NCBI GenBank assembly: GCA_030390025.1
Contig: CM059432.1
Coordinates: 53,012,001 to 53,076,000 of the forward strand
Source of the DNA: Squalus acanthias
Lineage: Eukaryota
Reading direction: 5' to 3'
DNA length: 64,000 bases
Shown here: one piece after another, positions 1 through 64,000 of the stretch
How the letters are laid out: each line of letters starts with the position of its first letter
Numbering within the stretch: the stretch's first letter is position 1
Position numbers and translations under genes: made by a program
Notes under the pieces: model-generated
The model's database searches: none
Seen by the model: the letters and a program-made list of their open reading frames with translations, nothing else
What the model was told of the DNA's origin: nothing

Positions 1-1563
1 GCATTTTCTAGTCAAGTGCCTTAATAGGAAGGTCACCAAACACTTTTATGGCAGAGTGGGTGCCGATTGTGAGATCTGTTGACTATGTTTTAGGAGAGTA
101 TCACCAGTTCTCTGTACAATTGTGCTGGCAGCGCTTTCCAGTATATAGTGTGTAGGGACCATCAACCAATTATGGCGCAATGGAGTGGGGGTGGTTGATC
201 GCGTTCTCGCTCGGTGAGGATTTGTTTGAGCCATTAAGGGTTTATTGGCTTCTTCTTGTGCACATTTGTCCTTTTCAGTTATGGCTTCTTCCTCTGTTTC
301 TGAACTTGTTCTTTGCAGCTACACTTCTGTAACATGCAGAGTCCATTGGAATCAGACAGGTTCTGCTCGCTTAAATGTGTTATGCATGCCTAGTATGGTG
401 ATCTTTTACTTAAAAGGTTTATAGTGAGATTTCTCCATATTCAGTGAGGGGCTGTCATGTAACGTTAGGTAATGCCCCATCCTAACCAATTTGTCACGTG
501 ACATTATGCTCACAGTGGCACCTACAGGTGCAATACCTCTGGAATCCTGAAACCACTCACTTTTAAAATATATAGATGAGAAACCTGGGTGACGTGTCAA
601 AGCTTATTGTGAAGGACACCAGAGGTTGAAAAGATTGATACTGTAGGAAAAAATCTGAGTAGATATTCCTTCTCTTGCAGGGAAAATAAAAGGGCTTGCA
701 CTTATCCTTTACAGCATCAACTCCCCACTCAAATTTGTAATAGTAAACTTCAAAAGTTGTTTCAGCTATTATATCCACACCAGAAAGTTAAACTATTTTC
801 AGAAGAATGTCTGCAACAGAGTCTTCTGGCTTACAAACCTTGGAGCATGTTAAGCACAACAGCCATAGTGGCAGTGTAGAAGGGTAAATCTGTCCACATT
901 ATGATAACCAATGAGACTCTATCCATGACTTAGCTGGTAAAGATAGAAAATACATGTTGAATTCCTGATCTGTGCTGAGTAAGCGCATCAGAGTGGCAGT
1001 ATTTGCACAAGAATTAGCCTCAGCTGCCTCGGACTAGATAGGAAAAGAATTGGCCAGGATTCCTACTTCCAACCATTATCCAGTAAATTCTATGGGAAAG
1101 CGGCATGTGTAATCAGCTGATTAGGACAGGACTGGGCTCGGTTGTAATACCATTTGTCTATACTCATACACGAAGAGCAGCCAGTTGGACAAAGTGCAGC
1201 AGGGTTCCAAACAATTGCAGTACTGTATACCAGCAAAAATTAATAAATGCAATGTCCTATATCACTTCATGAATATACATCATAATGAAAAGAATCTATG
1301 CTTATTTCGTAGAACGATTTAGGTATTCAGGCAAGTTTTACATTTTATTTCAATTTCACAACTAATAATTACACATTCTGTTGCATCCAAAAATCTCATT
1401 GCAAGATATCAGTTGCTTGCAGTTGACACAGTTTGTGTCATTTAGGCCAGTTACACAACACACCAGACTCAAGCTACATACAGCAAGTACAATACATATG
1501 ATTTTTGTTCAGACTCAGCCAAGCAACTAGATGAAGTATCCAATGTTATGTAAAATTTGGCCA

Positions 1564-1765
1564 TGATGCGGAGATGCCGGTGTTGGACTGGGGTAGACAA
1601 AAGTGAGAAGTCGCACAACACCAGGTTATAGTCCAACAGTTTTATTTGAAATCACAAGCTTTCGGAGCTGCTGCTCCTTCACCTGACGAAGGAGCAGCAG
1701 CTCCGAAAGCTTATGATTTCAAATAAAACTGTTGGACTATAACCTGGTGTTGTGCGACTTCTCAC
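1564..1765. mobile_element. Palindromic Penelope-like (pLTR-derived) element in SMCHD1 intron 2
   Basis: ~80-bp inverted arms. 18-bp TSD ttatgtaaaatttgRcca (1546-1563 / 1766-1783). Hammerhead core CTGACGA...GAAA. Same family as 33274-33722. Confidence 0.8.
1679..1716 (+). ncRNA. Minimal type I hammerhead ribozyme motif, with a helix I mismatch
   Basis: tcac-CTGACGA-a-ggagc-agca-gctcc-GAAA-gc-t-t-atga. The intact family version ends in gtga. Confidence 0.6.
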
Positions 1766-1828
1766 TTATGTAAAATTTGACCACTGCATCTCACCAAAAA
1801 GAACAATCTGAGTTTCAAGTAAGCTTAC

Positions 1829-1904
1829 CGAAGTTTTGATTTTTGATTTCTTTCCTATTTGTCGTCGTAATTACAAAGTTCTTTTCTGTAGTAATGTCAA
1901 AAGC
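1829..1904 (-). CDS. SMCHD1: SMCHD1 coding exon 2 (AFDITTEKNFVITTTNRKEIKNQNF), 76 bp. Not in the ORF track.
   Basis: Acceptor ttttgtttttcttcag and donor G|gtaagc. Phase-0 start joins exon 1 in frame. Peptide matches the SMCHD1 motif EKFVITTTSRKEI. Confidence 0.92.
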
Positions 1905-3189
1905 CTGAAGAAAAACAAAAGCAGTGTTAAGCACACGAAAAGTCAGTTTTGCTTGACCAGAGTCCTCTTCACTTCAAATGAAATACATCTTCCACACACC
2001 AAAGAAGTATAGCCTAATTTGACAGGCTCAGTGAAAACCATACATTGACCATGCACATGAAAAAGTCTTCATGATGCTGTATTTAGGCGATGCCCAGTAA
2101 GGTCTACCAATCCACACTGTATGATGCTCAGGATCTACACCACTGTACCAGTTCATTAACCCGAAATTTAAAAAAAACTAGTTAACACCAAGTCCCACCC
2201 TAAACTATGCCCTTGCAGGAACTGTGAGGAGAAATGGGTAGGATCGCGGCATATGGATAATGCCCATCATTCAAAGCATGAAGACCACCCTAGCAAATAA
2301 TTTATTTGTTTCATTTCAAATCCTGTGCACACCATTGCAGCACACCAATATAGTACAAACTCAAAGGGCGTGGGGGAAGAAGGGAAAGCACCATTGTAGA
2401 AGTGATACCACCAGCTGGTTCAGCCTAATATGCCAAAGGTCTTCTGATGTGCAACAATTAAACCCAAACAAATACTTTTAAGTAAAGGTTTGAGAATTGA
2501 CCCATATGATAACCTTACATATGCTATCAATGGGAATCAGACTGAGAAGTGCTCAGGAAGTAGCTATGAAATCAGCCTTATCCTGTCGCTGGTGGTAGTG
2601 TAGGATACATTCAACCAATTATTTGTCCACACAACAGCTAAGGGCCCTGTAAGCATCTACATAGTGGAAACAATGTTCCATTTCTGACTCAAAACAATTG
2701 GACAACAATTTCCAATTCAAACAAAAGCAGGACAGCTTAGGTAAAAACTTCGAAAATCATTTGGTCAGCCTTGCGACCAAACTTGGCTGATTTACAATTT
2801 AAGGACGGACAGTGCACTAACTCTGGAAGTCTAAACTAATGTGAAGTACAGTTCTTCATGCAAGAAACTCACACAAAGAAGAGTGGGTACATTAACTTAA
2901 GAATTAAAAGTCCGCTTTGGGAACCAGCAACAGCCTAACTGAGCACAATTTTCAAATAGTTTGTGTAAAATGGGATACTAATGATCTAAAGGCAAATCTG
3001 TGATTGAAGACAGAAATCTCCACAACATGACAGCTGATAGGTCCCCTCCAAATCCCAGAGGCAGGGCACTGAGGCCAATCGCTGCCTCATTCAGCTAACT
3101 GAGTCTGGATTTGGTGTCAAACTGCAGGAGACAATTACACAGTGAACCACCAGGCCACTTACACATTGTGCGGTTAATGGATCGCCCCT

Positions 3190-3325
3190 TGTACATCATT
3201 AACAAATTGCTGGAAAATACTTTGCTTCAAATTGTATCTCTTAATCTCTTGAACTTGCTGGCCAATTTGCACATTAATAACGGCGTGCGTCGTTAACAGT
3301 TGTTTTTATAGCAAGATCCAGCCCA
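3190..3325 (-). mobile_element. MITE/DNA-transposon end, same family as 25484-25870
   Basis: Reverse complement (gggctggatcttgct...gttaacgacgcacgcc...agcaagttcaagagattaagagat) aligns by eye with 25484 onward. Confidence 0.55.
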
Positions 3326-3404
3326 ATGTTTCCACTTGCGGGAGAGTCCAAAACTAGAAGTCATATTAGATAGTCACCAATAAATCCAATAAGGAACGGG
3401 AAAG

Positions 3405-6400
3405 GTTAATCCAGAGGCCTGGACTAATGATCCAGAGATGGGAGTTCAAATCCCACCACGGCAGCTGGGGAATTTAAATTCAGTTAATTAAATTAGTCTA
3501 GAATAAAGTGCTAGTATCAGTAATGGTGACCATGAAACTATCGGATTGTCGTAAAAACTCATCTGGTTCACTAATGTACTTTAGGGAAGGAAATCTGCCG
3601 TCCTTACCTGGTCTGGCCTATATGTGACTCCAGACCCACAGCAATGTGGTTGACTCTTAACTGCCCTCTGAAATGGTCTAGTAAGCCACTCAGTTGTAAA
3701 AAAAAGCGCTACGAAAAATAATAAAACCGGATGGACCACCCGTAGCGACCTCGGCACCGGCTACGGACACAACAGCACACCCAGCGCAGTCAACCCTGCA
3801 AAGTCCTCCTCACCAACATCTGGAGGCTTGTGCCAAAATTGAGAGAGCTGTCCCACAGACGAGTCAAGCAACAGCCTGACAATCATACTCACAGAATCAC
3901 ACCTTTCAGCCAATGTCCCAAACTCCTCCATCACCATCCCTGGGTATGTTCTGTCCCACCAGCAGGACAGACCCACCACGGGTGGTGGCACAGTGGTATA
4001 CAGTCAGGAAGGAGTGGCCCTGGGAGTCCTCAACATTGACTCTGGACCCCATGAAGTCTCATGGCTTCAGGTCAAGCATGGGCAAGGAAAACTCCTGTTG
4101 ATTACCACCTATCGCTCTCCCTAAGCTGATGAATCAGTACTCCTCCATGTTGAACATCACTTGGAAGCACTGAGAGTAGCAAGGGCACAGAATGCACTCT
4201 GGGTAGGGGACTTCAAAGTCCATCACCAAGAGTGGCTCGGTAGCACCACTACTGACCGAGTCCTGAAGGACATAGCTGCCAGTCTGGGCCTGTGACAGAT
4301 GGTGAGAGAACCAACACGAGGGAAAAACCTACTTGACCTCATCCTCACCAATCTACCTGTCATAGATGCATCTGTCCATTGCAGCATTGGTAGCAGTGAC
4401 CAATGCGAAGTCATTGTGGAGACGAAGTCCCGTCTTCACACGGAGGACACCCTCCATCGTGTTGTGTGGCACTACCACCGTGCTAAATGGGATAGATTCA
4501 GAACGATAGATTCATGAGGTGCTGTGGGCCAGCAGCAGCAGCAAAATTGTATTCCACCACAATCTGTAACCTCATGGCCCGGCATATACCTCATTCTACC
4601 ATTACCATCAAGGCAGCAGACCAGCCCTGGTTCAATAAGGAGTGTAGAAGAGCATGCCAGGAGCAGCACCAGGCATACCTAAAAATGTGGTGCCAACCTG
4701 GGGAAGCTGCAACACAGGACTACATGCATGCTAAAAAGCAGAAGCAGCATTCTATAGACAGAGCTAAGCGATCCCACAATCACCGGATCAGATCAAAGCT
4801 CTGCAGTCCTGCCACATCCAGTTGTGAATGGTGGTGGACCATTAAACAACTAACGGGGGGTGGAGGCTCCGTGAATATCCCCATCCTCAATGATGGTGGA
4901 GCCCAGCACGTGAGTGCAAAAGACAAAGCTAAAGATTTTGCAACCATCTTCAGTCAGAAGTGCCGAGTGGATGATCCATATCGACCTCCTCCTGAGGTCC
5001 CCACCACCACAGAAGCCAATCAATTCGATTCACTCCACGTGATATCAAGAAACTACAGCAAAGGCTGTGGGCCCCGACAACATCCCGGCTGTCATGCTGA
5101 AGACTTGCGCTCCAGAACTAGCCGCGCCTCTAGCCAAGCTGTTCCAGTACAGCTATAACACTGGCTTCTATCCGACAATGTGGAAAACTGCCCAGGTATG
5201 TCCTGTCCACAAAAAGCAGGACAAATCCAATCGGGACAATTACCACCCCATCAGTCTACTCTCAATCATCAGTAAAGTGATGGAAGGTGTCGCCGACAGT
5301 GCTATCAAGCAGTACTTACTCACCAACAACCTGCTCACTGATGCCCAGTTTGAATTCCGCCAAGACCACTCGGCTCCAGACCTCATTACAGCTTTGGTCC
5401 AAACATGGACAAAAGAGCCGAATTCCAGAGATGAGGGGAGAGTGACTGCCCTTGACATCAAGGCAGCATTTGACCGAGTGTGGCATCAAGGAGCCCTAGT
5501 AAAACTGAAGTCAATGGGAATCAGGGGGAAAACTTCCACTGGCTGGAGTCAAATCTAGCACAAAGGAAGATGGTTGTGGTGGTTGGAGGTCAATCATCAC
5601 AGCCCCAGGACATCACTGCAGGAGTTCCTCAGGGCAGTGTCCTAGACCCAACCATCTTCAGCTGCTTTATCAATGACCTTCCCTCCATCATAAGGTCAGA
5701 AGTGGGGATGTTCAGTGCCATTTGCAACTCCTCAGATAATGAAGCAGTCCATGCCCTCATGCAGCAAGATCTGGACGACATTCAGGCTTGGGCTGATAAG
5801 TGGCAGGTAACATTCGCGCCACACAAGTGTCAGGCAATTACCATCTCCAACAAGCGAGCGTCTAATCACTGCCCCATGACATTCAATGGCATCACCATCG
5901 CCAAATCCCCCACCATCAATATCCTGGGGGTCACCATTGACCAGAAACTTAACTGGTCCAGCCACATAAATACTGTGGCAACAAGAGCAGGTCAGAGGCT
6001 GGGTATTCTGCGGCGAGTGTCTCAACTCCTGACTCCCCAAAGCCTTTCCACCATCTACAAGGCACAAGTCCGGAGTATGGTGGAATACTCTCCATTTGCC
6101 TGGATGAGTGCAGCTCCAACAACACTCAAAAAGCTCGTCACTATCCAGGACAAAGCAGCCTGTTTGATTGGCACCCCATCTACCACCTTAAACATTCACT
6201 CCCTCCACCACCGGCGTACCGTGGCTGCAGTGTGTACCATCTACAAGATGCACTGCAGCAACTTGCCAAGGCTTCTTCGGCAGCACCTCCCAAACCCGCG
6301 ACCTCAACCACCTAGGAGGACAAGGGCAGCAGGCGCATGGGAACACCAAATCCTGCAAGTTACCCTCCAAGTTACACAACATCCTGACTTGGAAATATGT

Positions 6401-6594
6401 CGCTGTTCCTTTATCGTCGCTGGGTCAAAATTCTGGAACTCCTTCCCTAACAGGACTGCGGGAGTACCTTCACCACAAGGACTGCAGCGGTTCAAGAAGG
6501 CGGCTCACCACCACCTTCTCAAGGGCAATTAGGGATGGGCAATAAATGCTGGCCTTGCCAGCGATGCCCACATCCCAGGAATGAATAAAAAAAA
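3405..6594 (+). mobile_element. Near full-length CR1/L2-group LINE with frameshifted APE endonuclease + RT, a SINE-like 5' end and no ORF1. Antisense in SMCHD1 intron 1.
   Basis: EN motifs (QQPD..ILTES, EPTRGKNLLDLILTN, SSD). RT motifs ([28 protein letters not shown]). 3' tail with aataaa and poly-A. 3405-3696 matches the SINE at 14215. Confidence 0.9.
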
Positions 6595-6949
6595 TACCCA
6601 GTAGGAGCTTCAACCTAACTCAAAATACTGTTTCTACAAACAATCCAAGTTTGGAAGGAGAAAACGTATAATATAAACTGTTCCATGTTTTTCACAATTT
6701 AAATGAATGTGTATTTTACCATTATAAGAGTAACTGCAAAGGCACCTCCTGTCATGTGACTATGCAAATTCATTTATCGTACGCAAATTTCTTCCACCTC
6801 AGTTAATCTTCAATCAGATTGGTTCAGTATTCGCACTTCTCACCCTGTAGCTTCAAGCCCCAGTCAAAGGCTTAGCACATAATCTAGGTCACCAACAGCA
6901 ATTCTGAAGACACCTGTAACGTCGAGGGAAGGGACCTCAAACACGGGGG

Positions 6950-7870
6950 ATGAGGGAGGAACCTTAGACACGAGAGGGGAGGCAGTGACTCAAAGTCCCG
7001 CGCCACGCTGACACCTGCTGACAGTGTGAAACAGGTAAATGCGGACGGAAGCGATCGTGGACCCGGTTCTCCCGCCCCCCACCTTCTGAGACCCTGCTCA
7101 ATCCGCTCTCCTCCCCCTGGGCTGATGCTGGGGGGTAGGGGCGCGAATCGACGAGTGCAGGCCCGCAGTGCCGCCTGGACACTCGGGCTTCGTGCGGTCA
7201 CAAGGTGCTCGCGGAGCCCACCAGCCCCGCACCTCCATCTTAATGTTGCGAAATGTCGCCGGTCCCACCGCCCAACAGGAGCGGCGTTAACACAAGCTTC
7301 ATTGACATTGAAGCGAAAGCGGGGGAAACATCTCCGCCAAGCCTCTGATCGCCATCGGTAGAGGAGAAAGATCTCCGCCAGCCCCCGGGCGCAAGGCTCG
7401 GGCCGGACCCCAGCTGCCCAGGAGCGGTGAGGCTGGCGATGCCGGGGGCTGAGTGCGGAGGCCGCCGCCGGTTGTCCCCCTCGCCATCTCCTTACCCGAC
7501 ACACGGCGCTCCTGAACTCGGCGTACGTGCTCCCGGTGCCGAGGTCCAAACATTTCTCGGAAGAGTCTCCGAGGCGACGATCGAAGACGAAAACCATCTT
7601 CTTTCTCTTCTTGTCCTTCTCCGCGGTGCCGCCGGCCGTGGAGTCCGGAGTCACAGTGGGTGGCGGGCCCGGTGCCCACCGCTGCTCTGCCGCTCCGCAG
7701 CTTTCGGCCGTCGCCATTTTCATCGAGGTCCAGCTCGCAGCAGCAGCGGCGGGCTCGAAGGAGGCAGTGTGTCACTTCCGCCACCGGAACTGGGAACGCG
7801 CGCGGCTCTGCTCAGCAATGCTGCAGGGATGAGATGTCCGGTCACGTTGCTTGCCCCTATTCATTTAAAA
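6950..7870 (-). promoter_or_regulatory. CpG island / SMCHD1 promoter with ETS/GABP-like sites and a YY1-like site
   Basis: GC- and CpG-rich stretch around exon 1. CACTTCCG at ~7773 and CCGGAA at ~7784. CGCCATTTT at 7712-7720 overlaps the start codon. Confidence 0.75.
7496..7717 (-). CDS. SMCHD1: SMCHD1 coding exon 1 (MATAES...VFVFDRRLGDSSEKCLDLGTGSTYAEFRSAVCR). An in-frame upstream ATG lies at 7723.
   Basis: Translation resembles the SMCHD1 N-terminus as I recall it (human VYLFDRR...DYAGFRACVCQ). 74 codons ending in phase 0 at a CGG|gtaag donor (7495). Lies in a CpG island. Confidence 0.9.
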
Positions 7871-8215
7871 CATTGTAGACATTAAAATATACTGGCTCTT
7901 AGTCTGACATCTTAGCTGTATTCAAGGTCTCTCTTTCACGCAAAATAACCTAGCCAGTTCCGCACACGCATTGGCGCTCTGCCCAAGTGGCAGACACAGT
8001 ACCTCCCTTTGTCCCAGAGCTGGACAACAAATTCAGCAGGAGGGATCAGTCGGTACCAAATCATGTCAGTCACCAGCTGGTTTATGGCCAGCACTCGACC
8101 CCAGTGGAAAATAATTCAAAGCAATCCTGTCCAAGGTGAGCTGGGACATTTGTCTCCAGCTAGATTCTGTTTACTGGCAAGGCATCCTCTGTGGGGCTCA
8201 AGTCATGTCTCAGGT

Positions 8216-10118
8216 ACATAAGAAATAGGAGCAGGAATAGGCCACTTGGCCCCTCGAGCCTGCTCCGCCATTCAATAAGATCATGGCTGATCTTGGGCTC
8301 AAAGCCACTTCCCTGCCCGCTCCCCATAACCCTTCACTCCCTTATCTTGCAAAAATCTGTCTATCTCCACCTTAAATGTATTTAATGACCCAGCCTCCAC
8401 GGCTCTCTGGGGCAGAGAATTCCACAGATTTACGACCCTCTGAGAGAAGAAATTCCTCCTCATCTCAGTTCTAAAAGGGCGACCCTTTATTCTGAAACTA
8501 TGCCCCCGAGTTCTAGATTTCCCCACGAGGGGAAACATCCTCTCTGCAACTACCTTGTTGAGCCCCCTCAATATCTTATATGTTTGAATAAGATCACCTC
8601 TCATTCTTCTAAATTCCAATGAGTATAGGACCAAACTACTCAACCTTTCTTCATAAGTCAACCCCCTCATCTCTGGAATTAACCTAGTGAATCGTCTCTA
8701 AACTGCTTCCAATGCAAGTATATCCTTCCTTAAATAAGGAGACCAAAACTGTACGCAGTACTCAAGGTGTGGTCTCACCAATACTCTGTACAGTTGTAGC
8801 AGGACTTCCCTGCTTTTATACTCCAACCCCCTTGCAATAAAGGCCAACATTCCATTTGTCTTTTTGATTACTTGCTGTACCTGCATGCTAACTTTTTGTG
8901 TTTCATGCACAAGGACCCCCAGGTCCCTCTGAACTGTAGCATTTTGTAATCTCTCCCATTTAAATAATTTATTTATGCCAAAGTGTATAACCTCGCACTT
9001 TCCCACATTATACTCCATCTGTCAAATGTTTGCCCACTCACTTAGCCTGTCTATATCCCTTTGCAGATTCTTTGAGTCCTCTGCACAACTTGCTTTCCCA
9101 CCCATCTTTGTATCATCTGCAAACTTGGCTACATTACACTCGGTCTCTTCATCCAAGTCATTAATGTAGATTGTAAATAGTTGAGGCCCCAGCACCGATC
9201 CCTGTGGCACCCCACTAGTTACCGTTTGCCAACCGGAAAATGACCCATTTATCCCAACTCTCTGCTTTCTGTTAGTTAGCCAATTCTCTACCCATGCTAA
9301 TATATTACCCCCAACTCCGTGAGCTCTTATCTTATGCAGTAACCTTTTATGTGGCACCTTATCGAATGCCTTCTGGAAATCCAAATACACCACATTGACT
9401 GGCTCACCTTTATCCACCCTGCTCGTTACATCCTTAAAGAACTCCAGCAAATTTGTTAAACATGATTTCCCTTTCATAAAACCATGCTGACTCTGCTTGA
9501 TTGCATTATGATTTTCCAAATGCCCTGCTACTGCTTCCTTAATGAAGGACTCCAGCATTTTCCCAATGACAGATGTTAGGCTAACTGGTCTCTAGTTTCC
9601 TGCTTTCTGTCTCCCTCCTTTCTTAAAAAGGGGTGTTACATTTGCGGTTTTCCAATCCGCTGGGACCTCTCCAGAGTCGAGGGAATTTTGGTATATTGCA
9701 ACCAATGCATCCACTATCTCTGCAGCCACTTCTTTTAAGACCCTGGGGTGCAGGCCATCTGGTCCAGGGGAGTTGTTGTCTTTTAGTCCCATTATTTTAC
9801 CAAGTACTTTTTCCTCAGTGATAGTGATTGTCTTTAGTTCCCCCCTCCCTGTGGCCCCTTGATTATACATTTATTGGGATGTTGTTAGTGTCTTCTACCG
9901 TGAAGACAGATACAAAATATTTGTTCAGAGTCTCTGCCATTTCCCCGTTCCCCATTATTAATTCCCCAGTCTCATCCTCTAAGGGACCAACGTTTACTTT
10001 AGCTACTCTCTTCCTTTTTATATACCTGTAGAAACTCTTACTATCTGTTTTAATATTTCTTGCCAGTTTACTCTCATAATTCATCTTCTCTCTCTTTATT
10101 ATTTTTTTAGTCATCCTT
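8216..10118 (-). mobile_element. CR1 LINE, 5'-truncated ORF2 (RT) and 3' UTR
   Basis: [45 protein letters not shown]1 tail at ~8216. Confidence 0.95.
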
Positions 10119-10424
10119 ACAACAGATGGGTGGTTCTCCAGTTGAAATCATGGAGCTCCTCTGGTAGAGGCTCTGTCACTGGCCTACTTAAAGTCCGAGC
10201 ACTTATCCCAGTAGATTCTTTTGAAGAACATGGCACAGTACACTTGCTGGCATTTTTTCATCCTCGATAAGTCAGCCCCTTAACATGAGGGGCACGTCAT
10301 CAGAAAATACCAAAAGATGGTCTCCACGCCCAATCCACACAGAGACAGTCCCAACAGCCTCTTGTGCAGTGGTAGAATCAGGATCAAGAAATGTTAACTG
10401 TGCTTCATTTTAGCTTCCTTGCCA

Positions 10425-10820
10425 TCTTAAACATTCACTCCCTCCACCACTGCCGCACCGTGGCTGCAGTATGTACCATCTACAAGATGCACTGCAGCAA
10501 CTCGCCAAGGCTTCTTCAACAGCACCTCGCAAACCCGTGACCTCTACCACCTAGAAAGACAAGAACAGCAGGCGCATGGGAACACCATCACCTCCAAGTT
10601 ACCCTCCAAGTCACACACCTTCCTGACTTGGAAATATATTGTGTTCCTTCATCGTCGCTGGGTCAAAATGCTGGAACTCCCTCCCTAACAGCACTATGGG
10701 AGTACCTTCACCACACGGACTGCAGTGGTTCAAGAAGGCGGCTCACCAGCACCTTCTCAAGGGCAATTAGGGATGGGCAATAAATGCTGGCCTTGCTAGC
10801 GATGCCCACATCCCAGTAAC
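10425..10820 (+). mobile_element. 3' fragment of the 3405-6594 LINE family
   Basis: Closely matches 6188-6580. Confidence 0.9.
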
Positions 10821-11517
10821 AAATAATAATTTTAAAAATCCCCATTGTACACATTTTTTTCAGAAAATAATGGTGAGATTGAGCATGGTCATTTTGATAT
10901 AAGTTAAGACATTTAAGAAAAATGTTCAAAGGTTGTGACCATTATATGGTACCCCATGTAGATATATTCCTTATGACTGAAAACAGATAAGTTTAAACCC
11001 TTGTGGATCATTTCTGCCACTGATGTATTTTCATTTAAAATTCAGCTTCACCACTCCTCAGTGATTTAAGGGAGCAACAAGCACTACCGAGCCCAATTTC
11101 GCCCCACAGTGTTGCTCTGAGGAGATGCTGTTCATCAAGAGCAGTATCTTTATTACTTCCATCAAAATACACAGCGAACAAAACTGTTCACTTTGGCAAT
11201 GACTGCAAGCATATTCAGCTTACTTTTCCTTCATGACAAATGAAGAATCTCAAAGATTGCTTGTTTGAATAAATCTTTACAATTGCAAAGTAATACCAGA
11301 AATGAATTCAAATATAATTTTTTATATAAACCACACAAGCAGAAAATACAGACAACTTTTTAAACTTAATGTAGTCAATTGTTGTACCTGAATTCAAAAC
11401 TCAGAGGTTATACACATAAGAAGCATTTAAAAAAAAGTTTTAACAAAAAAGGGCCATCACAATAAAAATTGTTAAGTATACAAAAATATGAAGCTATACA
11501 AGGAGTCGTGTATATCA

Positions 11518-13352
11518 TCTATAGGTATGTGAAAAGGAAAAGACTGGCGAAGGTAAATGTAGGTCCTTTACAGTCAGAGACGGGAGAATTTATAATGTGG
11601 AATGAGGAAATGGCAGAGAAATTAAATAAATACTTTGTTTCTGTCTTCACGGAGGAAGACACAAAAAACCTCCCAGAAATACGAGAAAACCAAGGGTGTG
11701 GTGAGAATGAGGAACTTAAAGAAATTATTATTAGTAAAAAAACAGTACTAGCAAAATTAATGGGACTAAAAGTCGATAAAGGACCGGATGACCTACATCC
11801 TAGGGTTTTGAAAGAGGTGGCCATTGGGATAGTGGACGCATTGGTTGTCATCTTCCAAAATTCTATAGATTCTGGAACAGTTCCTGCAGATTGGAGGATA
11901 GCAAATGTAACCCCGCTATTTAAGAAAGGAGGGAGAGAGAAAACGGGGAACTACAGACCTGTTAGCCTCACATCGTAGTTGGGAAAATGCTGGAATCTAT
12001 TATAAAGGAGGCAATAACTGGGCAGTTAGAAACTAATAGTAAGATTGGACAGAGTCAACATGGATTTATGAAAGGGAAGTCCTGTTTGACAAACCTATTG
12101 GAGTTCTTTGAGGATGTAACGAGTGGAGTAGACAAAGGGGAACCGGTAGATGTGGTGTATTTGGATTTTCAGAAGGCCTTCGATAAGGTCCCACACAAGA
12201 GGTTGGTGAACAAAATTAGGGCACATGGAATTGGGGGTAATATACTAGCATGGATTGAGAATTGGTTAACAGACAGAAAACAAAGAGTAGGGATAAATGG
12301 GTTTTTTTCAGGATGGCAGGCTGTGACTAGTGGGGTACCACAAAGATCGGTGCTTGGGCCCCAGCTATTCACAATCTATATCAATGATTTGGATGAGGGA
12401 ACTAAATGTAACATTTTCAAATTTGCTGATGACACAAAGCTAGGTGGCAGTGTCAGTTGCGAAGAGGATGTGAAGAGGCTTCAAGGGGATCTTGACAGGC
12501 TCAGTGAGTGGGCGAGAACGTGGCAGATGGATTATAATGTGGATAATTGTGAAGTTATCCACTTTGGTAGAAAAAACAGAAAGGCAGAGTATTTCCTAAA
12601 TGGTGAAAGATTGGGGAATGCAGATGCTCAAAAGGATCTGGGTGTCCTTGTACATGAGTCACTGAAAGTGAATGTGCAGGTACAGCAAGCCATTAGGAAG
12701 GCAAATGGTATGCTGGCCTTCATTACAAGAGGATTTGAGTACAGGAGTAAAGAAGTCTTACTCCAATTATATAGGGCCTTGGTGAGACCACACCTGGAGT
12801 ACTGTGTACAATTTTGGTCTCCTTACCTAAGGAAGGATATACTTGCCATAGAGGGAGTGCAACGAAGGTTCACGAGATTGATTCCTGGGATGGCGGGACT
12901 GTCATATGAGAAGAGATTCTGTAAACTAGGCCTGTATTCTCTTGAATTCAGAAGAATGAGAGGGGATCCCATTGAAGCATACAAAATTATTATAGGGCTT
13001 GATAGGGTGGATGCTGGGAGAATGTTTCCCTTGGCTGGGGAGACTAGAACCGGGGGCCAAAGCCTCAGGATAAAGGGTAGGCCATTCAGGACTGAGATGA
13101 GAAGAAATTTCTTCACACGCAGGGTGGTGAATCTTTGGAATTCTCTACCCCAGAGGGCTGTGGAGGCTCAGTCATTGGGTATATTCAAAACAGAAGTCGA
13201 TAGATTTTTGACTAGTAAGGGCATCAAGAGAATATGGCGATAAGGCCGGTGAATGGAATTGAGGCAGAAGATCAGCCATGATCTCATTGAATGGCGGAGC
13301 AGGCTCGAAGGGCCGAATGGCATACTCCTGCTCCTATTTCTTATGTTCTTAT
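11518..13352 (+). mobile_element. CR1 LINE, 5'-truncated ORF2 with a 418-aa open RT stretch
   Basis: RT motifs in ORF 11987-13243. Tail ttatgttcttat. Confidence 0.95.
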
Positions 13353-13889
13353 TAAGTGGTTATGTCTGAACAGCTATATGTAAAAAGATTCACAGGAGAT
13401 AGCCACATCGCATAAAGAGGAATAGAACTGAATAACAAGACAATCATTCCACAATATACTTGTAGGAAACTTTTATCTGACCAGGGCCTCTTTGGGGTAT
13501 CTCCAAAATTTCTAGATCTAGAAATCTGTTTTTCAAAATCTAGAATTGTGATTTGAGAATTTGGTGCTGAGTCATAGGCCTCAATTTTTTTACAAAGGGA
13601 CCGGAAGGGTGTGCACCAGCCTGGTAGTGGGCGGCGCACCCAGACAGGTTGAGGACATTTTTGAAACTTACCTTGGCCTCTTCTGGCCAGTCAGCTCCTC
13701 CCATCATGTTTCTGCTGCTGGGCCCCCTGTCTTAATATCATGTTGCGGCGCCGATGACAGTATCACAAGTAGGCCCCTGCCTGCTTTTAGCAAGAGCCTT
13801 GTCGGTGGCCTGAATTGGCGTCTCTGGACTCCATTGTCCCACCCTCAATAATGCCCTTTTCCGTAGGCATTCCTCATTACCTATGTTTT

Positions 13890-15440
13890 GAGAAAGACAA
13901 TGATGAAGATCAGGAGGAAGCACTGGGGGATGGACCATAGGTAAGGCACCATAGGTGCTGGCTGTCACTGACTCAGAGATACCCTCAATAGTGTATCTGT
14001 AGATCTAGGTGTGTCTATCTGAACTTGTCAAGATGCCAGTGCACTCAAGGCTGAGCATCGTACAGGAGACCATTACAAAGTTGTGTCAAGTGCTTGCGTC
14101 AGACCCAGAGCCTGCATCAACCCAAGCCATAGCACTTCCAGTCGCAATGAAAAAGACAGTCAATTTAATATCCACTGGATCGTTTCAGGCAGCATCAGGG
14201 GATGTGTCACATTAGGACGGGTGCGGTAGCATAGTGCTTATGTTACTGGAACTAGTAATCCAGAAGGCCTGGGCTAATGATCTGGAGACAATGGGTTCAA
14301 ATCCCATCACAGCAGCTGGGGAATTTAAATTCAGTTAATTAAATAAATCTGGAATAAAAAGCTAGTATGGTGACCATGAAACTACCGGACTGTCATAAAA
14401 ACCCATCTGGTTCACTAATGTCCTTTCTTTAAGAAAGGAAATCTGCAGTCCTTACCTGGTCTGACCTATATGTGACTCCAGACTCACAGCAATGTGGTTG
14501 GCTCTTAACTGCCCTCTGAAATGGGCACTAAGCCACTCAGTTGAATAAGGTGGCTCACCAACACCATCTCAAGAGCAATTAAGGATGGGAAATAAATGCT
14601 GGCCTTGCTAACAAAGCCCACATCCTGTGAATGAATATAAAAAAAAATCACAATCCACCATTCAATAAAGCAGATTACATATACCCTGTGGGGTAGCAGT
14701 CCAGTTCATCTCCTTTCCAATGGACATTTCAATCAGCAGGAAAGAGTGATACAGCAGGCCACTGAGGGGAAATATATCACTATATTACATAGAATTACAT
14801 ATAATTCTATATGTCCACCCTTGCAATATCTAGTGAACTATGTGAACAAAAAAGAGCATCACTTCTTTAATTTAATTCACTTCATAATTCTCATATGCAG
14901 TGCCAGGGATATCATTTTGTATTTGAATGCCTACTACCCAGGAAGTTGTCATGATTTCTTCATCTTAAGACGATCAAGAATCCCAGCACTGTTCACTGGC
15001 TCAGGCCAGGAAAACCTTTTGACTGATCAGGGACAAAGACTACCCTTACATCAGTGGCTCATGACCCACTGCGAAACCCCAGAACACCGCAAAAAATAAG
15101 ATATAATGAGGTGTAGTATACCACAAAGATAGTGGTGGAGCAGACCATTTGCATGCTAAAGGTTTAATTTAGGTGTTCTGATTAATTAGGGGGCACCCAC
15201 CAGTATAATCCTACCAGGGTCTCCAGGATCATTTTGGACGGCTGCATGCTTCAGAATTTAGATATCAGAAAATACTTAATCTAAAAGACCTGGAGAAAAA
15301 AGTAACAAGGGTGACCCAGACCAGCTGGATCTGTAGCTTTACAAGACCCAACAAGAGGAAGACACAGACCAGGAGGATGAACCATTGCAGCTGCAAGCCA
15401 GATAAGAGACCTACTAATAAGAGACAACTTCAGATAAAAA
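13890..15440 (+). pseudogene. Decayed PIF/Harbinger (HARBI1-like, DDE_Tnp_4) transposase, interrupted by a SINE
   Basis: Collinear motifs across frameshifts: RLS..QETITKLCQVL, ALPVA..TV...TGSFQAASGD, YVNKK, YPGSCHD..ILR.S, D.DYP...WLMT, RYNE...T..VVEQT...LK..FRC, QYNPTRVSRII...CMLQN, then an acidic tail. Confidence 0.85.
14215..14647 (+). mobile_element. Full-length tRNA-headed Deu-domain SINE (SacSINE1/AmnSINE-like)
   Basis: A-box-like tagcatagtg and B-box ggttcaaatcc. Core tttagggaaggaaatctgc..ccttacctggtctg.cctatatgtgactccagac. LINE-type tail and poly-A. Confidence 0.85.
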
Positions 15441-16006
15441 TGGATCCCTACCCACTGGATTCTAGTTATTCCATCAGTTTCACACAATGCAACTGCCTCC
15501 CCTCAATAAAGCAATCAGATGAGGTTCTCCTTCAAGCCCCTCTATATGGCATTCCACAATATCAGCATAACCATGCCATTCGATTTAAAAAAAAATTCCC
15601 AAAGATCGTCCAAAGTGACAAAAAGGTGTTTTTCTCTTTCCTGCAACTCCATGTTTGAACCTTTCCATTCAGGTTTCTGCCCCTGCCACAGTACTAAAAC
15701 AGCCTAATCAAAGTCACAAAGGACATCCTTTGTGACTGTGACCACGGCACATGATCCCTCCTCATCCTTCTCGACCTGTCTGCAGCCTTTAACATGGTTG
15801 ACCACACCATCCTCCTCCGTTGTGCAGCTGGGTGGGACTGCTCTCACCTGGTTCCATTCTTATCCATCCGGTCATGGCCAGGTCCTGCAATGGCTTCTCT
15901 TCCTGCTCCTGCACCCTTACCTCTGGAGTTCCCCAAGGACCTATCCTTGGCCCACTCCTATATCTCATTTACATACTGTCCCTTGGCGACATCATCCAAA
16001 CACATA

Positions 16007-16899
16007 GGGGTAGAAATTAGGTCGCGCCCCATTTGGGGCGCAAATATCGTCCGGACGCAAATATTAGCGCCTGGCGCTAATTATCGGCACTGACAGGAAA
16101 CTTCACTTTTACCGCCCCGGGAGGTGAGTGGAGCGCTAAAGCAGGCGCTGCACACCTCTCTTAAGGCGCAAAGGCCGAGCAGTGAGGCGCTAACTCGGAG
16201 CGCTGGCGAAGCTCATGTAATGTCAGTCAGCAATGGAACACACACACAATGGCACGGGCCAGTTCTTAAAGGGGATGGTTAATCTTGCTTTCCATCCACA
16301 TCCTGTTCATTGCTGCCTTGAATCTCGGCCTGGAGAGACTTGCACATCAAATGTGCTGGAAAGAACAATGGAAAGTACCAGGCAAAGAGCTCAGAGTGCA
16401 GCTCCCACAGTCTCTGCTAAATCGATACAAGGAATGGCAAATCAAAATGAACCTGCAAAGTGCTGCTCAGTACCCAAAACTCCTTCACACAACGTTGAAT
16501 CTCTCCAGAAGTCTCTCCCTCTCTCTCTCAGAATGCGTAGTTCAAAAATGCCACCAACAATAAAAGACAGGAAGAGGCCCCCTTTAAATAGCGCCCCCCC
16601 CAGCCCCACAGCAATTGATAGCGTTCCAGTCTTCTGGTCGTTGGAAGCGCCAGGCGGTAAGGCAGGGGGCGCCACTCAATTTCCGCTACGGGGCGCCACA
16701 AGGGCGTTGCACCATGGAATGACGTCACAATCTGCGCGCGCAGGTGGTCGCAGTGGTAAGTTTTAGCGCCGCCGCACAATCTCAAGTTAAGTTCTCGAGC
16801 GGCGCAAACATCGCTGCGCCCGCGCGTTAGCGGCTTTGCGCCCCATTAGCGCCCTCTTAAGGCGCTAACGGGAGGCGCAACCAAGTGAATTTTTACCCC
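16007..16899. mobile_element. Non-autonomous Harbinger-type element
   Basis: TIRs ggggtagaaatt / aatttttacccc. Exact ATA TSD. Splits the L2 RT frame (DIIQTH|SVRFQMYADD). Confidence 0.9.
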
Positions 16900-18349
16900 A
16901 TAGCGTCAGGTTCCAGATGTACGCTGATGACACCCAGCTCCACCGTACCACTTACCACCATCTCTGTTGATCCTTCCACAGCCTCTGTTATGTCACACTG
17001 CTGTGTGACATCCAGTACTGGATGTGCAGAAATTTCCTACAATTAAAAATTAGGAAGACGAAAGTTATTGTTTTCAGCCTCTACCACTTACTCCATTTCC
17101 TAGCCATTGATTCCAAACCCCTCCTTGGCCACTGTCTGAGGCTGAACCAGACTATTTGCATCCTCAGCAACCTATTCGACCCTGAGCTGAGCTTCCGACC
17201 CCATATTCTCTCCATCATCAAGACCACAACCACCTCTGTAATATCGCCTATCTCCGCCCCTGCCTCAGCCTATCTGCTACTGAAACCCTCATCAATTCTT
17301 TTGTTACCTCCAGACTTGACTATTCCAATGGACTCCCATTGTCCACCCTCCGTAAACTTGAGTCCATCGAAAACTCTGTTGCCCATATATAATTTGCACC
17401 AAATCTCATTCACCCATCACCCCTGTGCTCTCTGACCTATATTGGCTCCCGGTCCAGCAATGCCTTCAATGTAAAATTCTCATTCTTGCACCCAAATACC
17501 TCCATAGCCTCAGTCCTCCCTATCTCTGTAACCTCCGCTAGCCCTACAATCCTCCGAGATCTCTACGCGCCTCCAATTTTGGCCTCTTGTGCATCCCCGA
17601 TTTCCATCGCCCCGCCATTGTCGGCCGTGCCTTCAGCTGCCTAGGCCCTAAGCTCTGGAATTTCGTCCGTAAACCTCTCTGGCTCTCCACCTCTCTCTCC
17701 TCCTTTAAGATGCTTCTTAAAACCTACCTTTTTGACCAAGCTTTTGGTCACCTCTCCTAATGTCTCCTTAATAAAAACAGAATATGCTGGAAACATTCAG
17801 GAGGTCAGGCAGCATCTGTGGAGAGAGAAACAGGTTATCGACCTGAAATGTTAACTGTTTCTCTCTCCACAGATGCTGCCTTATGTAAACATAAGAACAT
17901 AAGAAATAGGAGCAGCAGTAGGCCTTTTGGCCCTTCGAGCCTGCTCCGCCATTCAATGAGATCGTGGCTGATCTTCTGCCTCAACTCCATTTACCGGCTC
18001 TATCGCCATATCCCTTGATGCCTTTACTAGTCAGAAATCTATCAACTTCTGTTTTGAATATACCCAATGACTGAGCCTCCACAGCCCTTTGGGGTAGAGA
18101 ATTCCAAAGATTCACCACCCTGCGTGTGAAGAAATTTCTTCTCATCTCAGTCCTAAATGGCCTACCCTTTATCCTGAGGCTGTGGCCCCTGGTTCTAGAC
18201 TCCCCAGCCAAGGGAAACATTCTCCCAGCATCCACCCTATCAAGCCCTGTAATAATTTTGTATGCTTCAATGAGATCCCCTCTCATTCTTCTGAATTCAA
18301 GAGAATACAGGCCTAGTTTACTCAATCTCTTCTCATACGACAATCCTGC

Positions 18350-20233
18350 TGTAAGGGGTTTTCCCCGATACTGGTCCCCCGTTACACACAGTTCTTGGAC
18401 GTCAGAATTTATAAGAACAAAATACACACGGCTCAACCTTTGATTCGTTCATTTATTGAACACACACACACACAATTACTTCCCTAGTATAAATCCCTAC
18501 GAGTTATATCAGGCTAACAACCTCAAAATACAAACCCCTACGCAAGGGACATTTGCATCGACACAATATGACACAGTTAAACCCGTCCGTGATTTGACTG
18601 TTACATATAAAGTTACCCAGACTCAATCACAAAACCCTTATTGTGATCTGACTGAAACTCACAAACTTACTCACTCAATCATAAAAACCCCCTCTATGAT
18701 TTGGCTGAAACATACAATCACCACTCCCTATCGGCTGTCTCTTGGAGTTGATTGTAGGCCTGAATCTTTCTGTTCGCTGTTCTGCCGTCGGCTTCCCACA
18801 CACTGTCTTCGAAGTGCTCTTACTTTAAACCAAAACCAACTTTCCATATTTCCTGGCCCCCTCTGAGCATGCGATGGCCATATCAAAATGTGTGAATTGT
18901 CTCTAGCAGAGAACTCTTGATGGCTAATGTCCCTCGTATTGTTCATTGATTAGAGATTCCTTTCTGACAATGCAACCTTCCCAAAGTGACTGCATATGCG
19001 AGGTTGTTTGTTTCTGTTAGCATTCAAATTCAAAAGGTTCGAGGCCCGGCCCATTGTTTAGGCCTGCACTGTTACTGGTTATTCGGGGGCCATGGTCTAA
19101 GGTGGACAAAGCTGGGTGGGAGTGTGTGCCGTGAGGAGGATGCCGAGAAACTCCAGTATGATTTGGACAGGTTGGGTGACTGGGCAGAAGCATGGCAGAT
19201 GCAGTATAATGTGGATAAATGCGAGGTTATCCACTTTGGTGTCAAAAACAGGAAGGCAGATTATTATCTGAATGGCAATAGATTGGGAGAAGGGGAAGTG
19301 CAACTAGACCTGGGTGTCCTTGTGCACCAGTCGCTGAAGGTAAGCACGCAGGTGCAGCAGGCGGTTAAGAAGGCAAATGGTATGTTGGCCTTCGTAGCGA
19401 AAGGGTTCGAGTACAGGAACAAGGATGTCTTGCTGCAGTTGTACAGGGCCTTGGTGAGACCACATCTTGAGTATTGTGTGCAGTTTTGGTCGCCTTATCT
19501 GAGGAAGGATGTCCTTGCCATGGAGGGAGTGCAGCGAAGATTCACCAGGTTGATACCTGGGATGGCAGGAATGACGTATGAGGAGAGATTGGGTCGATTG
19601 GACTTATACTCGCTGGAGTTTAGAAGAATGAGAGGGGATCTCATTGAAACTTATAAAATTCTAACAGGACTAGACAGACTAGATGCAGGAAGGATGATCC
19701 CGATGGCCGGGGAGTCCAGAACCAGGGGTCACAGTCTAAGGATAAGGGGTAAGCCATTTAGGACTGAGATGAGGAGGAATTTCTTCACCCAGAGAGTGGT
19801 GAACCTGTGGAATTCTCTACCACAGAAGGCAGTAGAGGCCAATTCATTAAATATATTCAAGAAGGAGTTAGATATATTTCTTAAAGCTAAAGGGATCAAG
19901 GGATATGGAGAGAAGGCAGGGACAGGGTACTGAATTTGGATGATCAGCCATGATCTCATTAAATGGCGGAGCAGGCTCGAGGGGCTGAATGGCCTACTCC
20001 TGCTCTTATCTTCTATGTTTCTATGTTCCTATGACAATGTAACCCCTTAAGATACATGAATATGCGAATGTTCTTGTATCTTCCCTGGACAGAAAACCTT
20101 TGTATGTCAATTCGGCCGCAATGTCTGAATTAACCCTTCATTGCCCAGTTCTTTTTGCGGGCTGTGTACTTCTGGTTTTTATATTTCATAGTCCAATATT
20201 TTTATCGTTGGGGGGGGAGGAATTGATCCTACA
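18350..20233 (-). mobile_element. Solo LTR, itself interrupted by a CR1
   Basis: Termini TGTAAGGGG...CCTACA. 4-bp TSD ctgc/ccgc. Minus-strand AATAAA (tttatt ~18452). Confidence 0.8.
19105..20033 (+). mobile_element. CR1 LINE 3' part, low-divergence subfamily
   Basis: Open RT C-terminus ending GYGEKAGTGY. Tail ctatgtttctatg. Confidence 0.95.
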
Positions 20234-21174
20234 CCGCAATCCCAGGAATCAATCTCGTGAACCTTCGTTGCACTCCCTCTGTGGCAAGTATATCTTTCCT
20301 TAGGTAAGGAGACCAAAATTGTACACAGTACTCCAGGTGTGGTCTCACCAAGGCCCTATATAATTGGAGTAAGATTTCTTTACTCCTGTACTCAAATCCA
20401 CTTGTAATGAAGGCCAGCATACCATTTGCCTTCCTAATGGCTTGCTGCACCTGCACATTCACTTTCAGTGATTCATGTACAAGGACACCCAGGGCCCTTT
20501 GAGCATCTGCATTCCCCAATCTTTCACCATTTAGGAAATACTCTGCCTTGTTTTTTCCACCAAAGTGGATAACTTCACATTTATCCACATTATATTCCAT
20601 CTGCCATGTTCTCGCCCATTCACTGAGCCTGTCGAGATACCCTTGAAGCCTCTTCACAACTGACGCTGCCACCTTGCAGTACCCCACTAGTCACAGCCTG
20701 CCATCCTGAAAAAGACCCATTTATCCCTACTCTTTGTTTTCTGTCTGTTAACCAATTCTCAATCCATGCTCGTATATATTACTCCCAATTTTGCTGAGTG
20801 TTTCCAGTATTATATGTTGTTTTTTCAGATTTACAGCATTCGCAGTAATTTGCTTTTGTTCTAATATCTCCTTATGTGGCTTGGTGTCAAATTTTGCCTG
20901 ATAACACTTCCGTGAAGCGCCTTGGGATGTTTTACTACATTAAAGGCACTATATAAATACAAATACCTGAGCCTGATACTTCAGATTAAAGTAAAACATC
21001 ACACTTTTTCCTGTTTAATTAATTTAGTTTCAATTACTTACATATGAAACCAAGTTAAGCAATCAGATGTTAACATCTTTTTATTATAAATAAGTTTTAT
21101 TTTAATTCTGAGGTTTATGTTTATAACAAACAATGAAGCACAAAACCAGTGCAAGAGCTCATTCTGAGAATTCA

Positions 21175-21580
21175 TTTTTTTTTATTTGTTTATGGGATGT
21201 GGGCGTCGCTAGCAAGGCCAGCATTTATTGCCCATCCCTAATTGCCCTTGAGAAGGTGGTGGTGAGCCACCTTCTTGAACCACTGCAGTCCGTGTGGTGA
21301 TGGTACTCCCACAGTGCTGTTAGGTAGGGAGTTCCAGGATTTTGACCCAGCAATGATGAAGGATCGATGATAAACTTCTAAGTCAGGATGGTGTGTGACT
21401 TGGAGGGGAACTTGGAGGTGGTGGTGTTCTCATGCGCCTGCTGTCCTTGTCCTTCTGGGTGGAAGAGGTTGCAGGTTTGGGAGGTGCTGCCGAAGAAGCC
21501 TTGGCGAGTTGCTGCAGTGCCTCTTGTAGACGGTACACACTGCAGCCACGGTACGCCGGTGGTGGAGAGTGTGAATATTT
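21175..21580 (-). mobile_element. 3' fragment of the 3405-6594 LINE family
   Basis: Reverse complement of the same tail (LHHRRTVAAVCT...). Confidence 0.9.
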
Positions 21581-21902
21581 AATAATACTTTTATGTGTAA
21601 ATAATTTGAAAGAACATTAATGTTTGAACATGTCAGGTTTTTCATTAGCTTTCCGTGAATTGTTATTACTGTGAATTTGTTAATTGTGAAGGCTAAAGTC
21701 TAATGCCGCAATTAGTATTAAAATCAAGATTGCTATGGCCACAACTGAGAGCATGAATTATTATACAATTGTGGAAACAGTTCTGCTTCTTCGAACGAGA
21801 ACAGGGCAGAGGAAAATTGTGCCATACTTGTGCATCATAACATTTGTTTTGCTTTCAACTAACTGTTTTGGTAAATGTTTTACATCCAAGTCAAATGCCA
21901 TC

Positions 21903-21968
21903 AGTCTCTGGAATAGGGCTTGAACCCATGATTTTCTGACTGAGAGGTGAGAGTGCTACCACTGAGCC
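21903..21968 (-). mobile_element. tRNA-derived SINE head fragment. A related fragment lies at ~57860-57980.
   Basis: Reverse complement ggctcagtggtagcactctc...gggttcaagccc contains A- and B-box-like sequences. Confidence 0.6.
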
Positions 21969-22528
21969 TAGGCAGACATGGCTGCATATACTGACACCAC
22001 TATTCCTGGCCAGAATAGAGATATTTGAGTAATTCCCCCATCAAGCACGTCTGCTGTAAGTGACTGTGATTGATTTTATGCACATAATTTGTGATATGTA
22101 ACTATCCTCCACTCACTGCATTTTGCTGGAGAAATCACCTTGTTTTTATTGGGAGATGGTTCATGAGTTCTGGTTGTGTTCATGAGTTTTGTTCATGAGT
22201 TCTGTTTGCAGCTGTTCCTAGAGACTCTTTTTAAATAGGCTCTGTAAATAGACTTTGAAAGCTTTATTGTTTGCTGAGTACATAAACTTTGTTTGAAGTA
22301 AAATGGACTGTTTGCCTGTAAGTCCCATCGCGCCTTCAACTCGTTGGCTGACACAATGCAACACATTGGCTGACACAGTGGTGTCAATAGACACTCTGGG
22401 CAGACACTTAGATTCCAATAAACATATCCACATCAATGGGCTGTGGCAACTGCTCACAAAACCCCAGAACTTACTCTTCTGGCAGTTCTGACTCGTTTTC
22501 CAGAGGTTTTCACAGAGACCCACTCACA

Positions 22529-25208
22529 GGCCAAGATTTTCCGGGTGGTCAGCGGGCACGATCGGTGGCGGGTCGGGTGGGAAAGTGTTTTTTTTCCCCC
22601 AACCCCGCTGTGAAGCTGTCGCCACACGCCTTTCCCCGACATCGGGTCTGTCAGCGCTGAGCAGACCCGACACGCAGCGGAAAGGGACCCAATTCAGGTA
22701 ATTATGACCTTGTTTAGAGATCATTAAGAATACATTTGAGCTCATCTTTTGATTTTACGTGCTCACCCACGGGTCCTCGCTGCTCGGGAATCATGTCTGT
22801 TAAGCTGAGGCGGGAGATGAATGGCCATCTGATTACTTGACAGCTGCAAATGTGCTATAAAAGCTCCCACCTCACAGCTGTTCACTTTCCAAGCTCAGAA
22901 GCTGTTGCTCACTGCATTTGGAAGACAGATCGAGCTTTATGCAGGTTGCAAGTGTTTGGAGCAAACTCGCTACCAGTGTCACCTCATTGGAACAACCTCT
23001 CTCACCATTGACAGATCACTTCTGTCATCTCAAGTTCATCTGCCATCTATTCCATCAGCATGGGTACGGTTTATAGTCTCTCACCTTGGTCCTCAGAATC
23101 TGACCACGATCAGCAGCACCAAGCACACCAGCAGCACTAACCTTCTCCGCAATCAACTGATGTTGCACAGGACACAGGGCCTCAGCACCTGACCACATTG
23201 CTGCCCGGGAGGCCAGATTTACTTCATTTGATGCTGTACACCCTGGCTGCCACATGATGCGCCAAGTTGGTACCACCCCACACCAACATCATAAAGCATC
23301 CCTACATTGACCAAGCCATTCCTTTCACACTCATCACAAATGCAGGGGGTACCGTTATGTCTCACTATTCACTGCAACTCACTAAGCCACTTCCAAAGGT
23401 GCACACAAATCTGTCCAAGAACGCAAAGTGTTGAAAATAAAGGTTTCAATGTTTGACACATTAACAGAAACTTTACATGAACATTGCATAAAACACCCAA
23501 GTGCCTACCCTTGTGATTGGACTAGGATGAGGGTGAGTGTGAGGGGTGGCTAGTGAGATGGGGAAGTGATAATGTAGATAGAGAGGGATGGGTGGAGGTC
23601 CAGGGTAAGTTGGTGTGAATAAGGATGTGCAGGAGTAGGGTAGGGAAGGCAGAGTCATAGAGTCATACGGCACAGAAGGGGGCCATTCGGCCCATCAAGT
23701 CCATGCCGGCTCTCAGTAGAGCAATCCAGTCAGTCCCATTCCCCCGCTCTATCCCCATAGCCCTGCATGTTTATTTCCCTCAAGTGCCTATCTTGTCTCC
23801 CCTTGAAAATATTGAGTGTCTCCGCTTTATAAAGGTTCAGCATAACTTCTCTACTTTTGTACTCAATACCTCTATTTATGAAGCCCACGATCCCATATGC
23901 TTTGCTAACCACTCTCTCAATATGTCCTGCCACCTTCAGGGACCTATGCACATTAACTCCCAGGTCCCTCTGTCCCTGCACACTCTTTAAATCTGTGCCA
24001 TTAAGTGTATATTGCCTCTCCCTGTTCCTTCTGCCAAAATGCATCACCTCACACTTCTCTGTATAAAATTCCATCTGCCACTTGTCTGCCCATTCTGCTA
24101 GCCTTTCTATGTCCTGTTGCAGTCGATTGGTATCATCCTCACTGTTTGCCACACCCCCAAGTTTGGTGTCATCGGCAAATTTAGAAATTCTACTCTGCAT
24201 TCCAATATCCAGGTCATTTACATATATCAAAAAAAGCAGTGGCACCAGCACTGACCCTCGGAACACCACTGTCTACCATCCTCCAGTCTGAAAAACAGCC
24301 ATTTACCACAACTCGCTATTTTCTGTCCTTAAGCCAATTCCTTATCCAAGCTGCCACTGACCCACCTATTCCATGAGCCTCAATTTTGTTAACCAGCCTT
24401 CTATGTGGTTCTTTGTCATACATCTTCCGAAAATCCATGTAGACAACATCCATTGCATTCCCTTCATCAATCCTCCCTGTTACTTCATCAAAAAATTCAA
24501 TTAGATTAGTCAAATACGATCTGCCTTTTACAAATCCGTGTTGGCTCTCCTTAATTAGCTTAAACCTCTCCACGTGCCCGTTAATTTTTCCTTGATTATT
24601 GTTTCTAAAACTTTACCCACCACTGATGTTAAAGTGATGGGGATGTGATGAGAGGCACAGCAAGATGAGGTTGAGTGTGGTTTTGTACTAACGTTTCATG
24701 ATCTACTGAGATAATTGAAACATTTGTAGCACTGCACCCAGGTCCTCCTGACCAGATCCCTGCTTGTGCCCTCCTCTGCAGTGTGCAACCAGGCTGCGTT
24801 GCTGTCCTGGGGAGGTCTCTTCCACCCATGGGAAGGGAAGAGGACCTCCCTGCGTGCTGTGATTCCCTCCATAAGCATATGAAGGGAGTCATGGGAGAGC
24901 CTGGGTGCAGCCCTGTGCCTTTGTGCAGTCATTGTCAGTGTTTGCAGCATCTCAATGCTGTAGAACACTGACAACACAAATGTCAAAATAAATTTCGAGA
25001 TGGTCCCTTTAAGGAAATCGGCTGATGACGCGTCATCAAATGACGTCACCAGACCCGCTTCCTCGAATTGGCCGGGAAACGCGCTGGACTTAACAGGCCC
25101 CATCAAGGTAAATTCATTTCAGACAGTGGGATGGAGCCAGCAGCAGGGTCAGGACCCGCCACCAACGTCGCCTGCCACAGACCCGCTGAGGTCAGCAAAA
25201 TCGCAGCC
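22529..25208 (-). mobile_element. Non-autonomous Harbinger element (copy A) with a Myb/SANT exon on the minus strand. A CR1 is inserted at ~23655-24628.
   Basis: TIRs ggccaagatttt / aaaatcgcagcc. ACA TSD. Peptide APRLSHDSLHMLMEG..ARREVLFP...AW..AEE..SR...RTWVQC.K.FN.L. Confidence 0.85.
23655..24628 (-). mobile_element. CR1 LINE fragment, internally deleted
   Basis: SQHGFVKGRS, KFADDTKLGG and a CR1 tail. Confidence 0.9.
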
Positions 25209-25483
25209 ACAGTATCAGAGCCACAAATACAGTCCCAGTGAGTCTACTATAGGGGGCAGACTCCAAACATTTATACACAACAGGAACTAATCACATCAGA
25301 CTTTTTGGTACTGGAAACAATGAAGGACAGTTATTCACTATACTTCCTCTCCCCATTCCCTCATTTTCAGGGTATTAATACATCTGACCACTCCAGAGAC
25401 CCTGTGATGACAGTAACTGTCTAGAGAAATATCTCATCTTCTATCTATCAGGGCAATCAAGTAACTCTCTCCCAAAAACAATG

Positions 25484-26932
25484 GACCAAATCTTGCTGGA
25501 AAAATAATGGTGTGTTAACAATGCACGCTGATATTAATGCACAAGTTGGCAAGCAAGTTCAGGGGATTAAGAGATGTGCCATGAGTTGCAAAGCTCCGGA
25601 ACTTGCTGGTCAATTTCTGCCGCTCCGCCGTTTGGTTTGCACAAACGGAATCTCGCCCTTAGCCTCCCTGTTATTTTTAAGAACTTGCTGGATTTGCACA
25701 TTAATTTCACATTAAACTCACCACAGAAAGTTAAGTCTGCTCATTAAGAGCGTAAGTACCCTTTTAACGCTGTGATAATTGTTAATGCAATGCAATCAAC
25801 CTCTCTGGCCCAGAAAGGGAACAATTTAAACTGTGGAGTCTCATTCCTTCAGGTGGTAAATCGTTCTTACAAATTTTAGGGCTGTGAAATTCCCCCTCTT
25901 AGTGCCGGAATTTAAGGACGGTTTCGGCAGAAAAATGGTGGCCACTTCCGGCGCGAGCCGCAGCGGTCGCCATTTTGGGCAGGTCAGTAGCGCGGTCGAT
26001 GCCTGCATGCGGCAGCAGAATGCAAATGAGTCAGGTCGTGACAAGGGTAGGGTTGTGGTGAGGGGAGGGGGATAAAGCAAGAGTGCATGCTTACACCATG
26101 TGCATCTTGTAAATCAAAAACGATTGAGAGATGAGGGGGAAGTGAGATGTGGGAAGGAGAATAACGTATGAGGCTACCGGCATCTTGTATTATTTCTCTC
26201 TCTCTCCCTCCTGTCTCTCCCCTCCTCTGTCTCCTCCCTCCTCTCACCCTGTCTCTCTCTTCCCCTTCTCTCACCCTGTCCCTCTCTTCCCCTTCTCTCT
26301 TTATCCCCTCCTCTCTCCTCCTCTCTCTCCCTCCTCCTCTCTCCCTCTGATCTTCTCTCTCTCACTCCTCCTCTCCCTCCTCCTCCTCTCCCTCTGATCT
26401 TCTCTCTCCCCTCCTCCTCTCTCTCCCTCCTCCTCCTCCTCTCTCTCCCTCCTCCTCCTCCTCTCCCCTCCTCCTCTCTCTCCCTCCGATCTCCTCTCTC
26501 CCCCTCCGCTCTCCCCTTCCGCCTCTCTCCCCCTCCGATCTCTTCTCTTTCTCCCCCCTCCAATCCCCTCTCTTTCTCCCCCCTCCAATCCCCTCTCTCT
26601 CTCCCTCCTCCGATTCCCTCTCCTCCCTCCGATCCTCTCCTCCCTCCGATTCTCTCTCTCTCTCCTCCCTCCGATTCCCCCCTCTCAATCCTCTCTCTTC
26701 CCGCCCCCTCCCCCCGACCACCAACGGATCCCCTGACCTTCTCCTTATGGATCCGAGGAAAGTGTGACCCACAGGCCGCAACTGTTGGGTACTGCGCATG
26801 CGCGGCTTCGGTAACTAGCGTACATGCGCAGAAGGGGATCGGGTGCGTGTGCGCTGCTCCGGAAACCGTGCGCATGCGCAGGAGGCCGCGAAGATGTTCA
26901 TGCAAATAATCACGGCGGTTAAAATTACCCCC
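25484..26932. mobile_element. Composite of MITE/Harbinger-like remnants. Internal boundaries uncertain.
   Basis: 25484 onward matches 3190-3325. TIR-like gggctgtgaaattc (~25879) and aaaattaccccc (26921-26932). 26150-26190 resembles 28190-28225. Confidence 0.45.
26195..26720. repeat. CT-rich polypyrimidine low-complexity tract
   Basis: ~520 bp almost entirely C/T, with recurring ccccctccgat/ccaat units. Confidence 0.95.
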
Positions 26933-26939
26933 AGTGTTT

Positions 26940-27035
26940 CTGGCGATAGAAGTTCATCGACCTGAAACGTTAACTCTGTTTCTCTCTCTCCACAGATGCT
27001 GCCTGATCTGCTGAGCACTGTCAGCATTTTCTAAT
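26940..27035 (+). mobile_element. One arm of the second Penelope-like family. Degraded copies at ~27780-27925 and ~59020-59300.
   Basis: tcatcgacctgaaacgttaactctgtttctctctctccacagatgctgcc. Confidence 0.6.
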
Positions 27036-27306
27036 TTTTTTATAGTTTGGCAATATCCAACAGCCAAGGAAGAACGGTAACTTTGAATTCTTGACAGAAC
27101 ATAAAGAAGCACTACTATAAGTAGTCAGTCAGACAAAAACCAGTACGGTTTACCATATTGTGCTGAGCCACCTTAACTGCAATTTTGCATAATCAGAAGT
27201 TAAGATTTTCTCCCCTACAGGCTGAAAGTAATTTCTAGCCCAGTGATTCATCATAACTTCACAAACATATTGATTTTTCTACTCAAAAACTCACATTAAA
27301 CTCTTC

Positions 27307-29145
27307 GGGGTAGAAATTCATGTACGCATTGCCATTCCGTAGCACCATGAAATGGCAATAAAAATGACAGCCACCGCCGCTCTTTCGCCAGCTGGTGGCG
27401 GGTCCTGCGGCGAACACCATTTTTGTCTCCCTCTTTGCGCTGCCGGTAACTGGCAGCGCCCTGTAAAAAAAAAAGGCGGCGTGGTGACGTCAATCGGGGT
27501 GCAACGCCGACTTAACATCATCAACGCGAACTTCGACCCTAACGCTGGATTCAGCGCTGGGTCCTAGGCACTGCAAGCAGGCTGACAGTGGCGATGTCTG
27601 CAGCTCTTAAAGGGACACACACATCATTCAGGTAAGTTTGAATTTAAGGGTTTGGACTTGTTTTTTTTGATTTTATTGAAGTGGTGGCTTGCTGCAATAG
27701 ATGTGAAAAGTTTTTTTAAGTGTGTAGGGAGTCCTGCTGGATGCTTGCAAGGGCTCGGATGGTAAATGAAGGCCTTTGAGAAGACAGAACATGCTGCAAA
27801 TACTCATCAGGTCACGCAACATCCTTGGAGAGAAAAACAGAGTTCACATCTCAGGTTGGCATGCTGCCTGACCAACTGAGTATTTCCAGCATTTTATGCT
27901 GTCATTTCACATCCACAGCATCCGCTTGCAGAGGGAAGAGGAGGACGCAGAAGAGGAGGAAGCCAAAGAGGAGGAATCAGACGGAAGGATGCATTCCAGA
28001 CAGCCCCTTTGTGGCCGGGATATCTGGGATGGAATCATCTGCCTGTGGTCCCACTGGCTGGGCAGGCTGCCTCTTCTTGTTGACCCACTGGCTGGGCAGG
28101 CTGCATTTCTTGGGTATGTGAAATGAGGAAGGCACAAGGGTGGAGCTGTGCTGATGGGAGGGCAGGAAAGCAAGAGGCGCATGCCAGAAGGAGGATAACG
28201 TATGAGGATACCCGCATCATGTATCCTTTCAGCACCGCCGCTGGCCAAGGGCTCAACCATGCCCCTGCCAATAATGGCCTGCACCGTCTCCTCCAAGGGG
28301 GTGAGGTGAGGCTAGGAATGGGAGATGTGCCTCATGATTGGTGCAGATTGTTGGTAGGTGAGTGATTGGGGGTTGTGCATTGAGCAGTGTGTGAGGCTAG
28401 TGGTGCAGCTGGTAGGAGATGGCTTTTGAAGATGCATTCACTGACCTTGACCAGTGGTCTGAGGTCATGAAGCTTCTTTGGGCACTGGAGCTAGGTGGTG
28501 GGGACAACACTGCTGGCAGTGATGGCCTTAGTGATGTGGTCCCACATCGTTCTTTCTGGAGGGTCTCTTGGCCCCTGTGGATAGAGGACCGCTCTTGCAG
28601 TGTTGATCCCCTGCACAAAGCTGAAGTGCTGTGTGTGATACCCTCGATGCCCCTTCCCTGGCTTGCTGAGCCATTTGTGTTAGTACTGAGGCAGTTTCCC
28701 CATTTGTTGTGATTAGGAAGGTAATTCAGCTTTAACAGCTGAATATTCACATTTGGAACTTCTTTTAAATTTTGAATATTTCTTAAAAGGCAGAAAGGGC
28801 TGAAAAATGTATTGATTCACTGCATTTTATTTTGTATTGCTTCAGTGTGCATGGCCCCTTTAATTCTCAGACTGCTTCATTGCCCACAATTCCTTGAGAG
28901 CTCCACAGCTTCGCTCACAGAGGCTGTGGGAAGCCGCAACGCCGGACCTGGACAGAAACTTTGTCCCGGATCCCTCCAGCAACGCCACTAGGACAGTGTT
29001 GCATGGAAGGTGAGCACTGTGCCACCTATCTCCATGCCCCCCAGACCAATTTCACTTGGTTAGCATTGCGGCCATTTCCAGCGGCCGTTAACTGCAGTTG
29101 CCGGTGATACCGACAACTTTGCTGGCGAACACGAATTTTTCCCCC
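27307..29145 (-). mobile_element. Harbinger-type element with decayed Myb-like gene exons
   Basis: TIRs ggggtagaaattc / gaatttttccccc. TTC on both flanks. Frameshifted Myb-like segment at 28440-28670 and a second exon MEETVQAIIG..EPLASGGAE. Confidence 0.7.
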
Positions 29146-32100
29146 TTCTTCATTTAGTGTAGTCTTACCTTGGCAAAATGAGGAGTCCTTCAGTAAAATA
29201 ATTATGTGACTTTAATTACTTCAACTGTTGTTCTGGATGGTAACCAATAGGATGTTTTAGGCTGTAGCCTCAATCAATAGATTGGATAGGGGTATTTTGA
29301 GGCTCCAGTTAGTTCTAATTTCAGCTCAACCCCGAAGGCTCAAAGCTGTCTGTAGTTAGGCAAGTGTTTGATGGATGCCAAGACAGAGTCAGGCACGTGG
29401 ATAACAGATACTCATGTCCTCTGGACTGCATATGATAGGATGAGTAATACTGGGCTAAATTTGTAGTCCTAACACTTGGTGGAAATGGGGTGGTAGCGCC
29501 TCAAAAATGGGGGCAATGGCCTACCTCCCTGTTGCTGCTGTGTGTTTACTAGGGCCTATCACTGCGTAGCCAGAGTCAGGTAGTAGGCCCATTTAAAATG
29601 GAAATTAAGGTCCAGGACATTAATAGGACCCTGATTACCATTTTTGGACTGATCTGGTTGGAGCGTGCATTGTGCATCAGTGGTGGTCCAGCCAAAGAGG
29701 ACCAGAAAGGTGAGTTCCTCATCATTTGTGTGAGACTGGGAGGAGCAGGAGTGCTTCTCCCGACCACACAAACCCAGCCTAGGCTGCTTCCCCCACCCCA
29801 GGGGACCTACCTTCCTCCAGCCTGGATACCGTCTGGGCCTCCCAATATTGCGGTGCTTGGTTTTCAACGTCAGCTGCTTGGGGAGAATTCACCTCACTGT
29901 ATTTATCTAGCTTTCAGATATGAAGAACATAGATTAATCCATCCAATGCAGGAATAAAGGTGGAGAGAGAGAGCGAGAGAGAGAGTGACGGGGAGGATTC
30001 AGGTCCATTCAGGGAGATAAGGTTCCACTGAAAACCCAATTACAATAATAAATAAAATGCACAAACAGTGGTGATAATTTGAGGAAGACAAGCCTCCGAG
30101 AGCCGAGCAGTCTCATTTGTAGTCGTGAAACGGCAAGATTGTTTTTTATCCTTGTCTTTGATTTATTTGGAGCTAAATTTTCACGGGTTATAGCGCCAAT
30201 GTACCTGTCTCCTGTACTTGATAGTACCACAGTCAGCTAACGGCCACATTAAAGTGATAAAACTGCTTGATGTGGTATATATCAGATTATCATACAAACA
30301 ACTAAAATCCTGTGTAGTGCATATCTCACGCGTATATTATGGGGAGGGAGGGAAAAAGGTCTGAGAGAATTTCGATCTTTTCCTTAAGACTGGAGGAAGT
30401 TGGCTCTATTCAAATCATAGTTGCCACGACAGCAGAGCTGGTCACTTAAATTCTTTCTCCTGGCATTTAATTTGCATCCATCAGTGCCTGAGTATTCTTG
30501 CTGCTGTTGTGACTGATATTCAGCAGTACTTTCCAAGATTAGATATACCTGAGTGCCCTCTGTTGGTTCTAACAGCTGAACTACACTGGCAGTATTACTG
30601 TACCACTATGATTCAATATTAAAAGGAGTTTGATCAGACATAAGAAATTATTTTAAGTGTCGTTCTGGATGGTAACTGATAGGAAGGCGCAGATCTTCCT
30701 CTGAAGTTACGCCTCCTATTTAGTTTAATTCCAGTAGGTGAGAAGAGAAAATCAGGTGGCGAGGCATTCCACTGGCTCCCCATCACCCAAAGCCACTTCT
30801 AGGATTTTCCACTGTCACTTCTGGGATATCCCACTAGAAGTGATGGGTTTTTGAAACATCTGCCCGAATGTGGATGGGCATATCAAACTAAGGTGCAAAT
30901 ACAGGAATACATGATATACCATAATTGCTGTATTTCGCACCATAACAATGCTGGACGCAAGGGATGCTGAACATTGTTGGTATGCAGCATTATTGTGGGA
31001 TGCAGAGGGGGATTTAAAATTCAAACCACCCCCTGGTTTCTGGAAGGTAATTGATTTTAGGGCATTGATTACAATCCCTCTGTTCCCATTTTTAAAAATG
31101 AATTAAAAAAACAACTTTTCTTTGGCAGCAGCCAGAGAGGCTAAACTTCTGCAGGCGCCTGAGACTTGCAACAGCAATTTCCTCCCTCCTCTGAATGGGC
31201 TGGAATTCCATTGAGATCCTGCGGAATTTATTAGTGCTTGAACTCGGAAAATCGGCTGGGGTCAGAAGTGCAGTCATGGGGCGGGCGGAAATCCTGACCT
31301 GCCAAAGTTGCAGTGTAGGGACTGGGAGGAAATTGGCTCCGGGATTATTTGTGATTACAGTAAGATACGTTGGCAATTTTGGGGCTGTGCCTGCCTGTGG
31401 TGCAGACAGCAGGAAGAAGCGATCTTGATGAAAATTTTGAGGCTCGGCCCTTCCAGAAATTGTAATAGACTCCCAGTAGGTACATAGAAAATAGGCACTG
31501 GGAGCTAAGCCCAGCACTCAATAATACTTTACTTATATATTGTAGGAAATATGCAAAAATAACACATTAATATAACTGCAGGGAACAAATTGCAATTAAA
31601 TATCTCTGCTCCCACCAAAAACAAGCACAACTTTTGAATGTACTTTCAAAACAGAAAGGTAGCTTTAAAGACCAACTACAACAGTCACTACATTTTCATG
31701 CTTGTTCTTGGGATGTGGATGACACAGGCAAGCCAAACTGATTGTCCATCCCTGGTTGCCCTGATGAGGATGGTTTTCTTCTAGTAAATGACCACTTCAG
31801 AGGGCATTTGGAGTCAACCACATATAAGGAGCGGCAGAGAGAAGCCCCAGACTCACTCTCCAACCAGTATTCGGTTCTGAGTACTGGTGAGGGTGATGGT
31901 TCCTCTGGGGGTACAGCCAGAGCCAAGTCCACGGCACCAAGGGTGGCTCAGCTGTACAGGGGGGGAGGAAGAAGAGTGGGAGAGCAGTAGTGGTAGGGGA
32001 TTCGATGGTTAGAGGAGCAGACAGGCGTTTCTGCGGCTGCAGATGTGACTCTAGGATGGTATGTTGCCTCCCTGGTTCCAGGGTCAAGGAGCTAACTGAG

Positions 32101-33358
32101 CGGCTGCAGAACATTCGGAGGGGGAGGGTGAACAGCCAGAGGTCGTGGTCCATATTGGTACCAATGACATAGGTAGAAAGAGGGATGAGGTCCTGCAAGC
32201 AGATTTTATGGAGCTAGGAAAGAGATTAAAAAGCAGGACCTCAATGGTATTAATCTCCGGATTACTCCCGGTGCCACGCGCAAGTGAGTATAGAAATTGG
32301 AGGATAGAGCAGATGAATGTGTGGCTGGAAAGATGTGCAGGAGGGAGGGCTTCAGATTCCTGGGGCATTGGGGCCAGTTCTGGGGGAGGTGGGACTTGCA
32401 CAGGCCTGACGGGTTGCACCACAACAGGGCTGGAACCAATATCCTCACGGGGATGTTTGCTAGTGCTGTTGGGGAGGGTTTAAACTAATTTGGCAGGGGG
32501 ATGGGCACCAGGATGTAACATTAGAAAGGGAAATAAAGTGCTCAAAGGATTGGGAGAGACAGAGAGCATTAAAGTAAGAAATAGTAAGGTATTAGGTGGG
32601 GTCCAACTAAGAGAGAATACAGGATGGTCTAAGATGGGTTTACAGTGTATGTATGTGAACGCACGAAGCGTAGTAAACAAGGTAAGTGAGCTGCAGGCAC
32701 AAATAGCCACATGGGAAAATGATGTTGTGGCAATAACTGAGACCTGGCTGAAAAAAGGGCAGGATTGGGTATTAAATATTGCTGGTTATAAGGTGTTCAG
32801 GAAAGATAGGGAAGGAAAGATAGGAGGTGGTGTGGCAGTATTGATTAAGGAGAATGTTACAGTCCTGGAAAGGGAGGATGTCCTGGAGGGGTCAAGGACA
32901 GAATCTATATGGCTAGAGTTAAGAAATAATAGAGGTGCCATTACACTACTAGGTGTATTCTATAAACCACCAAATAGTGGGAAAGATATGGAGGAGCAAA
33001 TTTGCAGAGAAATTACAGAGAGCTGCAAGAGCTATAGAGTAGTAATAATGGGGGACTTCAAGTATCCTAATATAGACTGGGATTGTAATAGTGTAAAGGG
33101 CAGAGAAGGGGAAGAATTTCTGAAGTGTGTTCAGGAGAACTTTCTTGATCAGTATTCTTCCGGCCCAACGAGGGAGGAGGCATTGCTGGATTTGGTTCTG
33201 GGGAATGAGGTGGGTCAATTGGAGCAAGTATCAATAGGTGAACATTTAGGGAACAGTGATCATAGTATCATAATATGGAGATGCCGGTGTTGGACTGGGG
33301 TGGACAAATGTGAGAAGTCGCACAACACCAGGTTATAGTCCAACAGCTTTATTTGAAA

Positions 33359-33395
33359 TCACAAGCTTTCAGAGCGCTGCTCCTTCGTCAGGTGA
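33359..33395 (-). ncRNA. Mirror hammerhead motif on the minus strand, with a G-U pair in helix II
   Basis: Reverse complement reads tcacCTGACGAaggagcagcgctctGAAAgcttgtga. Confidence 0.65.
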
Positions 33396-33637
33396 AGTGA
33401 AGAGATGCATATAGGCACAGCATATATAGTCAGAGAACACTGCCAGATGATTATAGTTAATCTTTCTAACTGCCCTTTATCACACCTCGGCAGAGAGATA
33501 ATCACGGACACCATCCACACCTTTGATTGCCGTGATTATCTGCCGAGGTGTGATAAAGGGCAGTTAGAAAGATTAACTGTAATCATCTGGCAGTGTTCTC
33601 TGACTATATATGCTGTGCCTATATGCATCTCTTCACT

Positions 33638-33674
33638 TCACCTGACGAAGGAGCAGCGCTCCGAAAGCTTGTGA
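33638..33674 (+). ncRNA. Minimal type I hammerhead ribozyme motif with an intact core
   Basis: tcac-CTGACGA-a-ggagc-agc-gctcc-GAAA-gc-t-t-gtga. Helix I tcac/gtga, helix II ggagc/gctcc, palindromic AAGCTT in place of helix III. Confidence 0.75.
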
Positions 33675-33939
33675 TTTCAAATAAAGCTGTTGGACTATAA
33701 CCTGGTGTTGTGCGACTTCTCACATAGTATCATAAGGTTTAGATTAGCTATGGAAAAGGACAGGGAGCAATCTAGAGTAAGAATGTTTAACTGGGGGAAG
33801 GCAAATTTCAGTGGGATGAGAATGGATCTGGCCCGGGTAAACTGGAATTAAAGATTGGCAAGCAAATGGAACAATGGGCTGCCTTTAAAGAGGAAATAGT
33901 TTGGGTATAGTTGAGGTACATTCCCACTGGGGGAAAGGT

Positions 33940-34455
33940 GATTTATCCAGTATCCCAGAAACCTCTTTGTTTCCTGTAGCTTTGGCAAGGTCCTCTTCCT
34001 TGGTCAACACCGATGCAAAGTACTCATTTAGTACCTCAGCCATGCCTTCTGCCCTCACCAATAGTTCTCCATTTTGGTCCCTAATCAGCCCCATCACTCC
34101 TTTGACAACCCTTTTACTGTTAATATGCCTATAGAAGACCTTTGGATTCCCTTTCATGTTAGCCGCCAATCTATTCTCTTTGCCCCTCTTATTTCCTTTT
34201 TCACTTCTCTGTACTTTTTATATTCAGCCTGATTCTCCCTTGTATTATCAGTCTTTTTCTGCTTTAACTTTTTCTGCTTCATCCTACTCTCCAACTCCTT
34301 CATCATCCAGGGAGCCCTGGCTTTGGTTGCCCTCCTTTTCCCCCTTGTAGGAATGCACCTAGACTGTATCTGAACCATCTCCTTTTTGAAGGTCGCCCAT
34401 TGCCCCATTACATTTCTGCCTGTCAGTATTTGACTCCAATTTACCCGGGCCAGAT
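33940..34455 (-). mobile_element. CR1 ORF2 internal fragment, inverted relative to its neighbour
   Basis: KGNPKVFYRHINSKR, AEVLNEYFASV. Confidence 0.85.
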
Positions 34456-35106
34456 TATTGGATTCAGTTTCATGGCTATTGTGGGATTATGAATTTATGA
34501 CCTTTGGGATGCTAATCCAGTACCATAGCCACAACACTATTGTGCCCTTTTTATCCAGGTTCAGAAAGAATTAGGGAGCTCGCTCAGACAATATGAATTT
34601 TGGCATGGGATTTCGTTACCATAACAAGTAAACTGACCTCGGCGTACTCCTTAGCTACGCCGCCGACTGTGAATTCAGGGTCATTATTTAAACACTTTCT
34701 GCAGTCTTATAACAATAGTAAATATACCTAGTTGGCAGCAGACAAGAAAGGTAAGTTTGGTAAAATTAATTTGACCACATTTAGTCACCACTTACTGGTT
34801 CTATGTGGGAGGAGTTTTAAAGGAAGCTTTACTTTGCATCTGGCTTCCCCTGTAACTGACTGCTGACACTGGGTATAGAAAGTGTAAAAGTATTCCGTTT
34901 TCTTTTCCTAGAATTGTCATTGTGCAGAATTTGCAATCACAAATAGAATAAAAATCCCGAATCACTTTTAGTTTGTTTCTGCTTCTTATGTATCTGAGCT
35001 TAAACAGATTATAAATACATGATACTGTGAAAGTGAGGGTGTTTCTTGAGTATTAAAGAGGGTTACTATTGTATTCCTATCACAGGGTGCTACATTGCTG
35101 GAATGC

Positions 35107-38100
35107 ACATACGAACATACGAATTAGGAGCAGGAGTAGGCCACTCGGCCCTTCGAGCCTGCTCCGCCATTCAGTAAGATCATGGCTGATCCGATTACTC
35201 CACATTCCCGCCTACCCCCGATAACTTTTCACCCGCTTGCTTACCAAGAATCTATCTACCTCTGCCTTAAAAATATACAAAGACTCTGCTTCCACCGCCC
35301 TCTGAGGAAGAGAGTTCCAAAGACTCACGACCCTCTGTGAGAAAAAATTTCTCCTCATCTCTGTCTTAAATGGGCGACCCCTTATTTTTAAACAGTGACC
35401 CCTAGTTCTAGATTCTCCCACAAGAGGAAACATCCTCTCCACATCCACCCTGTCCCGACCCCTCAGGATCGATCTTATATGTTTCAATCAAGTCACCTCT
35501 TACTCTTCTAAACTCCAGCGGATACAAGCCTAGCCTGCCCAACTTTTCCTCATAAGACAACCCGCCCATTCCAGGTATTAGTCTAGAAACATAGAAACAT
35601 AGAAGATAGGAGCAGGAGTAGGCCATTCGGCCCCTCGAGCCTGCTCCGCCATTCGATGAGATCATGGCTGATCATCCAAACTCAGTACCCTGTACCTGCC
35701 TTCTCCCCATATCCCTTGATACCTTTAGCTTTAAGAAATATATCTAACTCATTCTTGAATATATTTAATGACTTGGCCTCAACTACCTTCTGTGGTAGAG
35801 AATTCCACAGGTTCACCACTCTCTGGGTGAAGAAATTCTTCCTCATTTCTGTCCTAAATGGCTTACCCGTTATCCTTAGATTATGACCCCTGGTTCTGGA
35901 CTCTCCAACCATCAGGAACATTCTTCCTGCATCTAGTTTGTCCAGACCTGTCAGAATTTTATTTGTTTCGATGAGATCCCCTCTCATTCTTCTATACTCC
36001 AGCGAGTATAAGCCCAATTGACCCAATCTCTCCTCATATGTCATTCCTGCCATCCCAGGTATCAGCCTTGTGAATCTTCGCTGAACTCCTTCCATGGCAA
36101 GAACCTCCTTCCTCAGATAAGGCGACCAAAACTGCACACAGTACTCAAGGTGTGGTCTCACCAAGGCCCTGTACAACTGCAGCAGGACATCCCTGTTCCT
36201 ATACTCAAACCCTTTCGCTATGAAGGCCAACATACCATTTGCCTTCTTCACCGCCTGCTGCACCTGCATGCTTACTTTCAGCGACTGGTGCACAAGGACA
36301 CCCAGGTCTCGTTGCACTTCCCCTTCTCCCAATCTATTGCCATTCAGATAATAGTCTGCCTTTCTGTTTTTGACACCAAAGTGGATAACCTCGCACTTAT
36401 CCACGTTATATTGCATCTGCCACGCTTCTGCCCACTCACCCAACCTGTCCAAATCATCCTGGAGTTTCTCAGTATCCTCCTCGCAGCACACACTCCCACC
36501 CAGCTTTGTGTCATCTGCAAACTTGGAGATATTACATTTAGTTCCCTTATCTAGATCATTAATGTATATTGTGAATAGCTGGGGTCCAAGGACCGATCCC
36601 TGCGGTACCCCACTAGTCACTGCTTGCCACTCGGAAAAAGACCCATTAATTCCTACTCTCTACTTTCTGTCCGCCAACCAGTTCTCTATCCAAGTCAATA
36701 CCTTGCCCCCAATCCCATGTGCCTTAACTTTACACGCTAATCTCTTATGCGGGACCTTATCGAAAGCCTTTTGAAAGTCCAAATACACCACATCTACTGG
36801 TTCTCCCTTATCTATTTTCCCAGTTACATCCTCAAAACATTCCAGTAGATTAGTCAAGCACGATTTACCTTTTGTAAATCCATGTTGACTTTGTCCGATC
36901 CTGTCACTGTTTTTCAAGTGCTCAGCTATTACATCCTTTATAATGGACTCTAGCATTTTCTCCAATACCGCTGTCAGGCTTACCGGTCTGTAGTTCCCCG
37001 CTTTCTCTCTACCACCCTTTTTGAATAGTGGGGTAACATTGGCTACCCTCCAATCCATGGGTACAGTTCCAGATTCCATCGAATGTTGGAAGATGATCAG
37101 CAATGCATCTATTATTTCTAGGGCCACTTCCTTAAGTACCCTAGGATGTAGATTATCAGGCCCTCAGGCCTCTGAACTGCTTCCAACGCATTACATCCTT
37201 CCTTAAATAAGGAGGCCAATACTGTACACAGTACTCCAGATGTGGTCTCACCAATGCCCTGTATAACTGAAGCATAACCTCCCTACTTTTGTATTCAATT
37301 CCCCTCGCAATAAACGATAACATTCTATTAGCTTTCCTAATTACTTGCTGTACCTGCATAGTAACCTTTTGTGATTCATGCACGAGCGCACCCGGATCCC
37401 TCTGCATCTCAGAGCTCTGCAATCTCTCACCATTTAGATAATATGCTTATTTTTTATTCTTCCTGCCAAAATGGACAACTTCACATTTTCCCACATTATA
37501 CTCCATTCGGCAGATCTTTGCCCACTCACTTAACCTATCTATATCCCTTTGTAGCCTCCTTATGTCCTCTTCACTATTTACTTTCCTACCTATCTTTGTG
37601 TCATCAGCAAATTTAGCAACCATACCTTCGGTCTCTTCATCCAAGTCATTTATATAAATTGTAAAAAGTTGAGGCCCCAGCACTGATCCCTGTGGCACAC
37701 CACTCGTTACATCTTGCCGATCAGAAAATTACCCATTTATGCCTACTCTCTGTTTCCTGTTAGCTAGCCAATCTTCTATCCATGCCAATATGTTACCCCC
37801 AACACCATGAGCTTTTATTTTCTGCAATAACCTTTGATGTGGCACCTTATCAAATGCCTTCTGGAAGTCTAAGTACAGTACATCCACCGGTTCCCCTTTA
37901 TCCACAGCACATGTTACTTCTTCAACAAACTCCAATAAATTGGTTAAACATGATTTCCCTTGTACAAAACCATGTTGACTCTGCCTGATTACTTTGAACT
38001 TTTCTAAGTGCCCTGCTATAACGTCTTTAATAATAGCTTCTAACATCTTCCCTATGACAGATGTTAAGCTAACTGGCCTGTAGTTTCCTACTTTCTGTCT

Positions 38101-38945
38101 CCCTCCCTTTTTGAATAAAGGAGTTACATTCGCTATTTTCCAATTTAATGGAACCTTCCCCGAATCTAGGGAATTTTGGAAAATTAAAACCAACGCATCA
38201 ACTATCTCACTAGCCACTTCTTTTAAGACCCTAGGATGAAGTCCATCAGGACCCGGGGACTTGTCAGCCCGCAGCTCCAACAATTTGCTCAGTACCACTT
38301 CCCTGGTGATTATAATTTTCTTGAGTTCCTCCCTCCCTTCCATTTCCTGATTTACAGCTATTTCTGGGATGTTACTTGTATCCTCTGTAGTGAAGACCAA
38401 TGCAAAATACCTGTTCAATTCAACTGCCATCTCCTTATTTTCCATTATTAATTCCCCAGACTCACTTTTTATAGGACCAACACTCACTTTGTTAACTCTT
38501 TTTTAAATATCTGTAGAAACTCTTACAATCTGTTTTTATATTTCAAGCTAGCTTTTTCTCGTACTCTAATTTCTCTCTCATTAATCTTTTAGTCATTCTT
38601 TGCTGTTTTTTATATTCTGTCCAATCTTCTGACCTGCCACCCATCTTTGCGCAATTATATGCTTTTTCTTTAAGTTTAATACTATCTTTAATTTTTTTAG
38701 TTAACCACGGATGGTGGGTCCTCCCCTTGGAATTTTTCTTTCTTGTTGGAATGTATATATTCCGTGTATTCTGAAATATCCCCTTAAATGTCTGCTACTG
38801 CAACTCTATTGACCTATCCCTTAACCTAATTTGCCAGTTCACTTTAGCTAGCTCTGCTTTCATGCCCTCATAATTGCCCTGATTTAAGTTTAAAATACTG
38901 GTCTTGGACCCACTCTTCTCTCTCTCAAACTGAATGTAAAATTAT
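35107..38945 (-). mobile_element. CR1 LINE (35107-35585 plus 37160-38945) with a second CR1 nested inside
   Basis: RT motifs on both sides of the nested copy. Tail at ~35107. Confidence 0.9.
35586..37160 (-). mobile_element. CR1 LINE 3' part, low-divergence subfamily
   Basis: Own tail gaaacatagaaacatag. ORFs 35682-37127. Near-identical to 61903-63556. Confidence 0.93.
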
Positions 38946-40851
38946 GGTCATATATGGTCCAACAATATTTCATGTTTGTACAATTTTCTCACTTAGTCTA
39001 AATTGCCAATAAGCTTCCATAAAGTAAAATACGTCCAGAATGTATACAAGGGTCTCAGCAGCTCTACAAATTCTGCCTCCCAGCTGCAAAGTCATCCTCC
39101 TGTCATACCCTCCAGTGAATTATGACCATTTTTATTGCAGCCTCTTTTATTGCAGCCTCAGGGCTTCAATCTCTGATTTTACAGCTGTGTTTCCATTTGA
39201 AGTGAAATGGTATAGTAGTGAAAAAAGGAGGGTGAGAGCCACACAGAAAGAAAGGGAAGGAGAGACAGGGAGTGAAAATGTATAAGTGATCTATGACGAG
39301 AGTGCAAGACACACAGAAAAAGAGTGGAAGAGAGGAAAGGATAGACTTACAGAAAGAGAGAGAGGAAAAGGGGGGGGGGGGGGAAATCAGACCAAGAGGA
39401 CAATGAGATAAAAAAAGAAAGACTTGCATTTATAACGCTTTTCACGACCACCGGACGTCTCAAAGCGCTTTGCAGCCAATGAATTACTTTTTTAGAGTGT
39501 AGTTACTGTTGTAATGTGGGAAAGTGTGTGGGAGCCATACAGAGAAAGAGGCAAAGGGGACAACAGAAAGAAAGTAAGATAAACAAAGTCAAAGAGATGG
39601 AAATAATTAAAGAGTAGGAGCCAAGCAGAGGGACAGTTACAGGAAGAGATACAAATTTAATTTTTAATTTTTTTGTGAACAGTGCCATGGAGACAACTAG
39701 TATATTGTAAAATGAATGGATAGTTGGGAATGAGTAAAGCTCTAACTTCAGGACTTCAAGCTTTGTTCTTTAGTTTATTACATCACGTGAGCCTATTGAT
39801 TAAATTGCAATCTTAGACAGTCCCAACCATTCACAATTTTACATGCTTAAAATTATGAATCCAGAACAGATATTATAGATCACTATACTCTCAGTGTACT
39901 AGGAGACAAGCCCATCTCCCAGTGTGCCATTTGTCTTGCTGTCACAATGTGATGATATCTCAATGTCCATATGATCTGTTACTTTTATTTGCTATGACTT
40001 GAAGTTATTGTACCTTTTAATGACAAGAAGCCTGTGGATATCTTTCACTCTCTCATTTTGCTAACTTTCAGATGATTCAAGGGATGCTGGTTGAAGATGG
40101 CAGTAAGAAAGGACAACCTTATTTTAGTAGTTGATGGCTGCAGGTGCTAAAGAAGTGCAGGTGCTCAAGAAGTTGCTGTAGATGAATGGTGAAGGAAAAT
40201 GAAAAGTTGATGATATGTGTAGAAGAGGCAGTTGCAGTGGTTTTAGGCTGATCTTGTCAGATTACTGTCAACTGTATGAACTGCGACAGGCTCGGAAAAT
40301 GATGGATCATGGGCCCTGTCATAACTGCAACTTCCTCTGGTCAGACATTTCCTGTGTGCAGTCTGCTTTTTGTTGTAAGTAGCTAATTCTGTTTTCTGCT
40401 GGTTGTACAAGAAAAGTTGATCTAGATTTCAACTCACAGAAGTAGATATGGAAATGTCAAGTTATTTACACAAGATGAAAGAAACTGCAAAATGTAAATT
40501 ACTGTAGAGATGTATACAAAAATTCAAAAACTTCTGTTTAATCTGTTTTTAGCTTTCCTTTTTTATTGCAATTATCTTTTGGTTGCGATACATTGACATT
40601 TGTTGCAGTCATAGTGTGCTGCGTACACGGCATAGCAAACTGGATACGCCATGATACTGAGTGGCTTCGGCAATCACACCGGAGGTTGATTTCAGTGAGT
40701 GGCAGTGATTGTGTACTGTTGTGTTTACTGTTGGTTTCACCAAAAGAGCTGTGGGGGGATGGAGCATGCTCCGGATGCTTGATGTATGAGCGGTATTGTT
40801 GAAGCCCCACTTGCATTGGGCCGACAATAGATTCTTTGAAATCTGCATTGT

Positions 40852-40996
40852 GGGGGTGAAATTGCTCTTTGGCGAAAGTGCAAAACAGCTGCGCCCGATT
40901 GAAATCAATGGAAAAGAAAATCGGGCGCAGTGTAAAACGGGCTGCTCATTCCCTATCACCCATTTTGCACTTTCGCCAAAGAGCAATTTCACCCCC
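40852..40996. mobile_element. 145-bp MITE with 34-bp perfect TIRs
   Basis: gggggtgaaattgctctttggcgaaagtgcaaaa and its reverse complement. Flanks tgt/tat. Confidence 0.85.
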
Positions 40997-41924
40997 TATA
41001 GGGGCAAACTGGACAGCGCCGTGAACTGGGGCGCAGCGACAGTGCGCCAGAGTAGAGAGGCCCGAAGTCCATCCTAAATTGGTCCTCGGGTTCATCAACA
41101 TAATTGGGTGACCTGTGGGTGCCAATTGGGTGCCCTACGCAGTTCGCAGGTCAAGACCCAACCAATTTTGGCTAGCGCTGAGGCCAACCGGTGAATCTGG
41201 GGTGGGGGATTCGATCGGAAGGAGGGGCCAAGTGCAGGCCGTTCCCTGCCCATTGTTGTTTTGTGGGACCAGGAGGAGCACTCCTGCTTCAACTGACTCC
41301 ACAAATAAATGAAGGTCATTCTAACAGAATTTAGAAATACGGGTGGAAAATGGGTGCAAGAGGCTCAGTGCAATATTGAAATGAGGCCTGTGGTCATTTC
41401 AGGCAGCCAGCAGGGCTGCCTAGAAAAGGCCCCGATGCATTTAGCAGTGGCCCAATTTCCTGTACAGATTGTGTGCAGGCCTCTGCCCTGCTAAAATTGG
41501 TTATCATTGCGCCCGCTTTACACCCGTAAAATAGGCACAACAATGTTGAATTAATGCCCCTATGTGTCTCAATGCAGCTTGGGGATTCTACAGCTGTTTT
41601 GTTGAAAATAGGCAGAAACATGACATTTCAGTGTGCTTTATTTAGTGTTTTGAATACTTGTGTAATACAATACTGGAATGAAAGGAGTTAGAGTATTGGA
41701 AGCTGCTGAAATGTCAGATCTTGTGCTGCCACTTGCTTCACTTTTCGCATCAATGTAGTAACAATCCAAAATCAACAAACCTACATACTGACCCTTAAAT
41801 GCCAGCATTTTTGATAATTTTTTTAAATTGTTGTTTAATTTTATTATTTTCTCCCTTTTTTGTTACCTTCTCTGGTCTCCCTATGCTGCACACAATTTAA
41901 TGTACGAGAGATTGGACTGATTAC

Positions 41925-43410
41925 GGCCGCGATTTCCCCTACCTCGGCGGGTTCGTGGCGGACGACGTCGGTGGCGGGTCCCGGCCTCGCTGCCGGCTCT
42001 AGCCCGCTGTTCAAAATGATTTTCCTCTGATCGGGCTTGTTAAGCCCGCCCAGCGCGTTTGCCGGCCAATTGAAGGAAGTGGCTCTGATGACATCATTTG
42101 ATGACGCGTCATCAGCCGGTTTCCTTAAAGGGACCATGCGCAAATTGATTTTGACAGTTGTTCTGTAAGTGTTCTACAGCATTGAGGTGCTGCAAACACT
42201 GAGGTGCACGGCTGCACCCAGGCTCTCCCATGACTCCCTCCATATGCTTATGGAGGGAGTCAAAGCACGCAGGGAGGTTCTCTTCCCTTCCAATGGGTGG
42301 AAGAGACCTCCCCAGGAGATCAACACAGTCTGGTTGCACATTGCACAGGAAGATACAAGCAGGGATGTTGTCAGGAGGACCAGGCTGCAGTGGCACAAAC
42401 CTTTCAATGATCTCAGTAGATCACGAAACGTTACTGCAAAGTCACACTCAACCTCAACCTGCTGTACTACTCATCACATCCCCATTACTCTGCCTTCCCT
42501 ACCCTACTCCTGCACATCCTTACTCACACCAACTTACCTTGCACCTCCACCCATCCCTCTTTATCTACATTATTACTTCCCCATCTCACTAGCCACCCCT
42601 CACACTCACCCTCACCCTAGTGCAATCATACCAACTAACAACACACAAGGGTAGGCACTTGGGTGTTTTATGCAATGTTCATGTAAAGTTTCTGTTAATG
42701 TGGTGTCAAACATTGAAATCTTTATCTTCAACACTTGGACAGATCTGTGTGCACCTTTGGAAGTGGTTTAGTGAGTTGCAGTGAATGGTGAGACATAACA
42801 GTACCCCCCACAATGGTGACGAGTGTGAAAGGAATGGCTTGGGCATTGTAGGGATGCTTCATGGTGTTGGTGTGGGGTGGTGCCAACCAGGCATATCATG
42901 TAGCAGCCAGGGTGTACAGCATCAAATGAAGTAAATCTGGTCATTGTGAGGCCATCCCTGGTGTCCTAGGCAGCAATGTGATCGGGTGCTGATGCCCTGT
43001 GTCCTGTGCAGCATCAGTTGATTGCAGACAAGGTTGGTGGTGTTGTTGGTACTGCTGGTGCTGCTGGTGTTGGGGCTGATTGTGGTGGAATTCTGAGGAC
43101 CAAAGTGAGATAGTTTCAAGGGCACCGATGCTGATGGAATATATGGCAGGTGAACTTGAGATGCCAGAAACAATCTGTCAATGGTAAGAGAGGTTGTTCC
43201 AATGAGGTGACACTGGATAGAGAGTTTACTCCAAACACTTGCAACCTGCATAAAGCTCAATCTGTCTTCCAAATGCAGTAAGCAACAGCTTCTGAGCTTG
43301 GAAAGTGAACAGCTGTGAGATGGGAGCTTTTATAGCACATTTGCAGCTGTCAAGTAATGAGATGATTCCACGGTCATACAACTCCTGACCTGCTTACCTG
43401 ACGTGATTCC
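41925..43410 (+). mobile_element. Non-autonomous Harbinger element (copy B) with Myb exon on the plus strand. Right end truncated.
   Basis: Starts ggccgcgattt. Inverted homolog of copy A. ORF 42169-42654 contains the Myb-like motif. Confidence 0.85.
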
Positions 43411-43764
43411 TGAGCTGGTACAGAAGGGAAAATAAGTCAAACTAAGGGTCCTGCTTTTGAATTCAAACCTATTTGCATTGAAACCACTCCATAATTTGTC
43501 ATTGAAGGAATTTAGCAGAGCAGGAATCCTACTCCAGGCTCTCACTGCAGGCAATAAAACAGATATTTATTATTTATTATTAATAATACATTTATTATTT
43601 TTGATTAGACTACATATATTTATGTATAAGATGACAACAAGCATTTATACAGTGCCTTTCATGTGGCACTTTACATAGGGAGGAGAGAAAAATTAGATGA
43701 GAGGAATAAAGGAATGGACAATGAATAATGGTGGAAGAGATACCCAGAAGCTTGGTCAGAAAAG

Positions 43765-43890
43765 ATGGGTCATAGAGCCATAGAGTCATAACGGCACAGA
43801 AGGTGGCCATTTGGCCCATCGAGTCCGTGTCGGCTCTCTGTAGAGCAATCCAGTCAGTCCCATTCTCCCACTCTATCCCCGTAGCCCTGT
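43765..43890 (-). mobile_element. CR1 3' tail fragment
   Basis: Matches 23655-23765. Confidence 0.8.
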
Positions 43891-45004
43891 TTTGAGAAGG
43901 TTTTTAAAAGAACGAAAGGCCGAAGGTGGGTTGAGTGGGAGGACAGTTTATTATATGAGTCATTGTGGTTGATGGGTATTGCAGCTTACTCTAGCAGATC
44001 GCATCACTTGCTGTCCTGCCTATTGGACTCCCAAGCACTTTTCACTGGCTCCCAATCTCCAGCTCATATCTCTCTGATTCCCAGTCTCCCACTCACATCT
44101 TCCTGGCTTCCTGTCTTTCACTCTCTGGCTCCCATTATCCCATTCTCAGATTGTGTTGTGCGAAGCAGGGGCAGTGCACGGAACAGTCACTTTTATATTA
44201 AAATGTCCTACTCTTTGGTGAATAATGGGACCATTCCATGCAAAGCAGGAAATTTGGTTTTAATGTAAATACTGACTGTTCAATGTGCTGCCACCGTTTT
44301 GCACCAATGCAACTGAGAAGTGGGAGTCTGGGAATGAGAGAGCCAGAGAGATACGAGTGATAGACCAAAAGCAAGTGAGAGACAGCAGGAGAGTGGAAAG
44401 TTTAGTTTTGCAGGTACATATTTTACAGATGAGTATACACAATAGTTGAAAAAAAAAGTTCTAACGTACAGATAAGGGGGATGGTTTTCCTTTTTGGGTG
44501 TCTGACAGGTGCAGCATACTTGAGGTGTGCTATGCCTGTTGGAGGAGAGGATCCTGTGATTTTACTTGCAGGCCCTTGTTCTGGAAAGCAGGACAGGAAA
44601 CAGGGGCACACCTTCAGACCTGAGAGGCTGCCAGCTGCATTGTGGCCACCAGCACCAGGGTCTGAGGATCGTCCTGGGGGAGGGGTTGAAAGACTAAAGT
44701 CTACACTTACCTGCCTCTGACCATCATCTTCAGGCTGCCCCCAAGAACCCTCGAGACCATCTGACTTGTGGAGATCCCGACACAAGCCAGGATTCTTCAG
44801 GCTCCTTCAGCTGTGCTTGGGAAATTGGCATTCTCCAGCCGCAACAAAGCGAACAATCTCATCACCATTCCAATTCTACTCCCTATTTTGTTTACAATTC
44901 TTGGCAATTTCATAAGTGCAGTGAGAGAAATGGTCAAACAAAGCCAATGAATGAGTTCACACTCTCCCGTTTCAAAATGGCAGCTGTAATCTGTCTTGAG
45001 ATAA

Positions 45005-45615
45005 ACTAAATTAAAAAGCAGGACCTCAAGGGTAATAATTTCTGGATTATTGCCTGAGCCACATGCAAATTGGCACAAAGAGAAACAGATCAGGAGAATT
45101 AACACGTGGCTAAAGGGTTAAAGGGCTGGTGTGGGAAAGAGGGGTTCCTTTTTATGGGACACTGGCACCAGTACTGGAACAGGAAGGAGTTGTACTGATG
45201 GGACAGGCTGGTTAAAAAGATGGTTAAAAATAAAGTGAGAGGAACTGGTATTAAAAACTGAGTTAAACTGTCTGTACAGCAATTCACACAGTGTCCGTAA
45301 TAAAACGGGAACAGCAGGCAATAATATGTTGCTTGGAACCAGATATAGTAGGGATTACTGAGACATGGCTACAGAAAAATCAGGACTGGGAATTAAACAT
45401 TGCAGGGTATAACATATTTAGAAAAGATAGAGAGGGAAAAAGGGGAGGTGGAGCAGCTGTACTTATTAGCGATAGCATAATGGCAGTAGAAAAAAGTGAC
45501 GCAGCTATCAGCAAGACAGAAATAGAATCCACGTGGATAGAGATAAAAGATAATAAAGGATCAATCACACTAATAGGGGTAGTCTACAGACCACCTAATT
45601 GTGGAAGGGAGGTGC
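45005..45615 (+). mobile_element. CR1 ORF1-end / endonuclease fragment
   Basis: VIISGLLPEP, DIVGITETWL, GVVYRPPN. Confidence 0.85.
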
Positions 45616-45653
45616 GTAAGAATTATTTATGACTTTCACACCTCCCACATTAG

Positions 45654-47921
45654 GGCCAGAACTTTGAAGGCGCTCGGTGTGCGGATTTGGAGGTGGGTCC
45701 GCTGTCAAAATCAAAAAGAGGAGGGATATACTTACATTGCAGGGTGTTCAGCGAAGGTTCACTAGGTTGATTCCTGAGATGAAAGGGTTGTCTTATGGGA
45801 AAAGGTTGAGCAGGTTGGGCCTATACTCATTGGAGTTTAAAAGAATGAGAGGTGATCTTTTTGAAGCATATAAGATTCTGAGGGGACTTGACAGGGTAGA
45901 TGCAGGGAGGATGTTTCCCCTCATGGTGGAATCTAAAACTAGGGGGCATAGTTTCAGGATAAGGGGTCTCCCATTTAAAATGGAGATGAGGAGGAATTTC
46001 TTCTCTCAGAGGGTCGTGAATCTTTGGAATTCTCTACCCCAGAGAACTGTGGAGGCTGAGTCAGTGAATATATTCAAGGCTGAGATAGGCAGATATTTGG
46101 GCTACAGGGGCGTCATGGGTTATGGGGAACAGGCAGGACAGTGGAGTTGAGGTCGATGATCAGCCATGATCTTATTGAATGGCGGAGCAGGCTCAAAGGG
46201 CTGAATGGCCTACTCCTGCTCCTATTTCTTATGTTCTTATGTATCCCGCTGTAAACCCGTCTCCTTGTCATTTTCCCAAGTATTGGGTCTGTCATCCCTG
46301 AACAGACCCGACACCAAGTGGCGGGTCAGCCAATTTAGATACTTAAAAGCTTGTTAAAAGGTAGTTAAACACCATTTTACCATGTACTTACCATTTTACC
46401 AGCCTTTCCACAAGTTTCCCGGAGCACAGGGATCACGTCAGGTAAGTAGATCGGTTGTCGTGTCAGCATGGAATGATTTACTAACCTGACATCTGCAAAT
46501 GGTCTATGAAAGCTCCCATTTCATAGATCTTCACTTTCCAAGGTTAGAAGCAGTTGCTTACTGCATTTGGAAGACAGATTCAGGTTGCAAGTGTTTGGAG
46601 CAAACTCTCTATCCAGTGTCACCTCATTGGAACAACCTCTCTCACCATTGACAGATCCCTTCTGTCATCTCAACCTCACCTGCCATCTATTCCATCGGTG
46701 CCCTTGAAAAAATCTTACCTTGGTCCTCAGAATCCCAACACGATCAGCCCCAACACCACCATCACTGGGCACACCAGCAGCACCTACATCCACACCAACC
46801 TTCTCCGCAATCAACTGATGCTGCACAGGGTATCAGCACCTGACCACATTGCTGCCCGGGAGGCAAGGGATGGCCTCACCATGTCCAGATTTGCTTCACT
46901 TAACACTGTACACCCTGGCTGCCACATGATGCACCAGGTTGGCACCACCCCACACCAGCACCATAAAGCATCCCTGCAATGTCCAAGCCATTCCTTTCAC
47001 ACTCATCACCATTGGGGCGGGGTGGAGGGACGTTATGTCTCACCATTCACTGGAACTCACTAAGACACTTTCAAAGGTGCACACAAATCTGTCCAAGAAG
47101 GCAAAGACAATAAGGGTTTCAATGCTTGACAACACATTAACAGAAACTTTACAGGAACATTGGCTAAAGCATCTACCTAAAGTGCCTACTTTTGTGTGTT
47201 GTTAGTTGGTATGATTGGACAAGGATGAGGGTGAGTGTGAGGGGTGGCTAGTGAGATGGGGAAGTGATCACGTAAGTAGAGAGGGATGGGTGGAGGTGTA
47301 AGGTAAGTTGGTGTGAGTAAGGATGAGCAGGAGTAGGGTAGGGAAGGCAGAGTGATGGGGATGTGATGAGTGGCACAGCAGGATGAGGTTGAGTGTGGCT
47401 TTGCAGTAACGTTTCGTGATCTACTGAGATCATTGAAAGGTTTGTGCCACTGCAGCCTGGTCCTCCTGACGACATCCCTGCTTGTGCCCTCCTGGGCAAT
47501 GTGTAACAAGGCTGCGTTGGTCTCCTGGGGAGGTCTCTAGGAAGGGAAGAGAATCTCCCTGTGTGCTGTGACTCCCTCCATAAGCATATGGAGGGAGTCA
47601 TGCGAGAGCCTGGGTGCAGCCGTGCACCTTTGTGCAGTGCTTGTCAGTGTTGCAGCAGCTCAATGCTGTAAACCACTGACAGCAGAACTGTCAAAATGAA
47701 TGTGGACATGGTCCCTTTAAGGAAACTGGCTGATGATACGCATCAGATGACGTCATCAGACCCGCTTCCTTTTAATTGGCCGGGAACCTCGCACGGCGGG
47801 TTTAACAAGCCCAATCAGGGCAAAATCACTTGGAGGAGGCGGAATGAAGACGGGAGCGGGGTTTGAGGCTGCTGTCTGCTCCGGCCGCACCGGACTCGAC
47901 ACGGCTGGCGAAATCGCGGTC
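45654..47921 (-). mobile_element. Non-autonomous Harbinger element (copy C). A CR1 3' fragment (+) is inserted at ~45716-46241.
   Basis: Ends ggccagaacttt / aaatcgcggtc. TAG TSD. Collinear with copy A. Confidence 0.8.
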
Positions 47922-50227
47922 TAGGTGTTAGAGTGAGGTTCATAGACCTGAATTCACCTTTAACAAAACCACACAGATACACTGGGCTTAATCTTTACCT
48001 ATCGGTGGGGGGGATGTGGAGTGGGGACCGTGTATCAGGTCGCTATCACGGACGTTCTGTCAGCACGCTCTGCTGTGTCTTTTTAACTAAAATACTCCAA
48101 TTGAATCAGTCATACGGCTTTCCCGGCCAATTAATTGGACCATGTCTGATGACGTCACGGATGACTCAACTTCATCTCACCTATTTAAAGGAGCATTGCA
48201 CAGATGTCAGTTGAAGGTTGGTGGAGGTGCTCCAGAGGTTGGTGGGGAGACAGTGGTTGGCGTGAGTGTAGGAATGTTGTTTGATTATAAAGATCCCAAA
48301 GATTTGTTCACAAAAATGCAGGCTTCGCGCCAAAAGGCTATGCCCAAATTCAGTGATGCCTCCCTGGAAATCCTGCTCTAGAGAGAGAGAGCCCACAGGG
48401 AGGTCCTCTCCCCTAGTGATGGGAGGAAGAGGCCAGCGGCAGAGACGGAGGGCATGGCTGGAGATCGCCGAAGAAGTGAGCAGCAGGAGTGTTGTCACCA
48501 GCTCCTGGATACAGTGCAGGATGAGATTTAATGGCCTCATTAGGTCAGGAAAGGTGAGTACAATGTCACATTCAACTACATCCTGATATGCATGTCACCC
48601 CAATCCCATCATTCTGCCTTCCCAAGCCTACTCCTGCACATCAATCCTCACACCAACCTACCTTGCAGGTGCACCCATCCCTCACTGTCTATGCACGTAC
48701 TTACATCCCATCTGACTATCCACTACTGACACTCACCCTCATCTTAATGCAACCTGGTGACAGAATTAAATATCATACAGCCACATGGTATATAACAGTC
48801 ACTCATGGTGACTTGATGTCAGCAGCCAGTGAAATATGATCATGTGCGTAATGCTAACTTAAAACATTCTAATCATAACAGTTCTAATTAATTAATAATC
48901 TTGTTCTGCGGGGTCCTTTAGGGATGAGTGACCATAACATGATAGAATTCTTCATTAAGATGGAAAGTGAAGAAGTCCAATCCGAAACTAGGGTCCTAAA
49001 TCTAAACAAAGGAAACTACGAAGGTATGAGGAGTGAGTTGGCTATGATAGATTGGGGAGCTTCATTAAAAGGCATGACAGTGGATAGGCAATGGCTAACA
49101 TTTAAGGAATGAATGCATGAATTGCAACAGTTATACATTCCTTACTGGCGCAAAAACACAAAAGGAAAAGCGGCCCAACCATGGCTAACAAAAGAAATTA
49201 AGGATAGTATTAGATCCAAAGAGGAGTCATATAAAGTTGCCAGAAAAAGTAGCAAGCCTGAGGATTAGGAGCAGTTTAGAATTCAGCAAAAAAGGACCAA
49301 GAGACTGATTAAGAGGGGAAAAATAGAATGAGAGTAAACTTGCAAGGAACATAAAAGTGGACTGTAAAAGCTTCTACAAGTTTGTAAAAAGAAAAAGATT
49401 AGTGAAGACAAATGTAAGTCCCTTACAGTCAGAAATGGGAGAATTTATAATAGGGAACAAGGAAATGGCAGAGCAATTAAACAAATACTTTGGTTCTGTC
49501 TTCACGGAAGAGAACACAAATAACTTCCCAGAAATGCTAGGGAACCAAGGGTCTAGTAAGAAGGAGGAATTAAAGGAAATTAGTATTGGTAAAAAAATAG
49601 TGCTGGAGAAATTAATGGGATAGAAAGCCGATAAATCCCCAGGGCCTGATAATCTGCATCCCAGAGTACTAAAAGAGGTAGCCATGGAAATAGTGGATGC
49701 ATTGGTTGTCATTTTCCAAAATTCTGTAGATTATGGAACAGTTCCTGCAGATTGGAGGGTGGCAAATGTAACCCCATTATTTAAAAAAGGAGGGAGAGAA
49801 AAACAGGGAACTACAGCCTAACATCAGTAGTAGGGAAAATGCTAGAGTCTATTATAAAGGATGTGATAACAGAACACTTAGAAAATATCAACAGGTTTAG
49901 ACAAAGTCAACATGGATTTATGAAAGGGATATCGTGTTTGACAAACCTACTGGAGTTTTTTGAGGATGTAACTGGTAGAATAGACAAGGGAGAACCAGTG
50001 GATGTGGTGTATTTGGATTTTCAGAAGGCCTTTGATAAAGTCCCACATAAGAGGTTAGTGTGCAAAATTAAAGCACATGGGATTGGGGGTAATATATTGG
50101 CATGGATTGAAAATTGGTTAACAGACAGGAAACAGAGAGTAGGAATAAGTGGGTCTTTTTCGGGGTGGCAGGCGGTGACTAGTGGGGTACCGCAGGGATC
50201 AGTGCTTGGGCCCCAGCTATTCACAAT

Positions 50228-52612
50228 GGGCCAGAAATTCGGGTCTCCACGGGTGAGTACGCGCTGGGTACTCACCCGTAGACCCAACGAAAGTGCCGGT
50301 TTCGCGCATGCACTGCGCATGCGCTGGAAACCGGAACTTCCGTTCCCCTGAAGGAAGGGGTTCAGAGGTCGAACGCGTGCACCGGAGAGGCAGCGCGCAC
50401 GCAGCAAACTTCGTTTTTATTTTCAGGTTTCTCCGTGAGGGTAAGTACGGAGAAGCTGCGCGGGGAAAAAGGAGGCGCAAGGCCTGCTTTTAACAAGGTA
50501 AGTGGTGAATTAAGTACAATTTAAACATTTTTTCAACAGGTTTATCTTTTTTACATACTTTAAAGAAAGGTAAGTTTATTTTCAACACCGTTAAAAAGTG
50601 TAATTAATTTTTTCAAAAATAAAAATTTTTGTTTAAAGTAGTTAATTTATGTAATTTATAGTTATTTTAAAAATGTGATTTAAAAAAAAAATTATTTGAA
50701 GTTTTAGTGAGGTTTTGGGGCCGATCTCTATTCATAGATTTGACAAGTCTTCCTGTCAAAATCTATGAATGAAGATTCCCTGCTCCGATTGGCTCTCCAT
50801 GGCCCACGTGGTCCCAGGGGACGCTTCGAACTAACTGTGCCCCTGGGATACGCAAGTACTGTGCGCCGGCAGCTGCAGGAGGCCCAGGAGCTGAATTCCA
50901 CGCGGGCCCGAAGCACAACGGCAGGCGCGGTGTAAGGTTTCCAAAATTTGCAGATCCCCAAAACCTAAGGAAAAAGGACTTTGGAACTACCTCAGAGTGA
51001 TAAAAATGCATTTGGGCCTAACATAAGGAATTTAAGACCAAAAACCAAGTTTTGGCATTTAAAAAAAACATGTCTGGGCCTGTAAAGGGACAAGGAGGTG
51101 GGTACGACCTCTGTAAAAGCAGTTTGGTTATTGCAGTTAATTACACTCTCTGGGGAACCGGGATGACCCCACTCAAGCCCCAGCAGACATTAACATTTTG
51201 ACAATAGACCCTGGGAGAAGACAGTCCCACCCAAAATACAGGCCCCATCAAAACCGATTACAGGGCCCATCAGAATCATGCATAATAAAACCCACTCAGG
51301 ACCATTCTATAGAAAGACCAAGTCCAGCCTAGAAACCCAAACACGAAATCAATCACCAGTGATCAACCAAGGAGATCGACAGGATGTAAGCCATCCCAAA
51401 AGCCATTTGACACTTACAGAGCAGTTACTGGTAACAGGCCCGCCAAAATCAGACAATGAACTGAGCAGATTTGGCGGGTAGATAAGGCCATGTTCAATGG
51501 GTGAGATTGAAGGCCTGTTAAAAAACCAGTTAACATGCTATTAAGTCGTTACTGATTAACGAGCCCGCCAAAACCAGACAATGAACTGAGTAGATTTGGC
51601 GGGTAGATAAGGCCACTTCAATTCCATATAATTGAAGGCCCGTTACGCACTTCAGTGGGCATCAGAAGAAGAAGAAACAAGGAAGAAGACAAGCCGAGCT
51701 GGAAGCGAGTCGGCATCGCTCACCACTCAGACACACCTGAGTCCAGCTTGTGAAGATACCACCTCGACGGACCTCCAACAACGGTCCCAACACAGTCACC
51801 CGGAGCAACAAGCAGCAACAAGTCACCGACAGCTCCACGAGGTTGACCGACACAAGGCCTAAAACCATCGCGGAAACCAAAGGCCTCAAGAAACCAACAA
51901 TCGCATATTACCCCCAACTGACCGGGTAATAGCAGGCCACCGCGACCAACTCAAGGGAAGAAAACCTGAAGAACCGCAAAGTTTCCACTCTACAATCTAC
52001 TCCTGACTTACCCCTGGGTAAGATTTTCCCCAAAGACTCTAAACCCTACTGCTAAACCAAAGAAATTGGGTACTCACCAGATAAATCCAAAACGACATCC
52101 TACCGCATCAGCGGACTCGCGAAGACTGACCAGATACGCAGGTGAAGTCCTCTACCGCGTATGGGGTACTGCAGACACTAACCGCCATAAACAGCAAACC
52201 CCAAAACCACGATTTAGCCCAACTGTCAAAGGATTGGTGAGCATTATCCCTGGTCCTTCAAAGCCTAACTTAGCTAGTAAAGTGGGGTTGGGAGGGGTGA
52301 AGTATTGTTCTACTGTCATTTCCCTTGCTTGTACCGAAGTGTTCCCCACCCTTAGAGTGTTAAGAGTGTTGTTATTTGTGTTTTACCTTTTTAATAAAGA
52401 TTGAAGTTCTTTCATCAAACTCAGTTGTCTGCTGCACCTTTTGTCACAACCCCCAAATAAGTCCAAGGTCTCGAACCAAGGGAGTGGGAGCGATTCGAAC
52501 CGCTCAGAAGTCAGAGGTGAAGCTGACACAAAACACCACCCCCTACAGCGGTATGTAAGTACGCGCGCGATTCTTGCACCTGCGGGAAGCCGGAGAGCCG
52601 AATTTCTGGCCC
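50228..52612. mobile_element. Harbinger-type non-autonomous element containing a solo LTR
   Basis: Perfect 15-bp TIRs gggccagaaattcgg / ccgaatttctggccc. AAT TSD. Confidence 0.92.
50931..52547 (+). mobile_element. 1617-bp solo LTR (ERV- or Gypsy-type)
   Basis: TGTAAGG...CCCTACA termini. Exact GCGG TSD. AATAAA at ~52393. Internal direct repeat at 51438 / 51563. Confidence 0.88.
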
Positions 52613-55072
52613 AATATATATCAATGATTTGGATGAGGGAACCAAATGTAATATTTCCAAGTTTGCTGACGATACGAAATTAGGAGGGATTGTGAGTTGT
52701 GAGGAGGATGGAAAGAGGCTTCAAGGTGATTTAGACAAGTTGAGTGAGTGGGCAAATACATGGCAGATGCAGTATAACGTGAATAAATGTGAAGTTATCC
52801 ACTTCGGTAGGAAAAGCAGAAAGGCAAAGTATTATTTAAATGGTGATAGATTGGGAAATGTTGATGTACAAAGGGACCTCGGTGTCCTTGTACACCAGTC
52901 ACTGAAAGCAAACATGCAGGTGCAGCAAGCAGTTAGGAAGGCAAATGGTATGTTGGCCTTCATTGCAAGAGGATTTGAGTACAGGAGCAAGGATGTCTTA
53001 CTACAGTTATACAGGGCCTTGGTGAGACCACACCTGGAGTACTGTGTGCAGTTCTGGTCTCCTTACCTAAGAAAGGATAGACTTGCCATAGAGGGAGTGC
53101 AGCGAAGGTTCACCAGACTGATTCGTGGGATGGCAGGGCTGTCGTATGAGGAGAGTTTGGGCCGCCTAGGCCTGTATTCACTCGAGTTTAGAAGAATGAG
53201 AGGGGATCTAATTGAAGCGTATAAAATTCTGACAGGGCTAGACAGACTGGATGCAGGGAGGATGTTTCCCCTGGCTGGGGGGTTTAGAACGAGGGGTCAC
53301 AGTCTCAGGATATGGGGTAGGACGTTTAGGACTGAGATGAGGAGAAATTTCTTCACTCAGAGGGTGGTGAACCTGTGGAATTCTCTACCACAGAAGGCTG
53401 TGGAGGCCAAGTCACTGAATATTTTTAAGAAGGAGATAGATAGATTTCTAGGCACAAAGGGCATCAAGGGGTATGGGGAGAGAGCGGGAATATGGTATTG
53501 AGAAAGAGGATCAGCCATGATCATATTGAATGGCGGAGCAGGCTCGAAGGGCCAAATGGCCTACTCCTGCTCCTATTTTTCTATGTTTTCTATGTTTCTA
53601 ATTCATGTCTTTATCCTCCCACAGGCCCATCAGATGCCGCCCCCCCGCCCCCACTGTCCAGCCAGAGGAGGAAGACGAACCCTCAGAGGAAGCCGCAGTC
53701 TCTGAGGGTGCACCGTCACACAACCCAGATGCACCCAGCACCAGCGCAGATGCGCGCACGTCAGTGGGTCCTGTGAGAGAGTGTAGTGTTGTCACCTGGT
53801 ATTTCACAGATCACAATTGAGCAAGAGCAGATGTTGGGGACAGGGACAGCAGTGGAGAGTCCTCGCCAGAGGGCGCAGGACGCTCCAAGCTCTGCTCAGC
53901 TGGATCCAGATGCTGAACCTCGAGGAACAGCAACAAATGTGCGAGGCTCTGGCAGCTTTTCCAGCCGCGGTGTGTGTGACTGTACAGAAAATGGAGGAGG
54001 CCATCTCCAACATGAGCAGCACCATATCGCAGGCGATGGCAACGATGTGCTGTTCCATGGAAAGGGTGACCAGCTGCATGGAGCCGCTAATGCGCCAGTC
54101 AAACGAGAACATGCTTGCTGTGAACAACAGCTTGCAGACTCTTATTGCAGTCATATCTAGGAGGGATACAAACTTAGATTTGGCCGTTCATCGCCCCAGT
54201 GATGTGCAGCAAGGTGCTCGCCAGCTTCTTGCTAGCAGGGAAGTGCGGGTGGCCCATGAGAGGGATGCTGGTGAGAAGGGACATGGAAATGGGGGATCTG
54301 CTCAAAGCTCTCACACTTCTCCCCCGTTGCTTCTCTCTCAGTCAGAGCCCCACATGCTGCCTCGGATCCCGATGGCTGAGTCTGCCCCTGCACAGTTGCA
54401 GGAAGAGCAGTCTTTGGTGGGGCCCAAAACCCAGAGGACGTCTGCCAAAAGTGTCTAAGCAGTCAGAGCAGGGAAATGAGCAGCCTGCCTCTACCTCTGC
54501 TGAAGCCACAGGGGGTGCACATCATAGAAGTAGTAGGAAAAGAAAAATGACACAATTGTTGATGCACAAGGGGTGCACATGAATGTGTTATAAAATGTTA
54601 GATGGTTAAGCTTCCTTTTGTGGCACTGAACCCAGATGCATGCACACAAAGGCAGCCAGGCTGCCTTGGTTTGCTGAGGAGGCTTCCTCCGTCCATTGGA
54701 GGGGAACAGAACCTCCTTGCGCCCTCTCACTCCCTCCACAAGAGCATGGAGGAAGTCATCATCGAATCTGGGAGAAACCTTGGCTCTTGAAACAGTCATC
54801 TCGCTATCAGTAACACTGAGAAGCATCAGAATGTGAATGAAACACCACAAGGCTGCATGGGCCCCTTAAATGCAGCTGAATAGAAGACGTCAGCAGAGGC
54901 GAGCAACAGACCCGAACCCACTGATTGGGCCGGGTAATGCGCACGGCGGGCTTAATAAGCCCAGTTAAGGCAAAATAGTTATTTCAGAGCGGCTGAAACC
55001 GACAGTGGGACCGGAACCAGCCGACCAGCCAACCCAACTCCAACCCGCCACCGATGGTAACAAAAGAAGATA

Positions 55073-55624
55073 AGACATATGAACATAAGACGTAGGAGCA
55101 GGAGTAGGTCATTTGGCCCCTCGAGCCTGCTCCGCCATTCAATAAGATCATGGCTGATCTGATCTTGGCCTCAACTCCGCTTCCCTGCCCGCTCCCCATA
55201 ACCCTTGACTCCCTTATCGTTCAAAAATCTGTCTATCTCCACCTTAAATATATTCAATGACCCAGCCTCCACAGCTCTCTGGGGAAGAGAATTCCAAAGA
55301 TTCACGACCCTCTGAGAGAAGAAATTCCTCCTCATTTCCGATTTAAATGGGTGTCCCCTTATTCTGAAATTATGCCCGCTAGTTCTAGATTCCCCCACGA
55401 GAGGAAACATCCTCTCTGCATCTACCTTGTCAAGCCCCTTCAGAATCTTATATGTTTCAATAAGATCCCCTCTCATTCTTCTAAACTCCAATAAGTATAG
55501 GCCCAACTTGCTCAACCTTTCTTCATAAGACAACCCCTTCATCTCCGGAATCAATCTCGTGAACCTTCTCTGAACTGCCTCCAATGCAAGTATATCCTTC
55601 CTTAAATAAGGAGACCAAAACTGT
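55073..55624 (-). mobile_element. CR1 3' fragment inserted next to a Harbinger TIR
   Basis: QFWSPYLRKD...GYGERAGK and a CR1 tail. Confidence 0.92.
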
Positions 55625-55640
55625 AAAATCACGGCCAGAA

Positions 55641-56495
55641 TGTTTCTACTGTGGCTATCAATATAAGATAGTGTTGAAACATAGAAGGTAGGAAGAAGGT
55701 TTGAGAGAGTTAGTCTAGCCACAGATGATTGGACTAATTACAGTCCAAAGACAGGAAGTCGCTCATGATGAAAGGCAAGTCCCTAGAGTTTAGAAGAATG
55801 AGAGGGATGATCTCATTGAAACATATAAAATTCTTACAGGGCGTGACAGGGTAGTTGTTGGGAGGAAGTTTCCCTCAGCTGGGGAGTCTGGAACTAGGGG
55901 TCACAGTCTCAGAATAAGGGGTCGCTATTTAGGACTGAGATGAGGAGAAATTTCTTCACTCAAACGGTTGAGAATCTTTGGAATTCTCTACCCCAGAGGG
56001 CTATGGATGCTCAGTTGCTGTGTATATTCAAGAAACATATCGATAGATTTTTGGATACTAAGGGAACCAAGGGATATGGGAAGGTGGAGTTGAGGTAGAA
56101 GATCAGCCATGATCTTATTGAATGGCATCGAGAGGCCGAATGGCCCACTCCTGCTCCTATTTCTTATGTTCTTATACGTCCAGGCATGAAGGAAAGTTAC
56201 TGAAGAGGAAGCACTATATGAGGTCATGTGGCAAAAGGGAGCCAATAGGGGAGAACAAGGGACTTGGGCGGAACTCATTAATGTGTAAATAGGCTGCGAT
56301 GTTTCGTTTTTAGTAGTACAATGCCCAAAGAGGTGCCTGGTGTAATACCTGAAGGGTATCCGAATCTGAAGAGCGCATGACTACGCTTGATTATACACTG
56401 CTTGTGTAACTTCTCTTCACGCCAAGCTTAATAAAGGTGAAACACGAAAAATCTGGCGTCTAAGACTCGCGCTTAATTCAACTTCGTAAGTAACA
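55641..56495 (+). mobile_element. Possible solo LTR interrupted by a CR1 3' fragment (55783-56173)
   Basis: TGTT...AACA ends with CCAAT, GC box and AATAAA in LTR-like order. No convincing TSD. The CR1 piece itself is clear. Confidence 0.4.
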
Positions 56496-56504
56496 AATAA
56501 TTCA

Positions 56505-56782
56505 ATAGATAGTCACCAAGAAATCAAATAGGGAATTCAGAAGAAACTTCTTTACCCAGAGAATGTTGAGAATGTGAAACTCGCTACAACAGCTGAGGCA
56601 AATAGTATAGATGCATTTAAGGGGAGGCTAGATAGCCAGATGAGGGAGAAGGGAATAGAGGGTTATGCTGATAGAGTTAGATGAGGAAGGATGGGAGGAG
56701 GCGCGAGTGGAGCATTAACGGCGGCATGGATAGGTTGGGCCGAATGGCCTGTTTCTGTGCTGTATCTTATGTAATCCTATGT
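56505..56782 (+). mobile_element. CR1 3' end fragment
   Basis: ttcagaagaaacttctttacccagaga...gggccgaatggcctg. Confidence 0.85.
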
Positions 56783-59700
56783 AAATCAACCTTCACATAA
56801 GACAGCAGATGAGAGTACATTGAAAAGTCCCTTTGAGAGAAAGAAACATTTCTAAAAAAACTGCATTTTAGCAGTTTATTTGTTATATATAACTTCTTTA
56901 GGGATAAACACTAAATAATCATAACCTGTAACTGTTATAAGCTGTCTTTATAAAACTTTACTGCCTCAAATTTGCAACCAACAATGGTTGGTTCTGACAG
57001 CCTTAAGTACCACCACAAACAAACTAGTACAGGGTTGAAACACTGTCAGCTTCAAGCATTGACTTTGAGATTTGCCACTGGGTTAGAGATATACTACGCC
57101 CAGTCTGAAATACAATTAGCATGAGATTGCGCGCTGTGTAGTGATGTTAATTCCTTTTGGCCTCAGTGCACTCTGGAGTACTAGTGGGGTGGGGTGGGGG
57201 TCAAGTGTAAGTACTAGTGAGCAAAACTGGAAAAAAATGCGTTGAAAAAACATCTGCGAAGCCGGAAGTCAGCAAGCAAAATTTGTGGACTCGTAAAACT
57301 CCTCACTTCTGCCTGAATCAGTGACTGGGGCAGTAGCTGGGCCTATTTGATATGTGTGTAACTTTCTCTGAGTGCAGTAGTGGCATAAAAGCAGGAAATT
57401 CCCAGGCACAGTGCCACTAGGTGAATGACACACCAATGCAAATGAGCCCCGCAGGGCATATGTGGGCGGATCGTCAAAGCCACAAAAGGATTGAGGTAAC
57501 TTGTGTCTAGTGCATTAATGTTCATCTGCAGTTTGGACAGCTCAATTATTTTATTACATTATTTTATATTATATGCCATCTGATCCTGCAAGCAGAAAAA
57601 TAGGGTTGAGATGTTATTTTAAGGATCATGTACAGGAACAGACATGTTTCCAACTTGCAGCACCTCCCAAGTGTCAATAACCGACCAGCATTGTGCAGCT
57701 AGGGAATGTTGCAAAGATTTGCTGTGTGAAATCTTTTGTAGATTTCAATGTAGATATAAGTTGCATCCTGTATGTGTGCCATGATGCAGTATGTCCTTGC
57801 ATGCTTAGCAAATCAAAGGGATCTAAGCTGGCATGAAAGCTTTGGACAGGCAAGCATGTTTAATATCTCACCCAAAAGACAATGCAGCACTCCTTCAGTA
57901 TTGCACTGGAGTGTCAGTCTAAATTTTGTACCCACAGCCTTCTGACTCAGAGGCAAGGGCACTACCACTCAACCATGGCTAACACCTATATACACCTATA
58001 GGAAACTCCTGGGTAATATTACCTTAGCATCTTCCCTCAGGTATATTATATTTTTTCATATTTGGAGCCTGACCCTCTGCATATTGCAGAGAATAATCAC
58101 TTTACCCAACATTTTAGTTTATTCTTTCCTGGGGAGTGCTTTCAGGAATCCTCCATCGCTCAGAAATGACACGAACATTTAACTCCTTTCCTTTCAATTT
58201 GTATGAAATGAGTTTACTTGAGAATATTTACTGACTTGAATGCCTACGTTGTGCATTCTGAAAAGAATAAAGTCAGGCACTGTCGTGTAATCCGCCAGCA
58301 AAAATCAAACAATGCTCACTTTGCTGACACAGTCCTTTTAAATAACTTTAATTATCTGGCGCCATGCATACAAAGTCTCGGGGATAATTCAGGCCCAACC
58401 TGGAAAACATGGCTGTAATAGAATTGTTACTCTTGGGTATGCTTGATGTTGACACCAGTGTAAAATAGGAAAGTGTTCCAGTCTCCAACAATGACGTTTC
58501 CCACTGTAACAAGCACAAAATTGTCCATCCACTCACCCACCCAAACCAAAGCATTTCTTCATACTTATTTTTTCTTGCATGATTTCAATCAGATATGAAG
58601 CTCGCTTCGCTGAAGTATTTTATTTTGAGAAAGTAAAACAAAATCCTATATTTTAAGACAGAACCAAGTTTAAAATATATTTGTGACTTTGCAAGTGTAT
58701 TTGCAGCTTCTAAGTTGTGTAACCGCTACTTATTTTCACTCTGTGAGCTGCATACCTGTCTGGAGCTTGGGAATAAGAAACTGCAGCTGTTTTGTCACCA
58801 GATGTTGAATTGTCTCCTCCCCATATGATCTTTTTAGAATTGTTATTTATCACAAATGACTAACTTATGTGAAAAAGGTTTATGGTTTACAAAAATGTTT
58901 CAGACACTTTTGGAAGAGTTTGACAGGCTACAGGCTGGCGGCCCCTTGTATTGTACTGACGCTGACTTCAGTCAGCTCTGAGGGAAAGTGCAACCCCTCC
59001 TGGCAGTAATAATGAGGGAAAAAAACAGCAAGAGCTGAAAGTATGAAATAAAAACACAAAATGCTTGAACTCCACAGCAGGTCCATCAACATCAATGAAG
59101 AGAAAATCTAGGATAATGTTTTGCTTGTATACTCTTTGTCAGAATGTGCTTTGACTGAAAGGTGGGGGAAGTGGCGGAGGGTTCTATATCTGGGGTATCG
59201 GCTTGTCGTTTCGCTTTTCGGGTTCTGGTGGACCTGCTGTGTGTGCCGTGCATTTTCTGATTTCACTTCCTTTTATTTCCTGCATTTACAGTTTTGACTT
59301 TTTTTTTGTGTCCATCTTTCTAATCCCATTACCCTAGTATATTTAACTATTTTAATGCATTTTCACTGCCTCACTGAGATAGATGATCTTTACACATCAT
59401 CCACCAACATTCCCCTTTTTACACCTTTTCAAAAAATCTGTTTGCCGACCATTGAGCCCATTAACTCCCCTCTGTGACAACAGTCAGCCGGAGAAACCCT
59501 GTATTCGTAGCTGGGAATCTGCGTTCAAAGGGATTGCGAGTTGGAGATAGGGCGACAGCACTGCAGTTCCAATTCTCCAACCTATGACTGCAGCTCCTTG
59601 CGGGGATCACGGAATTAGCCCTAAAATTCCTGATACTTGATTCGTATCTGTTGTTGTCTTCCCCTCTCTGTGTTTTGTTCAGCCCTATTAAGGAGCCATC

Positions 59701-60307
59701 TTAGCTTCCTGTGTCCAGCTCCAAGGAAAGGTCTAAACCTGAAATGTTAATCTGTCTTTTTTCATTGCAAAAACTGATGGCATTCCTGGTGGTGGTTTAA
59801 CCGCAAGAGTGAACCTAACATGACGGGATTGGATGCAATGCTGCGTTTCCCACCCGGCAAGTTAGGTTAAAATGACCCTCTAGGAATCAGCTTTGTGGTT
59901 GTCCCTTGAACTGTCTCGAGGGCTGGACTGACTCCTTTTTGTCTTGGTATTGAAAATTGGACAGTATACTCAAGCCGTGGTCTGACCAAAGCATGGTAAA
60001 GTTTCAGCATGACATCCCCCAATTGATTTGAAAGAACACTTTAGGAAAATATCTGCCCATGACAGGAAAAGGCCGGTATCATGATTTGTGCTCTCTCTCA
60101 ACACCTGTGCTTATGGAAAAATGCTGGATTGCATCAGTGGCCTGTGTCTCCAATGAACCAAAACTTGCTCCCTTTATGGGTTTTCATGAATGGGATAGCG
60201 TACCACAAGACTAACCATATCCTTTAATGCGGTATAACATGCCAGAGACCACGTGGCATACCCAACATGCTGTTCTGTCCAGTTTGATGGTGGTAAATAC
60301 CACAATG

Positions 60308-60650
60308 TCATAGAATTACATAGAATTTTACAGTACAGAACCAGGCCATTCGGCCCAACAGGTCTATGCTGGTGTTCATGCTCTACACGAGCCTCCTCCC
60401 ACCTTACTTTATCTCACCCACCCTATCTACATATCCTTCTATTCCTATCTCCCTCATGTATCTATCTAGCTTCCTTTTAAATGCACCTATGCTATTTGCC
60501 TCAACCACTCCATGTGATAGCGGGTTCCACATTCTAACCTCTCTCTGAGTAAAGAGGTTTCTCCGGGATTTCTCACTGGATTGTTCTTGTATTTATGTCC
60601 CCTAGTTGTGGACTCCCCCACAAGTGTAAACATCCTCTCTAAGTCAAGCC
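60308..60650 (-). mobile_element. Old CR1 3' end fragment
   Basis: catagaattacatagaa...ggccattcggccc tail and degenerate RT end. Confidence 0.8.
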
Positions 60651-61719
60651 ATCACATTCATGCTAAAGCTAATAGTAAGATTAATTTAGAAGTAAGAAAA
60701 TTATACAAAAACACCCAGAGCAATGATGGCACATATACTTAGAAAATGATAACGATAAAATCAGTCTATAAGATGCTAAAATGTGTTTAGAAAGTTCTTC
60801 TTACACAGACCAATAATCAACAAGACTTTTGGAGGAGATAGTCTTTCATAGACTTCCTTATGCAAAGCCTGTTAAGCATATCCTCTATCAGTCCATGGAA
60901 TCTGTCCACTCCAGAAAGGGATACAAAAAACTGAACTATGAACATGAACACTGAGCTAACAGTATTGAGGAGAATCTGCAGTATATCTCGGATAAAACTC
61001 CTCTGAGTAAAAAGCTGTCAATCAAGTCTAAAGATACAATTGTACATCCTTTGCATAGAATCACTTGATGGCCTTGTCTAGGCCTAGAATTTCAATATAA
61101 TATTTTGACTATATATAATCTGATTAGCCCTAGAACAAAGCTTCTGCATTGTTCCAATCTGCACAGCAAAGAGCTGTCTGTGCTTGTAGATAATTGGGCT
61201 CAGGCTGTCTTGCAGATATATATTAGTGGTCATATTTAAAAAAAAGTATAATACACAAATTTTCCTGATATGATGCAGGGAGAAAGTCTCATTCTTAGGA
61301 AGGGACTGCATTCTGAAGCTTTTGTAGAATTTGCCCGCACCGTACCACAACATGGTAAAATTTGAATTAAAAAAAAATAAAATTATTCTTTAAAATAATT
61401 ATATATGGGAAGGGGCATTTTGATATGAACATATATACTACTTCCTGTAGATTGTTTTTTTTAATCTGCTACTGCAATTATGTAACTGCATGTAGTTGTA
61501 CAGCAGAGGGCAGCATATCCATACTATACAATAATGAAGTACCCAGAACTTCGCAGGGTGTTGAAATTTATTTTTACGTCATAAGAATTGCAGCAAGTGT
61601 CAAAACTTTTTTTAGGTTTTACTATTTAAAAGAAATAGTTATATGCTTGGTTAGAATACCAAAAAGACCCACTATGATCAAAATCTTCGAAGGAAATTTT
61701 GGTTCAAATGAAAGAGTCT

Positions 61720-64000
61720 GAGGGGGAAAAAATTGTCTCCTTTGCGCATCCCGTTAGCACCAATAGATGGCGCTAATGGGCCACTAGAGCAGTATCGCCT
61801 CACCTCAGTATGGGCGGCAGCAGTCTGGGCTGGCTGGATGACAGACAGTGACAAGGGCAATGGTGGATTGGCAGTGGTGGGAGCAGGAATGCTGTCATCC
61901 TGAGAGAGGAACTGAAAGAAATCGGTATTTGTAGGGAAATGGTGTTAGGGAAATTGAAGGGATTGAAGGCCGATAAATCCCCAGGGCCTGATAATCTACA
62001 TCCTAGGGTATTTAAGGAAGTGGCCCTAGAAATAGTAGATGCATTGCTGATCATCTTCCAACATTCGATGGAATCTGGAACTGTACCCATGGATTGGAGG
62101 GTAGCCAATGTTACCCCACTATTCAAAAAGGGTGGTAGAGAGAAAGCGGGGAACTACAGACCGGTAAGCCTGACATCGGTATTGGAGAAAATACTAGAGT
62201 CCATTATAAAGGATGTAATAGCTGAGCACTTGAAAAACAGTGACAGGATCGGACAAAGTCAACATGGATTTACAAAATGTAAATCGTGCTTGACTAATCT
62301 ACTGGAATTTTTTGAGGATGTAACTAGGAAAATAGATAAGGGAGAACCAGTAGATGTGGTGTATTTGGACTTTCAAAAGGCTTTCGATAAGGTCCCGCAT
62401 AAGAGATTAGCGTGTAAAGTTAAGGCACATGGGATTGGGGGCAAGCTATTGACTTGGATAGAGAACTGGTTGGCGGACAGAAAGCAGAGAGTAGGAATTA
62501 ATGAGTCTTTTTCCGAGTGGCAAGCAGTGACTAGTGGGGTACCGCAGGGATCGGTCCTTGGACCCCAGCTATTCACAATATACATTAATGATCTAGATAA
62601 GGGAACTAAATGTAATATCTCCAAGTTTGCAGATGACACAAAGCTGGGTGGGAGTGTGTGCTGCGAGGAGGATACCGAGAAACTCCAGGATGATTTGGAC
62701 AGGTTGGGTGAGTGGGCAGAAGCGTGGCAGATGCAATATAAAGTAGATAAGTGCGAGGTTATCCACTTTGGTGTCAAAAACAGAAAGGCAGATTGTTATC
62801 TGAATGGCAATAGATTGGGAGAAGGGGAAGTGCAATGAGACCTGGGTGTCCTTGTGCACCAGTCGCTGAAGGTAAGCATGCAGGTGCAGCAGGCGGTGAA
62901 GAAGGCAAATGGTATGTTGGCCTTCATAGCGAGAGGGTTTGAGTCCAGGAACAAGGATGTCTTGCTGCAGTTGTACAGGGCCTTGGTGAGACCACACCTT
63001 GAGTACTGTGTGCAGTTTTGGTCGCCTTATCTGAGGAAGGATGTTATTGCCATGGAAGGAGTTCAGCGAAGATTCACAAGGCTGATACCTGGGATGGCAG
63101 GAATGACGTATGAAGAGAGATTGGGTCGAATGGGCTTATACTTGCTGGAGTTTAGAAGAATGAGAGGGGATCTCATCGAAACAAATAAAATTCTGACAGG
63201 ACAGGACAAACTAGATGCAGGAAGGATGTTCCCGATGGTCGGGGAGTCCAGAACCAGGGGTCACAGTCTAAGGATAAGGGGTAAGCCATTTAGGACTGAG
63301 ATGAGGAGGAATTTCTTCACCCAGAGAGTGGTGAACCTGTGGAATTCTCTGCCACAGAAGGCAGTAGAGGCCAATTCATTAAATAGATTCAAGAAGGAGT
63401 TGGATATATTTCTTAAGGCTAAAGGGATCAAGGGATATGGGGAGAAAGCAGGGACAGGGTACTGAATTTGGATGATCAGCCATGGTCGCATTGAATGGTG
63501 GAGCAGGCTAGAGGGGCCGAATGGCCTACTCCTGCTCCTATCTTCTATGATTCTATGACAGCAGGTTCCTGCTCCACTGACCCATTGCCACTCCCCCGGG
63601 GCAGCACCTCAGCATCCCTAGCAATCTGTTGGAGCACAGATTGCTGGCCTGCTATGACACCGTGAAAGTCCCGGTCGATGGTGGTAGACCCAACCACAAT
63701 GGCAGCAGTCAGAGCTTGTGTGGCATCAAGCTGAGACTGCATGAGAGCAGTCTGAGAATCGATGGCACCAAGCATAGACTGCATTACAGCACTAAGACTT
63801 TGCGTCGCTTCTACCTGTGCTGCAGTGGAAACTGCCAGGTCGCCCATCACACATGGCATCAGGTCTGGGTTGCCATGGTCTCTCTGGGAGTCTACCATCC
63901 TTTACAGACTGGAAATGATGGGCTCCATGGTGTGCACAGAGCCTTGTGCAATGTTGGAGGCGGACTCCTCCATGCTCCTTACCATTGCTGAGAGGTTCTC
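61720..64000 (-). mobile_element. Probable Harbinger Myb-gene C-terminal remnant (61720-61902 plus 63557-64000)
   Basis: TIR-like gggggaaaaaattg at ~61722. ORF 63545-63898 resembles the coiled/low-complexity tail at 53817-54458. Confidence 0.45.
61903..63556 (+). mobile_element. CR1 LINE 3' part, low-divergence subfamily, inserted into a probable Harbinger remnant
   Basis: ORFs 61939-63465 are in one frame with a single internal stop. CR1 tail present. Confidence 0.95.

Follow-up and report, generated by a model that had tools for sequence, protein, structure and literature searches.

The stretch of Squalus acanthias DNA analysed here (64,000 nt, referred to as the window) carries a copy of a LINE that has a tRNA-like head. 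We favour, with moderate confidence, the reading that this is a dead copy of an ORF2-only Zenon element whose 5' UTR is made up of a head with A and B boxes and a non-Deu body, that the element is likely to use RNA polymerase III (Pol III) for its transcription and to be translated cap-free from a non-AUG codon, and that the free SINE of the same window is likely to be an internal deletion of the LINE. At the level of the Zenon family, our observations concern its structure, copy number, sharp 5' start, single long frame, depletion of T-runs and many deletion breakpoints. The features found in the window are collected in Table 1.

Table 1. Zenon-related and Deu-bearing features of the window
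Feature	Position	Strand	Remarks
Dead tRNA-headed Zenon LINE copy	3407..6593	+	Corresponds to consensus nt 37-3309, 92.3% identity
tRNA-derived head, 3' part	3407..3465	+	A box (consensus nt 9-19) absent here
B box	3442..3453	+	A+B box pattern present in consensus
Conserved non-Deu body	3465..3698	+	Candidate internal translation-start element
A-rich linker and Arg-rich N-terminal extension	3699..3795	+	In ORF2 frame, without in-frame AUG
APE endonuclease domain, broken	3796..4420	+	
Reverse transcriptase and C-terminal part of ORF2, broken	5043..6532	+	Stop at 6530-6532
3' end common to LINE and free SINE	6497..6593	+	Last ORF2 codons, 61-nt 3' UTR, poly-A
5'-truncated 3' fragment of the same Zenon LINE	10422..10829	+	
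Free SINE	14219..14647	+	A box 14227-14237; B box 14293-14304; head and body joined to LINE 3' end at 14546/14547
5'-truncated 3' fragment of the same Zenon LINE	21177..21582	-	
Deu-bearing SINE fragments, probably SacSINE1	39407-39537, 57858-57988, 21902-22011	-	

An earlier note on this DNA had described 3405-3696 as collinear with a SINE at about 14255-14543, and on alignment 3407-3696 matched 14256-14543 at 86% over 298 nt; the 3' end of the LINE, also claimed to be shared, matched the SINE at 85% (6490-6594 against 14540-14644). The B box was found at 3442 as stated, the A box is indeed lost, the match to the consensus beginning only at nt 37, and the endonuclease does follow some 110 nt past the shared part (NIWGL motif at 3815), which leaves no space for ORF1. 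The reported frameshifts correspond to indels at 3742, 3881, 4505-4510, 5021, 5054 and 5535; the frame is also interrupted by stops (4122 and 4293), and the reverse transcriptase catalytic motif has been lost through a deletion of 21 nt at 5709. The impression that T-runs are scarce on the plus strand was likewise correct, the copy having one T4 run (4936) against 19 runs of four or more A. Since 3394-3400 resembles the first bases of the element, the A box of this copy may have been deleted rather than truncated. The sequence directly 5' of the element (3330-3404) looked by eye like a CR1 fragment, and BLAST of this stretch against a CR1 consensus gave no significant match.

The junction between the SINE-like part and the endonuclease is not confined to this locus. 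In the 3.7-Gb genome that holds the window, a 301-nt junction query returned 5,763 candidates, and the whole query was spanned by all 40 matches that were scored; an exact 26-nt variant of the head-to-ORF junction occurs in 1,030 copies. Exact 26-letter counts were 175 for an older head-end motif and 117 for the SINE junction of the window, and the reversed control words gave 0 matches each. The multi-copy junction rules out a one-off insertion of a SINE before a truncated LINE, and together with the consensus described below bears out, for a LINE present in many copies, the ORF2-only structure with a tRNA-derived head that the earlier note had described. Twenty junction loci were fetched, 17 of them picked for long heads and three unpicked; in 15 of them the alignment with the SINE head takes in the A box and reaches to a few bases from where the head begins, ten run unbroken to the poly-A end or stop at most 17 nt short of it, and their flanks are mutually unrelated.

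The LINE consensus, made by script from 19 copies, has 3,309 nt, and copies are 91-96% identical to it. The tRNA-like head takes up about nt 1-95, with the A box at nt 9-19 and the B box near nt 72-83. A body of about 230 nt follows, reaching to nt 328, and as these 328 nt carry no long frame, the LINE is without ORF1. A single frame of 972 codons runs from nt 330, its first Met being codon 286, and encodes an APE endonuclease and a reverse transcriptase by Pfam (PF14529, PF03372 and PF00078); a 61-nt 3' UTR with a predicted stem-loop and poly-A complete the element. The Rfam tRNA model scored 24.8 bits (E 0.12) on the head of copy L049, where the gathering score is 29, ARAGORN called no tRNA gene in three copies, and two full-length copies matched no 5' self-cleaving ribozyme family at E up to 5. 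Consensus nt 28-66 (window 3407-3436) contain two similar hairpins in succession, of which the first is anticodon-like; the pairing of the second seemed by eye to be kept with changed letters in other sharks.

An alternative 5' end was looked for with two coding-only (endonuclease) queries, and 26 of 29 and 28 of 30 loci extended into the head, the second set including the query locus and a few loci recurring. The 5' end falls precisely on nt 1, which lies 8 nt ahead of the A box, in seven of the 29 and five of the 30 copies. No other 5' sequence was shared among the 29 and 30 loci, and none of the 59 had a conventional 5' UTR with ORF1. A stretch shared upstream of L094 and L101 proved to be the 3' end of an unrelated LINE; at L094 this 3' end, which we take to be RTE-like and which terminates in a GAA microsatellite, adjoins a Zenon copy that is cut at nt 328. 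Beside the ends of the nine full-length copies inspected, no target-site duplication was seen. Many LINE copies show large internal deletions with both ends kept (L251, L257, L262, L274, L309 and L317), and skipping during copying therefore seems frequent in the Zenon family.

Judged by its sequence, the element is an elasmobranch Zenon LINE (CR1 group) that has already been published as a consensus. PMC13343379 describes, from five elasmobranchs, Zenon elements that lack ORF1 and carry poly-A, and the published members (SquAca_Zenon-1 to -3, and CarCar, RhiTyp, ScyCan and HypSab Zenon-1; PMC13343379; 10.64898/2026.01.13.699120) resemble the window family in lacking ORF1, in having APE and RT domains and poly-A, and in their length of about 3.3 kb. 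Over the first 400 nt, SquAca_Zenon-1 of the supplement agrees by eye nearly letter for letter with the window family, and the published consensus sequences of three other sharks and one ray open, again by eye, with this head and with a body that hardly varies, those of the other sharks having canonical A and B boxes. In the main text of PMC13343379 the words "tRNA", "promoter" and "polymerase" have 0 occurrences and "SINE" has one; the head, the loss of T-runs, the missing AUG and the derived SINEs are undescribed in that main text. Literature searches for a tRNA-headed Zenon, T-run loss or SINE birth found none, and those for a tRNA-headed or Pol III LINE and for the free SINE found no description of either element; Repbase or Dfam may record the short forms. 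RTE-1_DAn, a LINE with tRNA-like sequence that receives a brief mention in PMC5786205, belongs to a clade different from Zenon.

The closest proteins are compact frames of 900-1,050 aa at 35-43% identity, and the element groups with these in a quick tree of 121 proteins in which no named Zenon reference was included. Half or more of the words of the element were present in 17 public runs from six organisms; three contig sets from public runs covered 30 of 30 bins and have the head joined to the tail at several positions. In one further organism, raw reads covered 26 of 30 bins, head included. The head profile had no match below E 3 in 80 metagenome loci, and the A+B box pattern was absent upstream of the 14 best metagenome loci; no tRNA was called in 31 metagenome loci. 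For similar heads on invertebrate relatives these three tests are weak, as only a few of the loci are close relatives with a 5' end. No relative was found among viral contigs. The low Phe content of ORF2 (1.9%) recurs in the relatives P0001, P0011 and P0031 (1.8-2.3%), of which P0001 also has an Arg-rich N-terminus, and these three are candidates for similar heads.

The assignment of the body to a Deu-like domain, made in the earlier note, had to be given up. A profile of 24 Deu-motif copies matches the element only at the B box (E 0.66), the published Deu motif has 0 matches in the 64-kb window at up to three mismatches, and the body is unlike the Deu alignment in the supplement of PMC7245038; by these profile, motif and alignment comparisons a Deu identity is ruled out. 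No likeness to the published Meta and UCON3 alignments was seen by eye. Elsewhere in the genome the Deu motif was found in 24 copies, in 17 of 130 loci. The Deu-bearing SINE of this genome is a separate, more abundant family, probably SacSINE1. Its consensus carries the published Deu sequence and has no significant match to the 3' end of our element, its best match (E 0.23) lying at the B box; over 30 matches to this family turned up in 200 kb of DNA picked evenly. SacSINE1, one of the DeuSINEs (PMC5499810), resembles the free SINE in having a tRNA head and about the same length and in belonging to the same shark genome; the Deu-bearing SINE differs from the Zenon element in body and tail and has the B box alone in common with it. 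An identity of the free SINE with SacSINE1 is not supported, the two being set apart via the Deu-bearing family. With a non-Deu body and a SINE that is by this comparison distinct from SacSINE1, the element has no implications for the origin of AmnSINE1 or for that of the Deu domain, on which it had been thought to bear.

The free SINE does share both of its ends with the LINE, as had been claimed. A consensus drawn from 30 free copies corresponds at 97%, on both sides, to LINE nt 1-328 joined to nt 3213-3309, and its tail starts inside ORF2. It is a non-coding short form with an A/B-box head and the 3' tail of its partner LINE, amplified as a family with the junction 328>3213; a second amplified short family has the junction 340>3201. 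When the first 30 of the 175 loci were chosen by the head-end motif alone, 17 entered ORF2 and 13 jumped to the 3' end, the latter at 12 breakpoint pairs (340-386 on the 5' side, 3066-3238 on the 3' side). Short forms account for 76 of 178 heads, in samples biased by the queries used, and have 29 nominal breakpoint pairs, some of which differ only by end noise as BLAST breakpoints are uncertain by a few bases. Their 5' breakpoints cluster at consensus nt 320-354. Fifteen diagnostic sites divide the heads into two types, an old one seen on 3 LINE and 37 short copies and a young one seen on 69 LINE and 29 short copies; mostly young copies came up when much older LINE subfamilies were searched for. 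Tails of the 328>3213 family were young in 10 cases, old in 0 and unclassed in 14, and those of the 340>3201 family were old in 17, young in 0 and unclassed in 9; the old SINE tails are without an old-LINE match, as none of the old-type LINE copies was recovered with its 3' end. The pairing of heads and tails fits derivation from the LINE of each period. Repeated internal deletion of the LINE is most likely the source of the free SINE and the other short forms, because the many breakpoints lie in LINE coding sequence and the old and young types of head and tail match. Of the two origins that the earlier note had offered, deletion from the LINE fits the SINEs of today, and capture of a tRNA or SINE head by the LINE is likely to be an ancient event.

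Comparable short elements are known. The Persaeus SIDEs of lepidopteran Zenon likewise hold both ends of a Zenon LINE and originated repeatedly, but as described in PMC6740152 they are without tRNA homology or a Pol III promoter, whereas the shark deletion product is structurally a tRNA SINE. Set against the definition of a SIDE, the shark short form takes both ends from one autonomous LINE, yet its A and B boxes are at odds with the absence of a small-RNA head or Pol III promoter by which Persaeus is defined. The bipartite SINEs derived from RTE and Vingi (PMC5786205) also combine both LINE ends; there, according to that paper, the tRNA head was added after the deletion, whereas in shark Zenon the head belongs to the LINE.

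The LINE consensus has 17 runs of four or more A, 11 of C and 9 of G, and 0 of T, where base shuffling predicts 4.0 (P 0.018). Runs of three or more T number 7 against 20.3 expected by base shuffle (0 of 2,000 as low), and in the ORF, with protein and codon usage kept, 5 against 11.2 (P 0.005); the corresponding value for four or more T in the ORF, 0 against 1.8, is not significant alone (P 0.12). Runs of A, C and G are not depleted, and the older head consensus is also without T4. As a control from the same genome we used the consensus of an abundant canonical CR1 family, whose copies are 96% alike (61900-63560, 35590-37164 and others in the window), and no depletion was seen (T3+ 25 against 26.3; T4+ 6 against 6.4). 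In 43 CR1-group frames of at least 550 aa from the 80 metagenome loci, T4+ runs number 6-49 and the observed/expected ratio for T3+ is at least 0.79, against 0.31 for the element, which is T-poor (19%) where most controls are far T-richer (22-36%) and a single one is from the same genome. Pol III transcription is known to stop at oligo-T, and TFIIIC to bind A and B boxes. Given that T-runs are depleted, that the element starts sharply 8 nt ahead of the A box and that forms made of head plus tail were amplified, Pol III is the likeliest polymerase of the Zenon element; since short forms with only head and tail amplify, the head alone would appear to drive transcription.

Nine AUGs lie in nt 1-345 of the consensus and none of them opens ORF2, which argues against scanning. 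In young copies a stop lies 3-6 nt upstream of nt 334-340, a conserved stretch. The linker that follows this stretch varies in length, yet it stays in the ORF2 frame in 57 of 65 copies; it was seen by eye to do so too in the published consensus sequences of four other species, and in the published SquAca_Zenon-1 row it is one base off frame. The linker is rich in three-base repeats and could keep the frame by slippage alone, and a subfamily with an off-frame linker has spread (four identical among seven copies off by one). Copies L037, L042, L082 and L108 belong to a subfamily with a 13-nt linker in which nt 334-340 are out of the ORF2 frame and in frame with a downstream AUG. Folding stability gave z +0.23 for the body, a signal that is not unusual, and -1.07 and -2.49 for the whole young and old head, respectively. 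We infer that initiation may be internal, at a non-AUG codon near nt 334; the three-base repeats, the off-frame subfamily and the folding result speak against this, as does a conserved off-frame AUG discussed below. The combination of Pol III transcription with such initiation we consider somewhat more likely than not.

Transcription by Pol II, from a promoter of its own or by host read-through, would be the conventional alternative; the head would then be a structured 5' UTR or a 5'-trimming signal, and the scarcity of T a matter of composition or of another constraint. LINEs are generally regarded as Pol II transcripts (PMC5786205), AATAAA occurs at consensus 3257 and 3300 beside a poly-A tail, the absence of T4+ loses significance under the strictest null, and the literature yielded no LINE precedent for a 3.3-kb protein-coding Pol III RNA. 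We nevertheless hold this to be unlikely, though worth keeping in view: the T3+ depletion is strand-specific, holds up under the codon-keeping null and is not seen in any of 44 control frames, two AATAAA and the nine AUGs fall within the 5' UTR, the A and B boxes remain canonical across sharks, and short forms of head and tail alone amplify. A similarly low probability attaches, for the translation step only, to a start at a conserved off-frame AUG just behind the linker, followed by frameshifting or reinitiation. That AUG is present in the consensus heads of all five published elasmobranch species and in 55 of 119 copies here, and a comparison by eye of the ray with the window family over the next 25 codons shows no clear favour for the ORF2 frame. 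It is, however, missing in 64 of 119 copies, old and young subfamilies included; no slippery heptamer was seen by eye; and of six subfamily variants outside CpG decay in the Arg-rich extension (nt 355-450), four are silent in the ORF2 frame against one in the AUG frame.

The order of events can also be turned round, the free SINE being older and independent, the LINE taking its head again and again (or recombination homogenising the two) and the short forms arising by template switching. The head must have been gained at some time, since it is absent from the first 400 nt of the published hagfish and coelacanth Zenon consensus sequences and the ends of lepidopteran Zenon are described without a Pol III promoter (PMC6740152). 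Exchange of SINE modules is well described, and a discrete short donor RNA could explain why the 5' breakpoints cluster within about 35 nt. Such an order is nonetheless improbable in our judgement, as the short forms retain, to either side of the join, pieces of LINE-specific linker and ORF2 coding sequence that differ in length, the LINE junction is about ninefold commoner than the SINE junction of the window, and one identical head-to-ORF junction recurs in the five published species.

Under the reading that we prefer, with Pol III transcription, internal initiation and deletion from the LINE, TFIIIC would bind the A and B boxes and Pol III would begin at nt 1 and traverse a 3.3-kb body cleared of oligo-T terminators. 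The conserved body would bring ribosomes near nt 334 for a cap-independent, non-AUG start, and the ORF2 protein would bind the 3' stem-loop and copy the RNA by target-primed reverse transcription. A jump from the 3' end to just behind the body would at one stroke yield a SINE, a short element furnished with promoter and tail, and at least two products of this kind have been amplified. The head was probably gained from a tRNA or a SINE in the ancestor of sharks and rays. We put forward the full scheme tentatively, and at slightly less than an even chance: an uncapped 3.3-kb LINE messenger made by Pol III, with an IRES-like body and a non-AUG start, kept across sharks and rays and recurrently giving rise to tRNA SINEs by one deletion. 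In the usual division LINEs are transcribed by Pol II and SINEs by Pol III, the latter being assembled from separate parts. If the scheme is true, a LINE with a SINE-type 5' end would break this division of polymerases. It would also supply a naturally occurring messenger RNA of Pol III from a vertebrate, and show a way in which new SINEs can arise in one step.

The window contains a further repeat family, at 46280-47840, 42011-43416 and 22641-23658, which looks like a non-autonomous DNA transposon. Its consensus measures about 1.8 kb, contains no long frame and has ends that look inverted.
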